The notes under the pieces: generated by a model
Seen by the model: the letters and a program-made list of their open reading frames with translations, nothing else
The model's database searches: none
What the model was told of the DNA's origin: nothing
Origin: an uncultured Planctomycetia bacterium
GTDB lineage: Bacteria > Omnitrophota > Gorgyraeia > Velamenicoccales > Velamenicoccaceae
Direction of reading: 5' to 3'
Assembly (NCBI GenBank): GCA_964622605.1
Contig: CAZUQR010000001.1
Coordinates: forward strand, 135,265 to 199,264
Length of the DNA: 64,000 bases
Translations under genes and position numbers: made by a program
In this document: in pieces, positions 1 through 64,000 of the stretch
Layout: each line of letters starts with the position of its first letter
Position numbering within the stretch: the stretch's first letter is position 1

Positions 1-1
1 T

Positions 2-643
2 TTCCTGGCGCGCGAGCGGCTGATCAAGGCCGACGTCTCGAGATACATTGATTCGCCGAAGCTCTGGAAGCGTATCCCCGACATCCTGAGTCTCGAGGAG
101 GTGGAGCGCCTGATCGAGGCCCCGGACCTGAAGACCGTCCAGGGCCGGCGGGACCGGGCGATCCTCGAGGTGATGTACGCGACGGGCATGCGCGTCTCGG
201 AGGCCTGCGGGGTCAAGATGAACGGCGTCAATACCGAGATCGGCTTTGTCCGGTGCCTGGGCAAGGGCCGTAAAGAGCGTCTCATCCCGCTGGGCCGCAA
301 GGCGATCCTCGCCCTGACGCGTTATCTTGAGACGGCGCGGCCCCGGCTCTTGAAGAAGGGGACGGCACCGGAGCTCTTTTTGAACCGTTCCGGCAAGCGG
401 CTGTCGCGCGTCTCTGTGTGGAAGATGGTCCGCGCGTACGCCCGCAAGGCGCGGATCAAGAAGAATATCCGGCCGCACCTGTTGCGCCATTCTTTCGCGA
501 CGCACCTGTTGGAGCGCGGGGCGGACCTGCGCTCCGTGCAGGAGATGCTGGGCCACGCCAATATCGGCACGACCCAGATCTACACGCATGTGACCCGCGA
601 CCGCCTGAAGTCGGTCCATAAGACCTTTCATCCTCGAGGGTAA
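2..643 (+). CDS. xerD: Tyrosine recombinase XerD, 5' end outside the window
   Basis: Frame 2 is open from the window edge. C-terminal catalytic region has [11 protein letters not shown] and [15 protein letters not shown]. The tail [19 protein letters not shown] resembles XerD more than XerC. Confidence 0.8.
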
Positions 644-1921
644 ATGTTAAAGAGCCGTTTTGACAAGTGGCCTGTGCGTATTCGGCGCTTTTGCCTGGCG
701 GCGGCCGAGCTGGCAGATAGGGAGGGTTGGGTCCTGTATCTCGTCGGCGGCTGCGTGCGCGATCTCCTTCTCGGGGCCGGGCACGTGGATGTCGACCTCG
801 TCGTCGAGGGCGACGGCGTGGCCCTTGCCGCCCGCTGCGCCGGGGCGCTCGGCGGACGCTGCGTCACGCACCGGCGCTTCGGCACGGCCACGCTCGAGGC
901 ACCGGACGGCCTGAAGGTGGACATGGCCACGGCCCGGCGCGAGACCTACGAGAGGCCCGGCGCCCTGCCGCGCGTGGAGCGGGGCACGATCCGGGACGAC
1001 CTCCTGCGCCGCGACTTCACGATCAACGCCATGGCCATGGCGTTGAACAAGGCGTCTTTCGGCCGGCTCATCGACCTTTGCGCCGGCCAGAGAGACTTAC
1101 GGGCGCGGCGGGTCCGCGTCCTGCATCCTGGTAGTTTTATCGACGATCCGACGCGCATCGTGCGTGCCGTGCGCTTTGAGGAGCGTCTGGGGTTCCGGCG
1201 CGAACGCCGGACGGCGCAGTGGTTGCGCGCCGCCGTCGTCCGGAAGGCGCTCTTCACGGTGGGCAAGCACCGCCTGCGCGATGAGCTGGTGTTGTTGTTC
1301 CAGGAGCCGCGGCCCTACGGCGTTCTCAAGCGTCTTGGCGAGGCGGCGGGATTCGGTTATATCAGCCCGCACCTGCGTTTTCACAGGGTCTGGCGCCGGC
1401 GTTTTGACCGTGCCGCCGTCGCGATGCGCCGGTTTGAAGACAGGTCGGCGCAGCGGCGGTGTCTGGAGGCGCATGCGGTTTTCCTGAGCTTGTTCTTTTT
1501 TGACCTGCCCCTTAAGGAGTTGGAGGCGGTCTGTCGCGCGTTTGCCTTCCGGCGCAGCGAGAGCCGGCATATCCTGACGCTGCGGCGGCAGGCCCAACGC
1601 GTCAGAAAGATCCTCTCCCGCAAGGAGGTCCGGCCGAGCATCGTCTACCGGACCCTTTCGCCGTTGGACCCTGAGGTGGTCTTAAGCCTGGGCGCGCTCT
1701 TCGACGACAAGCATCTGCGCCGTCACATCGAGGATTTTTTCCTGTCGCTCAACCGCCAACGCCCCCAGGTCAGCGGCGAAGACCTCAAGGCGATGGGCCT
1801 GGAGTCCGGACCCGGTTACCGGCGCATTTTGGACAGGCTCTTGCGGGCGCGGCTGGACGGACGCATCGCGTCGAAGGAAGAAGAAATGGCCTGGGCGCGC
1901 CGGCTCATGGAGGAGACATGA
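644..1921 (+). CDS. cca: CCA-adding tRNA nucleotidyltransferase / poly(A) polymerase family protein
   Basis: GGCVRDLLLG, DVDLVVEGD and RRDFTINAMA motifs of the class II nucleotidyltransferase head domain. The ATG directly follows the xerD stop. Confidence 0.8.
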   Translation: MLKSRFDKWPVRIRRFCLAAAELADREGWVLYLVGGCVRDLLLGAGHVDVDLVVEGDGVALAARCAGALGGRCVTHRRFGTATLEAPDGLKVDMATARRETYERPGALPRVERGTIRDDLLRRDFTINAMAMALNKASFGRLIDLCAGQRDLRARRVRVLHPGSFIDDPTRIVRAVRFEERLGFRRERRTAQWLRAAVVRKALFTVGKHRLRDELVLLFQEPRPYGVLKRLGEAAGFGYISPHLRFHRVWRRRFDRAAVAMRRFEDRSAQRRCLEAHAVFLSLFFFDLPLKELEAVCRAFAFRRSESRHILTLRRQAQRVRKILSRKEVRPSIVYRTLSPLDPEVVLSLGALFDDKHLRRHIEDFFLSLNRQRPQVSGEDLKAMGLESGPGYRRILDRLLRARLDGRIASKEEEMAWARRLMEET

Positions 1922-2202
1922 TCATCGGTGTGGCGCGCATCAGCCTGCATCTGCCCTCATGCCGCTCCCTCAAGGAGAAGCGGCGCCACCTCAACGCCCT
2001 CAAGGCCGGGTTGTCTGCGGCCTTCAACGTCTCGGTGGCGGAGATCGAGGACCAGGATACGTGGCAGAAGACGGTCCTCGCCGTGGCGCACGTGGGTGTC
2101 TCGCGGCCGGTGGTGGACAGCGTGCTGGCGCAGGCGGTGGACAAGGTAGAGGCCTATCACGAGGCCCGGTTGCTCGATTACGAAACGGAGTTGATCGCAT
2201 GA
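1918..2202 (+). CDS. DUF503 (YlxP-like) protein
   Basis: 94 aa. The N-terminus MIIGVARISLHLPSCRSLKEKRR is typical of DUF503, and the position just upstream of rbfA is conserved. ATGA overlap with cca. Confidence 0.75.
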   Translation: MIIGVARISLHLPSCRSLKEKRRHLNALKAGLSAAFNVSVAEIEDQDTWQKTVLAVAHVGVSRPVVDSVLAQAVDKVEAYHEARLLDYETELIA

Positions 2203-2633
2203 GTCGTTCGGACAAGGTGGCCCAGGAGATCAAGAAGGTCGTCAGCGCCGTCATCCAGAAGGAGCTCTTTGACCCGCGCATGGGTTTTACGACGATCACG
2301 CGGGTCGAGGTAACGGATGACCTGCGTTTTTCGCACATCTACTACAGCGTCCTCGGCGATGAACAGCAGTGGCAGAACACCGGCGAGGCGGTGGAGCACG
2401 CCGCGGCGTTTATCCGCTGCCGCCTGGGGGACGAGTTGAACCTGCGCTACGTCCCGGAGATCGTCTTCAGGCCCGACCACTCGGTGGAGTACAGCATCCG
2501 TATCGAGCAGGAGCTCGAGCGCATCCGTCGGGAGCGGGAGGGGCGGACGCCGGAGAGGCCAAAGAGACACAAGGGACAGAAGGGACAAAAGAGACATGGT
2601 GCCAAAAAGACTGGTAAACGCGCTAAGAGATAG
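2199..2633 (+). CDS. rbfA: Ribosome-binding factor A
   Basis: Internal ATG at 2199 (ATGA overlap with the DUF503 stop) gives MSRSDKVAQEIKKVVSAVIQKELFDPRMGFTTITRVEVTDDLRFSHIYYSV, a typical RbfA. It has a basic K/R-rich C-terminal tail. Confidence 0.9.
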   Translation: MSRSDKVAQEIKKVVSAVIQKELFDPRMGFTTITRVEVTDDLRFSHIYYSVLGDEQQWQNTGEAVEHAAAFIRCRLGDELNLRYVPEIVFRPDHSVEYSIRIEQELERIRREREGRTPERPKRHKGQKGQKRHGAKKTGKRAKR

Positions 2634-3558
2634 AAAACACAAGGTCTTTGTCGTGGCGACCCACGTGCGCGTGGAGGGCGACGCCCTGGGCTCGGCGTTG
2701 GCCCTGGCCTCGCTGTTGCGGCGGCTGGGCAAGAAGGTGCACGGCGTCACCGGCGAGAGGGTGCCGGACGAGTATGCCTTCTTGCCGGGTCTCAAGAGGC
2801 TGCGGCGGGGCGCCTGGCCGAAGGATTACGATGTCTGCGTGCTGGTCGACTGTTCCGACAGGACGCGCCTGGGGGACCTTGCCCGCAAGGTCCGCCGGGA
2901 CAGGCTCCTCGTGAATATCGACCATCACGTCAGCAACACGCGGTTTGCTCACGTGAATTGGGTGGATCCTTCGGCCTCATCCGCCTGCGAGATGGTCCAC
3001 GGGCTCTTCAAGGCGATGCATCTGTCCATCCGGCACAGCGAGGCGGTGTCGCTTTATACGGGGCTCATGACGGATACGGGATCCTTCCGTTTTGCCTCCA
3101 CCACTTCCCGGACGCACGCGGCCGCGGCGGACCTCTTGCGTCAGGACGTGGATGTCAATGGTATCTACCGCGCGCTCCACGAGCAGTGGCCCTTCGGCGC
3201 CGTGGCGCTGCTGGGTGAGGTCCTGGGCACGCTCCGGCGTGACCCGAGCGGCAAGGTGGCGTGGCTGACGGTCAGCGCGGCGATGCTGCGGCGTCAACCG
3301 TCGCTCCTTTCGCGCACGGAGGAGATCATCCGTTTTGCCCGCAGTGTCGCAGGGGTCGAGGTGGCGGTCCTTTTCAAAGAGGTGCGTCCCGGCGCCGTCC
3401 AGGTCAATCTGCGTTCCATCGGCCGGCTTGACGTCAACGCCCTGGCCCGGCGCTTCGGCGGGGGCGGCCACCCCATGGCGAGCGGCTGCACGCTGCGGGG
3501 GCCCCTCAAGGACGTGGTGCGGCGCGTCGTGGCCGCGGCCGCACGGGGGAAGAGATGA
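2596..3558 (+). CDS. nrnA: DHH/DHHA1 phosphoesterase (NrnA-like oligoribonuclease / pAp phosphatase)
   Basis: DxD (HVRVEGDALGS), IDHHVSN and GGGGH motifs. Conserved rbfA-nrnA-truB order. Confidence 0.8.
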   Translation: MVPKRLVNALRDRKHKVFVVATHVRVEGDALGSALALASLLRRLGKKVHGVTGERVPDEYAFLPGLKRLRRGAWPKDYDVCVLVDCSDRTRLGDLARKVRRDRLLVNIDHHVSNTRFAHVNWVDPSASSACEMVHGLFKAMHLSIRHSEAVSLYTGLMTDTGSFRFASTTSRTHAAAADLLRQDVDVNGIYRALHEQWPFGAVALLGEVLGTLRRDPSGKVAWLTVSAAMLRRQPSLLSRTEEIIRFARSVAGVEVAVLFKEVRPGAVQVNLRSIGRLDVNALARRFGGGGHPMASGCTLRGPLKDVVRRVVAAAARGKR

Positions 3559-4220
3559 AAGAAGGACTGTTGGTCATCGATAAGCCCTCGGGGATGACGT
3601 CGCACGACGTCGTGGAGGTGGTGCGCCGGCGCTTCAAGATGAAGCGCGTCGGACACAGCGGGACGCTGGACCCCGTGGCAACGGGCATCCTCGTCATCCT
3701 GCTCGGCAGGGCGACGAAACTCTTCACCCAGTTCGTCCACTTTGACAAGGCCTACGAGGCGACGCTGCGCCTGGGCGTGGTGACGACCACCGGTGATGTC
3801 CAGGGCGCCGTCGTGAAGGAGCAGGACCCCGGCGGTGTCACACCCGATGAGGTCCGGCGCGTCTTCGGCACCTTCCTCGGGCAGCGCCAGCAGGTGCCGC
3901 CGATGGTCTCGGCCATCAAGTACAAGGGGCAACGGTTGTATGAATTGGCGCGCCGCGGCATCCAGGTCGAGCGCACGGCGCGTCCGATAAAGATCTATGA
4001 GCTTTCCATCACGCGCCTGGACCTGCCGGAGATCGATTTCACCGTGCGTTGTTCCAAGGGGACGTACGTGCGCCGGCTGGGCGAAGAGATCGGCGAAGCC
4101 CTGGGGGTCGGGGGGTTCATCGCGCGCATCCGGCGCGTCGCCCTCGGACCCTTCCAGATCAAGGACGCGGTCTCCCTGGACGTCTTCAATGAGAGTCATA
4201 TACGGCATTGGTCATCTTGA
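3555..4220 (+). CDS. truB: tRNA pseudouridine-55 synthase
   Basis: LVIDKPSGMTSHDVV and catalytic GHSGTLDPVATGILV motifs. Confidence 0.92.
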   Translation: MKEGLLVIDKPSGMTSHDVVEVVRRRFKMKRVGHSGTLDPVATGILVILLGRATKLFTQFVHFDKAYEATLRLGVVTTTGDVQGAVVKEQDPGGVTPDEVRRVFGTFLGQRQQVPPMVSAIKYKGQRLYELARRGIQVERTARPIKIYELSITRLDLPEIDFTVRCSKGTYVRRLGEEIGEALGVGGFIARIRRVALGPFQIKDAVSLDVFNESHIRHWSS

Positions 4221-5163
4221 GCGCGGGCCCAGGGGCCCCAAGGTCGTGACCGTCGGGGTCTTTGACGGCGTGCACCGCGGACACCGCCGCGTCCTTCGGT
4301 GCGTGCGCCGCGCCGCCCGCAGAGGCAACCGGATATCCGCCGTGGTGACCTTTGCCCGCCACCCCAGCCGTACCCTCCGGGTGCGCCCATCCGTCCGGCA
4401 CCTGACGTCCTTGACGCACAAGCTCCTCTTGCTGGAGCGCGAGGGTATCGATCGCTGTTATGTCGTGACGTTCAACCGTGCGGTGGCACAGCTTTCGGCC
4501 GAGGCCTTCGTGCGGGACATCCTCGTTGGGAGACTCAAGACCGCCGCGCTCTATGTCGGCGAGGATTTTGTCTTCGCAAGAGGCGCGCGCGGCAATGTCG
4601 CGACCCTGCGCGCCGCCGCGCGGCGCTTTGGTTTCCGTTTTTTTGCGTTGCGGCACAGCGTCGCCGGCGGCCGCGTCATCAGCAGCACGCGGATCCGCGA
4701 TCTCGTCGAGAAAGGCGACCTCGCCGCGGCGCGGCGCCTCCTGGGCCGGCGCGTTTCGCTCCTGGGTGTCGTGGTGCGCGGCGAAGGCCGCGGCCGGAGA
4801 CTCGGCTTTCCGACGGCCAATCTCTGTGTCGAGCACGAAGCGCTCGTCCCCGACGGCGTGTACGCGGCGCGCGGGCGCCTGATCCCGCGCGCGGGACGCA
4901 CGGGAGGCGGCACGCGCCCCGCTCGCTGGACACCGTGCGTGGCCTATATCGGACGCAAGCCGACCTTCCACCGGGATACAGGTCGTGTCGTGGAGGTCTA
5001 TTTTTGGCACAGGGGCGTGCGGCGCCTGCGCGGCCGCCTGCTCGAGGTCGAGTTTGTCCGTCGCCTGCGGCCCGACAGGCGCTTTGCCGCGGCCGCGGAC
5101 CTCGTGCGCCAGATGCGCCGGGACGTCCGCCTTGCCAGAGGTATTTTAAAAAGATTTTCTTAA
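4189..5163 (+). CDS. ribF: Bifunctional riboflavin kinase / FAD synthetase
   Basis: Start taken at the internal ATG 4189. The upstream part of ORF 3997 overlaps truB out of frame. Motifs: VTVGVFDGVHRGHRRVL and GFPTANL. Confidence 0.88.
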   Translation: MRVIYGIGHLERGPRGPKVVTVGVFDGVHRGHRRVLRCVRRAARRGNRISAVVTFARHPSRTLRVRPSVRHLTSLTHKLLLLEREGIDRCYVVTFNRAVAQLSAEAFVRDILVGRLKTAALYVGEDFVFARGARGNVATLRAAARRFGFRFFALRHSVAGGRVISSTRIRDLVEKGDLAAARRLLGRRVSLLGVVVRGEGRGRRLGFPTANLCVEHEALVPDGVYAARGRLIPRAGRTGGGTRPARWTPCVAYIGRKPTFHRDTGRVVEVYFWHRGVRRLRGRLLEVEFVRRLRPDRRFAAAADLVRQMRRDVRLARGILKRFS

Positions 5164-5215
5164 CCCCGCCTATAACACCTATCGGTTTTTAAATCAATAA
5201 GTTACGGTATATCCG

Positions 5216-5247
5216 GACCCGCTCGAACGAGCGGGTTTCTGTTTTTT
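5216..5247 (+). terminator. Intrinsic terminator after ribF
   Basis: Stem CCCGCTCG (5218-5225) pairs with CGAGCGGG (5228-5235), followed by TTTCTGTTTTTT. Confidence 0.75.
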
Positions 5248-5263
5248 GAGTGGAAACTTTTCC

Positions 5264-5292
5264 TTGACAAAGGGAGGGTTATTTTCTATACT
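5264..5292 (+). promoter_or_regulatory. Sigma70-type promoter of the dcw operon (upstream of mraZ)
   Basis: TTGACA (5264-5269), 17 bp spacer, TATACT (5287-5292), about 40 bp upstream of the mraZ ATG. Confidence 0.7.
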
Positions 5293-5331
5293 GAAGCTAA
5301 TTGTGGAGCTAAATGGAGCAAAGTGGATTAA

Positions 5332-5775
5332 ATGTTTTACGGCGAATATTCTCACTCCATCGATAACAAGGGCCGTTTGATCCTGCCGTCGCGCATCCGC
5401 GAGGTCGCCCAGGCGCACTACGTGGAGAGGTTCTTCGTCACGCGGGGTCTGGACACGTGTCTTTTCATGTTCGCGGAAGAGGAGTGGCGCAGCGTCGAGC
5501 AGAAGTTCAAGGCGATGTCGTTCACGCGCCAGGACGCGCGGCGCTTCAACCGTTTTTATTTCTCCGGCGCCGTCGAGGCCGTGCCCGACAAGCAGGGCCG
5601 CATCCTCATCCCGACGTACCTGAAGGAGTTCGCGGGCATCAAGCGCGACGTCATGATCTTGGGCGTCTCCAACCGCATCGAGATCTGGGACAAGACGCGC
5701 TGGCAGGAGTTCTACCAGGCGAACGTGGGGCAGTTCGAAGCGACCGCGGAAAAATTGATCGATAATTTCTCCTAA
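5332..5775 (+). CDS. mraZ: Transcriptional regulator MraZ
   Basis: MFYGEYSHSIDNKGRLILPSRIR and a second DKQGRILIP SpoVT/AbrB-like repeat. It is the first gene of the dcw cluster. Confidence 0.95.
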   Translation: MFYGEYSHSIDNKGRLILPSRIREVAQAHYVERFFVTRGLDTCLFMFAEEEWRSVEQKFKAMSFTRQDARRFNRFYFSGAVEAVPDKQGRILIPTYLKEFAGIKRDVMILGVSNRIEIWDKTRWQEFYQANVGQFEATAEKLIDNFS

Positions 5776-5796
5776 CCCGGCAAGAGGAGGCACACC

Positions 5797-6162
5797 ATGA
5801 TCCGATCATCAGGCGCACCCGTCACGGCCCGTCCCGTCGTCAAGACCGACAAGCGCATCTTTTTTCGCAACCCGCTTTACGACGTGCGGGCCTCGGTGAA
5901 GAACGTGACGACGGGAGAGCGCTTCGAGGCCTTCATCAAAGACATCAGCGGGTCGGGGATGGGCCTGTCCACGCCCGCCCCGGTCGCGCCGGGCACGGTG
6001 ATGGAGATAGCCCTCGAGATCCCCGACGGCTTCGGTCCCCTGAAGCTCCTGGGCCGGGCGGTCTGGTCACGGTCGATCGATTTCTTCGGCGTGCGCACGG
6101 GCGTCACGATCCTGAATCCGCGTTTCATGTCCGTGGCGCGCATCCTGAAGCTGTTCTTCTGA
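5797..6162 (+). CDS. PilZ-domain c-di-GMP receptor
   Basis: 121 aa with both PilZ signatures: RxxxR (KRIFFRN) and DxSxxG (KDISGSGMG). Strong RBS GAGGAGG. Confidence 0.8.
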   Translation: MIRSSGAPVTARPVVKTDKRIFFRNPLYDVRASVKNVTTGERFEAFIKDISGSGMGLSTPAPVAPGTVMEIALEIPDGFGPLKLLGRAVWSRSIDFFGVRTGVTILNPRFMSVARILKLFF

Positions 6163-6168
6163 TGCATA

Positions 6169-6249
6169 CCCCGGCTCGCCCCGTATCGTATGAAGGCAGG
6201 GGCCGGTGACGGGGCCTTCGGCCGGAGGACGAGTGGGGGCGAGCCGGGG
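6169..6249. repeat. Perfect 14-bp inverted repeat forming a GC-rich hairpin between the PilZ gene and rsmH
   Basis: CCCCGGCTCGCCCC (6169-6182) is the exact reverse complement of GGGGCGAGCCGGGG (6236-6249). There is an inner GGCC..GGCC sub-hairpin and no U-run. Confidence 0.7.
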
Positions 6250-6345
6250 TGATTTGCGGGACGGGAGTGAGGGCAGATCATGCATTCTATTTTAGCCAAC
6301 GTTGCGTTATTGGGCGATCGCCGCTCGGACGGCGGGGAGGGGCAG

Positions 6346-7245
6346 ATGTCCGCAACAGTTACGCATAAGCCCGTTATGTGCGCCGAGGTGCTTGCGGCCC
6401 TGGCTCTCGAGCCGGGTGAGGTCGTCGTGGATGCGACGCTGGGGCTGGGCGGGCACGCCGCAGCACTCCTTCCCGAGATCGCCCCGGGGGGCCGCCTCAT
6501 CGGCATCGACAAGGACGAGGAGGCGCTCACGCTGGCCCGAGGCCGCCTCGAGCAATGGTCCGCGTGTTGTGATATCGTGCACGACGACTTCCGGCACCTG
6601 GAGCGGGTCCTGGACCGTTGCCGCGTGGACGGCATCGATGCGGCGCTCTTCGATCTGGGCGTCTCGTCCTACCAGCTGGAGACGCCCGAGCGCGGCTTCA
6701 GTTTTCAGGCCGAAGGGCCGCTCGACATGCGCATGGACCGCCACGGCTTCATCAGCGCCTATGATCTCGTCAATACCCTGACTGAAGAAGAGCTGGCCTC
6801 GATCCTTTATAAATTCGGCGAGGAGCGGTTCTCGCGCCGCATCGCGCACGCCCTGGTGGCGATACGCCGGCGCGCCCCCATCGCCTCGACCCGTCAGCTC
6901 GCCGATGTCGTCTGGAAGGCGACGCCGTTCAAGGCCCGGCGCCGGCGCCTTCATCCGGCCACGCGGACCTTCCAGGCCTTGCGCATCGCCGTGAACCGCG
7001 AGCTCGAGAGCCTGGACGAGGCGCTCAAGAAAGCGGCGGTCTATCTGAACAAGGGGGGACGCTGTGTGGTGATCGCGTTCCACTCCCTCGAAGACCGGAT
7101 CGTCAAAGAGAACTTCAAGGCCCTGGAGAAGACCGGGCGGTTCCGGCGCGTCGCCAAAAAGGTGGTGCGGCCGGCTGCTGATGAGGTGTGCGCCAATCCG
7201 CGCAGCCGCAGCGCGCGGCTGCGGGTGATAGAGAGGATCTCATGA
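6346..7245 (+). CDS. rsmH: 16S rRNA (cytosine1402-N4)-methyltransferase
   Basis: HKPVM, DATLGLGGH and FDLGVSSYQL motifs. Start chosen at ATG 6346 (GGAGGGG RBS, usual N-terminal length). The ORF track start at 6280 is the alternative. Confidence 0.9.
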   Translation: MSATVTHKPVMCAEVLAALALEPGEVVVDATLGLGGHAAALLPEIAPGGRLIGIDKDEEALTLARGRLEQWSACCDIVHDDFRHLERVLDRCRVDGIDAALFDLGVSSYQLETPERGFSFQAEGPLDMRMDRHGFISAYDLVNTLTEEELASILYKFGEERFSRRIAHALVAIRRRAPIASTRQLADVVWKATPFKARRRRLHPATRTFQALRIAVNRELESLDEALKKAAVYLNKGGRCVVIAFHSLEDRIVKENFKALEKTGRFRRVAKKVVRPAADEVCANPRSRSARLRVIERIS

Positions 7246-7625
7246 AGACGACGCGGTGTCTGGTCCTCACGGGATTGGTGACGGTCTTGTGCCTGTTGTA
7301 CGTCTTTCAGCAGACGCAGGTGCTCAAGCTGGCTTACCGGATCACCGCCGAGGAACAGAAGCTGGAGGCTGCCCAGGACCGGCGGACCGCCTTGGAGTTC
7401 GCCCTCTCGACGCTGGAGTCGCCGGTCAGCATCGAACAGAACTTCATGCTCCCCAACGGCAGCTTTGAGATGCCGAGTGCCTTCCGCCTGGTGAAGGTGG
7501 AAAGGCCCGCCGCCTCGGCCGCCGCGTTGAACGTGGCGACCTCCTCCACGTCCTCGGGCTGGCGCCGTTTTGCGTTTCGTTCCTTGTTTTCAGCCAGGCA
7601 GGCAGAAGCCCGGACCGTCAAGTAG
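7242..7625 (+). CDS. ftsL: Cell division protein FtsL-like
   Basis: ATGA overlap with rsmH. One N-terminal TM helix (LVLTGLVTVLCLLYVF) followed by a coiled-coil segment. Conserved position between rsmH and ftsI. Confidence 0.7.
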   Translation: MKTTRCLVLTGLVTVLCLLYVFQQTQVLKLAYRITAEEQKLEAAQDRRTALEFALSTLESPVSIEQNFMLPNGSFEMPSAFRLVKVERPAASAAALNVATSSTSSGWRRFAFRSLFSARQAEARTVK

Positions 7626-7661
7626 CCCAGCGGCCGTCCTGGGCCGCCTTTCCTTCTTCGC

Positions 7662-9359
7662 GTGCGTCCACACATAACGCCCCTCAGGTTCGGTATCATC
7701 CTTGTCTTTTTCCTGGGGCTCTTCGCCTTCTTCTTTTTCAGGCTCCTCACCATCCAGCTCCTGCGCGCCTCATTCCTCTCGCGCCTCGCCGCCAAACAGC
7801 ATACCTACTATATGGAGTTGGAGCCCAAGCGCGGCACGATCTTCGACCGCAACCTGCGGCCCCTCGCGGTCAACGTCGCCACGTATTCCCTCTACGCCGT
7901 GCCGCCCGACATCCGGGATCACGGTGAGGTCATCGAGCGTCTGCATGCCCTGCTCGGCCTGGAAGCTGATTTCATCCGCGAACGGCTCACGCGGCCCAAG
8001 CAGTTCGTGTGGCTGGCGCGCAAGCTCGATGGGGACGCCATGAGACAGATCCAGGTTCTCAAGCTCGACGGCCTCTATTTCATCAAAGAGAGCAGGCGCT
8101 CTTATCCGAACGCCACCCTGGCGAGCCACCTGCTGGGTTTTGCGGGGCTCGACAACGTGGGCCTGGAGGGGCTGGAGCTGACCTATGACAAGTATCTGCG
8201 CGGCACGCCCGGCTGGACCTATTGTCTGCGCGACGCCCGCCAGCGCCCCCTGACGGTGACGGACGTGTTGCAGCCGCCCCTGGACGGATATTCTCTGGTC
8301 TTGACGATCGATGAGGTGATACAATTTATTGCAGAGAGGGAGCTGGACAAGGTCTACGAAAAGTACAAGGCCAAGGGCGCGATGATCGTGGTGATGGACG
8401 TCGCAACTGGGGAGGTCCTCGCGAGCGCCAGCCGTCCCACCTATGACCTGAACGCGCCGGCGTCCTATCCCGCAGAGGCGCGCCGCCACCGCGTCGTCAC
8501 GGATTTCTTCGAGCCCGGCTCGGTCTTCAAGGTCGTCACGGCCTCCGCCGCCCTGAACGAAAAGGCGTTCGGTCTCGACGACAAGATCTTTTGCGAGAAC
8601 GGCGCGTACCGCGTCGCGAACCACACCCTGCATGATGTCCACGAGTACGGCTGGCTGCCGTTCCTCAAGGTGATCGGTTTTTCCAGTAATATCGGCACGA
8701 CCAAGATCGCGCAGAAGTTAGGGGCTTCGATGGTCCACGACTATGCCGCGGCGTTCGGCTTCGGTGTCTCGACGGACTCCGGGGTCGTCGGTGAGGTCGC
8801 CGGGGTCCTCAAGCCGGTCTCCCGGTGGTCCAAGACGTCGATCGGCGCCGTTCCCATCGGTCAGGAGGTCTGCGTCACGGCCCTGCAGTTGGCCCGCGGC
8901 ATCTCGGTCCTCGCCAACGGCGGCGTGCTGATGCAGCCGTATGTCGTGCGGGCCATCATCGACAAGAAAGGTGAGGTCATCCGGGCCTTTGCCCCTAAGA
9001 CCGTCCGCCGCGTCCTGGCGGAGGAGACGGCCGCCTCCATGCGCACGGTTCTGACGTGGGCGGTGGAAGAGGGCACGGGCCGCATGGCGCGCTCGAAGCG
9101 GGTTCCCCTGGCGGGCAAGACCGGCACGGCCCAAAAAGTCGATCCCGCCGGCGGATATTCCCATTCGAAGTTCATGGCCTCCTTTATCGGGTTTGCGCCG
9201 GCGGATGACCCGAAGATCGCCATCGCCGTGGTCGTCGATGAGCCTCGGCCGTATTATTACGGCGGCGTGGTCTGTGCGCCGGTCTTCAAGGCGGTCGCCG
9301 AAGACGTGTTGAAGTATATGGAACTTGCGAGCGTTGCGTCTGTCGAGGTCGCACCATGA
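7662..9359 (+). CDS. ftsI: Peptidoglycan D,D-transpeptidase FtsI (class B PBP)
   Basis: GTG start, N-terminal TM helix, PBP dimerisation domain and a transpeptidase domain with SVFK (SxxK), SSN and KTGT motifs. Confidence 0.9.
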   Translation: MRPHITPLRFGIILVFFLGLFAFFFFRLLTIQLLRASFLSRLAAKQHTYYMELEPKRGTIFDRNLRPLAVNVATYSLYAVPPDIRDHGEVIERLHALLGLEADFIRERLTRPKQFVWLARKLDGDAMRQIQVLKLDGLYFIKESRRSYPNATLASHLLGFAGLDNVGLEGLELTYDKYLRGTPGWTYCLRDARQRPLTVTDVLQPPLDGYSLVLTIDEVIQFIAERELDKVYEKYKAKGAMIVVMDVATGEVLASASRPTYDLNAPASYPAEARRHRVVTDFFEPGSVFKVVTASAALNEKAFGLDDKIFCENGAYRVANHTLHDVHEYGWLPFLKVIGFSSNIGTTKIAQKLGASMVHDYAAAFGFGVSTDSGVVGEVAGVLKPVSRWSKTSIGAVPIGQEVCVTALQLARGISVLANGGVLMQPYVVRAIIDKKGEVIRAFAPKTVRRVLAEETAASMRTVLTWAVEEGTGRMARSKRVPLAGKTGTAQKVDPAGGYSHSKFMASFIGFAPADDPKIAIAVVVDEPRPYYYGGVVCAPVFKAVAEDVLKYMELASVASVEVAP

Positions 9360-10825
9360 AGCCCAAATCCTTAGAGAGACTCCTTGCCGGATGTGCCGTC
9401 AAGGAGATCATCGGCAGCGAGGCCGGGGTGAACGTCGCTGCCATCACTACCGATTCGCGGCAGGTTGCGGCCGGCAGCCTCTTTGTGGCGGTCCGGGGGA
9501 CACGCCAGGATGGGCACCGCTTCTGCGCGGACGCGGTGCGCCGGGGCGCGGTCGTCCTTGTCGTGGAAAAAAAGGGTGCGTCTCTGCCGGGCCGCGGGGT
9601 CACGACGGTGCGCGTCGCGGATACGCGCAAGGCCCTGGAGCACCTCGTCCGCCTCTTTTATGAGGAGCCGCAAAAAAAGATATCCTGCGTCGGGGTGACC
9701 GGGACGAACGGCAAGACGACGACGACCTATTTGATACATAGCGTCCTGCGGGCCTCGGGGAGGCGTTGCGGCCTCCTGGGCACGACCGGTTATGATGTCG
9801 GCGCGGGGCTCGTGCGCATGAACAACACGACGCCGGGCCTCACGGAGCTCTACGCTATCCTCCATCGTATGGTCCGGGGCCGGTGCACCCACGTGGTCCT
9901 GGAGGTATCGAGCCACGCGCTCGACCAGGAGCGCGTCAAGGGGCTGGTCTTCAAAGAGGCCCTCTTTACCAATTTGACGCGGGACCACCTCGATTATCAC
10001 AAGACGATGTCCGCTTACTTTGCGGCGAAGAAGAGGCTCTTTGAAAAATACGTGGATGCTTCTTCGACGCGGATCGTCAATATCGACGACGCCTACGGCG
10101 CGCGCCTGAAAAAGACGGGAAGAGGGCGCCTCGTGACGTATGGTCTGTCGGCCGGGGCGGATATCCGGGGCGTTGTTAAGACAGAGGGCTGGGCCGGCAG
10201 CCGCCTGCGTGTCACCACCCGGCGGGGCCGCATGGATGTCTTCACCCCGCTGGTGGGCCGGCACAATGTCTACAATGTCCTGGCCGCGGTGGCGGCGGCC
10301 ACGGCCGAGGGGATCCCGGAGGCCGCCATCCGGCGCGGGATCGAGGCCTGCGGGACGGTTGCCGGCCGCCTGGAGCGGGTCAAGAACGACAGGGGGATAC
10401 ATGTCTTCGTGGACTACGCGCATACGGACGATGCGCTTAAAAATGTTCTTGAATCTTTGCGGCGTATTCCTCATAATGGCAACATCATAACGGTCTTCGG
10501 CTGCGGGGGCGACAGGGACCGCGGCAAGAGACCCAGGATGGGGCGCGTGGCGAGCCGCCTCTCCGATTATACGGTCGTGACCTCTGACAACCCGCGCACG
10601 GAAGACCCCGGTTCCATTATCCGGGCTATCCTGAAGGGTGTGGTGGGGAACCGCTGGGAGGTCGTTCTTGACCGGCGCCAGGCCATCGGACGGGCCTTCT
10701 CCAAGGCCCGGCGGGGGGATGTCGTCCTCATCGCGGGCAAGGGGCATGAGTCCTGCCAGATCGTCGGCAGCGCCGTGATCCCCTTTGACGACCGTGTCGT
10801 CGCGCGCGCGTTCCTGACACCATAG
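9356..10825 (+). CDS. murE: UDP-N-acetylmuramoyl-L-alanyl-D-glutamate--2,6-diaminopimelate ligase
   Basis: GVTGTNGKTTTTYL P-loop and the DNPR motif (VVTSDNPRTEDP), which is diagnostic of meso-DAP-adding MurE. Confidence 0.92.
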   Translation: MKPKSLERLLAGCAVKEIIGSEAGVNVAAITTDSRQVAAGSLFVAVRGTRQDGHRFCADAVRRGAVVLVVEKKGASLPGRGVTTVRVADTRKALEHLVRLFYEEPQKKISCVGVTGTNGKTTTTYLIHSVLRASGRRCGLLGTTGYDVGAGLVRMNNTTPGLTELYAILHRMVRGRCTHVVLEVSSHALDQERVKGLVFKEALFTNLTRDHLDYHKTMSAYFAAKKRLFEKYVDASSTRIVNIDDAYGARLKKTGRGRLVTYGLSAGADIRGVVKTEGWAGSRLRVTTRRGRMDVFTPLVGRHNVYNVLAAVAAATAEGIPEAAIRRGIEACGTVAGRLERVKNDRGIHVFVDYAHTDDALKNVLESLRRIPHNGNIITVFGCGGDRDRGKRPRMGRVASRLSDYTVVTSDNPRTEDPGSIIRAILKGVVGNRWEVVLDRRQAIGRAFSKARRGDVVLIAGKGHESCQIVGSAVIPFDDRVVARAFLTP

Positions 10826-10827
10826 AC

Positions 10828-12198
10828 ATGTTCAACATCAAAGATGTTGTGGCCGGGACTTGCGGGGTCTTGCGCCCGGGCGCGATCGCCAAGCGTTTTG
10901 GCGGCGTTGCCACCGATTCGCGCACGGCCAAAGAGACAGAGATCTTTTTTGCGCTCAAGGGACCCCGGTTCGACGGGCACGACTTCATCGGTCGGGCCGT
11001 CGCGGCCGGTTGCCGTGCGGTCGTGTATAGCGATGAGGCAAAGAGTGCGCCGCGGCACAAGGGCGTGGCGTACGTGCGCGTGGCCGACACCCTCGCGGCG
11101 CTCGGGGGGCTGGCCCACTTTCACCGCCGCCGCTTTGACATACCCGTCATCGCGGTGACCGGGTCCAACGGTAAGACGACGACGAAGGAGATGATCGCCC
11201 AGGTCCTGTCGGCCCGGTACCACGTCCTCAAGAACGCCGGGACGCAGAACAACCTGATCGGCGTGCCGTTGACGCTCCTCAAGATCCACTCGAAGCACGA
11301 CGTGTGCATCGTGGAGATGGGGACCAACAAGGTGGGCGAGATCGGGCGCCTCGCCGAGATCGCCGCACCGAACGTCGGCGTCATCACGAACATCGGCCCG
11401 GCGCACCTGGAGTTCCTCGGCAGTCTCCAGGGGGTGTACCGCGAGAAGATCGAGCTCGTCCGCCGGCTCGCCCCTCCGGGCATCGCGCTCATGAACCGCT
11501 GCGACCTGATCCTCGGAAAGCTGTGCCCTATCCGGACGAAGCCGGTCTTCTTCTTCGGCGTCAACCGTGAGGCGGAGTTCACGGCCTCCGAGGTGACGTA
11601 TCATCCGCGGAGCATCACGTTTTTGTATAACAGGCGGCAGGTCCTTGAGGTGAGGCACTCGGCGCTCCACAACGTCAGCAACGCCCTGGCCGCCGTCGGC
11701 TGCGGTGTCCTCTTCAGCATCGATATCCGGACGATCCGCGAGCGCCTGGCCGCCTTCGATGCGCCGGAGATGCGCCTCAAGGAGTTGCGCCTCAAAAACT
11801 GGACGGTCTTTGACGACACGTATAATTCCAATCCGCAGTCCCTCAAGCAGGCCATCGACGTCTTGTGCCGGCAGGAGGCGGGAGGCCGGCGCATCCTCAT
11901 CATGGGTGACATGCTGGAGTTGGGTCCCCAGACGAACGACTTCCACGCGTACTTCGGCCGCTACGTGGCGCGCAAGCCCATCGACATCCTGGTGACGATG
12001 GGCGGCCACGCCCGCCACACGGCCGAGACCGCCCGGCACAGCGGCATGAGCACGCAGGCCATCCACCATTTTCCGGGATGCCCTGAGGTCCTGGATTTCC
12101 TGGTGGAGACGCTGCGGCAAGGCGATGTCCTGCTCATCAAGGGGTCGCGCTCGATGCGGATGGAACAGATCGTCGATCATCTAAAAAAGACGGGATAA
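10828..12198 (+). CDS. murF: UDP-N-acetylmuramoyl-tripeptide--D-alanyl-D-alanine ligase
   Basis: AVTGSNGKTTTKEM P-loop, Mur ligase middle and C-terminal domains, conserved position after murE. Confidence 0.92.
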   Translation: MFNIKDVVAGTCGVLRPGAIAKRFGGVATDSRTAKETEIFFALKGPRFDGHDFIGRAVAAGCRAVVYSDEAKSAPRHKGVAYVRVADTLAALGGLAHFHRRRFDIPVIAVTGSNGKTTTKEMIAQVLSARYHVLKNAGTQNNLIGVPLTLLKIHSKHDVCIVEMGTNKVGEIGRLAEIAAPNVGVITNIGPAHLEFLGSLQGVYREKIELVRRLAPPGIALMNRCDLILGKLCPIRTKPVFFFGVNREAEFTASEVTYHPRSITFLYNRRQVLEVRHSALHNVSNALAAVGCGVLFSIDIRTIRERLAAFDAPEMRLKELRLKNWTVFDDTYNSNPQSLKQAIDVLCRQEAGGRRILIMGDMLELGPQTNDFHAYFGRYVARKPIDILVTMGGHARHTAETARHSGMSTQAIHHFPGCPEVLDFLVETLRQGDVLLIKGSRSMRMEQIVDHLKKTG

Positions 12199-12200
12199 CC

Positions 12201-13289
12201 ATGCTGTATCATCTCCTGGTCCCCCTCCGGGATCTCTTCGCCGGATTCAACGTCTTCCGCTACATCACCTTTCGCTCGGCCATGGCGGCGATCACGACCT
12301 TCTTCTTTTGCGTCATCTTCGGCGAGCGGCTCATCCGGCGCCTGGCCGCGCTCAAGGTCTGCGAGACGGTGCGGCCCAAAGAGGAGGTGCGCGGCCTGTA
12401 CGACCTGCATCACCACAAGGAGGGGACGCCCACGATGGGCGGGGTGATCATCGTCGGCGCGGTCGTGGCGGCCATGGTCCTGTGGGGGGATCTGGCGAAC
12501 CGGTACGTGCTTTTGACGTTGTTCGCGACGCTCTGGCTGGGGGTCGTAGGTTTCATCGACGATTACATCAAGCTGCGCTTCCGGCGCCGGGGCCTGAGCG
12601 TCAAGGCCAAGTTGCTGGGGCAGCTGCTCCTGGGGTTGACGCTGGGCGTCTTCGTGTATCTGGATCCCAACGTCCCCGCCACGCTCGATATCCCCTTCCT
12701 GAAGGACGCGGCGGTGCATCTCGGCGTCTTCTACGTCTTCTTCGTGATGCTCGTCGTCGTGGGGACCTCCAATGCGGTGAATCTCACCGACGGCCTGGAC
12801 GGCCTGGCCACGGGGTGCATCCTGATGGTGGCCTTTTCGTACGGCATCATGAGTTACCTCTCCGGTCACGCGCGCTTCAGCCAGTATCTCTTGATCCCCT
12901 ACATCGATGGCGTGGGGGAGCTCGCCGTCTTCTGCGCGGCCGTGGTCGGCGCCTGCCTGGGATTCCTGTGGTTTAACTGTTATCCCGCCGCGGTCTTCAT
13001 GGGGGACGTGGGGGCGTTGGCCCTGGGCGGCGCGATCGGCGTGGTGGCGGTCCTGATCAAGAAGGAGCTCTTGCTCGTGATCGTCGGCGGCGTCTTCGTC
13101 GCCGAGGTCGTATCGGTCATCGTGCAGGTGGCGTCTTTTAAATGGCGCAAGAAGCGCGTCCTGCGCATGGCGCCGCTGCACCACCATTTTCAAATGTTGG
13201 GTTGGGCGGAACCGAAGGTGATCGTCCGTTTCTGGATCATCGCGGCGATCCTCGCGTTCTTCACCCTGGCCACCCTGAAGCTCAGATGA
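12201..13289 (+). CDS. mraY: Phospho-N-acetylmuramoyl-pentapeptide transferase
   Basis: Polytopic membrane protein with KEGTPTMGGVII and NAVNLTDGLDGLA motifs. Confidence 0.95.
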   Translation: MLYHLLVPLRDLFAGFNVFRYITFRSAMAAITTFFFCVIFGERLIRRLAALKVCETVRPKEEVRGLYDLHHHKEGTPTMGGVIIVGAVVAAMVLWGDLANRYVLLTLFATLWLGVVGFIDDYIKLRFRRRGLSVKAKLLGQLLLGLTLGVFVYLDPNVPATLDIPFLKDAAVHLGVFYVFFVMLVVVGTSNAVNLTDGLDGLATGCILMVAFSYGIMSYLSGHARFSQYLLIPYIDGVGELAVFCAAVVGACLGFLWFNCYPAAVFMGDVGALALGGAIGVVAVLIKKELLLVIVGGVFVAEVVSVIVQVASFKWRKKRVLRMAPLHHHFQMLGWAEPKVIVRFWIIAAILAFFTLATLKLR

Positions 13290-14542
13290 CGTCCTATCAA
13301 GGCAAGCGCGTGACGGTGATCGGCTGTGCCCGCAGCGGCATGGCCGCGGCCCAACTGCTTCGGCGCCTGGGCGCCCGCGTCTTTGTCACGGAGAGCGCGA
13401 CATCCCCGGCCATCGCCGAGCGCTTTGAGGCCTTGGCCGCCGACGGCATCGAAGGCGAGAAGGGAGGCCATACCGAGGAGGCCCTCGCGGCGGCAGACCT
13501 CGCTGTCTTAAGCCCGGGCGTTCCCTTGGACGCCGCGCCGGTCCGCTGGGCCCGTGCGCGCGGGATCGAGGTCGCCAGCGAAATAGAATTGGCGGCCTCG
13601 GTGTGTCGGGCGCCGATCATCGCCGTGACGGGGACCAACGGCAAGACGACCACCACGACCCTGATCGGTCTCGTGGTGCGCGCGTGGGGCCGCCGGGCGC
13701 ACATCCTGGGCAACATCGGTTCGCCGTTTTCTCTTTGCGCCGATCAGATCGAACCCGAAGACTTCGTGTGCCTTGAGGTGAGCTCTTTTCAGCTGGAGAC
13801 GATCCGGAGGTTCAGGCCCCGCGTGGCCGTTGTCCTCAATCTGACGCCGGACCATCTGGACCGTTATCCCGACATGGCGGCGTACCTTGAGGCGAAGAAG
13901 CGCATCACCATGAATCAGGGGGCCGAGGATTGGCTCGTTTTGAATCACGGCGAGAAGCGCCTGCGTCCTCTCACCGGTGCCACGCGGGCGCGCGTCGTTT
14001 TTTTTAATAAGGGACCGCAAGGGGCGCGGCTTGACGAGAACCAGATGGCGGTGCGGACGGTGGCGGGTTGCCTGGGCATCCCGCAGGAAAAATGCGACGA
14101 GGTCTTCGCCGCCTTCACGGGCGTCGAGCACCGTTTGGAGTTCGTGCGCACACTCGACGGTATCGACTTCATCAACGACTCCAAGGCCACCAATATCGAT
14201 TCGACGGCGTGGGCGCTTAAGAACGTGCGCCGGCCTGTGGTCCTGATCGTCGGCGGCCGCGACAAGGGCAGCGACTTCGGTCGCATCGCGCCCCTGGTGC
14301 GCGCCAAGGCAAAGGCCGCCGTCGTCGTCGGGGAGGCCGCCGAGCGCATCGCAGCCGCGTGGCAGGGCGTCCTGCCCATCCGCCGCGCCGCCGCCTTTGA
14401 CGAGGCGGTCACGGTCGCCTTTGGTCAGGCCCGCGCGGGCGAATGCGTCTTGTTGTCGCCGATGTGCAAGAGCTTTGACATGTTCACGGACTACGAGCAC
14501 CGCGGCCGCGTCTTCAAGGAGCTCGTGGCGCAGCTGAAGTAA
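13286..14542 (+). CDS. murD: UDP-N-acetylmuramoylalanine--D-glutamate ligase
   Basis: Internal ATG 13286 (ATGA overlap with mraY). N-terminus KRVTVIGCARSGMAAA and P-loop AVTGTNGKTTTTTL. Confidence 0.92.
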   Translation: MTSYQGKRVTVIGCARSGMAAAQLLRRLGARVFVTESATSPAIAERFEALAADGIEGEKGGHTEEALAAADLAVLSPGVPLDAAPVRWARARGIEVASEIELAASVCRAPIIAVTGTNGKTTTTTLIGLVVRAWGRRAHILGNIGSPFSLCADQIEPEDFVCLEVSSFQLETIRRFRPRVAVVLNLTPDHLDRYPDMAAYLEAKKRITMNQGAEDWLVLNHGEKRLRPLTGATRARVVFFNKGPQGARLDENQMAVRTVAGCLGIPQEKCDEVFAAFTGVEHRLEFVRTLDGIDFINDSKATNIDSTAWALKNVRRPVVLIVGGRDKGSDFGRIAPLVRAKAKAAVVVGEAAERIAAAWQGVLPIRRAAAFDEAVTVAFGQARAGECVLLSPMCKSFDMFTDYEHRGRVFKELVAQLK

Positions 14543-14559
14543 CGGACCCGCATCCGGAT

Positions 14560-14709
14560 GGGGTCTCTATGTGGCGGACGAAGTTTTTCGCCGTCGGCTA
14601 CGGTTTAGGACTCGTTCGTCTGGCGACATACATCTTCGCCGCCGAACTCGTCCTAAAACCTTGCCGACGCTTGCCGAAAAACTTCTGATTGTCCGCCACA
14701 TAGAGCCCC
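14560..14709 (+). repeat. Long imperfect palindromic intergenic element, family A copy 1 (core 14577-14697)
   Basis: The arm GGGGTCTCTATGTGGCGGACGAAGTTTTTCG pairs with CGAAAAACTTCTGATTGTCCGCCACATAGAGCCCC. The core is homologous to 25481-25600. Confidence 0.85.
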
Positions 14710-14736
14710 CCTCCGGACGCAGCTCGGGAAATCATC

Positions 14737-15831
14737 ATGCGACGATTACGGATCTCCATTTTTGTCACGACGTTCATCCTGATCTGTATCGGCGTCGTGA
14801 TGATCTACAGCGCAAGCTGTGTCACGGCGTGGCAGAGCTCGGGTGAGAGCACGCAGCTGTTGCGCAAGCAGGCGCTCTTTGTCCTCTTCGGGTCCCTCGC
14901 GATGTTCGGCGTGATGGCGATGGACTACCGCGCGCTCAAGAAGGTCGCCAAGCCGCTGTTCCTCCTTTCGCTGCTGCCGCTGGTCGTCGTCCTCCTGCCG
15001 GGGGTCGCGCATGAGGCGGGCGGGGCCAAGAGGTGGCTGAGCCTGGGCGGCTTCAACTTTCAGCCGTCGGAGTTCATCAAGGTCGCGCTCGTCATCTACC
15101 TGGCGGATTTTATCACCCGGCGGGCGCCGTACCTGAAAGACTTCTGGAAGGGGTTTGTTCCGCCGATGACGGTGCTGGGCGCATCGGTCCTGCTGATCCT
15201 GCTCCAGCCGGACCTGGGGACCGCCGTTTCGCTCGTGGTCCTGACCTTCGCGATGCTCTTCGTGGCGGGCTGCCGGATGCGGCACATCTTGTACAGTATC
15301 CTGGCGGCGCTGCCGGCATTGTATTTTTTGATCTTCAGCGTCCCGTATCGGCGGGCCCGGATCATGATCTTTCTGAACCCCTGGCTCGATCCCAAGGGCA
15401 GCGGTTTCCAGATCATCCAGTCGCAGATCGCCCTGGGGACGGGAGGCTGGTGGGGTGTGGGCCTGGGGCAGGGCAGGCAGAAGCTTTTTTACCTGCCGGC
15501 GGCGCACACCGATTTTATCTTTTCGATCATCGGCGAGGAGCTGGGGCTCCTGGGCACGGGATGCGTGATCTTACTCTTTGTCTATCTCATCATCAGCATG
15601 GCCCGCGTCGCGTGGCAGGTCCGTGATCCCTTCGGCAAGATGATCTGTGTCGGCGTCCTGGTCCTCATCGCCTTTTCCTCGGCGATCAATATCGGTGTCT
15701 CGATGGGCGCGCTGCCCACGAAGGGGCTGCCGCTTCCCTTTATCAGCTACGGCGGATCGTCGCTCATCTTTCACATGATCGCCGTGGGGTTGTTGTTGAA
15801 CGTTTCGCGGGCCGAGGAGACGGTCTTGTGA
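14737..15831 (+). CDS. ftsW: SEDS peptidoglycan glycosyltransferase FtsW
   Basis: Ten-TM SEDS protein (QPSEFIK, QPDLGT, GGSSL motifs) in the murD-ftsW-murG position. Confidence 0.9.
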   Translation: MRRLRISIFVTTFILICIGVVMIYSASCVTAWQSSGESTQLLRKQALFVLFGSLAMFGVMAMDYRALKKVAKPLFLLSLLPLVVVLLPGVAHEAGGAKRWLSLGGFNFQPSEFIKVALVIYLADFITRRAPYLKDFWKGFVPPMTVLGASVLLILLQPDLGTAVSLVVLTFAMLFVAGCRMRHILYSILAALPALYFLIFSVPYRRARIMIFLNPWLDPKGSGFQIIQSQIALGTGGWWGVGLGQGRQKLFYLPAAHTDFIFSIIGEELGLLGTGCVILLFVYLIISMARVAWQVRDPFGKMICVGVLVLIAFSSAINIGVSMGALPTKGLPLPFISYGGSSLIFHMIAVGLLLNVSRAEETVL

Positions 15832-16898
15832 AGACGCCGGGTTCAAGACCCATCGTGGTCGTGGCCGGCGGCAGCGGCGGCCACATCTTTGCGGCCGTCA
15901 GCTTCTGCCAGGAGTTCGTCGGGCGCCGGGGCGTCGCGGTGGACATCACCTTCGTGACCCAAGAAGGCAAGGAGGCGTTGACCGCTCAACTGCCGTCTTC
16001 GTGCGCGGTCGTCCCCGTTGAGGTCGACAGGAGCTTTGGGGGCGCGGCCCGGCTCTTCAAGGAGGCCCGGCGGCTGCTGGGTCGCCTTCGGCCGGCGTGG
16101 GTGGTTGGTTTCGGCGGATTCATGACCGTGCCGTTTGTCGCGGCCGCCAAGATGCGCGGGTGCCGGGTGATGATCCATGAGCAGAACGCCGTTGCCGGTC
16201 GGGCCAACCGACTCCTGGCGTTCGTTGCGGATACGATGGCCGTGACCTTTGAGGCGACGCGCCGGCACGCGGCGCCGGTCCTGCGCCGGAAGATCGTGGT
16301 GACAAGATTTCCCTTGAGACAGGGCCTGAAGGTCCTCGATGCGGATGCCGCGCGCCGGTCATTTGGTTTCGATGAGACGCGTTCTACACTTTTGGTATTA
16401 GGGGGCAGTCAGGGCGCCCAGAGACTCAACGAGTGCGTCCCCGAGGCCTTGGGAAAGAGCGGTATCGCGGACCGCGTTCAGGTCATCCATCTGTGCGGCC
16501 GCGGTGACCCGCAGGCGTTGACACAGCGCTACGGACATTGGCGCGTCCCAAGCCGCGTCGTGAAGTTTTTGAACGAGATGGAGCGCGCGTACAGCGCCGC
16601 GGACCTCGTCGTCAGCCGCGCGGGCAGCGGCGTCCTCCATGAGCTGCTTTATTTCGGCGTGCCGAGCATCCTGATCCCGTACCCCCACGCGGGCGGCCAT
16701 CAGGTCGCCAACGCCCGGGCGCTGGCGATGCAGGGGGCGGCCTTGATGCTGGAGGAGGGGCGCCTGGAGGCCGGCGCGCTGGGGCCGCTGCTGAGGATCC
16801 TTATTACCGACGGGATGCGGCGAAGGGTCATGGCAACGGCGGCGCGCCGGATGTACGCCCAGGGGGCGGCGTTGAGCCCGGTGGAGCTTGTGTCATGA
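15828..16898 (+). CDS. murG: UDP-N-acetylglucosamine--N-acetylmuramyl-(pentapeptide) pyrophosphoryl-undecaprenol GlcNAc transferase
   Basis: GGSGGHIFAAV G-loop, GGSQGA and HQVANA motifs. GTGA overlap with ftsW. Confidence 0.92.
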   Translation: MKTPGSRPIVVVAGGSGGHIFAAVSFCQEFVGRRGVAVDITFVTQEGKEALTAQLPSSCAVVPVEVDRSFGGAARLFKEARRLLGRLRPAWVVGFGGFMTVPFVAAAKMRGCRVMIHEQNAVAGRANRLLAFVADTMAVTFEATRRHAAPVLRRKIVVTRFPLRQGLKVLDADAARRSFGFDETRSTLLVLGGSQGAQRLNECVPEALGKSGIADRVQVIHLCGRGDPQALTQRYGHWRVPSRVVKFLNEMERAYSAADLVVSRAGSGVLHELLYFGVPSILIPYPHAGGHQVANARALAMQGAALMLEEGRLEAGALGPLLRILITDGMRRRVMATAARRMYAQGAALSPVELVS

Positions 16899-17698
16899 GG
16901 GTGTGGATGCTTGCGTTTCTCATCGTCTTTTGCCTGGCGCCGGCGGCGCGGGGTGCGGTGGAGTTTGAGGAGACCAAGAGCCGTCACTTCATCGTTTATC
17001 ACGAAGAAGGGGTGGGTAGGGATTTCGTGGAGGCGACCATCGAATTCGCCGAGAGGTATTATGGAGAGTTGACCGAGAAACTCGGCTTCGTCCGGTACGA
17101 CTACTGGACGTGGGACGACCGGGCCAAGATCTATATCTACGCCGACCAGGGGTCTTATATGGAGGATACCGGTCAGCCGGCGTGGTCCGGGGGCCTGGCG
17201 GCGTATCACGAGAAGACCATCCGGGTCTTTCCGCGCGGCGCCGGGTTCTTCGACGCGCTCCTGCCGCATGAGCTCGGCCATATCGTCTTTCATGAAGTCA
17301 TCGGCAGCCATGTCGTGCCCACGTGGTTGGATGAGGGGGTGGCCTGCTATTTGGAGCCGGCCCGCCGCTTCGGTTCGCAGAAGATGGCCCTCGATGCCAT
17401 CGAGGACGGCACGTTCATCCCGCTCAAGGAACTCCACGAGATGGATCCCCGCGAGCTGGCGGATGACGACCAGGTCGAGCTCTTTTACGCCGAGTCGGTG
17501 AGCCTGCTTACCTTCATCGTCGAGACATTCGGCATCGACCGCTTTAACGCGGTATGCGACAAGATCAAGGAGGGCCGGACGTTTGAAAGGGCCGTCAAGT
17601 CTTGTCTTTTCGGCGTCCAGGACCTCGAGGACCTGGCCCGGATGTGGGAGGATTCGTTGAAGAAGAAGGACAGCCCCACGCGCCGGACCATGCTATGA
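16895..17698 (+). CDS. Secreted MA-clan (gluzincin) metallopeptidase-like protein
   Basis: Signal peptide MRVWMLAFLIVFCLAPAARGA. HExxH (LPHELGHIVFHE) with a downstream WLDEGVACYLE glutamate, the Peptidase_MA_2-like arrangement. ATGA overlaps with both murG and murC. Confidence 0.65.
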   Translation: MRVWMLAFLIVFCLAPAARGAVEFEETKSRHFIVYHEEGVGRDFVEATIEFAERYYGELTEKLGFVRYDYWTWDDRAKIYIYADQGSYMEDTGQPAWSGGLAAYHEKTIRVFPRGAGFFDALLPHELGHIVFHEVIGSHVVPTWLDEGVACYLEPARRFGSQKMALDAIEDGTFIPLKELHEMDPRELADDDQVELFYAESVSLLTFIVETFGIDRFNAVCDKIKEGRTFERAVKSCLFGVQDLEDLARMWEDSLKKKDSPTRRTML

Positions 17699-19065
17699 CA
17701 TCCCTTCCTTTTCGCCGCATCCATTTTGTCGGCATCGGCGGCATCGGCGTCAGCGGCGTGGCCCGGCTGGCGATGAAGGCCGGCGTGCGGGTCTCGGGCT
17801 CGGACGTGAAGGAGTCCGCCGTGACGCGCCGTCTGGCCGCCGGCGGCGCCTCGGTCGTCATCGGCCACCGCGCAGAGAACATCGAGGGCGCGGACCTCGT
17901 CGTCTATTCCTCCGCCATCAAGGCGGATAACCCCGAGCTGGTCGCCGCGCGCACCCGGCGCATCCCCATCAAGAAAAGGGCCGAATTCCTGTGCGACCTG
18001 ATGGCCGCCAAGACCGTCATCTCGGTGGCCGGCGCCCACGGCAAGACCACGACATCGTCCCTGGCGGCCACGCTTCTTTCGGCAGCGGGCCTGTGTCCGA
18101 CGGTTGCGGTCGGCGGCATCCTGCGTGCGGACCAGGATAACGTGCGCTGCGGAGAGAGTCCCTTCTTCGTGGCCGAGGCCGATGAGAGCGACGGCACGTT
18201 CCTGTGCTACACGCCGACGTATTCGCTCGTGACGAACATCGATCACGAGCACCTGGATTATTACAAGACGTACGACAACCTCCTGCATGCCTTTTCGGCC
18301 TTCATGAAGCAGACGGCGCCGGCAGGGTGCGTCATCGCCTGCCGCGACGACGCGGCGCTCCATGAATTGGCGGCGCACAACGCCCCGCGCCTCGTGACGT
18401 ACGGATTTTCAAAAGAGGCCGACCTTTCTATCGGGCGCTACGCCGCGGTCGAGCGGTCCATCCGTTTTACCTGCGCGTATCGCGGCAAGCCGCTGGGGAG
18501 CTTCGGCGTGTCCCTGTGCGGCCGGCACAATGCCCTCAACGCCTCGGCGGTGATCGCGCTGGGCCTGGAGCTGGGGCTGGAGCCCGACGTGATCCGAGGT
18601 GCCCTGGCGTCTTTTCAGGGCGTCGAGCGGCGCTTCCAGATCCGCCATGAGGACAAAGACCTCATGATCGTGGACGACTATGGGCATCATCCCACGGAGA
18701 TCGCCGCGACCCTCGAGGGCGCCCGGGCGTGCGCGCGCAAGCGTCTTGTCGTGGTCTTTCAACCGCACCGCTATACCCGGACGCAGGCTTTGATGGATTC
18801 CTTCGCGCGCTGTTTTGCGTTGTGCGACCGTCTTCTCGTGACGGACATCTACGCGGCGAGCGAAGACCCCATCGAGGGCGTGACCGCCGAGAACCTCGTC
18901 GAGCGCATCAGGGAGAAGACGCCGTGTCCCGTCACGTACGTGTCCCGCGAAGGCCTCCTGGAGCGGGTCCGGGCGACGGTCCGGCCCGGGGACCTCGTCG
19001 TGTTCCTGGGGGCGGGGGATATCACAAAGGCCAGCGATGAGTTTGCGCACCTCTTTAAGGAATAA
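17695..19065 (+). CDS. murC: UDP-N-acetylmuramate--L-alanine ligase
   Basis: Internal ATG 17695. N-terminus RRIHFVGIGGIGVSGVA and P-loop VAGAHGKTTTSSL. Confidence 0.92.
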   Translation: MTSLPFRRIHFVGIGGIGVSGVARLAMKAGVRVSGSDVKESAVTRRLAAGGASVVIGHRAENIEGADLVVYSSAIKADNPELVAARTRRIPIKKRAEFLCDLMAAKTVISVAGAHGKTTTSSLAATLLSAAGLCPTVAVGGILRADQDNVRCGESPFFVAEADESDGTFLCYTPTYSLVTNIDHEHLDYYKTYDNLLHAFSAFMKQTAPAGCVIACRDDAALHELAAHNAPRLVTYGFSKEADLSIGRYAAVERSIRFTCAYRGKPLGSFGVSLCGRHNALNASAVIALGLELGLEPDVIRGALASFQGVERRFQIRHEDKDLMIVDDYGHHPTEIAATLEGARACARKRLVVVFQPHRYTRTQALMDSFARCFALCDRLLVTDIYAASEDPIEGVTAENLVERIREKTPCPVTYVSREGLLERVRATVRPGDLVVFLGAGDITKASDEFAHLFKE

Positions 19066-19945
19066 GGTCCGTCACAACGTGGCCCTGGCCGGCCGGAATT
19101 ACTTCAGGATCGGCGGCCGGGCGCGGTGGTGGTTGGAGCCGGCCAGCGTGCGGGCGCTGGGCGCCTTCCTGCGCGAACGCGACAAGAGTGTGGACCTTTT
19201 CGTCCTCGGCGCGGGCAGCAACGTCTTGTTCGACGATGCCACGATCCGCAAGGTCTTCGTCTGCCTCCAGGCGCCGGCCTTTGCCAAGATCTGCGTCCGG
19301 GGCCGGCGGGTCACGGTGGGTGCCGGCGTGCGCATCGGCCGTCTCATCTCGGTCCTCTCAAAGTTCGATCTGGGCGGTCACGAATTTCTGGCAGGGATAC
19401 CCGGAACGATCGGCGGCGCCCTCGTGATGAACGCCGGGGCGCGCCGTTGTCAGGACGACCCCCGGACCTACCGCGAGATGCGGGACGTCGTGGTGTCCGT
19501 GGATACGCTGGACCGCTCGGGCCGTTTTTGCACCCTGCGGCGCGAAGAGATCGACTTCGGCTATCGGCAGACGTCGCTGGCCCCGATGATCGTCACCGGC
19601 GCGACGCTCGCGTTGCGTCCGGCCCGCCGGCGCCGCGTCACGCGGGAGATCGGCCGCATCCTGGGCTGGCGCTTCGTCCACCAGGACTGGCTCTTTCCGA
19701 GCGCCGGGAGCTTTTTCAAGAATCCGCCCGGAGACGCGGCCGCCCGCCTGATCGACGGCTGCGGCCTCAAGGGGCTTGCGGTGGGCGCCGCGCAGGTGAG
19801 CCCGCGCCACGCCAACTTCATCATCAATACGGGCCACGCGCGCTTCACCGATGTGACAAAGCTCGTGGAAATCATCCAGGAAAGAGTGTATAATCATTTT
19901 CGTGTTCGATTGGAGCCCGAGGTGATGATTGTGCGCGCAACCTAA
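19037..19945 (+). CDS. murB: UDP-N-acetylenolpyruvoylglucosamine reductase
   Basis: FAD-binding domain (FRIGGRARWW, GAGSNVLF) and MurB C-terminal domain (SAGSFFKNP). Confidence 0.9.
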   Translation: MSLRTSLRNKVRHNVALAGRNYFRIGGRARWWLEPASVRALGAFLRERDKSVDLFVLGAGSNVLFDDATIRKVFVCLQAPAFAKICVRGRRVTVGAGVRIGRLISVLSKFDLGGHEFLAGIPGTIGGALVMNAGARRCQDDPRTYREMRDVVVSVDTLDRSGRFCTLRREEIDFGYRQTSLAPMIVTGATLALRPARRRRVTREIGRILGWRFVHQDWLFPSAGSFFKNPPGDAAARLIDGCGLKGLAVGAAQVSPRHANFIINTGHARFTDVTKLVEIIQERVYNHFRVRLEPEVMIVRAT

Positions 19946-20855
19946 AAGAGTCGGCGTGGTGATGGGCGGTTTGTCGTCGGAGCGCGACATCTCGCTCAAG
20001 AGCGGCCGGGCCGTCTTGAACGCCCTGAAAGATGCCGGATGGCAGGCGTTGTCCCTCGAGGTCCTCGAGGAGACGCAAGAGGAGATCCAGCGTCTCGTGC
20101 GTGAGGCCGCCGTCGACGTCGTCTTCGTGGCGATGCACGGCGGGTTCGGAGAAGACGGCCGCCTCCAGAAGATCCTGGAAGACATGCGCGTGCCGTTTAC
20201 CGGTCCGGCCCGGGAGGCGAGCCGTCTGGCCATGGACAAGGTCGCGTCCCGCCGGATCTTTGAAGGGGCGGGCCTGCGCGTCCCGCGCACCCGCGTCATC
20301 CGGCGCGGATACCGGATGATGTCCTTGTTGCACGGATTGCGGTATCCCGTCGTCATCAAGCCCGCGGCCCAGGGATCGAGCATCGGCGTCTCGTTCGTGT
20401 CTCATTGGAAGGAGTTGTCCTGCGCCGTCCTCAAGGCGCTTCGTTATGACGACACCGTCCTGGTCGAGGAGTTTATCGAAGGCCGGGAGATCACGGTCTC
20501 CGTCCTGGACGGCACGGCCCTGCCGATCGTAGCCATCATCCCCAAAAAGGATTTTTTTGACTTTCAGGCCAAGTACGAGAAGGGGATGACCGAATACGTC
20601 GTCCCGGCCCCCCTGGAGGCCCAGGTCACCGAGCGCGCCCGGCAGGACGCGGTCACGGCGTATCACGCCCTGGGCTGCCGGCACCTCGCCCGCGCGGACA
20701 TGATCCTGAACGAAGAAGGGCGGGCCGTGATCCTCGAGGTCAACACCGTTCCGGGCCTCACCGAGACGAGCCTCCTTCCGAAGGCGGCCCGGGCCGCGGG
20801 ATTGGAGTTTGCGTCGTTGTGCACGAAGATCGTCGAGCTGGCCTTGAATTCTTAG
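19929..20855 (+). CDS. ddl: D-alanine--D-alanine ligase
   Basis: TTG start. VGVVMGGLSSERDISLKSG followed by an ATP-grasp fold (EVNTVPGLT). Confidence 0.9.
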   Translation: MCAQPKRVGVVMGGLSSERDISLKSGRAVLNALKDAGWQALSLEVLEETQEEIQRLVREAAVDVVFVAMHGGFGEDGRLQKILEDMRVPFTGPAREASRLAMDKVASRRIFEGAGLRVPRTRVIRRGYRMMSLLHGLRYPVVIKPAAQGSSIGVSFVSHWKELSCAVLKALRYDDTVLVEEFIEGREITVSVLDGTALPIVAIIPKKDFFDFQAKYEKGMTEYVVPAPLEAQVTERARQDAVTAYHALGCRHLARADMILNEEGRAVILEVNTVPGLTETSLLPKAARAAGLEFASLCTKIVELALNS

Positions 20856-20963
20856 GGTCCTTGAGACCGGGTCTCTCGCCCGGCCCGTGCCTCGGCCGGG
20901 GACCGGTCTCGAGAATAAGCAAGTGATCCTTTACGGGACAGCAGGCGCAGGTAAAGGAGATAC

Positions 20964-21773
20964 ATGGCCCGATACAGACACAAGAGGAGATGGAAAGGCG
21001 GACCCGTCTTCTTACTCGTTATCTTACCTTTATTGGCCCTGGCGCTGTCAGGCCTTGCCCTTTACAAGGGGATCCGCTATTATCTGACGTCCTCGGAATA
21101 CTTTTGCGTCCGCGAGGTCACGGCCCTGGGCGTCGCGGACCATCGTTACGTCCAGATGATCCGTGACGAGCTGATCGGCGCGAATATCTTCAAGGTGGAC
21201 GTCGTGCGGCTCGCCCAGCGTATCCGCCGCAAGTTCCCGACGTTTTATGAGGTGCGCGTGCGGCGCATCCTGCCTTCGGAGCTGCGCATCGTCGCCGATG
21301 AGCGTGTCCCCGTGGCCGTGGTGAAGAAGGAACGCTATTACCTTTTTGATGCCGAGGGCGTGGCGCTCTCCGTCGTCGCCTCTCCCGAGGCCGTTCGCCT
21401 GCCCCTGGTGGAGGGGGGGATCGACCGTCTCCCAAAGATCCAGAGCGGCTTTCGTTACGGGCAAGCGGACCTGCGCAAGGCCCTGAGCCTGGCCGGGGCC
21501 ATCGAGCGTCAGGGCACGAGCCTCGTCCGGCACATGCCGGAGGCAGGACAGCGCGTGAGCAAGATCGTCGTCGGCCCCGGCGGACGGCTTTCGTTTTATC
21601 TGGGTGACGACCTGGAGGTGAAGGTGCGGGACCGTCGCTTCGACGAGCAGCTGGACCTTCTGCCGGCGATCATCAAGGACCTCGGACCGGACATCGGTGA
21701 GGTGGCGTATCTGGATTTGAGGCCGAGGGAGCCCGTCGTGGGCATGAAATCGGGGGGCAGGAGAGGCCGATGA
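20964..21773 (+). CDS. ftsQ: Cell division protein FtsQ
   Basis: Basic N-terminus, single TM helix (VFLLVILPLLALALSGLALY), POTRA-like region, conserved position before ftsA. Confidence 0.75.
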   Translation: MARYRHKRRWKGGPVFLLVILPLLALALSGLALYKGIRYYLTSSEYFCVREVTALGVADHRYVQMIRDELIGANIFKVDVVRLAQRIRRKFPTFYEVRVRRILPSELRIVADERVPVAVVKKERYYLFDAEGVALSVVASPEAVRLPLVEGGIDRLPKIQSGFRYGQADLRKALSLAGAIERQGTSLVRHMPEAGQRVSKIVVGPGGRLSFYLGDDLEVKVRDRRFDEQLDLLPAIIKDLGPDIGEVAYLDLRPREPVVGMKSGGRRGR

Positions 21774-23023
21774 AGAACAGGTGGAGGCCGCGACTCGCCG
21801 GCCCCGGATATGTCTTCGCGCTGGATATCGGATCAAAGAAGGTGGCGCTCGCCGCAGCCAGGACAGCGGCGGCTGACCCCGACGCGGAGTTCCTCATCGA
21901 GACAGCCCCCGTCAAGGGGATCTTTAAAGGGGTGGTCAATGACCTGGCCGCCCTATCTGACGTCGTCGCAGAGGTGGTGGGGCGCATGGAGGCTCAGACG
22001 GGACACAAGGTCCTCCAGGCCTCTGTGAGTATCAACGGTAACTATATCGCCTCACGCCGGAGTCACGTCGCCATGGCCCTCTCCGAGCGGGGGACGCGTT
22101 CCATCACGCGCCGCGATCTGGCGTATCTGTCCGACCAGGCGCGGTTGCTGGGGACGGAGCTGGATGAGGTCCTGATCCACGAGATCTCTCAGGGATATTC
22201 GATCGACCGCCACCCCAGGACACATCATCCTTTGGGGTTGTACGGACGGCGCCTGGAGACCGAGGTGCTGGTGGTGACGGCGCCATATGCTCACATCAGC
22301 AACGTGGTGAAGGCGGTGGAGCGCGTCGGCGTGGACGTGGCCGAGGTGCGCGCGGCGAGCCTGGCGGCGGCCGAGGCCGTCCTGAACCAGGAAGAGAAGG
22401 AGCGCGGCGTCGTGCTGATAGATATCGGCGACACGCTCACGGGCGTCGTCGTCTTCCAGGAGGGCAAGGCGTGTTCTGTGCGCGTTCTGCCCTTCGGGGG
22501 CCGCAACCTCGGGGAGATCATCGCGAATTATTGTCACGTGACGATGGAGGTGGCCGAGACCATTGCCCGGGAGGCGCTCGAGATCGACGCCGAGCCGCAG
22601 GAGTCCGACGCGGTCATGATCCGCGCCGAGGGGATGTTCCGGCCCGTCTCCAAGAGAGACCTCGTCGGAGTCGTGGTCTCGGAGATGGATAAGTTCGTGT
22701 CGCTTCTCCACGACGCCGTGGCCGAGCCCCGCGCCTTGACGCGTCCCGGCATGTCGGTCGTCGTGACCGGCGGCCTGAGCCTGGTCCAAGGCCTGCTCGA
22801 AAAGCTGGAGCAGGACCTCTCGCTGTCGGTGCGCCTGGGCGTGCCGCGGGGGATGGCGCACGTGCCGGTCTCCCGGTCCATTACCTGCGCCGCCGCCGCG
22901 GGCCTGGTGGGGCGCTGCCGTTCGGCCGCCGGCGGACAGGCGCCTTTTCTCCTTCAGGAGTCAAGGAATAAAGTGGCCCGCCTGGTCGACTCCATCAAGA
23001 ATCTTTATCAGGACTATTTTTGA
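21770..23023 (+). CDS. ftsA: Cell division protein FtsA
   Basis: Actin-fold ATPase (ALDIGSKKVALAAA, LIDIGDTLTG, VVTGGLSLVQGL) with a C-terminal amphipathic tail VARLVDSIKNLYQDYF. ATGA overlap with ftsQ. Confidence 0.88.
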   Translation: MKNRWRPRLAGPGYVFALDIGSKKVALAAARTAAADPDAEFLIETAPVKGIFKGVVNDLAALSDVVAEVVGRMEAQTGHKVLQASVSINGNYIASRRSHVAMALSERGTRSITRRDLAYLSDQARLLGTELDEVLIHEISQGYSIDRHPRTHHPLGLYGRRLETEVLVVTAPYAHISNVVKAVERVGVDVAEVRAASLAAAEAVLNQEEKERGVVLIDIGDTLTGVVVFQEGKACSVRVLPFGGRNLGEIIANYCHVTMEVAETIAREALEIDAEPQESDAVMIRAEGMFRPVSKRDLVGVVVSEMDKFVSLLHDAVAEPRALTRPGMSVVVTGGLSLVQGLLEKLEQDLSLSVRLGVPRGMAHVPVSRSITCAAAAGLVGRCRSAAGGQAPFLLQESRNKVARLVDSIKNLYQDYF

Positions 23024-23035
23024 CAAGGTTGGGAC

Positions 23036-23740
23036 GTGATCCGCAATAATTTTATCTCTTGCCGCGAGCGGATCGCCCGGGCGGCCGAGCATAGCGGTCG
23101 TGACCCGGCGGGCGTGGCGCTGGTGGCTGTGACCAAAGGGGTGGATGCCGCGCGCATCGAGGAGGCGATCCTGGCCGGGGTGGGGCAGATCGGCGAAAAC
23201 CGTCTCCAGGAAGCCCTTTCGAAATATGAACGGCTCCGCCGTTTCGCCCAGGAACACGGCACGGTGCTGGGCTGGCACCTTGTCGGACACCTCCAGACCA
23301 ACAAGGCCCGGGAGGCGGTCCGTTTGTTTGACGTGATCCACTCCGTGGACAGCCTGCGCGTGGCCGAGGCGATCGAACGACACGCGGCCCGGAGGAATAA
23401 GGTGCAGGAGGTCATGCTCGAGGTGAACGTCTCGGGCGAGAGCTCCAAGTACGGCTTGCGTGTCCCCGAGGTGGCAGAGGTGCTGTCTGTGATAGGGACA
23501 CGGTCTCACATCCGCGTCACCGGCCTGATGACGGTCGCGCCTTTTGTGGATGACACAGAGCGCGTCCGGCCCGTTTTTCGACGTCTCCGGGAGCTTCGGG
23601 ACGAACTCAACGGTCATCGGCAGGCGCAGCTCAGGCTTCGGGAACTATCGATGGGCATGACGGATGACTTCGAGGTGGCGGTCGAGGAAGGCGCCACCTG
23701 CGTGCGGCTGGGACGGGTCCTCTTCGGAGAAAGAACATGA
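23036..23740 (+). CDS. yggS: YggS/YlmE-family PLP homeostasis protein
   Basis: GTG start. LVAVTKG (PLP lysine), GENRLQE, GHLQTNK and ELSMGMTDDFEVAVEEG motifs. Confidence 0.88.
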   Translation: MIRNNFISCRERIARAAEHSGRDPAGVALVAVTKGVDAARIEEAILAGVGQIGENRLQEALSKYERLRRFAQEHGTVLGWHLVGHLQTNKAREAVRLFDVIHSVDSLRVAEAIERHAARRNKVQEVMLEVNVSGESSKYGLRVPEVAEVLSVIGTRSHIRVTGLMTVAPFVDDTERVRPVFRRLRELRDELNGHRQAQLRLRELSMGMTDDFEVAVEEGATCVRLGRVLFGERT

Positions 23741-24570
23741 GCGGTAAAGACGTCACCATCGGGATCGTCGGCTGCGGCAACATGGGCGCGGCGTTCACGT
23801 CCTCTATTTCGCGCCACCTGCCTCAATGGGGTATCATCCTTTATGACATCGACACGGCCAGGCAGGAAGGGGTCGTGCGTCGCCTCGGCGGCCGCGGTGC
23901 GTCTTCGCTCGAGGATCTGATCGAGGCGAGCGCCGTCGTTCTCATTGCCGTCAAGCCTCAGGATATCGATCCGGTCCTCGCGGCGGCGCGGGGCCGGCCC
24001 CGGAAACTCGTCATCTCCATCGCCGCCGGCATCCCTTTGACCTATCTCGAAAGGGCCTTGGCCGGAGGCGCGGTCGTGCGGGCGATGCCGAATCTCAACG
24101 CCCTGATCGGCCGCAGCGTGACGGCTCTCTCTTTTGGTCCGTCCGTGAGCGCCCCCCATCAGGCGCTCGCCAAAATGGTCCTTGAGGCCGTGGGTGCGGT
24201 CGTCGTGGTTCCGGACGGGCAGATGAATGCCGTGACGGCTGTCTCGGGCAGCGGTCCGGCCTTCGTCGCCTACCTGAAAGATGTCGTGCCGGCTGACGAG
24301 ATTGCGCGGGTCATGATCAAGGCGGCACAGGAGCTTGGTATCGAGAAAGGGACGGCCCAACGCCTGGCCCACGCGACGGTGTCGGGGACGCTGGCTATCT
24401 TGTCGGTCAACTTTGACGCGCCGACGCTCATCAAGCGCGTCTCCTCCAAGGGCGGCACCACGGAAGCGGGCATGGACCTTTTGGAAAATGAGGGCAAGAC
24501 GCCTCAGGCCCTGATAGCGGCGATCCATGCGGCGTGCCGCCGGGCCGGGGAGCTATCGAAGGAGCATTGA
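23737..24570 (+). CDS. proC: Pyrroline-5-carboxylate reductase
   Basis: IGIVGCGNMG Rossmann motif and the C-terminal SKGGTTEAG signature. Confidence 0.9.
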   Translation: MSGKDVTIGIVGCGNMGAAFTSSISRHLPQWGIILYDIDTARQEGVVRRLGGRGASSLEDLIEASAVVLIAVKPQDIDPVLAAARGRPRKLVISIAAGIPLTYLERALAGGAVVRAMPNLNALIGRSVTALSFGPSVSAPHQALAKMVLEAVGAVVVVPDGQMNAVTAVSGSGPAFVAYLKDVVPADEIARVMIKAAQELGIEKGTAQRLAHATVSGTLAILSVNFDAPTLIKRVSSKGGTTEAGMDLLENEGKTPQALIAAIHAACRRAGELSKEH

Positions 24571-24571
24571 C

Positions 24572-25435
24572 ATGGCGAAGGTCGGGATCATAGGGGGCAG
24601 CGGTATTTATAAGATGGAAGGGATCAGGGATCTCAAGGAGGTCGCCCTCAAGACGCCCTTCGGGGAATCCTCCGACGTCTTTCGCACGGGCACGCTTGAG
24701 GGCGCGGAGGTGGTCTTTCTGCCGCGCCACGGCTCCCGGCACACCCTGTCTCCGTCCGAGATCAATTACCGGGCGAACGTCTTTGGGATGAAGATGCTGG
24801 GCGTAGCAGCTCTCATTTCGGTCTCCGCCTGCGGTTCCCTGAAGAAAGAGCTCAAGCCCCTGGATTTTGTCCTGCCGGACCAGTTCGTGGACAGGACGAA
24901 CAGCGGCCGCGTGATGACGTTTTATCGCGGCGGCGTCGTCGCGCACGTGGGTCTCGCGGACCCCGTCTGCGCGCGCCTTTCGGGCATCGTCTACGAGACC
25001 GCAAAGGGGATGGGGCTGTCGGTCCACCGGGGCGGCACGTACCTGAACATGGAAGGGCCGGCGTTCTCGACCCGCGCGGAGTCCAACCTCTACCGTTCCT
25101 GGGGTATGGACATCATCGGGATGACGAACATGGCAGAGGCCCGCCTGGCCCGTGAGGCCGAGATGTGCTACGTCACCATCGCCGCCGTGACGGATTACGA
25201 CTGCTGGTACGAATCCGAGGAGTCGGTGACCGTGGAGATGATCATCGCCAACCTGACGAAGAACGCCGAGAACTCAAAAAAATTGCTCAAGGCGGTCGTC
25301 CGGAAGGTCGCCGACGTCCCTGCGTGTGCGTGCCGCGACGCGCTTAAATACGCCATCATCACGCCGAAGGACGCGATCCCGGAGAAGCTGAAGAAAGACT
25401 TAGCACCCCTGATCGGCAAGTACCTCGGCACCTGA
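24572..25435 (+). CDS. mtnP: S-methyl-5'-thioadenosine phosphorylase
   Basis: Internal ATG 24572. MAKVGIIGGSGIY, FLPRHG and GMTNMAEARLAREAEMCY motifs of the PNP/MTAP family. Confidence 0.85.
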   Translation: MAKVGIIGGSGIYKMEGIRDLKEVALKTPFGESSDVFRTGTLEGAEVVFLPRHGSRHTLSPSEINYRANVFGMKMLGVAALISVSACGSLKKELKPLDFVLPDQFVDRTNSGRVMTFYRGGVVAHVGLADPVCARLSGIVYETAKGMGLSVHRGGTYLNMEGPAFSTRAESNLYRSWGMDIIGMTNMAEARLAREAEMCYVTIAAVTDYDCWYESEESVTVEMIIANLTKNAENSKKLLKAVVRKVADVPACACRDALKYAIITPKDAIPEKLKKDLAPLIGKYLGT

Positions 25436-25453
25436 CGGCGTGCCTGTTTGTTT

Positions 25454-25623
25454 GGCTGGACGGGGCTTTTTCCTCCGTCAGACGAAGTTTTTCGCTCATC
25501 GGCGCGGTTTGAAACGCGCTGCTCGGCGACATAACGCTTCGCCTGCGCACGCGTTCCAAATCCTTGCCGACATCTGCCGAAAAACTTCTGGTTGTCTGCC
25601 GGGGGAGAAAGCCCCGCCCAGCC
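25454..25623 (+). repeat. Long imperfect palindromic intergenic element, family A copy 2 (core 25481-25600)
   Basis: GGCTGGACGGGGCTTTTTCCTCCGTCAGACGAAGTTTTTCG pairs with CGAAAAACTTCTGGTTGTCTGCCGGGGGAGAAAGCCCCGCCCAGCC. The core aligns with 14577-14697 in the same orientation. Confidence 0.85.
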
Positions 25624-25637
25624 GATCGAAGAGCCGG

Positions 25638-25863
25638 CGGGGGGACCGAGGCGGGGCAGGATATAGCGGGGGACGTGACCCCTTCCCTCGCGGGGCATGT
25701 GGACGGCCGAAAGCGGCCACGGTTCGCTGCCCCTGGATATCCCGCGAGAGCGAAGGCCGGACACACTGAGCGAAGTCCGGCCTCGGTGGGGTCGGACGAG
25801 CATACCCGCGAGGGAAGGGGTCGCGTCTCCCACATGGGTGGAATGCCTCGGACAGGCCCCGCC
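25638..25863. repeat. GC-rich modular palindromic repeat, family B copy
   Basis: Termini GGGGACCGAGGCGGGGCAGG and GCCTCGGACAGGCCCC are shared with 38931-39042 and 61376-61693. Internal near-perfect 23-bp inverted repeat GACGTGACCCCTTCCCTCGCGGG (25672-25694) and CCCGCGAGGGAAGGGGTCGCGTC (25805-25827). Confidence 0.8.
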
Positions 25864-25879
25864 AGCCGTTGATCACGCT

Positions 25880-28687
25880 ATGGATTACAAGAAGACGCTG
25901 AACTTACCCAAGACCGACTTTCCGATGAAGGCGGACCTCGCCCGGCGCGAGCCGGCGACGCTGGCCGCCTGGCAGGAGATGGACCTTTACGGCCTGATGC
26001 GCCGGAAGGCGCAGGGCCGGCCGAAGTTCGTCCTGCACGACGGGCCGCCGTACGCCAACGGCCGGATCCACATCGGCCACGTCCTCAACAAGACGCTCAA
26101 GGACATCGTGGTGCGCTATCGGTTTTTAAAAGGCCACGACACGCCGTACATCCCGGGCTGGGACTGCCACGGCCTGCCGGTTGAGCACGCCCTCTTCAAG
26201 GAGTTGCACAAGACCAAGGACCAGGTGGACCGCGTCGCCTTCCGCAAGATGGCGCATGATTACGCCATGAAGTACGTCGGCATCCAGCGGGAGGATTTCA
26301 GGCGTCTGGGCATCGTCAGCGACTGGGAGCATCCGTATCTGACCCTCGGTCACGGTTATGAAAAGGTCCTCCTTGAGGCGTTCGCGACGCTCGTCGAAAA
26401 AGGGTACGTGGCGCGGGGCCTCAAGCCCGTGAACTGGTGTTACACGTGCGAGACGGCCCTGGCGGAGGCGGAGGTCGAGTACGCGGACCACGCATCGGAT
26501 TCCGTCTTCGTGAAGTTCGCCCTCAAAGCGGATGCGCACGCCGCCGCCCTCGGCTTAAAGGAAGGGTCGTTTCTCCTGATCTGGACCACGACGCCGTGGA
26601 CCCTGCTCGCGAACGTTGCGGTCGCGCTGCATCCGGACCTCACGTACGTCTGTGTCCAGAAGGCGGGGGTCTCCATTATATTAGGTAAGGACCTTTTTGA
26701 GGCGGGCCTGAAGGAGAAGCTGGGCTGGGGCGCTGCCAAGGTCAGCCGTTCTTTCAAGGGGGCCCAGCTCGAAGGCCTGACGTATGAGCATCCGTTCGGA
26801 TTGCGCGAAGGCAAGGTGGTCCTGGCGGATTATGTCTCCAAAGGGGAAGGGTCGGGTTGCGTGCACACGGCCCCCGGCCACGGCCAGGAAGACTTTTTGA
26901 CCGGCAAAAAATACGATCTCCCGGTCATCGTTCCCGTCGACGGGCGGGGCCGGTTTGACGACACCGTGCCGCACTGGGCGGGTGAGCACGTCTTTGAGGC
27001 CAACGAGGGCATCATCGAGAAGTTGCGCCATGATGGGTTACTGCTGGCTGCCGAAAAAGTCACGCATTCGTATCCGCACTGCTGGCGCTGCAAGAGCCCG
27101 ATCATCTTCCGGGCGACCCACCAGTGGTTCCTCAAGATCGACCATGAGGGGTTGCGTCAGAAGCTTCTTGACCGTATTGAAAAGGACGTGACCTGGATAC
27201 CCGCTTCGGGACGCGAGCGGATCGCGGCCATGGTGGCCCTGCGGCCGGATTGGTGTTTGTCGCGCCAGCGCTATTGGGGTGTCCCTATCCCGGCCCTCGT
27301 CTGTCGGGCCTGTGGACAACATACGTTGGACGGTCGTGTCATCCGCCGGCTGGCCGAGCGCGCGGCCGACGAAGGGACGGACGCGTGGTTCCAGGTGCCG
27401 ATAAAAGATTTCATCCCGTCGGGGCTCCGCTGCGCGTGCGGCGCCGCGGATTTTGACCGCTCGACCGACATCCTGGACGTCTGGTTCGATTCAGGCGTCA
27501 GCCATCAGGCGGTGCTCAAAGGCCAGGAGGACCTGAAGTTTCCGGCAGACCTGTACCTGGAGGGTTCGGACCAGCACCGCGGATGGTTCCAGGCGTCGCT
27601 CATCTCCTCCGTCGCGATCGACGGCCGGGCGCCGTACAAGGCCGTCCTGACGCACGGCTTTGTCGTGGACGGGGAGGGTCGCAAGATGTCCAAATCCCTG
27701 GGCAACGTCATCGCCCCCCAGGAGGTGATCAAGGAGTCCGGCGCCGATATCCTGCGCCTGTGGGTGATGGCCAGCGACTACAACGAGGACGTGCGTCTCT
27801 CCAAAGACATCCTGAAGAACTGCGCCGACGCCTACCGCAAGATCCGCAATACCGCCCGTTTCCTGTTAAGTAACCTGTATGACTTTGATCCAAAGACGGA
27901 TCGGTTGGCATGGACGGATCTTTCAGATATCGACCGTTGGGCACTTTATAAGCTTGGCCATCTTCAGGCTGACGTTACGAAGGCCTATGACGCCTATAAG
28001 TTCTATATTGTTTTTCAAAAAATTTACAGCTTCTGCAATGAAGATATGTCTTCGCTCTACCTGGACATCCTGAAGGACAGACTGTATACGGCCGGCAAGA
28101 AATCGAAGCTGCGACGCTCTGCTCAAACCGCCCTTTACGAGATCTTGATGCGACTCGTTAAGTTCTTGGCTCCCGTCGTGCCTTTTACGGCCGAAGAGAT
28201 CTATCGTTGTGCACCCCGCGCACAAGAAGATGATTTTGAAAGCGTGCACCTGTCTTTCTGGCCCAGGCTCAATCAGGATTCGGAAGATATCAATGTAAAC
28301 ATCGCCAAACAAATGGATCCTAAGGGAACGATAGATCTCGATAAGATCCTTAGCCTGCGACCGGCGATCCTCAAGGCCCTGGAAGACAAGCGCGCCGCGG
28401 GCGCGATCGGCAGTTCGCTCGAGGCGTGCGTGCACCTGTCGTTAAAGGAAGCCGTGCTCTACCGTCACTTCGAGCGGCACAAGCAGGACCTGCGGTCTAT
28501 CTTTATCGTCTCCGCGATGGATGTGGTTCTAGAGGAGGGCCTCGATGAGCCGTTTGCCCTCAAGGTGGAGCGGGCGGCCGGCACGAAGTGCGCGCGCTGC
28601 TGGAATTATGCCCGGGACGTCGGCGCCGATGGCGTCCATCCGGGCATCTGCGGCCGCTGTGTCGCCGCCGTCGGCGAGCAGGAGTGA
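25880..28687 (+). CDS. ileS: Isoleucine--tRNA ligase
   Basis: Start at ATG 25880 ([20 protein letters not shown]). The upstream part of ORF 25697 runs through repeats. HIGH motif (RIHIGH), KMSKS, and a C-terminal Zn-finger CARCWNY..CGRC. Confidence 0.95.
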
Positions 28688-28766
28688 CGGCGATGCCTTG
28701 TTGAAAAAGCGTTGACGGATGACCCGCGTCCTCCGGAGCCGCAACGGGCGCGCGCAAAAAAAGTAT

Positions 28767-28795
28767 TTGCATGCAGCCGCGTTTGCGGTTATAAT
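28767..28795 (+). promoter_or_regulatory. Sigma70-type promoter upstream of the DksA-like gene / lspA operon
   Basis: TTGCAT (28767-28772), 17 bp spacer, TATAAT (28790-28795). Confidence 0.65.
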
Positions 28796-28853
28796 TTGGC
28801 ACTTGAATTTGATTGGCATCACCGGACCCTGGTCCATCAAGGAGGAGTGACGC

Positions 28854-29243
28854 GTGAAGGCACGCAGGCTGACGAAGAAGGATACGCAGGTCTATAAGAA
28901 GCTGCTCCTGGAGAAGCGCGAGGAGATCATCGTTGACATCGCGCATATCTCCGAGGAGACCTTGAAGAAGTCCCAGAAAGACGCGTCGGGCGACAACTCG
29001 GGATACGCCTTTCATATGGCGGATGTGGCCACGGATACCTATGACAGGGAGTTTTCCCTGGGACTCGCTTCCAAAGAGCGCATGGTCCTGCAGGAGATCA
29101 ACCATGCGCTGCTCAAGATCGACGAAGGAAAGTTCGGCGTCTGCGAGGAGTGCAAGAGGCCGATCACGAAGGTCCGCTTGAAGGCCGTACCGTACGCCAT
29201 GCTCTGTCTGAAGTGCCAGGAGAAGAAGGAAAAGACACTTTAG
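28854..29243 (+). CDS. DksA/TraR-family C4 zinc-finger protein
   Basis: GTG start after a GGAGGAG RBS. Coiled-coil N-terminal part and CEECKRPI..CLKCQ four-cysteine finger. Confidence 0.8.
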   Translation: MKARRLTKKDTQVYKKLLLEKREEIIVDIAHISEETLKKSQKDASGDNSGYAFHMADVATDTYDREFSLGLASKERMVLQEINHALLKIDEGKFGVCEECKRPITKVRLKAVPYAMLCLKCQEKKEKTL

Positions 29244-29263
29244 GCAGGGCGCTCCCGAATAGA

Positions 29264-39075: not shown

Positions 39076-40818
39076 ATGAGCAACACCATAACCTTGGATA
39101 AAGAGCTGCTGTTGTCGGTCTCCAAGCCCGGGCGGTATATCGGCCGCGAGGTCGGCTCGGTCACGAAGGATTGGGCGGCGGCGGACGTGCGGGTGTGTCT
39201 GTGTTTTCCCGACACGTATGAGATCGGGATGAGCCACCTGGGAATACGGCTCTTGTATGACCTCGTCAACAGACGCGGGGATTACCTCGCCGAGCGTGTC
39301 TTTGCGCCGTGGCTCGACATGGAGGCGGCGATGCGGGAGCGCGGCCTGCCGCTCTGGTCGCTGGAGACGCGCCATGCCGTCAGGGACTTCGACGTCCTCG
39401 GTTTTTCTTTATCCTTCGAACTCTGTTATACCAATGTCCTGAACGTCCTCGATTTGAGCGGGATACCTCTGAGGGCGAGCGAACGCGATGCGTCTTTCCC
39501 CCTGGTCATCGCCGGAGGCGGGAGCGCGTTGAACCCGGAGCCGATGGCGGCGTTCGTGGACGCCTTTGTCATCGGTGAAGGCGAGGAGGTCTTTCTGGAG
39601 GTCCTGGATGCCGTGAAAGCGGCGAAAAGGCAGGGGTGGAAGAGATCGAGGCTCCTGGAGCACCTTTCAACGCTTTCGGGCGTCTATGTCCCTTCGCTTT
39701 ATGAAGTCGATGAGGACGGCCGGCGCCGGGCGCTTTTTGATAAAGCGCCGGCGTGCATCGCCAAGCGCGTCGTGCAGGACCCGGCGGCCGTCTGGCAGGA
39801 CCATCACTGGATCGTCCCCTATATCCAGATCGTCCACGACCGCATCGGGATGGAGATCATGCGCGGGTGTCCCCGGCGGTGCCGTTTCTGTCAGGGGCGC
39901 GTCTGTTTTTATCCTTTGCGCCTCGTCCCGGAAGACGTCATCGTCAAGACGGTGCGGCGCCTATGCCGCGAGACCGGGTATGAGGAAGTCTCTCTTTTGT
40001 CGCTGTCGTCTTCAGACTATCCGCGCTTTGAAGAGTTGGTGGCCGGGCTCTCAAGGGAGCTGGGCGCCAACGGTATCAGCATCTCGTTACCGTCCGTGCG
40101 GCCGCGCCGTATTGTCGGAGGGCTCTCGGAGATATTCGCCTCCTTCAAGAAGACGACGCTGACCTTTGCGCCGGAGGCGGGCAGCTCCCGGCTCAGGGAT
40201 CTTTTGTGCAAGGATTTTGACGAGGAGGAGTTTTTTGACGTGGTCCGTCAGGCCTTCGCGGCCGGATACCGGCAGCTCAAGCTATACTTCATGATAGGGC
40301 TGCCGACGGAAACGCGGGAGGACGTCGAGGCCATCGCGGACCTGTGCTGCCGTATTTCCGAGGAGAGGAAGCGGACCGGCAAGGGGCCGGCCCACCTGAA
40401 CGTCAGCGTGGCGAACTTTGTCCCCAAGCCCCACACGCCTTTGGAGCGTTCGGCCACGGTCTCCCTCGAGACGCTGGAGGCCAAGCAGGCGCATCTGCGA
40501 AAGAGGCTTGCACGGTTCCGGGGACGCATCCAGTTGAAGTTTCACCAGCCCGGGATGAGCACGGCGGAGGCCTTCCTTGCCCGGGGCGACCGCCGGGTGG
40601 CTGCGGCCATCGAGGGGGCGTGGCGGCGGGGCGCCCGTTTCGATGCCTGGACGGAACACTTCCGCTTTGATTTGTGGGAGGCCGCCTGGCAGGAGAACGG
40701 CCTGCGGCCGGAGGCGTACCTTTCTGCCAAGCCGCTGCAGACTCTTCTTCCGTGGTCGTTCGTGGAGACGGGCGCATCGTTGCCGGAGGATATCCCCGTC
40801 GAGATACCCCGTCGGTAA
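39076..40818 (+). CDS. B12-binding-domain radical SAM protein (TIGR03960-like)
   Basis: CxxxCxxC cluster motif (GCPRRCRFCQG) after an N-terminal B12-like domain. The long C-terminal extension is typical of the family that partners with DUF2344. Confidence 0.8.
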   Translation: MSNTITLDKELLLSVSKPGRYIGREVGSVTKDWAAADVRVCLCFPDTYEIGMSHLGIRLLYDLVNRRGDYLAERVFAPWLDMEAAMRERGLPLWSLETRHAVRDFDVLGFSLSFELCYTNVLNVLDLSGIPLRASERDASFPLVIAGGGSALNPEPMAAFVDAFVIGEGEEVFLEVLDAVKAAKRQGWKRSRLLEHLSTLSGVYVPSLYEVDEDGRRRALFDKAPACIAKRVVQDPAAVWQDHHWIVPYIQIVHDRIGMEIMRGCPRRCRFCQGRVCFYPLRLVPEDVIVKTVRRLCRETGYEEVSLLSLSSSDYPRFEELVAGLSRELGANGISISLPSVRPRRIVGGLSEIFASFKKTTLTFAPEAGSSRLRDLLCKDFDEEEFFDVVRQAFAAGYRQLKLYFMIGLPTETREDVEAIADLCCRISEERKRTGKGPAHLNVSVANFVPKPHTPLERSATVSLETLEAKQAHLRKRLARFRGRIQLKFHQPGMSTAEAFLARGDRRVAAAIEGAWRRGARFDAWTEHFRFDLWEAAWQENGLRPEAYLSAKPLQTLLPWSFVETGASLPEDIPVEIPRR

Positions 40819-40892
40819 CGCCGATGGGGGGGCGAAAGGCATTGACGCTGCGGGAATTCTATGTTACCTTAATTTAGTCAATAAGTTAAGGT

Positions 40893-42281
40893 GTGATCGG
40901 GCAAAAAAGGAAACCGCCGGCCATGATGAGCCTGCTGGGCAAGCTTTCAATGGGATCGCGGTCGCTGCGGCCGCAGCTCGTGGTGGCCTTTGCCCTCATG
41001 TCGGTCCTGCCGATCCTGTTGCTCTTGAGCTTTGTCTTCCCGAGTTTTCTGTCGCCGGAGGCCAAACCGGTCGTCATGGCGCTCGTCGTGCTCTTTGCCA
41101 TAGTGGGTTTTTTCCTGATGAAGAAGGTGATCGACTCCGTCATCACCATCAGTCAGGGCGTGCGTTCCCTGGCCAGCGGCGAGGTCACGACCGAGATCTC
41201 CTGTCCGCGCCACGATGAGCTCGGGGAGCTGAGCAGCAGCCTCAACCAGCTCGCCGAACACATCAAGAGCAATATGGACGAGCTCAAGATCTACGGCGAA
41301 CGGACGCGCAACATCAACACCCAGATCAACAGGCAGCTCGTCGCGCTGAGCGGTCTCTTGGAGATCAGCAATCTGATCACCCAGGGGGGGGACCTGGAGG
41401 AGGTCTTCGGCGCGGCGATCACGAAGGTGGCGCTTTTTGCAAACGGCGAGTTCGCCTTTCTGATGATGAAGACCGCCGATGCCTATGAGATGAGCGGCCA
41501 GTACGGCTTGAAGGGTCATATCCTGACGTCCCTGAAGTTGTCTTCGAACGCCTACCTGTTGGATCGTCTCTTGCAGGAGCCGCGGACGGTCCGGACACGG
41601 GGCGGGGCGTCGCCGGGAACGGACGACGATCTCCTAAAGCTGTTGGATGCGATGCATCTTTTGACGTATCCCATCTCTGTCAGCGGCCAGCCCAAAGGTT
41701 TCGTGGCCCTCGGCAACCGCAGGGAGAGCGTACCGTTCGGCGAGGAGGAGATGGAACTCATCGGGGTCTTTGCCAAACAGATCTCCCTGGCCGTTGAAAA
41801 TAAATTCCTTTCTTCTAAAATAAAAGAGATCGAGATCCGCGACGGCGCCTCCGGCCTTTACAATAAACGCTATCTGGTCCAGCGGTTGGATGAGGAGATC
41901 CTTCGGTCCATCTCCAACCAGCGGCCGTGCGCGTTCATCGTCTTCCAGGTGACGAATTGGCAGGACCTCCTGGAGGCGGTCGGCACCCAGAACGCCGGCG
42001 CGTGGACGCGTAAGATCGCCCAGACCCTGAAGGGCGAGGCGCGCTCCTTTGACTGCATCGGCCGCCTCGCCGAGGACATCTACGGCATCATCGTGCCGGA
42101 GAAGAACAAGCGCCAGGCCGAGCAGTCGGCCCGGCAGCTCCTGGAGAAGGTGAACGTGGCGCTGGCGACAGAGGGCTCGACGTGGCGACCCGCCTTCCGC
42201 TTCACCCTCGCGGAGAATCCCGTCGACGGGGCGGACGCCGCAGGCCTCCTGCAGAAGGTGGGAGAGCTCATCAAGGTCTAA
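40893..42281 (+). CDS. Membrane HAMP-GAF protein with a degenerate GGDEF domain
   Basis: Two TM helices, HAMP (ISQGVRSLASGEVTTEI..DELGELSSSLNQLAEHI), a GAF-like middle and a GGDEF fold (RDGASGLYNKRYL). The GGDEF signature is replaced by AEDIY, and RSFD (RxxD I-site) is kept at canonical spacing. Alternative start at ATG 40923. Confidence 0.75.
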   Translation: MIGQKRKPPAMMSLLGKLSMGSRSLRPQLVVAFALMSVLPILLLLSFVFPSFLSPEAKPVVMALVVLFAIVGFFLMKKVIDSVITISQGVRSLASGEVTTEISCPRHDELGELSSSLNQLAEHIKSNMDELKIYGERTRNINTQINRQLVALSGLLEISNLITQGGDLEEVFGAAITKVALFANGEFAFLMMKTADAYEMSGQYGLKGHILTSLKLSSNAYLLDRLLQEPRTVRTRGGASPGTDDDLLKLLDAMHLLTYPISVSGQPKGFVALGNRRESVPFGEEEMELIGVFAKQISLAVENKFLSSKIKEIEIRDGASGLYNKRYLVQRLDEEILRSISNQRPCAFIVFQVTNWQDLLEAVGTQNAGAWTRKIAQTLKGEARSFDCIGRLAEDIYGIIVPEKNKRQAEQSARQLLEKVNVALATEGSTWRPAFRFTLAENPVDGADAAGLLQKVGELIKV

Positions 42282-42299
42282 GGAGGGATAAAGGCATCT

Positions 42300-42749
42300 A
42301 TGGCGTCTTTCAAGCGTGTGACGACCAAACAACTCGGCGAGTTGCTCATTGAGCGCAAGGTCATCGCGGCCGAGCATCTCCAGAAGGCGCTGGACTTTCA
42401 GAAGGTCAACGGCGGCCTCATCGGCGAGATCCTCGTCCAGCTCGGGTTCGCGCGCGAAGAAGACATCGCCCAGGTCCTGACGGCCCAGTACGGCTTTCCG
42501 TACCTGCCCCTGGGTAATTACGACATCGACCCCGAGACCGCCCAGGCGATCCCGCAGCACGTGGCGCGGCAGTACTGCCTGATCCCGATCGACAAGATCG
42601 GCAACAACCTGACCGTCGCGATGTCCAATCCGCTCAACGCCCAGGCGATCGAAGACGTGGAGATGATCACCAAATGCGTCGTGCAGGCCTTCGTCAGCAC
42701 GACGACCGATATCCGCAAGGCGATCGAACGCTGTTATCCCGCAAAGTAG
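42300..42749 (+). CDS. Stand-alone GspE/PilB N-terminal (T2SSE_N, MshEN-like) domain protein
   Basis: 149 aa. Tandem 24-residue MshEN-like repeats QLGELLIERKVIAAEHLQKALDFQ and LIGEILVQLGFAREEDIAQVLTAQ, followed by the rest of the T2SSE_N fold (ARQYCLIPIDKIGNNLTVAMSNPLN). Confidence 0.75.
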   Translation: MASFKRVTTKQLGELLIERKVIAAEHLQKALDFQKVNGGLIGEILVQLGFAREEDIAQVLTAQYGFPYLPLGNYDIDPETAQAIPQHVARQYCLIPIDKIGNNLTVAMSNPLNAQAIEDVEMITKCVVQAFVSTTTDIRKAIERCYPAK

Positions 42750-42775
42750 CTTTTCCTTGATCCACGCGCACGCGT

Positions 42776-44518
42776 ATGGGATCCCTCAGAGAACGCCTCC
42801 AAGAAATCCTCATTAAAAACAAGCTGATCACCGCCGACGACCTCAAGCTGGCCCTCCAGGTCCAGAAGGAGCACGGCGGCAGGCTCAGCGACGTCCTCGT
42901 CAAGCTGAACCTGGTCGGCGAGAAGGACCTCCTGCTGGCCCTGAGCGAGGGCCTGGGCTTCCCGCCCATCTCGCTGTCGCGTTTCAAGATCGACGACGAA
43001 GTGCTCAAGCTCGTGCCGCGGGACATGGCTAAGCATTATCAGATCATCCCCGTCGCCAAGATGGGACGCGCCCTGACCGTCGCGATGGCCGACCCCTTGA
43101 ACATCTTTGCCATCGACGACGTCAAGAGCCTGACGGGCTTCGAGATCAACCCCATCATCGCCTCCCAGAAGGAGATCAACCAGACGATCGAGCAGTATTA
43201 CGACGAGCCCGCCACCCAGGTGATCGACGAGATCATCAAGGAGGTCTCGGAGATCGACATCGAGGTCGTCAAGGCGACGCAGGAGGCGGGCCCCGACACG
43301 CAGGAGCTGGTCAGGCTCACGCGCGAGGTGCCCGTCATCAAGATCACGAACCTCATCATCGAGCAGGCGATCGAGATGGGCGCGAGCGACATCCTGATCG
43401 AGCCCTTTGAGCGCACGATGCGCGTGCGGCTGCGTATCGACGGGTTGCTGCGCGAGATCGAGTCGCCGCCGCTGAAGTTCCACGCGCCCATCGTCTCGCG
43501 CATCAAGGTCGTCTCGGAGCTGGACATCGCCGAGCACCGCCTGCCGCAGGACGGCCGCTTCAAGATCAAGATGACGGACCGTTTCGTCGATTTCCGCGTC
43601 TCGGTCCTGCCGACCTTTTACGGCGAGAAGGTCGCGCTGCGTATCCTCGACAAGAGCACGGCGACGCTCGATATCGACCGGCTGGGATTCGACAACCAGA
43701 CGTTGGCGACGGTCAAGGCGTCCAGCGACCGCCCCCACGGGATGATCATCGCGTGCGGCCCGACGGGCTCAGGCAAGACGACGACCCTGTATTCCATCCT
43801 TAAGTACGTCGACAGCCCCGAGGACAACATCGTTACCGTCGAGGACCCCGTCGAGTATCAACTCGATGGGATCAATCAGGTCTCGATACGCCCCGAGATC
43901 GGTCTGTCCTTTGCCAGCTGCCTGCGTTCGATCCTGCGCCAGGACCCGGACGTGATCATGGTCGGGGAGATCCGCGACTTCGAGACGGTGGATATCGCCA
44001 TCAAGAGCGCGTTGACGGGGCACATGGTGCTGACCACCCTGCACACGACGACCGCCGCGGGCTCCATCATCCGCCTGGTCAACATGGGCGTGGAGCCGTT
44101 CCTGATCACCTCGTCCGTCATCTGCGTGGTGAACCAGCGCCTGGTGCGCAAGGTCTGCGAGGCCTGCAAGGAGAGCCATCCCTTGAGCGACACGGTGATC
44201 GAGACGCTGGGGTTGACGAAGAAGGGCAGGGAGCCGATCCTGGCGTATCGCGGCAAGGGGTGCAAGCGTTGTTTGAATATGGGATATAGCGGCCGTGTCG
44301 TCATCGGCGAGGTCATCGTGCTGACGCCGACGATCAAGGAGCTCATCCTGAACCGCGCCCAGGAGTACGAGGTCAAGGCCGCCTCGCGGCTGGAGGGGAT
44401 GAAGTCCCTGCGCGAGAACGGCGTCGCGAAGGTATTGGAGGGCGTCACGTCGCTGGAGGAGATCCTGCGCGTCACCGCCCCCGACGAGCCGCTGGACAAA
44501 AAGAAAAAAGAAAAGTAG
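42776..44518 (+). CDS. pilB: Type IV pilus assembly ATPase PilB/GspE family, paralogue 1
   Basis: MshEN-like N-terminus, Walker A GPTGSGKTTT, Asp box/Walker B DPDVIMVGEIRD, His box TGHMVLTTLHT and the tetracysteine motif CEACK..CKRC. Confidence 0.88.
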   Translation: MGSLRERLQEILIKNKLITADDLKLALQVQKEHGGRLSDVLVKLNLVGEKDLLLALSEGLGFPPISLSRFKIDDEVLKLVPRDMAKHYQIIPVAKMGRALTVAMADPLNIFAIDDVKSLTGFEINPIIASQKEINQTIEQYYDEPATQVIDEIIKEVSEIDIEVVKATQEAGPDTQELVRLTREVPVIKITNLIIEQAIEMGASDILIEPFERTMRVRLRIDGLLREIESPPLKFHAPIVSRIKVVSELDIAEHRLPQDGRFKIKMTDRFVDFRVSVLPTFYGEKVALRILDKSTATLDIDRLGFDNQTLATVKASSDRPHGMIIACGPTGSGKTTTLYSILKYVDSPEDNIVTVEDPVEYQLDGINQVSIRPEIGLSFASCLRSILRQDPDVIMVGEIRDFETVDIAIKSALTGHMVLTTLHTTTAAGSIIRLVNMGVEPFLITSSVICVVNQRLVRKVCEACKESHPLSDTVIETLGLTKKGREPILAYRGKGCKRCLNMGYSGRVVIGEVIVLTPTIKELILNRAQEYEVKAASRLEGMKSLRENGVAKVLEGVTSLEEILRVTAPDEPLDKKKKEK

Positions 44519-44539
44519 GGACACGACAGCGTTGCGGAC

Positions 44540-46261
<1,722 letters not shown>

Positions 46262-46300
46262 CTTTATTTCGGACGCCAACGGCGTTATAATAGGAGTGTT

Positions 46301-47371
46301 ATGAACGTTCCTGTGAATACCATACTGATCATCGACCGCGACGAGGCCGTCTGCGCCCACCTGCGGGACGTCCTGGGCGTGCGTGGTTTCGAGGTGACAA
46401 CGGCCTGCACGGGGGGCTCTGGCCTGGACCTCTTCATGCGTTTGGTGCCGGCGATGGTGATGCTCGATCTGGCGATCCAGGACCTGGACATCCGCTACAT
46501 GATCCGCGAGATGAGACGCATCGACGAGCAGACGGTCGTCGTCTTGATGGGGTATCCCGACGAGGTGAACCTCGTCGATGAGACGCAGTCGGCCCGGGCG
46601 ACCGACTTTTTGGAGAAGCCCCTGAGGACGGAGAAGGTGATCTTCAAGGCCCGGCAGCTCCTCGACGTCCGGGAGACCCTGAGCACCCGGCTGGGATCCC
46701 TAGAGAAGATGGAAGAGAATGTGGTGCATCTGCAAAAGCAGCACCTGCTTCTTGCCCGGCGGATGGAAGAGACCCTGGGCAATCTCGCGCGCCTCGGCGG
46801 GGATTTCCGGGAGACGTACCTGAGGTCGCTCAGGTCGATGGCGCGCGCCCTGGACAGCCGCCACCGTTATACCTATTCGCACTGCGATAACGTGGCCCGT
46901 TGCGCCGAGCTGATCGGTCGGCGCATGGGCGTTGAGGCGGCGTACCTGGATGACATGCGTGAGGCCTGTTTCTTGCATGACCTGGGAAAGATGGGGCTTC
47001 CGGCGACGGTCCTCACGAAACCCGGCACCCTTTCGCCCGAAGAGACCGCCGAGATGCGGCTGCATCCCGTCCGGGGGGCCCAGATACTGGAGCCCTTGAG
47101 CTTCATGCCCCACGTCATCTCGTTTGTCCGTCACCACCATGAGCGCTGGGATGGAAAGGGTTATCCCGACGGTTTGTCGGGAGAGCGCATTCCGCTGGGT
47201 GCCCGTATCATAGCGGTCGCCGACAGCTATGATGCCATGGTCTCACCCAGGTCCTACCGGCGCGCGGGCTTGAGCCTGGGGGAGACGAAAGAGGAGTTCG
47301 CGCGCCACAGCGGGTCTCAGTTTGACCCGAAGATCGTCAACGCTTTTCTCAAATCTCTCGAAGACCTCTGA
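46301..47371 (+). CDS. Response regulator receiver fused to an HD-GYP c-di-GMP phosphodiesterase domain
   Basis: REC domain (ILIIDRDE..MVMLDLAIQD..FLEKP) and an intact HD-GYP (FLHDLGK, HHERWDGKGYPDGL). Confidence 0.85.
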   Translation: MNVPVNTILIIDRDEAVCAHLRDVLGVRGFEVTTACTGGSGLDLFMRLVPAMVMLDLAIQDLDIRYMIREMRRIDEQTVVVLMGYPDEVNLVDETQSARATDFLEKPLRTEKVIFKARQLLDVRETLSTRLGSLEKMEENVVHLQKQHLLLARRMEETLGNLARLGGDFRETYLRSLRSMARALDSRHRYTYSHCDNVARCAELIGRRMGVEAAYLDDMREACFLHDLGKMGLPATVLTKPGTLSPEETAEMRLHPVRGAQILEPLSFMPHVISFVRHHHERWDGKGYPDGLSGERIPLGARIIAVADSYDAMVSPRSYRRAGLSLGETKEEFARHSGSQFDPKIVNAFLKSLEDL

Positions 47372-47382
47372 TAAGGGGGCGT

Positions 47383-48576
47383 ATGTCGCTTTTCGGTTAT
47401 GTCGCCAAGGACAGCCAGGGCCTGAAACTTTCGGGCATACTCGAGGCAGGGGATCAGCACGAGGCGATCAGCGTCTTGCACAAGAAGGGCCTGATCGTCA
47501 TCTCGGTCCGCGAAGAGAAGGCCAAGAAGGTTGCAGAGAAGGGGGTCAAGCTCGACGATCTCGTCATCTTTTCCCGGCAGTTGGCCACCATGGTCGAGAG
47601 CGGCATCACCCTCGTCCAGGCCCTCCATATTTTGAGCGAGCAATCGGAGAACAAGACGCTCGCCGGCGTGACCCTGAACATCAAGGAGGCCATCGAAGGC
47701 GGCTCGAGCCTGCACGAGGCGATGGCCCGCCACCCGAAGATCTTCTCGCACCTTTACATCAACATGGTGAAGGCGGGCGAGACGTCGGGCCTCCTGGATG
47801 AGATCCTCGACCGGTTGTCGACGTACCTGGAGAAGACCGCGGCCCTGCAGCGCAAGGTGAAGTCGTCGCTCGTCTATCCCGTCGTGGTCATCACCATGGC
47901 CATCATCATCACGCTCGTCCTCCTGATCAAGGTCGTGCCGACCTTTGAAGGCATCTTTGCGACGCTGGGCGGGACCCTGCCGCTGCCGACGCAGATCCTG
48001 ATCGGGATATCCAATACGTTGCGGCGCTTGTTCCTTGTGATAGTCATCCTGTTCGTGTTCGTCGTCTTCCTCTTCAAGAAGTTTATCGATACGCCCAAGG
48101 GGCGCTACTGGTTCGATCGCCGGACCCTACGCCTGCCGATCTTCGGGCCGTTGATGCGCAAGGTCGTCGTCGCCAAGTTCTCGCGGACATTGGCGACCCT
48201 CGTCAAGAGCGGTGTGCCTATCCTCAATGCCCTGGAGATCGTCGGCAAGACCTCCGACAACCTCGTGGTCGAGGAGGCGGTCAACAGGGCCCGGGACTCG
48301 ATCCGCGAGGGCGAGCCCATCTCCGAGCCCCTGGCCAAGAGCGGTGTCTTTCCGCCCATGGTCGTGCGCATGATTTCCGTGGGAGAGCAGACGGGCCAGC
48401 TGGAGCACATGCTCAACAAGATCGCCGACTTCTATGACGAGCAGGTCGACGCCTCGGTCAGCGGCCTGACCTCCATGATCGAGCCCCTCGTCATCGGCTT
48501 TTTGGGCATCATCATCGGCGGTATCGTCATCGCCCTCTTCATGCCCATCTTCAAGATCACCGAGCTCATCCGCTAG
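47383..48576 (+). CDS. pilC: Type IV pilus platform protein PilC (GspF family)
   Basis: Two T2SSF repeats and three TM segments. Typical PilC length and position. Confidence 0.9.
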   Translation: MSLFGYVAKDSQGLKLSGILEAGDQHEAISVLHKKGLIVISVREEKAKKVAEKGVKLDDLVIFSRQLATMVESGITLVQALHILSEQSENKTLAGVTLNIKEAIEGGSSLHEAMARHPKIFSHLYINMVKAGETSGLLDEILDRLSTYLEKTAALQRKVKSSLVYPVVVITMAIIITLVLLIKVVPTFEGIFATLGGTLPLPTQILIGISNTLRRLFLVIVILFVFVVFLFKKFIDTPKGRYWFDRRTLRLPIFGPLMRKVVVAKFSRTLATLVKSGVPILNALEIVGKTSDNLVVEEAVNRARDSIREGEPISEPLAKSGVFPPMVVRMISVGEQTGQLEHMLNKIADFYDEQVDASVSGLTSMIEPLVIGFLGIIIGGIVIALFMPIFKITELIR

Positions 48577-48754
48577 TTCTTCTCGTCTTGCCCCCGCTGA
48601 CATGTTCATTGGACGGATCCCCGGACGGATCCCCTTCTGCCTGACGGGAGAGGAGGAACATCCGGCCGCCCCCCTTGAAAGCTGGCAAATACATGTTACA
48701 CTTATGATAGAGAAAACCGTGTAAGTCGATCAAGGTAAACCACGGCGGGTAACC

Positions 48755-48848
48755 GTCACCCTGGCAGGGGTTCGAAAGAGTGGGGCACAAAGCTACAGGG
48801 CCTAATCGTCTGTATTTTACGTAGGGCAGCCAGTTGCCGATAGAACAG
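48755..48848 (+). promoter_or_regulatory. c-di-GMP-I (GEMM-I) riboswitch aptamer candidate
   Basis: Blocks UUCGAAAGAGUGGGGCACAAAGC, GCCUAA and GUAGGGCAGCCAGUUGCCGAUAG match the conserved GEMM-I core as I recall it from the V. cholerae Vc2 aptamer. Closing helix CUGGC (48761-65) / GCCAG (48829-33). GNRA loop GAAA plus a CCUAA receptor. Confidence 0.8.
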
Positions 48849-48851
48849 AGT

Positions 48852-48896
48852 GCCTACCTCTTTTTGCCTTTACAAGGGGGTAGGCTTTTTATCTTT
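48852..48896 (+). terminator. Intrinsic terminator, putative expression platform of the riboswitch
   Basis: GCCTACCTC (48852-48860) pairs with GGGGGTAGGC (48876-48885), followed by TTTTTATCTTTC. Confidence 0.75.
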
Positions 48897-48914
48897 CTGT
48901 CATGCAAAGGGTTC

Positions 48915-48943
48915 TTGACAGGGGAAGGAGGTGGTGATATAAT
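48915..48943 (+). promoter_or_regulatory. Consensus sigma70 promoter upstream of pilA
   Basis: TTGACA (48915-48920), 17 bp spacer, TATAAT (48938-48943), about 110 nt upstream of the pilA ATG. Confidence 0.7.
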
Positions 48944-49054
48944 TTTTCCACAATTTGGTCGCTTTGCGCCGACGACGAAATAATGAGGTATTGTTGTCCG
49001 TCTTCTTGGTTTTAGGGCGCAAGGCAATCTAAGCCAGGAAAGGAGGTAAGAATC

Positions 49055-49480
49055 ATGCGCTCTAGGAGAAAAGGTTTTACGCTCGTTGAAATCATGATCG
49101 TTGTGGCCATCATCGTTCTCTTGGCGGCCATCGCAATCCCGAACCTGTTGCGTGCCCGCCTGAACGCGAACGAGGCGACGGCGATCGCGACGATGAGGAC
49201 CTTCAGCACGGCCATGGAGAGTTACCGTGCGGCCCAGACGCCGCCGACGTATCCGAGTGCCCTGACGAACCTCAACGGCAGCAATCCGCCGTACATCGAC
49301 AACGTACTGGCAAGCGGGAACAAGTCGGGTTACTTCTTTACGTTGAGCGCCGGCGCCAACACGTACACCGTCGTTGCGACACCGCAGGCGGTTAACGTGA
49401 CGGGGAGCCGGAACTTCTTCGTGGATTCGTCTGGTGTTGTTCGCGTCGGCACCTCGACTGCAGGCACACCGATCGAGTAA
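49055..49480 (+). CDS. pilA: Type IV pilin (PilA-like major pilin)
   Basis: Class III signal MRSRRKG/FTLVEIMIVVAIIVLLAAIAIPNLL with Glu5. RBS AGGAAAGGAGG. There are no cysteines, and the C-terminus is Ser/Thr-rich (VGTSTAGTPIE). Confidence 0.9.
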   Translation: MRSRRKGFTLVEIMIVVAIIVLLAAIAIPNLLRARLNANEATAIATMRTFSTAMESYRAAQTPPTYPSALTNLNGSNPPYIDNVLASGNKSGYFFTLSAGANTYTVVATPQAVNVTGSRNFFVDSSGVVRVGTSTAGTPIE

Positions 49481-49502
49481 CGTCGTTTTTCTGTGGGGAT
49501 CC

Positions 49503-49537
49503 AAAAGAGCGGCCTCGAAAAAGGCCGCTCTTTTTTC
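49503..49537 (+). terminator. Intrinsic terminator after pilA
   Basis: AAAAGAGCGGCC (49503-49514) pairs with GGCCGCTCTTTT (49523-49534) and runs into TTTTTTCTC. Confidence 0.85.
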
Positions 49538-49553
49538 TCATCCCGGATAGCAT

Positions 49554-51278
49554 ATGCGGATATTTGAATATTTTTCGGCAAAGGAAAAAAAGGCCGTTGC
49601 CGCCGTCTTTGCCGTCTTTCTCCTGGCTGTCTTTTTGGCTTACGGCAGTGTCCTTGGGGGCGCCTTCATCTGGGATGACAAGACCCTCATTGAGGATAAT
49701 GCCCTGATAACCGGTCCGTTTTCCTGGGGTCGTGTCTTCGGCGCGGAGCTCTACGAGGGAGGGCGCGCCAACTATTATCGTCCGCTCCTGACCTTGTCCT
49801 TGGTCCTCAACGGCATCTTCAGTCGGCGCGATCCCTTCGGTTATCATCTGGGCAATCTCCTGCTTCACTTTTTCGTCGGTTGCCTGGCGTATCTTTTTTT
49901 GCGCCGGTTGACGGGCCGCTCCTTTTTGTCGTTTGCCGCCGTCTTGATCTTTCTGGTCCATCCCGTCCACGGCCAGGTCGTCTCTTATATCTCGGGCCGC
50001 GCAGATTCTCTGGTCGCTCTATTTATCTTCCTGTCTTTGCTGCTCTACGCGCGGCCGGGCGCTGCTGCGCGCGCGGGCAGTGTCTTGTGTTTCATCCTTT
50101 GCCTGCTGGCTAAAGAATCGGCGATCATCTTTCCCGTCGTGCTGGCGGGGTGGGAGGCGTGTGTCGCGCCGGCACCGAAAGGTCGTCTCCGGAGGCTGAT
50201 GCCTTTTTTTGCCGCCGGCGCAGGTTACGCGGTCCTCCGGATGACGGCGTGGAATTTTGCCGTCGGCCACCCGATCCTGTCCAAGGCGGGATTTGCCGTT
50301 TTTGAGATAGGGCCGTTGGCGCGTCTCTTTCTTTTCGGCAAGAGCCTTTTGATCTATCTGGGTTCTTTTTTCATGCCGGTCGGCCTGCACATGGAGCGCC
50401 TGCTCCTGCACGAGACTGTCGGTCCGGCGTCCTGGCTCGGTGTCGGCCTGGCAACGGCGGTGATCGTCCTGTCCTCTTTCGTTCTCCGGAAAGGGGTTTC
50501 GTCCCGTCGGTGGGCCCTGTTTTTTGTCTTTTGGTTCTTCGTCTGGCTCCTGCCCCAGTCGGCGTTCGTCTTCCCCAAGATCATGGCTGAGCACTTTCTT
50601 TATCTGCCGGCTCTCGCGCTGTGTTTTTTCCTGGCTTCTTTGTTAGACCGCCTGAGGCATAAGGGCGTGCAGGGGGTTCTCCTTGCTTCAACGTGTCTTG
50701 CCTTGGGTCTGTTGAGCTGGGAAAACAACAGGAACTGGATGAGCGAAGGAGCGTTCTTTGAGCACACGGTCCGTTATGCGCCCCGCAGCATCCGTGCACG
50801 GGACAGCCTGGCAGCCCTCTATTTGGAAAGCGGCCGCTTTGACGAGGCACACAGACACTACCGGGCCATCCTGGTCCTCGACCAGGAGGCGCCGGCCAGG
50901 TCGATGCTCCGGGCCGCGGTGTATTATAACCTGGGCCTCATCTACGAAAGGACGGGAAAGATCCCGGAGGCGCTCGGCGCCTACGGGGATGCCCTTATCC
51001 TGAAGCCCGACATGGTCGAGGCGTGCAATAATGCGGGTCTCCTGCTGCAACGGATGGGCCGCTTCGGGGAAGCGGAGGCGCTGTTCAAAAGGGCGATGGC
51101 CGCACAGGACGATTATTGCCCTGCCTACAACAACCTCGCGCAACTTTATGCGGGCCTTGAGAGGATGGAGGAGGCACAGGAGCTGTGGCGGACGGCCCTG
51201 TCTGTCTGCCCTGACTACGAAATTGCCAGGAGGAACCTGGAAATCGCCGAGAAGCTTAAAGACCCTGCGAGAAAATGA
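49554..51278 (+). CDS. Polytopic GT-C-like membrane protein with C-terminal TPR repeats (PMT/TMTC-like glycosyltransferase candidate)
   Basis: About 400 aa with many TM helices, an early-loop FIWDD acidic motif and YYRPL, then about 170 aa of TPR repeats (YYNLGLIYERTGKIPEALGAY.., NNAGLLLQRMGRFGEAEALF.., YNNLAQLYAGLERMEEAQELW). Confidence 0.6.
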   Translation: MRIFEYFSAKEKKAVAAVFAVFLLAVFLAYGSVLGGAFIWDDKTLIEDNALITGPFSWGRVFGAELYEGGRANYYRPLLTLSLVLNGIFSRRDPFGYHLGNLLLHFFVGCLAYLFLRRLTGRSFLSFAAVLIFLVHPVHGQVVSYISGRADSLVALFIFLSLLLYARPGAAARAGSVLCFILCLLAKESAIIFPVVLAGWEACVAPAPKGRLRRLMPFFAAGAGYAVLRMTAWNFAVGHPILSKAGFAVFEIGPLARLFLFGKSLLIYLGSFFMPVGLHMERLLLHETVGPASWLGVGLATAVIVLSSFVLRKGVSSRRWALFFVFWFFVWLLPQSAFVFPKIMAEHFLYLPALALCFFLASLLDRLRHKGVQGVLLASTCLALGLLSWENNRNWMSEGAFFEHTVRYAPRSIRARDSLAALYLESGRFDEAHRHYRAILVLDQEAPARSMLRAAVYYNLGLIYERTGKIPEALGAYGDALILKPDMVEACNNAGLLLQRMGRFGEAEALFKRAMAAQDDYCPAYNNLAQLYAGLERMEEAQELWRTALSVCPDYEIARRNLEIAEKLKDPARK

Positions 51279-51308
51279 TTGACTTTCTGCCCCGTTATAT
51301 AAGATAAT
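51279..51308 (+). promoter_or_regulatory. Possible sigma70 promoter of pilMNOPQ
   Basis: TTGACT (51279-51284), 18 bp spacer, GATAAT (51303-51308) in the AT-rich spacer upstream of pilM. Confidence 0.45.
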
Positions 51309-51376
51309 ACTTTTAAATAAGTTAGGAATGAAAAGGGTGAGCGGGTAGTGTCATCCTCAAGCCGGCGGAAAGCGGA

Positions 51377-52462
51377 ATGATGCACAAGAAGATCGACACG
51401 CAGGTCGTGAAGGGTCTGGTGAAGGACTCGACCGTCGCCGTGAAGGATATCTTCACGCGCTCCATGACCCAGGCCACGGGGCCCAAGGGGTCCGTGGGCG
51501 TCGACATCGGCAGCTACGCGGTCAAGGCGGTGCGGCTGGAATCCTCCAAAGAGGGCTACAAGCTCCTGGGCTTCGGGATCGAGAAGGTGTCAGGCAACAA
51601 TTATCTCGATGCCTTGAGCAAGTCTCTGGCCAAGGTCGGGGCGGCGCCGGACCAGTCGGCCGCCATCGCGGTGAGCGGTCAAGGCGTCGTCTCGCGCTAT
51701 ATCGAACTGCCCCTGATGAATACGAACGACCTTGAGTCCTCGATGCGCTTCGAGATCGAGAAGTACGTGCCTTTCGCCTTGGCGGAGGTCGCGACCGATT
51801 ACACGATCGTTCAGGAGCTCAAGGATAAGGCCAAGATGTCGATCTTGATCGTGGCCGCGAAGAATGACCTGGTGCAGAAGAAGACGGACCTGGCCCGGCA
51901 GGTGAACCTGAACCTCCGGGCCATTGATCTGGATTGTTTGGCCCTGGCCAACTTTTATACCGAGTTCTGCAGCCCCAAGAAGACGGGTTGCATCGGTCTC
52001 GTCAATCTCGGCAAGACCACCGCCAATATGAACGTCCTCGTCGACGGCTTCCCGTATCTGAGCCGCGACATCTTCGTCGGGGGGGACGATATCACGAAGA
52101 AGATGTGCGAGGCCCTGGAGGTGGACTACGCCGAGGCCGAGAATCTCAAGCACGATCCCGGCACGCGCCAGAAGGAACTCTACGCGGTGTGGGACCCGGT
52201 CCTCAACAACCTGGCGGCGGAGATCCGTGTCTCACTCGATTACTTTGAGGCCCGGATGAACAGGACCGTCGAGCAGGTGGTGATCACGGGCGGGACCAGC
52301 CGCCTGGCGGGCCTCAGGGATTATCTCTGCCAGCTCCTGGGCGTGGAGGTCCGGGCGACGGATTTCCTCGACAGGCTGCCGTGCGCCGAGGCCGTGGACC
52401 GACGCGCCCTGAAGGCGGAGGCGGACCTCCTGGCGGTCGCCATGGGGCTGGCCCTGCGATAA
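51377..52462 (+). CDS. pilM: Type IV pilus assembly protein PilM
   Basis: Actin-like ATPase fold (VGVDIGSYAVKAV, VNLGKTTANM, VITGGTSRLAGL) at the head of pilMNOPQ. Confidence 0.88.
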   Translation: MMHKKIDTQVVKGLVKDSTVAVKDIFTRSMTQATGPKGSVGVDIGSYAVKAVRLESSKEGYKLLGFGIEKVSGNNYLDALSKSLAKVGAAPDQSAAIAVSGQGVVSRYIELPLMNTNDLESSMRFEIEKYVPFALAEVATDYTIVQELKDKAKMSILIVAAKNDLVQKKTDLARQVNLNLRAIDLDCLALANFYTEFCSPKKTGCIGLVNLGKTTANMNVLVDGFPYLSRDIFVGGDDITKKMCEALEVDYAEAENLKHDPGTRQKELYAVWDPVLNNLAAEIRVSLDYFEARMNRTVEQVVITGGTSRLAGLRDYLCQLLGVEVRATDFLDRLPCAEAVDRRALKAEADLLAVAMGLALR

Positions 52463-52464
52463 CG

Positions 52465-53028
52465 ATGATCCTTATCAATCTCCTACCCAAAAGTCTGCGC
52501 CGCACCGAGCGAAAGATCGTCCTCCCCTACAAGGCGTACGTGCTGATGGGGGCGGTCGTCTTTCTGGTGCTGCACATCGCCCTCTTGCTTGCGGCCGGCC
52601 TCAAGCAGATCCACGTGGTGAGCCTGCGGCACAACTGGGAACACCTGGCGCCGCAGTCCAAGGAGTTCCTGGCCCGGCGCAATGAGATCCAGGCCGCGGC
52701 CTCGGAGATCGTCACCCTGAAGACGTTTTTGGACCGGCCGTTCAGTCTGACGGAGATGCTCTCGGTTTTGGCGGGCGCCATGCCGTCGGGGCTGTGGCTG
52801 GACCGCCTGGCGCTGTCATCCGAGAACATCGTGATCCAGGGGAGCGTCGTCTCGCTGAGCCAGAACGAGATGACGATCATCGGCAGGTTCCTTCAGGAGA
52901 TCAGGGGCCACAAGACGTTTTCCGCGGCATTCGAGAAGATCGAACTCAATTCCGTCCAGCGGCGCACCGTTAAGAGTTATGACGTGGTGGACTTCGTGCT
53001 GGTGGCCAACAGGAAGAAGGCCTCATGA
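52465..53028 (+). CDS. pilN: Type IV pilus assembly protein PilN
   Basis: Start at ATG 52465. The INLLP motif (MILINLLPKS), a single TM helix and a periplasmic coiled-coil. Confidence 0.85.
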   Translation: MILINLLPKSLRRTERKIVLPYKAYVLMGAVVFLVLHIALLLAAGLKQIHVVSLRHNWEHLAPQSKEFLARRNEIQAAASEIVTLKTFLDRPFSLTEMLSVLAGAMPSGLWLDRLALSSENIVIQGSVVSLSQNEMTIIGRFLQEIRGHKTFSAAFEKIELNSVQRRTVKSYDVVDFVLVANRKKAS

Positions 53029-53609
53029 CCTCCATGGACATGAAGACCCTCAAGACGCAGGCGCTGGCGTTGCTGGAGAGGCCGCAGGCCTTTTTGATGA
53101 TTGTCGGAGTGGTGCTGCTCCTGGACGCGGCGTTTATCGTGCGTTGGCAGGTCGTCTCGCTGGGGAGGATGTTCAAGGAGGCGCATAAGCTCAAGGGCGA
53201 CATCGTGGCGACTTACGGTGAGAGCAAGGAGACCGAGGGCCAGAAGAAGCAGCTCAAGGATTACCTCACCCAGCGGGAGCAGTTGAATAACATGATCATC
53301 GGACCGCAGGATCTGCCCAAGGTCCTGGAGTCCATCTCAAAATTCGCCGATATCGCGTCCGTGCGCCTCCTGCGCATCCAGCCGGTGGACCCCGGCAGGC
53401 CCGGCGCAGGGGGATCGGATAAGTTCGCGCGCCAGGGGATCTCGATCACGGCGAAGAGCGGCTACCATCAATTGGGCCGTTTCGTCGGTCTTCTTGAGAG
53501 CGCCCCGGTTTTTGTAGACTTTAAAAACCTTGAGGTGAAAGGCGATCAGGCCGAACCGGAACGTCAACACTTGACGATTTTGCTTGAAGTTTTTAGGCAC
53601 ACAGATTAG
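53025..53609 (+). CDS. pilO: Type IV pilus assembly protein PilO
   Basis: ATGA overlap with pilN. Single TM helix, coiled-coil, ferredoxin-like C-terminal domain. Assigned by position. Confidence 0.75.
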   Translation: MTSMDMKTLKTQALALLERPQAFLMIVGVVLLLDAAFIVRWQVVSLGRMFKEAHKLKGDIVATYGESKETEGQKKQLKDYLTQREQLNNMIIGPQDLPKVLESISKFADIASVRLLRIQPVDPGRPGAGGSDKFARQGISITAKSGYHQLGRFVGLLESAPVFVDFKNLEVKGDQAEPERQHLTILLEVFRHTD

Positions 53610-53610
53610 A

Positions 53611-53991
53611 ATGAAGACAAATCGAACGATGTGTCGGGTGCTCGTTTTGGTGTTGGCGGGTCTGGCCGGTTTCCTGTGGGCCAGCGGCGCCGGGGCCCAG
53701 GACGAGAAAGACAAATACCTTTATAAGGCGCAGGGCAAGCGGGATCCCTTCCGGCCGCTGATCACGCCCGCCGGCTATCTCATCAATCTGGAAGCGGAGA
53801 GCGATGCGGCGCTCCGCCTGGAAGGGATCATGTTCGACCCCCGGGGGGATTCGATCGCGATCATCAACGGCGAACTGTTGCGTGTCGGAGAGTCTCTCGG
53901 TGAGTCCGTCGTGGTAGCCATCGAAGCCGAGAAGGTTACGGTGATGCGCGATAATGAGACATTAGAGTTGGTGTTGGGAAGGGAGGATTAA
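53611..53991 (+). CDS. pilP: PilP-like pilus assembly protein
   Basis: Start at ATG 53611. Signal peptide, RDPFRPL motif and a short beta-rich C-terminal domain. Located between pilO and pilQ. Confidence 0.65.
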   Translation: MKTNRTMCRVLVLVLAGLAGFLWASGAGAQDEKDKYLYKAQGKRDPFRPLITPAGYLINLEAESDAALRLEGIMFDPRGDSIAIINGELLRVGESLGESVVVAIEAEKVTVMRDNETLELVLGRED

Positions 53992-55592
53992 TGAAGAGGG
54001 GGCTGGCGCACAGGATTTTTTGGGTTTTTGTCTTAGTGTCCGTGGCGTCTGTGATGGCGCGGCCGTCTGTTTGGGCCCAAGGGTCTGCGGTCGAAGGGAT
54101 GGCGGCCGAAGGGACGCCGGTGCCCGAGGTCCCGGGGCAGACACATGAGATCCCTGCCGAGGCGCCGGAGGAAGAGGCTGCTGTGGGCCCGTCTTCCGAG
54201 GAAGAGACCATCACCCTGGATTTCAAAGAGGCGGATATCCGCGACGTGCTCAAGGTCATCGCTTACAAGAGCGGGGTAAATATTGTAGCGAGTCCGGAGG
54301 TCGCGGGGACCGTCAACGTCCGTATCACGGAGGTGCCGTGGGAACGGGCCCTGGATGTCATCCTGAGGTCGTACGGGTACGCGTATGACAGGCAGGAGAA
54401 CATCATCATGGTGGCGCCCTTGGAGAAGCTGACGGAGCAGCGCAAGATGGAGCAGGACATGGCCCAGGTGCAGCCGACAGAGACGCACATCGTCAACCTG
54501 CGCTATATCGACGCCGGAGACGCCAAGAAGGCGATCGAGCCCCAGCTGTCGCCGCGCGGCCGCGTGACGATCCTCGAGATCACGGGGCAGGCTGGCTGGG
54601 GGTTCGGCGGGGCGTTCTCCGAGAAGCGCACCCGCACCGGCCAGACGACGGGCCGTTCGCGCACCCTGATCGTCTCGGATATCCCGCCGGTCCTGGATAA
54701 GATCCGGGAGGTCCTGGCGGACATCGACGTCAAGCCCAAGCAGGTCCTGATCGAGACGCGCATCGTCGAGATCAGCCACGACAGGTTGAAGGATATCGGC
54801 TTTGACTACGCCACGGGCGGTGCCGGATCGGCCTCCAGCACCGCGGTGACGACCGACTCGATAACGAAGGAGCTCCTGGCGGGGGCCCATATCTTCGGCG
54901 GCTCCGGGGTGACGCCGTCGGCCTATGCGCCCAAGGCGACGGCCATCTCGCTGGCCAACACGGGCCTGAACATCGTCTTCCAGAAGATCAGCGGCACGCG
55001 TTTTGAGATCATCATGCACGCGTTGGAAGAGAACGTGGCGACGAACGTCCTGTCGGCGCCCCGCATCCTGACATTGGACAATCAGGAGGCGACGATCCTG
55101 GTAGGCGAGCAGTTCCCCATCGTGTCGACGACCAAGAGCAGCGACACATCGACGACGGTCGACGTGTCCCTTGATTCGTACATCGACATCGGCATCCAGC
55201 TCAACGTGGTGCCGCAGGTGAGCGGGGTGAACCGCGATTACATCAACATGATCATCCATCCCGCGGTGACCTCCGAGGGGACCCTGATCGAGAACAGGTA
55301 CCCGCGCATCACCACGCGTGAGACGCAGACGCAGGTCCTCATGCGGTCGGGCGAGACGATCATGATCGGCGGCCTGATCAAGGACGTGAAGAACGAGAGC
55401 ACTCAGGGCGTCCCGTTCCTGCGCAAAATACCCTTCCTCGGGAAGATGTTTTTTGAGCGCACGACCGTCGATACGGAAAAGATCGAGCTCGTCATCTTCA
55501 TCTCGGCGCACGTCGTCGACGATAAAGGGTTGACCTCGGATCAACTTGAGATTCTTGAGCAGAATCTTGGGCTGCGCAGCGTTTCCAGGTAG
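53991..55592 (+). CDS. pilQ: Type IV pilus secretin PilQ
   Basis: Signal peptide, secretin N-domains (ITLDFKEADIRDVLKVIA) and a C-terminal secretin domain with GVPFLRKIPFLGKMF. Confidence 0.9.
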   Translation: MKRGLAHRIFWVFVLVSVASVMARPSVWAQGSAVEGMAAEGTPVPEVPGQTHEIPAEAPEEEAAVGPSSEEETITLDFKEADIRDVLKVIAYKSGVNIVASPEVAGTVNVRITEVPWERALDVILRSYGYAYDRQENIIMVAPLEKLTEQRKMEQDMAQVQPTETHIVNLRYIDAGDAKKAIEPQLSPRGRVTILEITGQAGWGFGGAFSEKRTRTGQTTGRSRTLIVSDIPPVLDKIREVLADIDVKPKQVLIETRIVEISHDRLKDIGFDYATGGAGSASSTAVTTDSITKELLAGAHIFGGSGVTPSAYAPKATAISLANTGLNIVFQKISGTRFEIIMHALEENVATNVLSAPRILTLDNQEATILVGEQFPIVSTTKSSDTSTTVDVSLDSYIDIGIQLNVVPQVSGVNRDYINMIIHPAVTSEGTLIENRYPRITTRETQTQVLMRSGETIMIGGLIKDVKNESTQGVPFLRKIPFLGKMFFERTTVDTEKIELVIFISAHVVDDKGLTSDQLEILEQNLGLRSVSR

Positions 55593-55633
55593 GCCGGACG
55601 CGCCGAAAACGAAAGAAAAGGCAGGATTGATGA

Positions 55634-55667
55634 CACCCCGCACATCAATGGTGCGGGGTTGTCTTTT
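55634..55667 (+). terminator. Intrinsic terminator after pilQ
   Basis: ACCCCGCAC (55635-55643) pairs with GTGCGGGGT (55651-55659), followed by TGTCTTTT. Confidence 0.75.
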
Positions 55668-55675
55668 GGGGCCCT

Positions 55676-55987
55676 ATGAATTTCCGCTACGCCTTTGAGT
55701 TGACGAAGACCAAAGAGATGGCGTTTTTGTCCCATCTGGACGTGATGCGCCTGTTGGCGCGGGCCGCCCGCCGGGCCGGTATCCCCTTGGCCCTGACGCA
55801 GGGTTTCAGCCCGCGTCCGCGCCTGCGCCTGAAGCGGGCCGTGAAGCTCGGGGTGCCTTTCGAGGCCGAACCGGGCGAAATGCTTCTCAAGGATTTGGTG
55901 GCGCCGCAGGAACTGGCCGAGCGGTTCCGAACGGTGCTGCCCGAAGGGATCTCGGTCGAGAATATAGAGCTCATGGAGCAAGCATGA
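55676..55987 (+). CDS. DUF2344 / TIGR03936-like radical-SAM-linked protein (short form)
   Basis: FRYAFELTKTKEMAFLSHLDVMRLLARAARRAGIPLALTQGFSPRPRL matches the family N-terminal signature. At 103 aa it is shorter than I expect for this family. Confidence 0.7.
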   Translation: MNFRYAFELTKTKEMAFLSHLDVMRLLARAARRAGIPLALTQGFSPRPRLRLKRAVKLGVPFEAEPGEMLLKDLVAPQELAERFRTVLPEGISVENIELMEQA

Positions 55988-56000
55988 ATGGAGGTATTTT

Positions 56001-57488
56001 GTGAGGAAGAAGAAAGAGATATTGATCAACTATGAACAGCAGGAGCGCCGCGTGGCGATCCTGGAAGAGGGACGTCTGTCGAACTACTTCGTCGAGCGTC
56101 TCACGGACCGGACGGTCTTGGGCAACATCTACAGGGGCAAGGTGGAGAACGTCGTGCCCTCCGTCGGGGCCGCGTTCGTGAACATCGGCGCCGAGAAGAA
56201 CGGATTCTTGTATCTGAACGATTCCATCCACCAGGTCCTGGAAGAGGATATCGACGAAGACGGCGGCGCCTCGGCCTCGGGAAAGCGCGGGGCGCCCATG
56301 GCCCTCAAGGCGGGTCAAGAGCTGATCGTCCAGGTGACCAAGGAGCCCTTCGGCACGAAGGGCGCGCGCCTGACGACCCACATAAGCCTGCCCGGCAGGT
56401 ATTGTGTCCTGATGCCGTACGAGCGCCACTTCGGCATCTCCAAGCGCATCGACGACGACAAGGAGCGGCGCCGCCTGCGGGAGATCCTTAAAGAACTCAA
56501 GGTCCCCAACCAAACGGGGATGATCGTGCGTACGGTCGCAGAAGGCGCGACGTTGAAAGAGCTCCAGCGGGACCTGGCGCTCCTCTTGCACCTCTGGGAG
56601 AGCATCGAGAAGGCCGCCAAGCGCCGCGAGGCGCCGTTTCTGATCTACGAAGACTATGACCTGGTCCTGCGGATGCTGCGGGACTACTACAACGACGAGA
56701 TCGGCAACATCTGGATCGACTCCAAGGAGGAGTTCAAGCGTGTCCTGCGTTTCATCAAGTCCTACATGAGCCGCCTGTCGCAGACCGTCCGGCTCTACCG
56801 CGAGAAGGAGCCGTTGTTCGAAAAGAAGGGCATCGAGGAAGAGATCGAGCGCCTGTATTCGAACAAGGTCTTCCTGAAGAGCGGCGCCTACATCGTCATC
56901 GAGCCGACCGAAGGGTTGACGGTCATCGACGTGAACTCCGGCAAGTTCCGGCGCCGGAACATCTCACAGGAACAGATGGCCTTCTCCGTCAATAGCGAGT
57001 CGGCGCGCGAGATCGCCCGGCAGCTGCGGCTGCGCGACGTCGGCGGCATCGTCGTGATCGACTACATCGACATGATGGAGGAGCGGCACCGCCGGGAGCT
57101 GATCCATGTTTTCCGGGGGGCGCTCTCTTCGGACCGCGCCAAGACCGACGTCGTGGGGATCTCGAAGCTGGGCCTCGTCCAGATGACGCGCGAGCGCACC
57201 CATCGGACGCTGGAGAGCATCGCCTATCAGGACTGTCCGCTCTGCCAGGGGAAGGGAAAGGTCAAGTCGCCGTTCTCCATCGCGCTCAACGCCATCCGCG
57301 ACCTCAAGAACTATCTGGCCCACCACCGGACCCGTCGCGTGGTGGTGGAGGTCCATCCCGATGTGGCCGCGAGCCTCAACGGTCAGCACTTCAAGGGATT
57401 GCGTAACGTCTCGCGTCGCTTTGGCGCGCGGGTGGACATCCATACGAACAAGGAGCTGCACCCCGAAAAGATCAACATCAGGTCTTAA
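56001..57488 (+). CDS. rng: Ribonuclease G / RNase E-G family endoribonuclease
   Basis: GTG start after a GGAGG RBS. S1 domain (GNIYRGKVENVVPSVGAAFVNIGAEKNGFLY), DNase I-like domain (VIDVNSGKF) and a Zn-link CPLCQGKG. Confidence 0.88.
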   Translation: MRKKKEILINYEQQERRVAILEEGRLSNYFVERLTDRTVLGNIYRGKVENVVPSVGAAFVNIGAEKNGFLYLNDSIHQVLEEDIDEDGGASASGKRGAPMALKAGQELIVQVTKEPFGTKGARLTTHISLPGRYCVLMPYERHFGISKRIDDDKERRRLREILKELKVPNQTGMIVRTVAEGATLKELQRDLALLLHLWESIEKAAKRREAPFLIYEDYDLVLRMLRDYYNDEIGNIWIDSKEEFKRVLRFIKSYMSRLSQTVRLYREKEPLFEKKGIEEEIERLYSNKVFLKSGAYIVIEPTEGLTVIDVNSGKFRRRNISQEQMAFSVNSESAREIARQLRLRDVGGIVVIDYIDMMEERHRRELIHVFRGALSSDRAKTDVVGISKLGLVQMTRERTHRTLESIAYQDCPLCQGKGKVKSPFSIALNAIRDLKNYLAHHRTRRVVVEVHPDVAASLNGQHFKGLRNVSRRFGARVDIHTNKELHPEKINIRS

Positions 57489-57521
57489 GGCAAGCCCTTG
57501 GGCAGCCCAAAGGGGCCGGCA

Positions 57522-57550
57522 TTGACTCGGGGGCCGGGGTGTGTTATATT
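57522..57550 (+). promoter_or_regulatory. Sigma70-type promoter upstream of rplU
   Basis: TTGACT (57522-57527), 17 bp spacer, TATATT (57545-57550). Confidence 0.65.
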
Positions 57551-57613
57551 TATGGGCTGTTTGCGGCGCCGGACATATTTAAGGTAAAGACGGACCTAAA
57601 AAGGAGCTCCCCT

Positions 57614-57919
57614 ATGTACGCCATCATTCAGACCGGCGGGAAACAAGAGAAGGTGAAGGTCGGCGACGCCATCACCGTCGAACGCATCGACAAGAAGAAG
57701 GACGTGACGTTCAACCACGTCCTTCTGGTGGCGGACAAGGATAAGGTGAGCGTGGGCGATCCCTTTGTCAAGGGGGCCAAGGTGGGGGCGACGATCCTCG
57801 AGCAGACGCGCGGGCCCAAGGTCATCGCCTTTAAGGCCCGCCGCCGCAAGAGTTCCCGGCGCACGCACGGCCACCGCCAGGCGCTGACGCGGGTCAAGAT
57901 CACCGAAATCGAGTATTGA
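57614..57919 (+). CDS. rplU: 50S ribosomal protein L21
   Basis: Start at ATG 57614 after an AAAAGGAG RBS. MYAIIQTGGKQEKVKVGD is the classic L21 N-terminus. Confidence 0.95.
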   Translation: MYAIIQTGGKQEKVKVGDAITVERIDKKKDVTFNHVLLVADKDKVSVGDPFVKGAKVGATILEQTRGPKVIAFKARRRKSSRRTHGHRQALTRVKITEIEY

Positions 57920-58023
57920 GGACCCCGGTGCCCGTGAGACAAAAGTGCCGGGAGCCTTTTTGTCGGAAAAAGTGAGCCAATTGCCCAGGGACATTTCGTC
58001 TTGAGCTGCGACGCAGGTTTTTT

Positions 58024-58998
58024 ATGTTCATTGATACGGCGAAGATCAGAGTGAAGGCGGGGGCCGGCGGCAACGGGTGCAACAGCTTTTTCCGCGATAA
58101 CCGGGTTGAGCACGGCAAGGCCAACGGCGGGGACGGAGGCAGCGGCGGCAACGTGATCCTGCGTGCCGACAAGGACATCTACACGCTCCTGGATTTTCAG
58201 TTCCGTCGTCACTTCAAGGCGGTCAGCGGCCGGCACGGCTCCAGCAACGACAAGGTCGGTGCGCGCGGGCAAGATTGCCTGATCCGTGTGCCCGTGGGGA
58301 CGCTCGTCACGGAGGGGGGGACGGGGTGTTTCCTGCGGGACATGGGCACGCACGGCCTGGAGGTGATCGTCGCGCGCGGCGGGGAGGGCGGCAAGGGCAA
58401 TTGCCGCAACCGCGAGGCGACGCCGGGTGAGGCCGGCGAGGAGCGGGAGCTCGTCCTCGACCTGAAGCTGATCGCGGACGTGGGGCTCATCGGCTATCCG
58501 AACGCCGGCAAGTCCACGCTGATATCGAAGATCTCGAACGCCACGCCGAAGATCGCGAACTATCCTTTCACGACGCGCGCACCGCAGCTGGGCGTGGTGC
58601 GGCGTCCCGACGACGATACGGAGTTCATCGTCGCGGACATCCCGGGCCTGATCGCCGGCGCGCACGAGGGGCGGGGCCTCGGCGACCGCTTCCTGAAGCA
58701 CGTCGAGCGCACGCAGGTGCTGGTGCACCTGGTGGACATGGCGGGCGTGGACGGCCGTGACCCGATCGAGGATTACGACGTCATCAACAAGGAATTGGAG
58801 TCGTTTTCAAGGGTTCTTGCCGAAAAGAAGCAGATCCTGGTGGCCAACAAGATGGACCTGGAGGCCGCCGGAGACAACCTCAAGCGCTTCCGCGAGATGG
58901 TGAAGCGCCGCATTTTTGAGATATCGGCCCTTGAGGGTAAGGGCCTGGAGGCCTTGCTTGAAGAAATCACGGAGTGTCTCACAGAAGATCGTCGTTAA
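58024..58998 (+). CDS. obg: GTPase Obg
   Basis: Obg fold (MFIDTAKIRVKAGAGGNGC, GGDGGSGGNV) and a G domain (GYPNAGKST, DIPGLI, NKMD). Confidence 0.92.
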   Translation: MFIDTAKIRVKAGAGGNGCNSFFRDNRVEHGKANGGDGGSGGNVILRADKDIYTLLDFQFRRHFKAVSGRHGSSNDKVGARGQDCLIRVPVGTLVTEGGTGCFLRDMGTHGLEVIVARGGEGGKGNCRNREATPGEAGEERELVLDLKLIADVGLIGYPNAGKSTLISKISNATPKIANYPFTTRAPQLGVVRRPDDDTEFIVADIPGLIAGAHEGRGLGDRFLKHVERTQVLVHLVDMAGVDGRDPIEDYDVINKELESFSRVLAEKKQILVANKMDLEAAGDNLKRFREMVKRRIFEISALEGKGLEALLEEITECLTEDRR

Positions 58999-60058
58999 GG
59001 TCGGCTCGAGCGTCTTGACCGGCGGCGGCGTTGACCTCGTCCCGCAGAATCTCGCGCGCGTGGTGTCTCACGTGGCGTCTTTCAGGGAAAAGGGGGATCA
59101 GGTTATCCTGGTGACGAGCGGCGCCATCGCCTGCGGGTTGTCGGTATTGGGTTTCAAGAAGAGGCCGACGGCCCTGGCGGAGCTCCAGGCTGCTGCCGCT
59201 GCTGGACAAAATATTTTGATGCAGGAGTATTTCGAGGAGTTTTCAGAACATGGTTTGAAGTGTGCCCAGGTTTTGCTGACACGGGGAGACCTCACGGATC
59301 GCAAGCGTTATCTGAACGCGCGCAATACCATCAACACGCTTTTGAAGCACGGTCTGGTGCCGGTCGTCAACGAGAACGATGCGGTCTCGGTCGAGGAGAT
59401 CAAATTCGGAGACAACGATACGCTCGCGGCGCGCCTGGCGGTCGCGGTAGAGGCGGACGGTCTGTGGATCATGTCGGATATTGACGGGCTCTATAAAGAT
59501 TTTGATGCGAAGACGGGCCTGGGAAAGAATTTGATCGAAGAGGTCAACATGATCACGCCGGAGATCATAAAGATGGCCGGCGGGACGGACAAGACCTCCT
59601 GCGTGGGTGGCATGTCGACAAAGATCCAGGCGGCGCACATTGCTACGAGCGGCAATATTCCCGTGTGCCTGAGCGCGATGCCTTCGATGGGTGTGCGGAT
59701 TGACTTTGGCGCATCCGTTTATGAGGGGTTTGTGAACACGCATTTTCAAGCGACCGGCTCTGCGGGGAGCGCAAAAAAACACTGGATCGCGTTCGAGGCC
59801 GCGGCCAAGGGCCGGATCGTCGTCGATGACGGCGCCCGAAATGCCCTGACCCAGCGGCCCTGCAGTCTCTTGGCGCCGGGCGTCATGGCCTGCGAGGGCG
59901 TCTTCAAGGCAGGGGATATCGTCGAGGTGGTCGATAAGGCCGGTGCGGTCTTTGCCAAGGGCAAGGCCAATCTGTCGTCCAAGGAGATCGCGGAAGGCGC
60001 GGGCAAGAAGATCAAAAAAGAGGTGATCCACCGGGATCACCTGGTCATCCTGGGATAG
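58958..60058 (+). CDS. proB: Glutamate 5-kinase
   Basis: KIVVKVGSSVLT N-terminus, an amino-acid kinase fold and a C-terminal PUA domain. The start is uncertain: TTG 58958 gives the usual N-terminal length, and ATG 58916 is the ORF-track alternative. Confidence 0.85.
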   Translation: MKKSRSVSQKIVVKVGSSVLTGGGVDLVPQNLARVVSHVASFREKGDQVILVTSGAIACGLSVLGFKKRPTALAELQAAAAAGQNILMQEYFEEFSEHGLKCAQVLLTRGDLTDRKRYLNARNTINTLLKHGLVPVVNENDAVSVEEIKFGDNDTLAARLAVAVEADGLWIMSDIDGLYKDFDAKTGLGKNLIEEVNMITPEIIKMAGGTDKTSCVGGMSTKIQAAHIATSGNIPVCLSAMPSMGVRIDFGASVYEGFVNTHFQATGSAGSAKKHWIAFEAAAKGRIVVDDGARNALTQRPCSLLAPGVMACEGVFKAGDIVEVVDKAGAVFAKGKANLSSKEIAEGAGKKIKKEVIHRDHLVILG

Positions 60059-60088
60059 GGACACGCTCCGGATAGGGACACGCTTTTC

Positions 60089-61369
60089 ATGAAGAAAAAG
60101 AGATCCTCACGCACGAAGCTTGAAGTGGAATTGAGGTGTCTGGCCGAGAAGGCGAAGGCCGCCACGCACCGCCTCGCCGCCCTGGACGCCGAGAAGAAGG
60201 ACGCGGTGCTGCGCGACATGGCAGAGGTCCTGGAGGAGGGCGCCTCCGCCATCCTCCTGGCCAATAAAAAGGACCTCGTGGCTGCCCGCCAGAAGCGCCT
60301 CGCCGAGGCCTTTATCGAGCGTCTGACCTTGACGCCCAAGAGGGTCGAGGAGATGGCGTCGTCGCTGAGGGGCATCGCGGACCTCCGCGATCCGGTCGGG
60401 GAGGTCATCAAGAATTGGAGCCGTCCCAATGGCCTGGCCCTCAGCAAGGTCCGAACGCCGATCGGCGTCGTCCTCATCATCTACGAGTCTCGGCCGAACG
60501 TGACCTCGGACTGCGTGGGCCTCTGTTTTAAATCGGGCAACGTCGTCATCCTGCGCGGCGGCAGCGACGCACTTCATTCGAACGCCGTCATCTTCAGACG
60601 GCTCGCGTCCGTGGTGCGGCGCCACGGCCTGCCGGCCGAGGTCATCAATCTCGTTGCCGTGACGGACCGCCGGGCCGTCGATGTCCTGTTGACGCTGGAC
60701 GATTCCATCGATCTCGTGATGCCGCGCGGCGGGGAGTCGCTGATCCGCCAGGTGCGCGACAAGTCGAAGATCCCGGTGATCAAGCATTACAAGGGGATCT
60801 GCCATATTTACGTGGACGAAGACGCGGACCTGGCACAGGCCGAGCGCATCGTGCTCAATGCCAAGGTCCAGCGGCCTGGCGTCTGCAACGCCGTCGAGAC
60901 GCTCCTCGTGCACGAAGGGGTGGCGAGGGATTTTCTGCCGAAGATGATCCGGGCGCTCCGGGACGCCGGCGTCGCCGTGCGCGGGTGCGCCAAGACCCGC
61001 AAGTTCGCCCAGGGGGTCGCGGCCGCGACCGAAGAGGACTGGCGCACGGAGTATCTGGACCTCATTCTTTCGGTGAAGGTCGTCAAGGACGTGGAGGAGG
61101 CGATCCGCCACATCAACCACTACGGTTCGCACCACAGCGATGCGATCGTCACGCGCGACGACGCCCGGACACAGAGGTTCTTAAAAGAGGTCGACTCCGC
61201 CTGCGTCTACGTAAACGCCTCCACGCGTTTTACCGACGGGTATCAGTTCGGCATGGGGGCGGAGATCGGCATCTCGACCGACCGGCTGCATGCCCGCGGC
61301 CCGATGGGCCTCGAGGAGTTGACGACATACAAGTACGTCATCCGCGGCACCGGCCAGATCCGCGAGTGA
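60089..61369 (+). CDS. proA: Gamma-glutamyl phosphate reductase
   Basis: IYESRPNVT, CNAVETLLVH (catalytic Cys) and NASTRFTDG motifs. Confidence 0.92.
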   Translation: MKKKRSSRTKLEVELRCLAEKAKAATHRLAALDAEKKDAVLRDMAEVLEEGASAILLANKKDLVAARQKRLAEAFIERLTLTPKRVEEMASSLRGIADLRDPVGEVIKNWSRPNGLALSKVRTPIGVVLIIYESRPNVTSDCVGLCFKSGNVVILRGGSDALHSNAVIFRRLASVVRRHGLPAEVINLVAVTDRRAVDVLLTLDDSIDLVMPRGGESLIRQVRDKSKIPVIKHYKGICHIYVDEDADLAQAERIVLNAKVQRPGVCNAVETLLVHEGVARDFLPKMIRALRDAGVAVRGCAKTRKFAQGVAAATEEDWRTEYLDLILSVKVVKDVEEAIRHINHYGSHHSDAIVTRDDARTQRFLKEVDSACVYVNASTRFTDGYQFGMGAEIGISTDRLHARGPMGLEELTTYKYVIRGTGQIRE

Positions 61370-61375
61370 TAGGGG

Positions 61376-61693
61376 ATGCGGCGGGGGACCGAGGCGGGCG
61401 GCCCATCCGCGCGCAGCGGAAGGGGCGCTGGCGCGACGAGTAAGGAGCGCCGTTTAGCGCTCACCGCCTGAGAGGGTGAGGCGGCCCGGGGCGCACCAAG
61501 CGCCCACGCCCAACCTAAGGTGTCGAGCAGAAAAGGCTCCCGCGGGGGATGGGGCGCTGGTCGGCCGAATAAGGCCGACCGGGTAGCGCGACGGCTCAAG
61601 ATGTGAGGCCGGCCGGGGCCGCGGAAGCGGCCACACCGAGCTGGGATGACGAGCGATGCACGCGAATGGGGCGATCGCCTCGGCCAGGGCCCG
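61376..61693. repeat. GC-rich modular palindromic repeat, family B long copy
   Basis: Shares GGGGACCGAGGCGGGCGGCCCATCCGCGCGCAGCGGAAGGGG with 38931-38977 and 25641-25657. Shares the block ATGTGAGGCCGG..GGAAGCGGCCAC with 25696-25724. The 3' end GCCTCGGCCAGGGCCCG resembles the other copies. Confidence 0.8.
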
Positions 61694-61722
61694 CTGGATC
61701 AATGCCGTGGGGTTGTGTCAAC

Positions 61723-62301
61723 ATGTCGAAGACGATGAAGATAGGCATACTTGGGGGGACGTTTGATCCGATCCACTACGGCCACCTGATCCTGGGCGAG
61801 CAGGTCCGGGGTCAGCTCGAGCTCGATAAGGTGATCTTTGTCCCGACGTATCAGCCGCCGCACAAGGACGGCCGCCGGATCCTCGATGCGCGGCACCGCC
61901 TGAGGATGGCGCGGTTGGCCGTGCGCGGCAATCCCCGCTTCACGGTCTCCGACATCGAGATACGCCGGCGCGGCAAGTCCTACACGGTGGACACGCTGCG
62001 GGCGATCAAGAGATGTTACCGCGGGGCGAGGCTCTTTTTTATCTGCGGCTCGGACCTCGTCAGCGAGATACCGACGTGGAAGAAGGTCGACGAGATCTAT
62101 CGCCTGGCCCGGTTCGTCTTGGCCAAGCGGCCCGGATATGGACGTCGTCTCACGGGCCGCCGTTTCCTGAAGATCCACGTGGCCCAGGTGGACATCTCCT
62201 CCTCGTCGCTGCGACGCCTCGTGCACAGGGACAGATCCATTCAGTATCTGACGCCGGACAGCGTCGTGCGCTACATCCAGAGACATCGTCTCTATAGGTG
62301 A
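61723..62301 (+). CDS. nadD: Nicotinate-nucleotide adenylyltransferase
   Basis: Start at ATG 61723. The upstream part of ORF 61603 lies in the repeat. GILGGTFDPIHYGH motif and ISSSSLR (the ISST motif region). Confidence 0.88.
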   Translation: MSKTMKIGILGGTFDPIHYGHLILGEQVRGQLELDKVIFVPTYQPPHKDGRRILDARHRLRMARLAVRGNPRFTVSDIEIRRRGKSYTVDTLRAIKRCYRGARLFFICGSDLVSEIPTWKKVDEIYRLARFVLAKRPGYGRRLTGRRFLKIHVAQVDISSSSLRRLVHRDRSIQYLTPDSVVRYIQRHRLYR

Positions 62302-62305
62302 AGAC

Positions 62306-62968
62306 ATGAAGATCAAGGTCGGTCCGTCTCTTTTGGCGTGTGATTTTATGAATCTCGAGGCGGAGGTCCGGCGCGCCCAGGCAGCGGGCGCCGACTTCCT
62401 GCACGTCGACGTCATGGACGGGCACTTCGTCCCCAACATCACGATCGGCCCGGGCGTGGTGGCGGCCATCCGCAAGAAGACCACGCTGCCGATTCACGCC
62501 CACCTGATGATCGAGAATCCGGACGAATACATCGCGGCCTTTGCGGCCGCGGGTGCGGATATCATCAGCTTCCACATGGAGGCCCTGGGCAAGGTCAGGA
62601 ATGTCCGCACGAAGAAGGCGGTGTCTTTGATCAAGGCGATCAACCGGCTCTCCCGCCGGCCCGCCTTGGCGATAAATCCCGCGACCCCCCTTGATGTCGC
62701 GACGGGCGTTCTGGATAAAGTCGACTGGGTCTTGGTCATGAGCGTGAATCCTGGTTTCGGCGGACAGGAGTTCATGCCGGGGGTCCTGTCCAAGATCTTC
62801 GAGCTGCGCAAGATATTTGACGGCGACATCGAGGTCGACGGCGGGATCAACGATAAGACGGCCGCCGAGGTCGTGCGCAAGGGGGCCAACGTCTTGGCCG
62901 CCGGCACGCACCTCTTCGCGGCACCGGACATGAAGGCGGCGATAAGGAGGCTGAAGAATGTCGTGTAG
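62306..62968 (+). CDS. rpe: Ribulose-phosphate 3-epimerase
   Basis: PSLLACDF, HVDVMDGHFVPN, MSVNPGFGGQ and VDGGI motifs. Confidence 0.92.
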   Translation: MKIKVGPSLLACDFMNLEAEVRRAQAAGADFLHVDVMDGHFVPNITIGPGVVAAIRKKTTLPIHAHLMIENPDEYIAAFAAAGADIISFHMEALGKVRNVRTKKAVSLIKAINRLSRRPALAINPATPLDVATGVLDKVDWVLVMSVNPGFGGQEFMPGVLSKIFELRKIFDGDIEVDGGINDKTAAEVVRKGANVLAAGTHLFAAPDMKAAIRRLKNVV

Positions 62969-64000
62969 CGGTCGAGCGCACAAGACAAAGATCAGGTTCG
63001 GCACCGACGGGTGGCGCGCGGTGACCGGTGACGATTTCACGTTCGCCAACGTCAGGCGGGTGGCCCAGGCCACGGCCGATTATTGCCGGAGGGATTTGGT
63101 CCGGGGACGCCGCCCCCGGGTGTGCGTGGGTTACGATACGCGCTTCATGTCCGACAAGTTCGCCCGTATCGCGGCCCGGGTCCTGGCCGCCAACAACATC
63201 GAGGTGATCGTTTCGGACCGCGCGGTCCCCACGCCCGCCCTGAGCTTTGCGGTGAAAAGCCGCAACCTCGACCTCGGCATCATGATCACGGCGAGTCACA
63301 ACCCGCCGGAGTTCAACGGCTACAAGATCAAGAACAAGGAAGGCGGGGCAGCGGACGGGAAGGTGACGCGCCGCGTCGAGGCCCTCATCGACGCCTCGCC
63401 CGTCAAGAGCCTCTCTTTGACCCAGGCCGTCTCAAAAGGCCGGGCACGGGTCGTCGACATCGCCAAGGACTACGTCAGGTTCCTGCGTTCTTACATCGAC
63501 CCCAGGGTCTTCAAGAAGGCGCGGTTCCGGGTCCTGATGGATGTCATGCACGGCAGCGGCAACAGCTATATCGCCGACGTGCTCAAGGGCACGGGCATTC
63601 GCCTCGAGCTGATGCGTGCCGAGGCCAACCCCAACTTCTGCGGCCGCGGCCCGGAGCCGGTCGAGGAGAACGTCCAGGGCATCATCCGGCGCATGAAGAC
63701 CGGGCGTTATGACATCGGCCTGATCCTGGACGGTGACGCCGACCGCATCGCGGCGGTCAGCTCGGACGGCGCCTACATCCCCCCGCAAAAGATCCTGGGC
63801 CTGCTGGCCCTGCATCTCCACCAGGACCGCAAGTGGTCCGGCGACATCGTGACGACCATCGCCGGCACGACCATGCTCGAGCACATCGCCGAGGACCTGG
63901 GGCTCAAGCTGCACGAGACCCCCGTGGGCTTCAAGTACATCTCGAACCTCATGGAGACGCAGGACATCCTCGTCGGCGGCGAGGAGGCCGGGGGGATGGG
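62957..64000 (+). CDS. Alpha-D-phosphohexomutase family protein (phosphoglucomutase/phosphomannomutase), 3' end outside the window
   Basis: My own translation from ATG 62957 (frame 2, open to the window end and absent from the ORF track): MSCSGRAHKTKIRFGTDGWRAV..GIMITASHNPPEFNGYKIK with the active-site TASHNP, later DGDADR. Confidence 0.85.

Follow-up and report, generated by a model that had tools for sequence, protein, structure and literature searches.

A dispersed family of long-hairpin palindromic repeats in an Omnitrophota genome is probably mobile DNA of the REPIN/MITE kind

Results and Discussion

Family A, a long-hairpin element of an Omnitrophota genome, is probably not an RNA gene but a palindromic repeat of the REPIN/MITE kind, dispersed through the genome as non-coding DNA. 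Its copies are gained, lost and reshuffled between genes, which points to a known kind of small mobile DNA rather than to a dedicated RNA gene. Family A is new as a family, its kind is already known, and it is confined to part of the Omnitrophota.

The window, by which we mean the whole 64,000-nt stretch of DNA that was analyzed, corresponds to positions 135265-199264 of contig C1 in a 1.92-Mb assembly of 43 contigs (genome G000; 94% complete). All of the genomes used here are metagenome bins; palindromes are difficult to assemble, and chimeric joins and orientation errors at them are possible. The FtsW loci closest to that of the window among public genomes all come from Candidatus Omnitrophota bins.

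Two copies in the window

The window contains two family A copies, both on the + strand, one in the spacer between murD and ftsW (copy 1) and one in the spacer between an mtnP-like gene and ileS (copy 2). An earlier, sequence-only reading of this DNA had given the same placement and the same orientation for both copies, and the flanking genes were verified with Pfam. The features are given below, where G001 and G002 are two other genomes of the same genus.

13142-14542, + strand: murD, upstream of copy 1 (Mur ligase domains, Pfam)
14550-14722, + strand: family A copy 1, whole predicted hairpin (fold); it occupies the murD-ftsW spacer, 14543-14736
14554-14716, + strand: clear palindrome of copy 1, with CCGG ends
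14554-14576, + strand: 5' outer-stem arm of copy 1, CCGGATGGGGTCTCTATGTGGCG, pyrimidine-rich and copy-specific; partner at 14694-14716 (fold)
14576-14590, + strand: conserved 5' terminal inverted repeat of the copy 1 core, GGACGAAGTTTTTCG; the family consensus is CAGACGAAGTTTTTCG
14604-14611, + strand: hypervariable inner helix of copy 1, 5' side, TTTAGGAC; partner GTCCTAAA at 14650-14657
14622-14640, + strand: apical stem-loop of copy 1, GGCGACATACATCTTCGCC, with the subfamily 1 apex (fold, alignment)
14675-14695, + strand: conserved 3' terminal inverted repeat of copy 1, CGAAAAACTTC-TGATT-GTCCG (fold, alignment)
14686-14690, + strand: TGATT of copy 1, a conserved bulge of 5 nt to which the element owes its polarity
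14694-14716, + strand: 3' outer-stem arm of copy 1, CGCCACATAGAGCCCCCCTCCGG, purine-rich (fold)
14737-15831, + strand: ftsW, downstream of copy 1 (FTSW_RODA_SPOVE, E = 3e-115, Pfam)
24527-25435, + strand: PNP_UDP_1 phosphorylase gene, mtnP-like, upstream of copy 2 (Pfam)
25454-25623, + strand: family A copy 2, whole palindrome, in the mtnP-like/ileS spacer (fold)
25454-25480 with 25597-25623, + strand: outer arms of copy 2; the core between them is 25481-25596
25637-25872, + strand: family B, an unrelated long-hairpin repeat adjoining copy 2; absent in G001 and G002
25886-28687, + strand: ileS, downstream of copy 2 (Pfam, and alignment with the G001 and G002 spacers)

The core of copy 1 extends from 14577 to 14697, as the earlier reading had it, with GACGAAGTTTTTCGC beginning at 14577 and TTGTCCGCC finishing at 14697. 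The core of copy 2, which had been set at 25481-25600, was correctly located, but it ends at 25596, and 25597-25600 are bases of the 3' arm. The blocks described as common to the two copies are indeed shared, and the inner stems differ between copies and pair within each of them (TTTAGGAC with GTCCTAAA in copy 1, TTTGAAACGCG with CGCGTTCCAAA in copy 2). The outer stem, too, is unlike in sequence between copies 1 and 2, yet complementary within each. A size of 120-150 nt had been proposed for the element; the hairpin is real, but the palindrome runs ~25 bp further out on each side, and the whole is ~170 nt long.

Both copies have very stable predicted folds. The copy 1 hairpin (14550-14722) reaches -105.3 kcal/mol (z = -12.0) and the copy 2 hairpin (25454-25623) -108.4 kcal/mol (z = -9.4), and for each of them none of 200 dinucleotide shuffles was as stable. 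Neither copy has a T-run 3' of the hairpin, which agrees with the earlier statement that they are not simple terminators; we rejected an intrinsic terminator on this ground, and canonical terminators do occur elsewhere in G000 (e.g., C1:13-47). Alignment of the G001 and G002 spacers puts the conserved start of ileS, ATGGATTACAAGAAG, at about 25886, and a longer ileS ORF from 25697 is an overcall reaching into the repeat. Family B, the repeat next to copy 2, has about 8-10 copies in G000.

Copy number and architecture of the family

The element had been described as present twice, which holds for the window only. A genome-wide search, proposed by the earlier reading as a way to find more copies and carried out with BLAST and an nhmmer profile, recovered ~30 family A copies and fragments in G000, including the 2 in the window. 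Of these, 15 are close full-length copies, and 6 others are full-length but carry the divergent apex of subfamily 2; 4 are longer, at 173-330 nt, and several are half copies or fragments. The true copy number is probably higher, because 11 contig ends lie inside family A copies. Based on crude longest-ORF calls, all copies are situated between long ORFs and both orientations occur; no ORF is conserved across the copies.

All copies have in common a unit of ~170 bp built in three tiers: an outer stem, a middle stem, and a variable inner helix with the apex. The outer stem (~25 bp) has the ends GGCCGGA...TCCGGCC and follows the pattern GGCCGGA-N-GGG...CC(T/C)-rich...CCG-N-CA. Its sequence is copy-specific; pyrimidines predominate in the 5' arm of every copy and purines in the 3' arm. 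The middle stem is highly conserved and corresponds to the terminal inverted repeats of a ~118-bp core, CAGACGAAGTTTTTCG ... CGAAAAACTTC-TGATT-GTCTG; the columns of the 5' terminal inverted repeat are invariant or nearly so in an alignment of 17 copies. The inner helix is variable and ends in one of two or more types of apex, among them those of subfamilies 1 and 2.

Unpaired parts of the element, namely the TGATT bulge, the internal loops and the apical loop, are conserved in sequence in the 17-copy alignment, and the TGATT form of the bulge is missing in about one third of the copies. Each arm contains a weak local palindrome, GAC-GAA GTTT TTC-GCC-GTC, which is without an 8-9 bp stem such as that given for REPs (PMC3733652). 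The tetranucleotide CGTC is present in family A where the outer stem meets the core.

Covariation in the stems

From two copies, the sequence-only reading had concluded that compensatory changes maintain the hairpin despite sequence divergence. This was borne out by the 17 complete copies, which were evaluated against an RNAalifold structure of 54 pairs. Paired cells amounted to 92.8%, vs. 78.7 ± 0.7% in column shuffles, and control structures in which the partners were slid by 1-3 columns gave ~50% pairing. Both-sided changes occurred in 32 of the 54 pairs (19.9 ± 2.0 expected), a number that 0 of 500 shuffles reached, so that the covariation, whose statistical support had been named as a point to check, is strong. 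Of the 11 pairs in the inner helix (alignment helix 4), 7 show both-sided changes, and the two variable helices together hold 102 double-change cells vs. 11 one-sided (wobble) cells.

Compensatory stem changes are common in REPIN hairpins (PMC3116915), and covariation alone is therefore no evidence of RNA function. Neither the pair-cell count nor the arm-vs-arm count revealed a strand-specific wobble signal: 18 G·U and 24 A·C cells lie outside the apex, so that G·U is no commoner than its mirror mismatch (what is A·C in one strand reads as G·U in the opposite one), and an independent count over the whole arms gave 47 G·U vs. 62 A·C. Purine-pyrimidine swaps, found in 20 of the 54 pairs, argue against selection on a one-strand RNA because no path through a wobble intermediate leads to them. 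With respect to co-directional flanking genes, about 10 copies are in sense and 8 in antisense orientation (crude ORF calls). The G001 orthologue of copy 1 shows a paired 3-nt indel, which affects the two outer arms alike. A permissive Rfam 15 scan of 14300-14950, which had also been suggested, returned no relevant match (the best was Xoo2, with 18.8 bits against a gathering threshold of 45).

The earlier reading had taken the covariation as compatible with a structured RNA, a REP/MITE-like element or a protein-binding hairpin. Our data favor the REP/MITE-like option. The step from covariation to a structured RNA is unsupported; the even orientation, the symmetry of G·U and A·C, the swaps, the paired indels, the Rfam result, and the gain and loss of copies argue against it.

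Presence, absence and turnover among relatives

Copy 2 is absent at the orthologous site of both G001 and G002. Their mtnP-like/ileS spacers measure 72-75 nt vs. 450 nt in G000, where the extra DNA consists of copy 2 and the family B hairpin repeat; divergence of the G001 and G002 spacers precludes a base-level placement of the breakpoints. At the copy 1 site, G001 has an orthologue that is 92% identical and has an intact stem, and G002 carries other repeat DNA. The murD-ftsW gap has a median of ~1.5 nt over 54 other Omnitrophota loci, and no family A was found among 80 murD-ftsW loci. Since the two genes normally abut, copy 1 has been inserted where the dcw operon usually has a tight junction.

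For a wider comparison, the flanks of 16 further copies were joined into a single query, which, with copies 1 and 2, gave 18 G000 sites. Family A is present at 4 of the 18 in G001, and a full copy is present at 1 of the 18 in G002. At several orthologous sites the flanks are contiguous or have only an unrelated short hairpin between them. Four sites retain a short remnant or a truncated copy; one of these, GGGCCGGCTGGAGATACTTTCCGTCCGGCC in G002, looks like the product of a deletion between TCCGT repeats. The empty contiguous sites and the remnants make both gains and losses likely, and sites filled in G000 only are most simply read as gains. This evidence for mobility is comparative, and recombination and deletion could explain part of it. 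Like a MITE, family A shows insertion polymorphism between close relatives.

Among 41 relatives, family A occurs in 10 of 21 further genomes from its own taxonomic family; elsewhere in the class, 3 families have it. In a phylum sample of 300 genomes it was recovered from two families only, which is a lower bound as 2 candidates were scored per genome. Viral contigs gave no family A match.

Recombination and nesting

Besides copy 1, four sites are shared with G001 or G002, and at these the core differs in subfamily, orientation or both. The copy at C12:43953 of G000, the only one with mismatched arms, has a right arm orthologous to that of G001 joined to a foreign left arm and core, with one breakpoint inside the left arm; this arrangement identifies it as a recombination tract.

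In Mantel tests of pairwise distances, the 5' arm correlates with the 3' arm (r = 0.50) and the middle stem with the apex (r = 0.65), and the outer stem is largely uncorrelated with the middle stem (r = 0.04) and the apex (0.18 and -0.04). Cores of 92% identity can be set in outer stems in which 9-10 of 16 pairs are unlike, each difference being compensated; if whole units were simply copied and then mutated, this would not be expected. Whole units are probably copied as well: over 166 nt that take in a related outer stem, copy 2 matches its closest paralogue (G000 C33:23-188) at 90% identity, and over the core at 94%.

Outer-stem palindromes also occur on their own, one per genome (C16:4549-4576 in G000; C9:30013-30054, after rodA, in G001), and both are centered on CTGCCGGCAG, the exact position of the core in filled copies. 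The idea that outer palindromes were abundant before the cores arrived was rejected, as there is 1 solo palindrome per genome vs. about 25 filled ones. At the site of the G001 solo palindrome, G000 has a different palindrome of 165 nt (window positions 37977-38165).

The longer family A copies hold nested modules, of which X is found only inside family A and Y is an independent family with ~40 copies. The 165-nt palindrome family has a member at C9:55185 that is enclosed by a 5' arm of family A.

Search for a mobilizing enzyme, an autonomous element and a target duplication

IS110, DDE_Tnp_1, rve and TnpB domains are all absent from the assembly (94% complete), which is weak evidence because metagenome bins often lose IS copies. 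Four RAYT-like Y1 genes, with the NCBIfam REP-associated tyrosine transposase as best match, are the sole transposase-like genes among the five families searched. Three of them are each bracketed by their own low-GC REP family and the fourth by no repeat; a link to these genes through flanking repeats was rejected, as none of the four is flanked by family A and the repeats that do flank them are unrelated. The 387-aa product of the fourth gene carries a hydrophobic segment, and it also has a C-terminal domain. Full-length orthologues of this protein were found in 5 of the 9 genomes sampled in which family A has several copies vs. 3 of 32 others, a co-occurrence that is confounded by relatedness and offers a weak lead.

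An autonomous element with family A ends was found neither in the genome, which has no widely spaced end pairs, nor among 56 metagenomic loci with the exact 5' end. A matching 3' end lies 80-120 nt downstream in 39 of these loci, and 8 are without any within reach. Almost all carry short non-coding elements, a few are cut off by contig ends or hold truncated copies, and one is a probable chance match in unrelated sequence. The only widely spaced pair (L216; 2.5 kb) was discarded as a chance match to the 3' motif inside sugar-epimerase genes.

In alignments of filled vs. empty versions of 10 sites, no target-site duplication recurred consistently. Any 4-bp duplication would be hidden, because the ends are the self-complementary GGCCGG, and the solo palindromes fit both a 2-bp CG duplication and zero duplication. 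Family A does have the terminal inverted repeats, small size and non-coding nature of a MITE, with CAGACGAAGTTTTTCG at one end of the 118-bp core and, at the other, its complement interrupted by 5 extra nt.

Proposed mechanism and alternative explanations

We propose that family A units occasionally spread as whole hairpins to new intergenic sites, and that they would often be deleted and frequently be reshuffled by recombination or gene conversion among copies. Complementarity of the arms would be kept at the DNA level. One option is arm-on-arm, hairpin-templated correction (quasipalindrome template switching), and the other is that a single-stranded DNA hairpin is required in mobilization; both options go beyond the maintained pairing itself and are inferred. 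As for the enzyme, the best candidate would be a RAYT-like protein of the HUH/Y1 type that works in trans. An mRNA read through a copy, for example in the dcw operon (cell division and cell wall), would carry a very stable hairpin with no U tract, which may alter processing or stability as a side effect and not as the element's reason to exist.

The stable fold, the strong covariation and the conserved loop and bulge sequences would also be expected of a family of stand-alone structured RNA genes, each copy being transcribed independently and selected for its fold. We regard this as highly improbable, given the missing strand-specific wobble signal, the many purine-pyrimidine double changes, the paired indel in one orthologous pair and the lack of an Rfam match; moreover, no conserved promoter- or terminator-like sequence is evident by eye in the aligned copies, and congeneric genomes differ through gain, loss, truncation and recombination of copies. 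Selection by the host for the structure itself, as an RNase III or other processing site, an mRNA stabilizer, a U-less attenuator or a binding site for a nucleoid protein, would fit the position of copies within tens of bases of gene ends, even in the essential dcw operon, and the retention of copy 1 with an intact stem at the same site in G001. The sequence conservation of the TGATT bulge, internal loops and apical loop can be read likewise; the sequence on the bulge side, AATCAGAAGTTTT, resembles an IHF-type site, and REP, ERIC and Correia repeats are known for side functions of this sort (in part PMC3733652). However, the sites are not conserved in congeneric genomes or in other Omnitrophota, the two orientations are equally frequent, the TGATT form of the bulge is lacking in about a third of the copies, and in the phylum sample the family is seen in parts of two Omnitrophota families only (again a lower bound). 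A host function may exist as a side effect, but it fails to explain the distribution, and we consider host selection an improbable account of the family.

The decoupled genealogies of outer stem and core bear on a nested, two-layer arrangement, in which the outer stem would be an older resident palindrome and only the ~118-bp core would be mobile, homing to the tip and being excised, replaced or inverted there. Such an arrangement would account for the four orthologous sites whose cores differ in subfamily or orientation, for the solo outer-stem palindromes with CTGCCGGCAG at the core position, and for the nesting of other families in family A, including the different palindrome enclosed by family A arms at C9:55185. 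This is the main alternative, with the class of element unchanged; we nevertheless think it rather unlikely. Solo outer stems are very rare, most element-free sites in G001 and G002 are also without the outer stem, the related outer stems of copy 2 and its closest paralogue are expected of whole-unit copying, and the breakpoint within the left arm at C12:43953 indicates recombination and no clean insertion at a tip. A palindrome-in-palindrome system is quite unlikely: in it, the core would home to resident tips, where it could be exchanged or inverted, each arm would be a template for rewriting the other at a single-stranded hairpin stage, and the enzyme would be a RAYT-like HUH protein, perhaps the unusual membrane-anchored one of 387 aa. 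If true, this would amount to hairpin-templated, site-reusing mobility, which is not described for REPINs or MITEs.

Significance of a probable REPIN/MITE-like repeat in this genome

Understood as a dispersed mobile DNA repeat, family A has consequences for the analysis of structured sequences. Covariation in a multi-copy hairpin is not to be taken as proof of a functional RNA, since mobile palindromic DNA gives the same signal; the symmetry test of G·U vs. A·C, together with the orientation test, separates the two cases. The streamlined genome of ~1.9 Mb, ~93% of it under crude ORF calls, still carries several structured repeat families (A, B, Y, a fourth palindrome, and three REP families with RAYTs). 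Such repeats break assemblies (11 contig ends in family A alone), enlarge spacers in essential operons (murD-ftsW and upstream of ileS), and cause false long ORFs, as with the overcalled start of ileS. Family A can be used as a marker in strain-level comparisons, and it offers both a natural system for how bacteria keep long palindromes complementary and a concrete substrate set for the RAYT-like enzymes of an uncultivated phylum.

Comparison with known systems

Several MITEs of other bacteria fold into long hairpins, including ERIC/IRU in enterobacteria, Correia in Neisseria and bcr1 in the Bacillus cereus group. They have defined target duplications (TA, TTTAT), and some have experimentally supported IHF sites or RNase III cleavage. 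Family A resembles them in size (100-170 bp), in its terminal inverted repeats, in its intergenic location within operons and in both orientations, in insertion polymorphism among close relatives and, by prediction, in being co-transcribed as a stable hairpin. Unlike for these elements, no duplication could be defined for family A, and it has no sequence similarity to them.

The attC sites of integrons occur in cassette arrays beside an integron integrase. Family A is like them an imperfect palindrome in which structure is kept over sequence and conserved extra-helical bases give polarity, but its copies are single and scattered among housekeeping genes. A further likeness is to BIMEs and other mosaic REP arrangements, as module Y (~40 copies), module X, family B and the fourth palindrome lie in or beside family A.

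CGTC-tagged REPs are without a dedicated transposase (PMC3733652), and for family A, likewise, no dedicated transposase was found among the families searched. CGTC and GTAG REPs are described as 20-40 bp long, with a stem of 8-9 bp, a loop of 4-5 nt, an unpaired tetranucleotide head and a short tail (PMC3733652); judged against this description, the arms of family A do not have the anatomy of tagged REPs.

Close parallels exist with REPINs, which are REP doublets that form hairpins and are mobilized by RAYTs in Pseudomonas fluorescens SBW25 (PMC3116915). Family A differs in being longer (~170 bp) and three-tiered, in having arms without an obvious REP stem-loop, and in that none of the four RAYT-like genes of G000 is flanked by its copies. 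In both systems, however, a long hairpin can form in single-stranded DNA or mRNA, and conserved inverted ends enclose a variable, compensated interior (PMC3116915). Family A and REPINs are also alike in being extragenic and non-coding, in having tens to hundreds of copies, and in sharing their genome with RAYT-like genes.

Repeats beside and within family A

Besides the ~170-bp palindromic repeats of family A, the window contains elements of other repeat families, among them:

25637-25872: long-hairpin repeat of ~235 nt, named family B in the sequence-only reading, directly after family A copy 2
37977-38165: 165-nt palindrome after rodA, member of a further repeat family

Family B is present in ~8-10 copies in the genome carrying the window (e.g., C2:101209-101432, C12:28168-28388 and C13:12967-13158). 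It is absent from the mtnP-like/ileS spacer of both same-genus genomes, G001 and G002, and the murD-ftsW spacer of G002 holds a family B member. An ileS ORF from 25697 (996 aa) was rejected as an overcall, its reading frame running through the repeat (25697-25885); alignment with two same-genus genomes places the conserved ileS start, ATGGATTACAAGAAG, at ~25886.

Relatives of the rodA palindrome occur at C9:55100-55290 and in L177 and L201, metagenomic loci carrying the family A 5' end; there, family A arms enclose them. At the orthologous rodA site, G001 carries a solo family A outer stem in its place, the perfect 46-bp palindrome GGCCGGATGGGGGATCCTCTGCCGGCAGAGGATCCCCCATCCGGCC. Module Y (GGCGCTGGTCGGCCGAATAAGGCCGACC...GAGGCGGCCCGGGGCCGCGGAAGCGGCC), nested in several family A copies, is a GC-rich repeat family in its own right, with units of ~100 nt that are frequently arranged as tandem pairs. 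It occurs at ~40 places besides C1:74820-74920, which lies outside the window; one of these is window 61424-61653 (C1:196688-196917). Many ~100-N runs, representing withheld sequence, are scattered genome-wide (e.g., C1:46504-46604), and repeat scans wrongly report them as perfect palindromes.

At the family A 3' end, on the - strand (e.g., window 14680-14695), a conserved 5-nt bulge yields bottom-strand AATCAGAAGTTTT, the IHF-type consensus WATCARNNNNTTR minus one base. Because TTATT or TTCTT replaces the bulge sequence in approximately one third of the copies, this resemblance may be coincidental.

RAYT-like genes

Genes encoding proteins like the REP-associated tyrosine transposases (RAYT) lie at four positions in this genome:

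C20:7341-8504 (-): 387-aa protein with an N-terminal RAYT-like Y1 domain
C9:40138-40821 (-): RAYT-like gene
C6:14183-14803 (-): RAYT-like gene
C5:82413-83348 (+): RAYT-like gene

The Y1 domain of the 387-aa protein scores 72.6 bits, just below the NCBIfam cut-off of 80. Further features of the protein are a ~130-aa C-terminal domain and a hydrophobic segment (LVLPLVSSMVVAAVAGSVLFFA). No repeats flank its gene, and several genera of the taxonomic family encode full-length orthologues. The protein may be an HUH enzyme that has been domesticated or is tethered to the membrane.

Each of the remaining three genes is flanked on both sides by its own low-GC REP family (...GTAGAAACGACACTA..., AAACCCCGTTTGGAAACGGGGTTT and GGGACTAAAAGAGCC...), and these REPs are found again on many contigs. 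Three REP/RAYT systems are an unusual number for a 1.9-Mb genome.

Follow-up and report, generated by a model that had tools for sequence, protein, structure and literature searches.

A collinear dcw cluster without ftsZ and with a remodelled FtsA in the phylum Omnitrophota

When the gene that follows ftsA in a division operon is something other than ftsZ, has ftsZ been moved to another place in the chromosome, or does the lineage divide without it, as some bacteria of the PVC group do? To our knowledge, FtsZ is nearly universal in bacteria, the known exceptions being Chlamydiota and Planctomycetota. The question is raised by a stretch of 64,000 nucleotides (hereafter, the window) located on contig 1 of a 1.92-Mb, 43-contig genome that is 94.3% complete and 1% contaminated, for which an earlier note, made from the sequence alone, had pointed out that ftsA gives way to yggS/ylmE after 12 bp. 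The host lineage belongs to Omnitrophota (OP3), a PVC phylum, and to the same family as Ca. Velamenicoccus archaeovorus, whose strain LiM (complete chromosome) encodes an FtsA with 47% identity to that of the window; the nearest FtsA loci were found in MAGs labelled Candidatus Omnitrophota or Omnitrophica, some of them carrying the label "uncultured Planctomycetia".

Published accounts of FtsZ in this phylum are in conflict. Omnitrophica were listed together with Planctomycetes and Chlamydiae as FtsZ-less by Pende et al. (2021; Nat Commun 12:3214), who further described Planctomycetes and Chlamydiae as lacking SepF and FtsA, which implies that Omnitrophica keep FtsA; the figure legend and text of that study on these lineages treat neither the sequence of the Omnitrophica FtsA nor the synteny, the loss of partners or the mechanism. 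Conversely, Omnitrophica had been counted as FtsZ-bearing by means of "Omnitrophica bacterium OLB16", the absence of the gene in two other genomes being left open (Rivas-Marin et al., 2016), and a more recent work grouped Omnitrophota with the FtsZ-bearing phyla as having highly conserved dcw genes, and inferred a canonical division for the PVC ancestor (iScience 2025). In the main text of a study on Omnitrophota genomics, FtsZ, the divisome and MreB are unmentioned (Seymour, 2023). According to the NCBI taxonomy, OLB16 (taxid 1617433) is now Candidatus Hinthialibacteria bacterium OLB16 of the phylum Ca. Hinthialibacterota; the sole reported FtsZ-bearing "Omnitrophica" is therefore removed, and the conflict in the literature explained. 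That FtsZ has been lost in the phylum was thus known before, from a passing mention in the cited passages of Pende et al. (2021), whereas we found in the literature no description of the remodelled FtsA, either as a loss of its docking residue or as deletions of its 2B subdomain.

In this work, we combined a reading of the locus with whole-genome searches and comparative analyses of FtsA across the phylum. We consider it probable that Omnitrophota lost ftsZ in place and retained, under selection, an FtsA devoid of the FtsZ-docking residue, and we infer for them an FtsZ-independent division in which FtsA would serve as a hub and MreB-RodZ as a scaffold.

The dcw cluster and the ftsA-yggS junction

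The features of the window on which the analysis rests are as follows, with the coordinates counted from its first nucleotide:

5332..5775, plus strand: mraZ, the first dcw gene (Pfam MraZ, 126.8 bits)
5797..6162, plus strand: PilZ-domain gene of 121 aa, an extra gene between mraZ and rsmH (Pfam PilZ, 45.5 bits)
6280..7245, plus strand: rsmH (mraW) (TIGR00006, 323.6 bits)
7188..7625, plus strand: putative FtsL-like bitopic ORF (assigned by position and architecture, without a family match)
7662..9359, plus strand: ftsI, divisome class B PBP (SpoVD/FtsI/PBP2-type matches, 494 bits)
9356..14542, plus strand: murE, murF, mraY and murD (NCBIfam equivalogs, above their cut-offs)
14737..15831, plus strand: ftsW (TIGR02614, 421 bits, cut-off 337.5)
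15828..16898, plus strand: murG (TIGR01133, 227.8 bits, the best match and slightly under the 250-bit cut-off)
16895..17698, plus strand: secreted HExxH zinc peptidase (Peptidase_MA_2), between murG and murC (PF13485, 63 bits)
17602..20855, plus strand: murC, murB and ddl (TIGR01082, NF010480; Dala_Dala_lig)
20964..21773, plus strand: ftsQ (Pfam FtsQ_DivIB_C, 35.9 bits, and POTRA_1; N-terminal transmembrane segment)
21770..23023, plus strand: ftsA (TIGR01174, 203.4 bits, cut-off 175.85; Pfam FtsA and SHS2_FTSA, 51.5 bits)
23024..23035, plus strand: ftsA-yggS spacer of 12 nt, where most bacteria have ftsZ (direct sequence reading)
23036..23740, plus strand: yggS/ylmE, PLP-binding protein (TIGR00044, 174.6 bits, cut-off 106.25; Pfam Ala_racemase_N, 80.8 bits)
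23737..24570, plus strand: proC (P5CR_dimer and F420_oxidored)
32815..37976, plus strand: mreB, mreC, mreD, mrdA (PBP2) and rodA, the elongasome (NCBIfam; mreB 511-525 bits)

Compared with the canonical dcw order (mraZ-rsmH-ftsL-ftsI-murE-murF-mraY-murD-ftsW-murG-murC-(murB)-ddl-ftsQ-ftsA-ftsZ), the cluster is collinear from mraZ to ftsA, ftsZ is missing, and the PilZ and Peptidase_MA_2 genes are added. The earlier note had described the cluster as otherwise complete and canonical, a description that stands for the order mraZ to ftsQ-ftsA and falls short for the gene content, given these two insertions. The putative FtsL-like product has a single transmembrane segment and, after it, a stretch resembling a coiled coil, and its true start is probably the ATG near 7239.

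At the junction itself, the TGA stop codon of ftsA occupies positions 23021-23023, the spacer reads CAAGGTTGGGAC, and the GTG at 23036 opens a 234-aa ORF; with TIGR01174 on one side and TIGR00044 on the other, both above their cut-offs, the succession of ftsA and yggS/ylmE without an intervening ftsZ is as originally noticed. The genes yggS, proC and yggT are commonly found 3' of ftsZ in other bacteria, and here, as the earlier note had also remarked, yggS and then proC lie directly 3' of ftsA, with a PNP-family phosphorylase gene and ileS downstream of proC. The complete MreB/MreCD/PBP2/RodA system ascribed to the same window corresponds to the genes at 32815-37976.

Searches for ftsZ and the history of its locus

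FtsZ was searched for with profiles run on whole genomes translated in six frames. The sample comprised the window's own genome, a set of 41 relatives from 16 families of its class, and a phylum set of 201 genomes drawn evenly across Omnitrophota (138 genera; 151 genomes at least 90% complete), with two single-contig genomes among those searched, namely G016, from the window's family, and G175. Except for a few closed ones, these genomes are metagenome- or single-cell-derived, and the absence of ftsZ is accordingly stated for the sampled members rather than for every Omnitrophota. For comparison, an outgroup of 30 genomes from other phyla was picked via a 16S motif.

With the tubulin/FtsZ GTPase model PF00091, the own genome, the 41 class relatives and the 201 phylum genomes were all negative. 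As positive controls, 13-14 of 14 reference genomes were matched by the same models, and FtsZ was detected in 28 of the 30 genomes from other phyla, the unmatched ones being a planctomycete of the Brocadiales, for which this was expected, and Lentisphaera marina (G240). In the latter, PF00091 found nothing and TIGR00065 recovered, with 31 bits, a degenerate FtsZ-like ORF of 350 aa (L297:1228-2280, minus strand) in which neither of the usual signatures, GGGTG(S/T)G and the N-terminal GxGGGG, is present; the score of this organism with the FtsA model is also low (141 bits), and it may represent one more lineage of the PVC group whose FtsZ is degenerate or non-canonical. Since this ORF was missed by PF00091 and caught by TIGR00065, divergent FtsZs exist in PVC bacteria and TIGR00065 is the more sensitive of the two models; therefore, it was run on all 201 Omnitrophota genomes. 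At E<=0.1, the only matches obtained had 16 bits or less and occurred in 11 of the 201 genomes, including 4 of 4 genomes of one genus (ORFs of ~350 aa); all but one were confined to the glycine-rich N-terminal motif, the exception lying in an 1801-aa frame. Two of these weak matches were opened and rejected as FtsZ, one being a GAPDH (L301) and the other a ThiF/MoeB-like protein (L299), with only the glycine-rich nucleotide-binding motif covered. At the permissive threshold of E<=10, neither the full-length FtsZ model TIGR00065 nor PF13809, the model of FtsZ-like family 1, matched anything in five genomes, i.e., the own genome and four high-quality relatives, one of them a single-contig genome of the same family. 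ftsZ is missing from the genome of the window and from all sampled Omnitrophota.

In a single genome, such an absence may be explained by an ftsZ that is present on an unassembled or unbinned contig or relocated in the chromosome: the genome of the window is a 43-contig draft with 94.3% completeness, and ftsZ does lie apart from ftsA in a few outgroup genomes, e.g., those of Caulobacteraceae and Nitrospirales. Nevertheless, the gene was found in none of the 201 genomes of the phylum set (completeness of 90% or more in 151), nor in the single-contig G016 and G175, and the same searches were positive in 28 of 30 genomes of other phyla, and we regard a hidden or relocated ftsZ as extremely improbable. 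The earlier note had offered two readings, a displaced ftsZ or a lineage that divides without it like some PVC bacteria, had proposed an FtsZ profile search of the whole genome with a check of its completeness, and had given the finding of a normal ftsZ at another place in the genome as the outcome that would count against it. That outcome was searched for and not found; the first reading is contradicted by the six-frame searches of the own genome and the phylum set, and the second one is supported by the lack of any FtsZ or tubulin match in the own genome, the 41 relatives and the 201 phylum genomes.

A different explanation is that a cryptic, extremely divergent protein of the tubulin/FtsZ fold, beyond the reach of the profiles, forms the division ring. 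The ORF of L. marina, invisible to PF00091 and scored at 31 bits by TIGR00065, gives this explanation some plausibility; however, TIGR00065 was negative at E<=10 in all five high-quality genomes, PF13809 found nothing, all but one of the matches at E<=0.1 across the 201 genomes covered just the glycine-rich motif, and the two that were opened belonged to Rossmann-fold enzymes. Further, as described below, FtsA in this phylum lacks the outgroup-invariant Arg300, some lineages lack all of subdomain 2B, and ZapA, MinC, MinD and SepF were not found. Taken together, a cryptic FtsZ seems to us very unlikely, if slightly less so than a hidden one.

As for how the gene disappeared, the order murG-peptidase-murC-murB-ddl-ftsQ-ftsA-(gap)-yggS-proC-PNP-ileS is kept in relatives down to 44% FtsA identity, with an ftsA-yggS gap that ranges from 0 to 5 kb. 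The longer gaps (0.2 to 5 kb) are filled by unrelated insertions, as in L015:7216-8642 (1.4 kb), L004:7213-9695 (2.5 kb) and L003:7210-12294 (5 kb), and the inserts encode an amino-acid permease, a further permease and an ACR3-like arsenite transporter, as well as a lipoprotein, a DUF134-like protein and a small Smr-like protein. The gap DNA was also considered as an ftsZ remnant or a tubulin-like gene and discarded as such, its content being permease, small-protein and transporter/arsenic-resistance-like genes; between ftsA and yggS, the relatives have a hot spot of insertion. In another 40 Omnitrophota loci, which belong to different families and classes, the gene after ftsA is yggS, proC or yggT, or otherwise an unrelated one (e.g., pilT-like or gcvT-gcvH), and in 21 of 25 outgroup loci the ORF after ftsA opens with the FtsZ signature (...IKVIGVGGGG...). 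Because yggS, proC or yggT adjoin ftsA at the place where the outgroups have ftsZ, these arrangements fit a clean in-place deletion of ftsZ in the ancestor of the phylum, with local rearrangements occurring later.

FtsA retained and remodelled

The FtsA model matched 200 of the 201 phylum genomes and all 151 high-quality ones, with E values from 1e-16 to 1e-98 and scores above the cut-off in only 92 of the 201, and ftsA adjoins ftsQ in every locus examined. Calculated against the closest relatives, the dN/dS of the window ftsA is 0.16-0.20, and that of the neighbouring genes 0.12-0.32; FtsA is under purifying selection, with a dN/dS equal to or below that of the neighbouring essential mur genes. 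The 1C insert and the 2B subdomain are both present in the protein of the window, which ends in an amphipathic tail (...LVDSIKNLYQDYF), within which ...NKVARLVDSIKNLYQDYF is predicted to be helical (H401-416) and constitutes a putative membrane-targeting helix; a comparable C-terminal amphipathic tail is displayed by 54 of 54 Omnitrophota FtsAs, nearly all of them ending in YF. An AlphaFold model of the window FtsA was of moderate confidence, with a mean pLDDT of 63 and a pTM of 0.67, being good in the 2A/2B half and poor in the 1C region, and its top 17 Foldseek matches were all FtsA structures (7Q6G, 7Q6D, 7Q6I, 4A2A and 3WQT; E ~1e-19 to 1e-14, TM 0.55-0.66), as were the top phmmer matches in the PDB.

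In E. coli FtsA, Arg300 and Glu303, which we take to be the equivalents of Arg301 and Glu304 of T. maritima FtsA, reportedly form the salt bridges that hold the C-terminal peptide of FtsZ in subdomain 2B. An alignment of 54 Omnitrophota FtsAs and 26 FtsAs of bacteria that have FtsZ, taken from many phyla, was numbered after E. coli via 7Q6D, and the clearest differences lie at three positions:

Arg300: Arg in 25 of 26 outgroup sequences and in 0 of 54 Omnitrophota sequences (Glu 20, Lys 6, Ser 5, Tyr 4, others); Glu in the window
Glu303: Glu or Asp in 25 of 26 outgroup sequences and in 17 of 54 Omnitrophota sequences; Lys in the window
Asp242: Asp in 25 of 26 outgroup sequences and in 3 of 54 Omnitrophota sequences; Ile in the window

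Given its reported docking role and the conservation pattern measured here, the FtsZ-docking residue Arg300 appears to have been lost from Omnitrophota FtsAs. Moreover, in seven FtsAs picked as short ORFs (331-361 aa; L282-L288, from G051, G216, G044, G071, G150, G089 and G034) and belonging to several families, the 2B core is absent, with 4-14 aligned residues vs 56, and the ...YF tail is kept; a matching shortened FtsA HMM alignment was obtained in at least 19 of the 201 phylum genomes. Judged by these alignments, the whole 2B subdomain is deleted in some Omnitrophota lineages. In general, the fraction of outgroup-conserved residues retained is 0.48 in 2B vs 0.57-0.59 in the other subdomains; 2B being only slightly worse than the rest, FtsA is therefore divergent throughout, and the loss of Arg300 constitutes the strongest signal.

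The nucleotide-binding motifs are also affected. The phosphate-1 motif (DxGxxK) is kept as D19, G21 and K24, and the phosphate-2 loop (residues 218-224, ~22421-22441) reads DIGDTLT, where FtsA, MreB and Hsp70 typically have DIGGGT(T), the Gly214 of phosphate 2 being Gly in 22 of 26 outgroup FtsAs vs 0 of 54 Omnitrophota FtsAs. The loop of actin itself is of the GD type, and hence this alteration need not abolish ATP binding.

The remaining division machinery and a candidate mechanism

The search for FtsZ partners suggested in the earlier note was carried out on the own genome and four relatives (G016, G010, G012 and G033), and ZapA, SepF, MinC, MinD and FtsE (equivalog) were found in none of the five. 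Sub-threshold ZapA and SepF matches (13-18 bits) were discarded, as they lay inside long unrelated ORFs; the top FtsE matches (~214 bits, cut-off 264.85) were 650-700-aa frames that we read as fused MacB-like ABC transporters, and the top MinD matches (at most 94 bits, cut-off 212.9) were other ATPases of the ParA/MinD superfamily. FtsB, FtsK and RodZ, on the other hand, are each present in 5 of 5 of these genomes. The lipid II pathway is complete, and FtsQ, FtsB, the putative FtsL-like ORF, FtsW, FtsI and FtsK are retained, together with two actin-like proteins, namely FtsA and MreB, the latter accompanied by MreC, MreD, RodZ, PBP2 and RodA. Among 121 sampled phylum genomes, MreB was found in 119, with ~510-530 bits in 117.

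In the five genomes, the RodZ match (RodZ_C, 48-60 bits) follows that of the FtsK motor domain on the same strand, ~1.1-1.4 kb downstream, which suggests a conserved ftsK-rodZ pair; in the own genome the pair is located outside the window, at C1:106609-108481. FtsK and RodZ are key players in the FtsZ-less division of chlamydiae.

Three known systems provide a frame for this gene set. Chlamydiota, also of the PVC group, resemble Omnitrophota in having no FtsZ and no Min or Zap proteins and in keeping MreB, RodZ, FtsK, FtsQ, FtsW, FtsI and the lipid II pathway. They differ in having lost FtsA too, according to the listings of Pende et al. (2021) and to iScience 2025, whereas in Omnitrophota FtsA is found in 200 of 201 sampled genomes and evolves under purifying selection. 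A Chlamydia-type divisome is one where MreB, RodZ and FtsK organise the synthesis of septal peptidoglycan in the absence of both FtsZ and FtsA, and here FtsA is present and selected. Planctomycetota, in which cells bud or undergo binary fission and the dcw genes are non-essential, share with Omnitrophota the membership of the PVC group, the absence of ftsZ and an otherwise recognisable dcw set; however, they have lost ftsA and ftsB and, in several orders, most mur genes, with a fragmented cluster (iScience 2025), while here mraZ to ftsA are collinear and ftsB is present. Finally, the FtsA-FtsZ proto-ring of E. coli and T. maritima (7Q6D, 4A2A) is matched in the FtsA fold, the 1C and 2B subdomains, the C-terminal amphipathic helix and the operon place after ftsQ, and departed from in the lack of FtsZ, in the changes of Arg300 to Glu, Glu303 to Lys and Asp242 to Ile, and in the replacement of DIGGGT by DIGDTLT.

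Because no ftsZ occurs in the sampled phylum and FtsA is without the residue that would hold FtsZ, Omnitrophota probably divide without FtsZ. In E. coli, FtsA is also a hub or activator for FtsQLB-FtsWI. For Omnitrophota we conjecture that septal peptidoglycan synthesis by FtsWI would be organised without a Z-ring, that the membrane-bound FtsA, freed of FtsZ, would still serve as a hub in the cytoplasm for the recruitment or activation of FtsQLB-FtsWI, and that MreB-RodZ, possibly with FtsK, would give the positional scaffold normally provided by the Z-ring, as in Chlamydia. If the loss of ftsZ is a true one, we take this two-part arrangement of an FtsA hub and an MreB-RodZ scaffold, possibly with FtsK, to be the most likely solution, and would give it about an even chance.

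As the main alternative, division could be FtsZ-free and Chlamydia-like, driven by MreB-RodZ and FtsK, with FtsA as a mere accessory or used outside division. The far better conservation of MreB (~510-530 bits in 117 of 121 genomes) than of FtsA (above the cut-off in 92 of 201), the presence of RodZ and FtsK with adjoining genes, and the deletion of subdomain 2B in some lineages would all agree with an MreB-led division. An accessory FtsA is, however, at odds with its occurrence in 200 of 201 genomes and beside ftsQ wherever the locus was examined, with a dN/dS of 0.16-0.20 that is no higher than that of the neighbouring essential mur genes, and with the C-terminal membrane tail of 54 of 54 sequences. 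In addition, Chlamydiota and Planctomycetota, as listed by Pende et al. (2021), lost FtsA along with FtsZ, and its retention here therefore points to a selected role. On balance, we consider a Chlamydia-like division with an accessory or otherwise employed FtsA rather unlikely, and favour the arrangement in which FtsA acts as a hub beside the MreB-RodZ scaffold. In a more specific form, which we advance tentatively and with less than even confidence, Omnitrophota would represent a third, independent type of FtsZ-less division, where FtsA was retargeted as a membrane-bound organiser or activator of FtsQLB-FtsWI, its docking site was rewritten and, in some families, its 2B subdomain deleted; if true, the downstream signalling of FtsA would be separable from FtsZ in nature.

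A phylum with a collinear dcw operon and a selected FtsA, and with no FtsZ, constitutes a natural experiment in which the two roles of FtsA, namely the tethering of FtsZ and the signalling to FtsQLB-FtsWI, could be told apart, with the practical limit that Omnitrophota are uncultured or available in enrichments only. Evolutionary scenarios in which Omnitrophota divide with FtsZ in the canonical way call for revision.

Regarding the two genes inserted in the cluster, the 121-aa PilZ-domain protein (5797-6162) is a possible c-di-GMP receptor. The peptidase (16895-17698) displays a signal-peptide-like N-terminus and the motif HELGH at residue 125, and its gene is present at the same site in every related locus that extends that far, with 49-81% identity; its dN/dS of 0.21-0.26 indicates purifying selection, and this embedded HExxH peptidase may have a function in the cell wall or in division that is specific to the lineage.

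Follow-up and report, generated by a model that had tools for sequence, protein, structure and literature searches.

A free-standing MshEN domain protein encoded before two PilB-type ATPases in Omnitrophota as a candidate c-di-GMP receptor of the type IV pilus motor

Why would a pilus operon encode, directly before two ATPases that carry MshEN-type N-terminal domains of their own, a small protein that consists of such a domain and nothing else? The question is raised by a 149 aa open reading frame located at positions 42300..42749 of the plus strand in the window, by which we mean the whole stretch of 64,000 nucleotides that was analysed. The gene starts with ATG and has the sequence AAGGAGG a few bases upstream. 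The first-pass annotation had characterised its product as the GspE/PilB N-terminal domain alone, encoded immediately upstream of the pilus ATPases and carrying two consecutive 24-residue MshEN segments. All parts of this description were borne out by the profile searches, structure comparisons, and gene order reported below.

The gene preceding it (40893..42281, plus strand) encodes, according to domain matches, a TM-HAMP-GAF-GGDEF-like protein whose active site is degenerate (AEDIY); the stop codon of this gene is located 18 nt upstream of the small gene. On the other side, after a gap of 26 nt, lies the gene of PilB1 (580 aa; 42776..44518, plus strand), with that of PilB2 (573 aa; 44540..46261, plus strand) next to it. 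Domain matches and motif residues indicate that in both proteins an N-terminal MshEN fold with degenerate motifs is combined with a T2SSE ATPase domain. The Walker A, the Asp and His boxes, and the tetracysteine of PilB1 can be read off its translation. The two ATPase genes are followed by a gene for a REC-HD-GYP c-di-GMP phosphodiesterase (46301..47371, plus strand; domain matches), the HD and GYP signatures of which are intact here and in 38 of 38 orthologues, and by the gene of the platform protein PilC (47383..48576, plus strand; PF00482, 225 bits). The intergenic gaps from the GGDEF-like gene to PilC are about 11–40 nt, and a consensus scan revealed no plus-strand terminator within positions 42281–47383.

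Further downstream on the same strand, a c-di-GMP-I riboswitch aptamer (48724..48841; Rfam RF01051, 49.2 bits at a gathering score of 35) is located 5′ of a type IV pilin gene (49055..49480; N_methyl motif PF07963). PilM, on which MshEN/GSPII domains may dock, is encoded at 51377..52462 (plus strand; PF11104, 182.8 bits). A total of 12 MshEN matches and 16 PilZ matches were found in this genome of 1.9 Mb. Given these numbers and the riboswitch before the pilin gene, c-di-GMP control of surface appendages appears to be central in this bacterium.

The GGDEF-like membrane sensor itself is probably not a cyclase. Among its 74 orthologues the active site never reads GG[DE]EF, and this degeneracy in 74 of 74 sequences makes a sensor or a scaffold likelier than a cyclase. 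The I-site RxxD, represented here by RSFD, is not conserved either, with Arg present in about 10 of the 74. A local supply of c-di-GMP by the GGDEF protein of the operon was considered and is not supported, given the same degenerate active sites.

The small protein is one complete MshEN/GSPII domain without any additional part. Its residues 64–147 (42489..42740, plus strand) match the Pfam MshEN model PF05157 at 69.9 bits (cut-off 23.1) and form the MshEN_C (T2SSE_N1-like) subdomain; residues 11–63 match NF053729 ("c-di-GMP_motif"), a 53-position NCBIfam model, at 58.7 bits (cut-off 38). Jointly, the two matches span the protein, and no further domain was detected in its 149 residues by the Pfam and NCBIfam profile searches. 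A search of PDB sequences returned only the N-domains of PilB, PilF, MshE, and XpsE, with phmmer E-values of 1e-46 for PilF (6F8L) and 3.6e-14 for MshE (5HTL). The AF2 model has a mean pLDDT of 66; the values reach 76–89 across the four-helix bundle (helices 12–18, 24–37, 41–47, and 53–64), and the C-subdomain is modelled at low confidence (29–70). When this model was compared with known structures using Foldseek, the top 20 matches were MshEN/GSPII structures only. The first of them was 8PDK, the c-di-GMP-bound GSPII-B domain of PilF (E 4e-8), and a TM-score of 0.65 was obtained with MshE (5HTL). Both subdomains of the MshEN fold, the four-helix bundle and the alpha/beta T2SSE_N1-like part, are present.

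The c-di-GMP motif of MshE consists of two stretches of 24 residues separated by a 5-residue linker (Wang et al. 2016, PMC5013675). The same 24-5-24 layout can be noted in the small protein, where motif I (QLGELLIERKVIAAEHLQKALDFQ; aa 11–34, 42330..42401), the linker KVNGG (42402..42416), and motif II (LIGEILVQLGFAREEDIAQVLTAQ; aa 40–63, 42417..42488) follow one another on the plus strand. Alignment to 5HTL puts the two proteins in register with an offset of +2. Residues L12, G13, L27, L31, and Q34 of motif I are the counterparts of L10, G11, L25, L29, and Q32 of Vibrio MshE; in motif II, residues G42, G49, I56, L60, and Q63 correspond to G40, G47, L54, L58, and Q61.

The role of these positions was described for MshE (PMC5013675). 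The backbone amides of Gly11 and Gly40 touch the guanine bases of the ligand, and the substitutions G11L, G11I, and G40I abolish c-di-GMP binding while the domain stays stable. Gly at position 3 is invariant even in the relaxed search motif of Wang et al. The motif also includes the hydrophobic triads L10/L54/L58 and L39/L25/L29 and the terminal glutamines Q32 and Q61; many motif residues form the hydrophobic core of the four-helix bundle. The affinity of MshEN domains for c-di-GMP is high, from 14 nM to 0.5 µM.

In the small protein, position 3 is Gly in motif I as well as in motif II, and these residues, G13 and G42, are each found in 78 of 78 orthologues. The hydrophobic triads and terminal glutamines are also present (L12, L27, L31, I41, I56, L60, Q34, and Q63), each being kept in 75–78 of the 78 orthologues if exchange among Ile, Val, and Leu is allowed at I41; L12 and Q63 are found in all 78, and Q34 and G49 in 75. 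A deviation is seen at position 1, where the Arg of MshE is replaced by Gln in motif I (Q11; Gln in 69/78) and by Leu in motif II (L40; Leu in 78/78), both outside the relaxed set of R, K, P, or N. Since changes of Arg9 in MshE shift the affinity by no more than about fivefold (PMC5013675), this deviation is not disqualifying. Judged by these residues, the presence of an intact c-di-GMP motif in the small protein is well supported.

The two ATPases differ in this respect. It had been noted at first pass that both of them keep such N-termini. This holds as far as the segments and the MshEN fold are concerned (PF05157 is matched by the two N-domains at 79.6 and 80.8 bits); however, the ligand-contacting residues are not kept, and the segments depart from the very MshEN pattern that was given at first pass. 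The PilB1 motifs begin with RLQ and RLS, so that position 3 is occupied by Q9 and S38, and the second motif ends in Gly where Gln (Q61 of MshE) is expected. The PilB2 motifs (KLT...H and NLK...A) have T9 and K38 at these positions. Thus, neither N-domain has Gly at position 3 of either motif, and among the orthologues such a Gly was found in 0 of 61 PilB1 and 0 of 48 PilB2 sequences. The replacing residues are conserved in their turn. In PilB1, the first position is Thr or Gln in 54/61, the second is Ser in 59/61, and Gly occupies the Q61 site in 57/61; in PilB2, the first position is mainly Ile, Thr, or Leu, and the second is Arg or Lys in 47/48. Hence, the N-domains of the ATPases are not decaying but are kept in another state. 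With no equivalents of the ligand residues in the ATPases, the small protein reads less as an extra copy or a competitor and more as the one sensor among the three proteins.

It should be noted that both degenerate ATPases pass the NF053729 threshold of 38 bits (PilB1 at 45.4, PilB2 at 42.6). The profile score by itself is therefore misleading and over-calls c-di-GMP receptors, and both glycines should be inspected when such proteins are annotated. [quoted passage not shown] A firm sequence-based prediction concerning binding is limited to the no-Gly state, as in PilB1 and PilB2 here.

In order to avoid hand-picked examples, all 103 PF05157 matches found in a set of 15 genomes, each from a different genus, were aligned to one HMM, and the two glycine positions were scored. 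Both glycines are present in 28 of the 30 small MshEN proteins. Among the ATPases that have a small MshEN gene directly upstream, or are second in such a tandem, none has both glycines, seven have one, and 20 have none, whereas the corresponding numbers for the ATPases without a small MshEN neighbour are 18, three, and ten. Fisher's exact test for two glycines versus the rest gives p = 4.7e-7, a value that overstates the evidence because the units of the census are related orthologues. On the domain tree, small genes located before ATPase genes are spread over three or more separate lineages, and the ATPases partnered with them fall into several clusters; hence, the census effectively amounts to some three or four independent cases. 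The ten ATPases with no Gly and without a small partner indicate that degeneration of the motif does not require a partner.

An arrangement of this kind is encoded a second time in the same genome. On contig C33, a 158 aa MshEN protein with both glycines is encoded directly 5′ of a 724 aa ATPase, in the N-domain of which the double motif is unrecognisable. Such a pair recurs in other Omnitrophota, usually right after the gene of the ATP synthase beta subunit (about 16 of 18 loci; locus L087 is an exception). It represents an independent second family of small MshEN proteins and ATPases with the same pattern, and it is the clearest independent case. The ATPases of this family have a canonical C-terminal PilZ domain, as indicated by the RxxxR and NxSxxG motifs read directly and, for C33, also by a genome-wide PF07238 search. 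Consequently, the small protein is not the sole possible sensor in this second family.

Within this genome, canonical motifs are found in the two ATPases on contigs C5 and C10, which have neither a small neighbour nor an extra C-terminal domain. The remaining degenerate ATPases are equipped with input modules of other kinds, PilZ in C33 and, in C9, a C-terminal part that reads as a receiver domain, an assignment made from the sequence by eye. There is also a 195 aa tandem MshEN form (C1:112055-112643). Elsewhere, there are natural fusions in which a canonical MshEN domain, a degenerate MshEN domain, and an ATPase follow in that order (P0136 and P0193), which allows the Omnitrophota arrangement to be understood as this architecture divided between separate polypeptides.

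The host belongs to Omnitrophota, and the homologue of the small protein in Candidatus Velamenicoccus archaeovorus has 84% identity. One genome per species was scanned, and 80 loci were kept out of 251 related stretches. All of these loci are of the Omnitrophota type, including some mislabelled Planctomycetia or Deltaproteobacteria. The conserved gene order is radical SAM, GGDEF-like, small MshEN (about 149 aa), PilB1, PilB2, usually REC-HD-GYP, and PilC. At 62 of 63 loci, the small gene is directly followed by the PilB1 gene, the median distance being 34 nt. In f26, a distant family whose small proteins have 32–35% identity, the core of small MshEN, PilB1, PilB2, and PilC is kept, and neither GGDEF-like nor HD-GYP genes were detected in the sequence fetched around the loci. 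It is the linkage to the motor genes that survives.

The small gene is under strong purifying selection. In the loci with unsaturated synonymous sites, its dN/dS is 0.16 (L001), 0.03 (L002), and 0.10 (L003). For comparison, the values in L002 are about 0.11 for PilB1, 0.10 for PilB2, 0.12 for HD-GYP, and 0.28 for the GGDEF-like gene; in L001, PilB1 (0.14) is slightly below the small gene. In each of the eight loci examined (L001–L007 and L010), dN is lower for the small gene than for any other gene of the operon. A database search revealed 3648 homologues of the small protein that have a stand-alone length.

With moderate confidence, we favour the explanation that the small protein is a functional free-standing MshEN-type c-di-GMP receptor acting in trans on the type IV pilus motor. 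Its N-terminal four-helix bundle would bind one c-di-GMP molecule via both intact 24-residue motifs. The ligand state would then be relayed by protein–protein contact, the recipient being either the two PilB proteins or the PilM/PilC platform that serves as their docking site. Extension of the pilus would thereby be coupled to the level of c-di-GMP, which the co-encoded REC-HD-GYP phosphodiesterase could lower locally. In this scheme, binding of the ligand, the nature of the protein partner, and an activating or inhibiting effect are what we infer; the predicted functional tie of the small protein to both ATPases finds support in the phylum-wide synteny and in the complementarity of the motifs. 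An additional partnership with the GGDEF-like membrane sensor is plausible in the class to which the window belongs.

The proposal could be taken further. Possibly, the pilus motor throughout Omnitrophota is a split receptor–ATPase, with the free MshEN protein as a subunit that both motors share and cannot do without. It would pair with the degenerate but conserved MshEN domains of both PilB proteins, perhaps also with that of the PilT-like ATPase whose gene adjoins it in some lineages, and would choose the motor at PilM/PilC in a c-di-GMP-dependent manner; such a system would have arisen repeatedly, in three or more lineages of small MshEN proteins and ATPases. We put this forward as a tentative idea that is rather unlikely to hold in full.

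Another explanation is that the small protein is a c-di-GMP-dependent competitor or brake, which occupies the site on the platform (e.g., PilM) where the MshEN domains of the ATPases dock, and either blocks extension or selects the motor. The retention of the full MshEN_C subdomain besides the bundle is consistent with this, as is the fact that the GSPII-bearing N-terminal half of Thermus PilF forms the interface with PilM (PMC12002112). In several lineages, a PilT-like gene lies on one side of the small gene and the two PilB genes on the other, which fits a choice between motors. However, a simple decoy would not need the ATPases to lose their ligand-contact residues so consistently, and we consider this explanation unlikely, bearing in mind that an adaptor, a brake, and a motor selector look alike at the level of sequence, the sign of regulation included.

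The main partner of the small protein could also be the upstream membrane HAMP-GAF-GGDEF-like sensor, whose state it would relay or with which it would exchange c-di-GMP, the linkage to the ATPases being secondary. At 73 of 77 loci, the GGDEF-like gene immediately precedes the small gene. The two genes lie a median of 7 nt apart and often overlap, which suggests translational coupling, and in the class of the window their association is at least as tight as that of the small gene with PilB1; the degenerate active site, which makes a sensor or scaffold likelier than a cyclase, is also compatible with such a role. Nevertheless, the core of family f26 is kept with no GGDEF-like match upstream in the fetched sequence, and in other lineages a PilT-like gene parts the two genes. 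The I-site is not conserved, and the second family of small MshEN proteins sits after the ATP synthase beta gene, not after a GGDEF gene. This makes the sensor quite unlikely as the main partner.

It is improbable that the small protein is a ligand-independent structural accessory of the motor, in which the MshEN fold serves contacts and the motif is conserved for folding. Admittedly, many motif residues are core hydrophobics of the bundle (PMC5013675), and GSPII-A of PilF shows that a domain near the consensus may fail to bind. But the invariant residues of the small protein are those of the ligand site, the position 3 glycine and the position 24 glutamine, rather than those of the fold. Exactly these residues are replaced in the N-domains of the ATPases, which are well folded and conserved, and the G11L and G40I variants of MshE are stable and yet non-binding (PMC5013675).

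A role as a c-di-GMP buffer or sink without a specific protein partner would agree with the high affinity of MshEN domains (PMC5013675) and with the ability of small single-domain receptors to sequester the ligand. We regard it as very improbable, because it explains neither the fixed site before ATPase genes in at least three lineages, nor the retained C-subdomain, nor the lowest dN in the operon over the whole protein.

Finally, the notion of a non-functional fragment or annotation artefact, either a broken piece of PilB or the split-off front of an ATPase with two MshEN domains, can practically be dismissed: although the fused P0136 and P0193 make an origin by fission conceivable, the pseudogene reading is ruled out by an ORF length constant at about 149 aa across 78 loci, a start codon, Shine-Dalgarno sequence, and frame of its own (different from that of PilB1), the dN/dS values of 0.03–0.16, and the thousands of homologues of stand-alone length. 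An ancient fission is possible and is compatible with a receptor acting in trans. A recent copy of the N-terminus of a neighbour was also rejected: the identity of the small protein to the PilB1 and PilB2 N-domains is 38% and 34%, and the stand-alone family clusters apart from them on the domain tree, the deep nodes of which are weak.

MshEN proteins without an ATPase are not new. PA3740 and cce_1044 were described by Wang et al., and such proteins are common in databases, so the idea that a stand-alone MshEN is rare or new was discarded. Among the best 150 database representatives, 57 are short, single-domain, and ATPase-less, and 44 of these 57 have both glycines, though some of them may come from truncated contigs. 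At the same time, our literature search found no account of a stand-alone MshEN protein heading a pair of pilB genes with degenerate motifs. Nor did it find one of the reciprocal conservation, in which the small protein has both glycines and the ATPases have none.

Even for model organisms, it has yet to be clarified how c-di-GMP binding by MshEN affects PilB-type motors (PMC11656802; PMC12002112). Sensor and motor located on separate polypeptides would permit three approaches that a fused domain makes difficult, namely titrating one against the other, mapping the contact surface, and asking whether the signal acts on ATPase activity, docking, or the choice of the motor. The system also has a bearing on the biology of Omnitrophota, bacteria of ultra-small size that are for the most part uncultured and show host dependence or predatory traits (PMC10066038).

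Several known systems can be compared with the one proposed here. MshE of Vibrio cholerae (5HTL, PMC5013675) shares with the small protein the fold, the 24-5-24 layout, the Leu-Gly dipeptide, the Leu clusters, and the terminal Gln. It differs in that its MshEN domain is fused to the ATPase, and in the first position of the motif, which is Arg in MshE and Gln or Leu in the small protein. In addition, Gly18 of MshE is replaced by Lys in the small protein of the window, whereas Gly is present in 46 of 78 orthologues.

The best matches to the small protein in both sequence and structure are the GSPII-A, -B, and -C domains of PilF from Thermus thermophilus (6F8L, 8PDK, 9G1W; PMC11731258, PMC12002112). 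These domains divide labour within one motor, c-di-GMP being bound by B and C but not by A, and contact with PilM is made through the N-terminal half in which they lie (PMC12002112). In PilF, the GSPII domains and the ATPase belong to one polypeptide, whereas here the domain predicted to be competent for binding is a separate gene product beside two ATPases.

Two ATPase-less proteins are listed in Supplementary Table 4 of PMC5013675. The small Cyanothece protein cce_1044, of the (MshEN_N)2 type, lacks the MshEN_C subdomain, unlike the small protein studied here, and is similar to the 195 aa tandem form of the same genome. PA3740 of Pseudomonas aeruginosa contains MshEN and a diverged T2SSE_N1; its binding of c-di-GMP is counted as experimentally supported, and it is linked to swarming (PMC5013675). 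Compared by description only, it resembles the small protein in being ATPase-less and built around MshEN. The difference is that the descriptions of PA3740 consulted here mention neither a gene adjacent to PilB nor compensation for degenerate motifs of an ATPase.

A precedent for c-di-GMP input to PilB in trans is the FimX-PilZ-PilB system (7LKM/7LKN/7LKO). [quoted passage not shown] In that system, the receptor is the EAL protein FimX, bridged to the ATPase by a degenerate PilZ, whereas in the Omnitrophota operon the putative receptor and the N-domain of the ATPase itself are paralogous.

A second pair of a stand-alone MshEN gene and an ATPase gene lies outside the window on contig C33 of the same genome (C33:1531-4183, minus strand; locus L081). 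The 158-aa MshEN protein of this pair has glycine at position 3 of both 24-residue c-di-GMP motifs (Gly/Gly), and its gene is located directly 5' of the gene encoding a 724-aa ATPase. The N-terminal MshEN domain of this ATPase is degenerate, and its C-terminus carries a PilZ domain with the RxxxR and NxSxxG motifs. The gene order on C33 is ATP synthase beta, the 158-aa MshEN protein, the 724-aa ATPase and a PilC-like gene; the C33-type MshEN/ATPase pair is found again in other Omnitrophota.

MshEN genes are also adjacent to genes of PilT-like ATPases. On contig C1, approximately 23 kb upstream of the window (C1:110979-112643, plus strand), a PilT-like ATPase without an MshEN domain is directly followed by a gene encoding a 195-aa protein, which consists of two complete tandem MshEN_N modules and one MshEN_C subdomain and has Leu-Gly in all four motifs. 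A homologous pair is present in genome G002 (locus L121). At loci L054, L060, L078, L131, L143, L155 and L163, a PilT-like ATPase gene (354-378 aa, without MshEN) is located immediately 5' of the stand-alone MshEN gene, so that the order PilT-like, small MshEN, PilB1, PilB2 is seen in several lineages.

Public records of some related loci (L001-L003, L008, L011 and others) are titled 'uncultured Planctomycetia' or 'Deltaproteobacteria'. The contigs bearing these titles contain the Omnitrophota-type operon, with 83-97% protein identity; the titles are probably taxonomic mislabels of MAGs.

Two other MshEN architectures were identified. A PilB/GspE-type ATPase of 708 aa is encoded on contig C9 of the window's own genome (MshEN match 17182-17442, minus strand); its MshEN N-domain is degenerate, its C-terminal sequence reads like a putative receiver (REC) domain, and a PilZ-domain ORF is located about 3 kb upstream of its gene. 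The other is a conserved family of 480-568-aa proteins with a C-terminal Gly/Gly MshEN domain and no similarity to the T2SSE ATPase (loci L113, L139, L150, L158 and L165).

In the 1.9-Mb genome, 16 PilZ matches were found, including a small 128-aa reading frame in the window (5851-6120, plus strand; PF07238, 45.4 bits). The window also encodes a HAMP-GAF-GGDEF-like membrane protein (40893-42281, plus strand), in which AEDIY replaces GG[DE]EF; the canonical active site was found in none of the 74 orthologues. Its RxxD I-site reads RSFD. Since this motif is not conserved across the phylum, with Arg in about 10 of the 74 orthologues, a role of the protein as an I-site receptor may be lineage-specific.

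A c-di-GMP-I riboswitch aptamer (48724-48841, plus strand; RF01051, 49.2 bits) is flanked by pilC (47383-48576) and the pilin gene (49055-49480). On the same strand, 3' of the aptamer and approximately 110 nt ahead of the pilin start, there is a promoter-like site perfectly matching TTGACA-17-TATAAT (48915-48943).

Follow-up and report, generated by a model that had tools for sequence, protein, structure and literature searches.

A class I c-di-GMP riboswitch with a four-way-junction P2 arm, probably a transcriptional OFF switch, ahead of a type IV pilin gene

What lies in the long spacer that separates pilC from pilA in this type IV pilus cluster, and how might it act on the pilin gene? The window (the whole stretch of 64,000 nucleotides that was analysed) carries a cluster of two PilB-like ATPases with MshEN domains, an HD-GYP response regulator, PilC, a pilin, a TPR protein, PilMNO and a secretin. 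The spacer measures 478 bp from the stop of the pilC-like gene (48576) to the pilin ATG (49055). An earlier note, made from the sequence alone, described it as less GC-rich than its flanks, which is correct (0.46-0.49 vs about 0.58-0.64). The same note placed in it a GEMM-I aptamer with a GNRA tetraloop and a CCUAA receptor, then an intrinsic terminator, possibly forming an OFF switch. This reading is now backed by an RF01051 match, covariation in 62 distinct relatives and folding. The genes concerned are:

47383..48576, + strand: PilC/GspF-type platform protein gene, upstream of the riboswitch (Pfam T2SSF, 2e-67)
49040-46, + strand: Shine-Dalgarno sequence of pilA, AAGGAGG (sequence)
49055..49480, + strand: type IV pilin or pseudopilin gene, pilA, the gene under presumed regulation (Pfam N_methyl, E=1.5e-08; translation)

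The translated pilA product has 141 aa, with a G/FTLVE prepilin motif at its N terminus. Small ORFs within the spacer were limited to short, unconserved frames. An exact 12-nt tandem duplication, GGACGGATCCCC GGACGGATCCCC, occupies 48611-48634, 35 nt 3' of the pilC stop codon.

By sequence and structure tests, the element in the spacer is a genuine class I c-di-GMP riboswitch. We scanned the whole 64-kb window with all 4227 Rfam families, and RF01051 (c-di-GMP-I/GEMM-I) matched 48724-48841 on the + strand (E=1.4e-06), covering the full model (1-87) with 49.2 bits against a gathering score of 35. No other family reached its threshold. The control that had been suggested alongside this search, c-di-GMP-II (RF01786), gave no match even at E<=10 in 48500-49100, where a permissive scan added noise only. 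Our own covariance model (R1) scores the window aptamer at 137.6 bits. Its parts are as follows:

48724..48842, + strand: c-di-GMP-I (GEMM-I) aptamer (RF01051, own model R1, covariation)
48725-28/48838-41, + strand: helix P1, GUCG/CGAU (RF01051 alignment)
48734, + strand: ligand-contacting G, equivalent of Vc2 G20 (RF01051 alignment)
48734-41, + strand: GGUAAACC, in the 5' part of the aptamer
48735-36/48787-88, + strand: equivalents of G21-C46 and C22-G45 (RF01051 alignment)
48774-77, + strand: GAAA (GNRA) tetraloop on P2 (sequence, RF01051 alignment)
C48786/G48829, + strand: equivalent of the interhelical pair C44-G83 (RF01051 alignment)
A48789, + strand: equivalent of A47 (RF01051 alignment)
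48791-48835, + strand: helix P3 (RF01051 alignment)
48801-05, + strand: CCUAA receptor in P3, facing UAGGG at 48822-26 (sequence, RF01051 alignment)
C48837, + strand: equivalent of C92 (RF01051 alignment)

The elements of a type 1 tertiary contact, the GNRA tetraloop on P2 and the tetraloop receptor in P3, are both present. The Rfam alignment puts GGUAAACCAC at 48734-43, and among 11 relatives the aligned region shows no variation at G11 or G12. In Vc2, G20, A47, C92 and C44-G83 serve as ligand contacts or interhelical pair (PMC5888326, PMC4744006). Judging from the G at the position 20 equivalent, the window aptamer appears to be of the canonical c-di-GMP-specific type.

The boundaries first proposed for the aptamer have to be redrawn. 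The 83-nt RNA quoted in the earlier note lies at 48761-48843 on the + strand. Its feature began at 48755, about 30 nt downstream of the actual start, so that the 5' third was missed, with the 5' strands of P1 (48725-28) and P2 (48740-43) and with G 48734. Nor do CUGGC (48761-65) and GCCAG (48829-33) form the closing helix that it described: CUGGC falls in the loop and 3' side of an inserted hairpin (hairpin B, below), GCCAG is the 3' strand of P3, and the closest relative, L007, has CUCUCAA.

The element is widespread among related pilus clusters. With the PilC protein we recovered 80 genomic loci, mostly from metagenome-assembled genomes of Candidatus Omnitrophota, the rest being labelled uncultured Planctomycetia/Planctomycetales, Deltaproteobacteria or Patescibacteria. 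The 64-kb window itself matches JGI and Logan metagenome contigs. A GEMM-I element lies directly 3' of pilC in 20 of the 80 loci (Rfam, regular-expression search and own covariance model), and a pattern scan of metagenome contigs yielded 52 further stretches. Some 50 such contigs carry the element. Wherever the sequence 3' of a pilC-linked copy was looked at, pilA is syntenic with the element. Two more distant PilC relatives (L022 4701-7203, L024 4618-7194) carry an rRNA operon (16S, tRNAs, 23S) directly 3' of pilC, in place of riboswitch and pilin.

Covariation supports the fold across these relatives. The covariance model was built from four sequences of near-identical length and replaced a MAFFT alignment (A1), which we dropped as structurally meaningless in the insert region. 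In the model-based alignment of 62 distinct sequences, which is fitted to the model and so biased toward the modelled structure, 95.3% of paired cells are complementary compared with 33-44% for slid partners, and 24 of the 34 pairs show double-sided changes, values reached in 0/500 shuffles. All nine helices are 84-100% paired in the same sequences and form two arms, P2 and P3, on a junction closed by P1. Folds of 18 single sequences, which are independent of the model, agree with the model-fitted covariation.

The P2 arm of the window aptamer departs from the known architecture. In relatives without the insert, P2 is a plain 16-nt hairpin, CCAUUC-GAAA-GAAUGG, whereas in the window it is split after base pair 4 and opens into a four-way junction:

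48740..48783, + strand: P2 four-way junction, whole (RNAfold, covariation)
48740-43/48780-83, + strand: P2 basal stem, CCAC/GUGG (RNAfold, covariation)
48744-57, + strand: inserted hairpin A, GGCGG-GUAA-CCGUC (RNAfold, covariation)
48758-71, + strand: inserted hairpin B, ACCCU-GGCA-GGGGU (RNAfold, covariation)
48772-79, + strand: P2 distal stem UC/GA (48772-73/48778-79), closing the GAAA tetraloop (RNAfold)

Both extra hairpins sit in the 5' strand of P2, the 3' strand is unbroken and the junction has zero unpaired bases. The same junction is found in the window and 17 other distinct sequences (RNAfold, 18 folded), 14 of them without unpaired junction bases. Across 24 distinct sequences, hairpins A and B are 96.6% and 94.4% paired, and 5/5 pairs in each have changed on both sides. 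Hairpin A differs so far between relatives that its sequences are unrelated (GGCGG/CCGUC, CCUGCC/GGCAGG, CCCUGUACC/GGUACAGGG, UCGGUCG/CGGCCGA). The continuous 3' strand would allow the basal and distal stems of P2 to stack, in which case GAAA could still reach the CCUAA receptor. Both hairpins remain folded in the predicted aptamer and antiterminator states alike, and they may tune folding kinetics or bind a partner. A limited literature search turned up no description of a GEMM-I RNA with a four-way-junction P2, which is probably an undescribed peripheral elaboration of a known kind of riboswitch.

Insertions occur elsewhere in the relatives too. The P3 loop is enlarged in this way in L013 and L067. 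A second two-hairpin insertion of about 50 nt is seen in L016 (4350-4400), L019 and L020 between the GGC bulge after P2 and the G45-C46 equivalent, showing that insertions are tolerated at a second place as well, near the ligand pocket. In L010 (4440-4575), and also in L124 and L106, the aptamer is interrupted in its 3' part, downstream of GCAGCC and ahead of the closing strand, by three tandem repeats of 44 nt (AGCCCRGRAAGGGCGAACCTCCGCATCCATGYTAAGGAGGGTTC); these elements may be degenerate or further elaborated riboswitches. Another set of loci (L009 4506, L011 4381 and 4519, L015 4413, L109 1195) has a repeated GCAGAARGCGGCAYACC followed by a hairpin and GGGUGUG, adjoining the riboswitch or the terminator. 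This GCAGAARGCGGCAYACC element is absent from the window.

Downstream of the aptamer, the stem and U-run that the earlier note pointed out are indeed present, and one strand of the stem has a second possible partner in P2:

48852..48898, + strand: intrinsic terminator with U-tract (MFE, energy evaluation, inverted repeat I2)
48774..48788, + strand: aptamer-side strand of the putative antiterminator, GAAAGAGUGGGGCAC, comprising the GNRA loop, P2 3' strand and pocket residues (nascent-transcript MFE, duplex energy)
48850..48864, + strand: switching strand GUGCCUACCUCUUUU, either terminator 5' strand or partner of 48774-88 (folding, kept complementarity)

The terminator has a 12-bp stem (48852-63/48874-85; -17.6 kcal/mol), a 10-nt loop and the U-tract UUUUUAUCUUUCU. 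A simple terminator scanner missed it because the loop of 10 nt exceeds the scanner's limit of 8. Relatives keep the stem as (G)CCUAYYC...GRRUAGG(C), while loop (4 to >30 nt) and linker are variable. A search for CCTAYYY..RRRTAGG gave a single match in the 64 kb, where 0.04 would be expected, and one in each related locus, placed immediately 3' of the aptamer every time; the exception is one stray match in L085 far from the pilC-pilA spacer. We therefore reject the idea of a generic genome-wide terminator or repeat. That the inverted repeat is a protein operator is unlikely, given the varying loop length.

Which part of the aptamer would compete for the terminator? It had been suggested that CCUAC of the terminator pairs with GUAGG of the aptamer. 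This pairing is possible in the window but is not conserved, the relatives having GAAUGG, GUAAGG or GAAAGG there, and we reject it as a conserved antiterminator. The conserved competitor is instead the pairing of GAAAGAGUGGGGCAC (48774-88) with GUGCCUACCUCUUUU (48850-64). A third candidate was mimicry, in which the terminator's GCCUAYYC would resemble the P3 5' strand GCCUAAUC and compete for the P3 3' strand. It was dropped because L018, L021, L060, L067 and L020, which have no CCUAA receptor, keep the same terminator sequence; folding, moreover, pointed to P2 and not P3 as the competitor. When transcripts are cut before the terminator 3' strand, the terminator 5' strand pairs in most related loci with a stretch that runs from the GNRA loop through the 3' strand of P2 into GGGRC, which explains the conservation of the terminator stem.

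In the window, the duplex 48774-88/48850-64 is worth -16.9 kcal/mol and ranks 10 of 1987 control 17-mers. Values between -12.2 and -19.6 kcal/mol are found in 14 of 17 loci, and the duplex belongs to the best 0.6% of 17-mers within 3 kb in 13/17 loci and to the best 1.6% in L067. Complementarity is weak in the remaining three loci (L018, L021 and L010). In two of them (L018 4520-4566, L021 4441-4484), CCAGUURCC at the 3' end of the aptamer complements GGUAACUGG, which spans the loop and 3' strand of the terminator. These two loci seem to have an antiterminator of another kind, one that would still give an OFF switch. The complementarity is also kept in three unrelated terminator families, namely, CCUAYYCUUU, ACCCACUU and GCCCAUUYUUU. 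Terminators of the form ACCCACUU...AAGUGGGU come from non-orthologous, non-pilin metagenome loci, and those of the form GCCCAUUYUUU...GGGC from more distant pilC-linked loci (L045, L048, L059, L066).

Folding with and without an aptamer constraint, as had been proposed, gave different outcomes for nascent and full-length transcripts. For transcripts ending at 48866 or 48873, the free MFE of -41.8 kcal/mol includes the antiterminator, compared with -31.5 when the aptamer is enforced. We estimate that this gap of ~10 kcal/mol would be roughly the binding energy of a nanomolar ligand; the authors of the merRNA study quote a KD of about 1 nM (PMC3627812). The full-length transcript (MFE -56.7) contains the terminator with the aptamer enforced as well as without, and the antiterminator-enforced fold (-54.7) lies 2 kcal/mol above it. 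Thus, the switching decision has to be kinetic.

Transcription of the element, and of pilA behind it, appears to be served by two promoters (here always written promoter P1 and promoter P2, as distinct from helix P1 and arm P2), followed by a structured leader:

48675..48702, + strand: promoter P1 of the riboswitch transcript, TTGAAA, 16-nt spacer, TACACT (promoter scan 9/12)
48915..48943, + strand: promoter P2, TTGACA, 17-nt spacer, TATAAT, TG present (promoter scan 12/12)
48961..49025, + strand: structured pilA leader with a 10-bp closing stem, GCUUUGCGCC 48961-70 / GGCGCAAGGC 49016-25 (RNAalifold)

Promoter P1 has a TG one base 5' of the -10 hexamer and lies about 20 nt before the aptamer. 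Relatives keep it as cTTGAAA-N14-15-TGtTAYACTT at the same distance from the aptamer, with a spacer that varies in sequence. Between the terminator and pilA, promoter P2 is a perfect sigma-70 consensus, and the same architecture is found in 19 distinct loci. Because of its position, the riboswitch can gate only transcripts that start at promoter P1 or upstream, and it could control only part of pilA transcription, possibly a small part. No second promoter is recognisable between terminator and pilA in L018 and L021, where read-through thus seems to be needed.

Other features accompany these promoters. The spacer of promoter P2 contains a Shine-Dalgarno-like GGRAAGGAGGTG, which 19 distinct loci share and which recurs at the ribosome-binding site of pilA (49037-49047); in the promoter spacer it may serve to bind a regulator, or act at the RNA level in transcripts that read through. 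The closing stem of the pilA leader has 10 pairs, four with compensatory changes (RNAalifold, 12 loci), and the leader matches no Rfam family. We regard this stem as a candidate for a new motif in the leaders of Omnitrophota pilin genes. A 16-nt inverted repeat (48665-48680 vs 48870-48885, 81% complementary) runs from the -35 box region of promoter P1 to the terminator 3' strand. It may be relevant only to transcripts entering from pilC, and chance is a possible explanation.

The element belongs to the GEMM-I family, its structure is conserved, a terminator follows it and an alternative pairing between the two is conserved. We consider it likely that this class I c-di-GMP riboswitch, with its own promoter and a four-way P2, is a transcriptional OFF switch ahead of pilA. 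The identity of the ligand, the direction of the switch, the use of its promoter and its effect on pilin levels are inferred, as in the following model. Transcription would start from promoter P1 (48675-48702), possibly joined by read-through from pilC. As RNA polymerase moves through 48850-64, this strand would have two possible fates. In the absence of ligand, it would invade P2 and form the antiterminator with 48774-88, and polymerase would continue past the U-tract and on through promoter P2 and the leader to pilA. Bound c-di-GMP would lock P2 and the pocket; 48852-63 would then pair with 48874-85, and transcription would end at the U-tract near 48886-98. At high c-di-GMP, the share of pilin mRNA derived from promoter P1 would be lost.

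The direction of switching can be predicted from the arrangement of the strands. The antiterminator (48774-88/48850-64) draws on residues of the aptamer, and it cannot form together with the ligand-bound fold. Since the terminator is clear of the aptamer and the sole conserved cross-pairing uses residues of the bound fold, ligand binding would free the terminator strand, which argues for an OFF switch. An ON switch would require c-di-GMP to block termination and raise pilin, as in the class II pilin switch of C. difficile. In its favour, by analogy, the type IV pili of C. difficile are induced by c-di-GMP (PMC11477304), and PilB-like ATPases with MshEN domains are encoded in the same cluster here. 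We nevertheless think an ON switch very improbable: the terminator hairpin (48852-85) does not overlap the aptamer, which ends at 48841/42, and the only conserved cross-pairing takes P2 and pocket residues, so the ligand would free the terminator strand rather than capture it. A different ligand, such as 3',3'-cGAMP, is to our minds scarcely credible. Those members of GEMM-I known to be specific for cGAMP carry A at position 20. The window has G there (48734), as do the recovered relatives, and at the equivalents of A47 and C92 the window has the canonical residues. On the other side, altered specificity is known among GEMM-I-like folds, including the 3',3'-cGAMP sensors of Geobacter GEMM-Ib (PMC5888326, PMC12285248).

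More deserving of weight, although still unlikely, is the possibility that promoter P1, aptamer and terminator make up a complete unit of about 180 nt whose transcription ends at the terminator every time. The product would be a stand-alone small RNA that binds c-di-GMP and acts as a buffer or sponge, or in trans, and pilA would be transcribed from promoter P2 only. In favour of this reading are the element's own conserved promoter, the strength of the terminator and the presence of another, perfect promoter immediately 3' of it; the full-length MFE, too, always includes the terminator. There is also a precedent in merRNA, a GEMM-I RNA without a downstream ORF that was proposed as a c-di-GMP store (PMC3627812). 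Yet a constitutive terminator has no need of complementarity between its 5' strand and the P2 3' strand, and this complementarity is kept in three terminator families. In L018 and L021, with no recognisable second promoter, read-through seems needed. Furthermore, pilA accompanies the element in all pilC-linked loci whose 3' sequence was looked at, whereas merRNA has no downstream gene. Note that a small RNA and an OFF switch are compatible, as the terminated OFF product would still bind ligand.

Proteins of the same cluster fit around the proposed OFF switch. The stretch 42776-47371 encodes the two PilB-like ATPases (Pfam MshEN) and a fusion of response regulator and HD-GYP. MshEN domains are a known family of c-di-GMP receptors, so that protein-level c-di-GMP components adjoin the RNA sensor. 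The HD-GYP domain has intact motifs (HD226, HHE279, GYP287). The 24-residue c-di-GMP-binding motif of MshEN is matched only in part, with RLxxxLL-like repeats present and glycines replaced. These parts outline a testable circuit: activation of the HD-GYP phosphodiesterase would lower c-di-GMP, the riboswitch would be read through and pilin mRNA would rise.

Omnitrophota is a phylum of ultra-small cells, and we know of no regulatory experiments in it. A literature search found no paper linking c-di-GMP riboswitches to Omnitrophota. Our findings place a predicted c-di-GMP-sensing RNA directly before the major pilin gene in this uncultivated phylum. The kind of riboswitch is already known, and nothing here overturns expectations. 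The four-way-junction P2 arms are natural variants of a well-studied aptamer that show where large insertions are tolerated, and the conserved complementarity that links the 3' strand of P2 to the 5' strand of the terminator offers a clear, reusable rule by which GEMM-I elements in metagenomes can be read as ON or OFF switches. More tentatively, and with some doubt, the Omnitrophota lineage with a four-way-junction P2, some of whose members have further two-hairpin insertions, may be an undescribed structural subclass and a dual device, in which a c-di-GMP-gated feed from promoter P1 into pilA is laid over an independently controlled consensus promoter, the terminated product doubling as a c-di-GMP-binding small RNA.

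Compared with known systems, the window element is close in architecture to Vc2 of Vibrio cholerae and RF01051 type 1. It shares the three helices, the tetraloop on P2 and the receptor in P3, scores above the family threshold, and has the core GGYAAACC ... GAAA ... GGGRCRCAAAGC ... CCUAA ... AGCC.GUUGCCGA together with the equivalents of G20, A47, C92 and C44-G83. It differs in the 28-nt two-hairpin insertion in P2, which the Rfam model reads as a 36-nt loop insertion against a consensus of 8 nt, in a helix P1 of only 4 bp, and in the G21-C46/C22-G45 step, which is G-C/U-A in the window. It also has an explicit terminator and antiterminator, whereas no terminator is apparent in Vc1 and the regulatory mechanism of Vc1 and Vc2 has been described as unclear (PMC4744006). 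Geobacter GEMM-Ib (cGAMP) elements such as Gs1761 have the same fold, occur in environmental anaerobes and are linked to genes for pili and extracellular electron transfer (PMC12285248, PMC5888326), but the window aptamer keeps G at the position 20 equivalent, as expected of the c-di-GMP type. Like the window element, merRNA of the small bacterium Bdellovibrio bacteriovorus is a discrete RNA with a GEMM-I aptamer and its own promoter (PMC3627812); unlike it, merRNA measures 445 nt and has no conserved downstream ORF, whereas the window element keeps a conserved antiterminator and shares synteny with pilA across the pilC-linked loci looked at. In regulatory logic a close counterpart is found in Clostridioides difficile, where class I c-di-GMP riboswitches are established transcriptional OFF switches (PMC11477304). 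Cd1, a class I element 5' of flgB, similarly combines GEMM-I with an OFF terminator ahead of a surface appendage operon (PMC11477304), although its target is flagella and not the major type IV pilin, and the window has a second promoter between terminator and gene. The pilin operon of C. difficile is governed by a class II ON switch (PMC11477304), so the predicted OFF logic of the window pilin, while agreeing in sign with the class I switches there, would have the opposite sign to this one.
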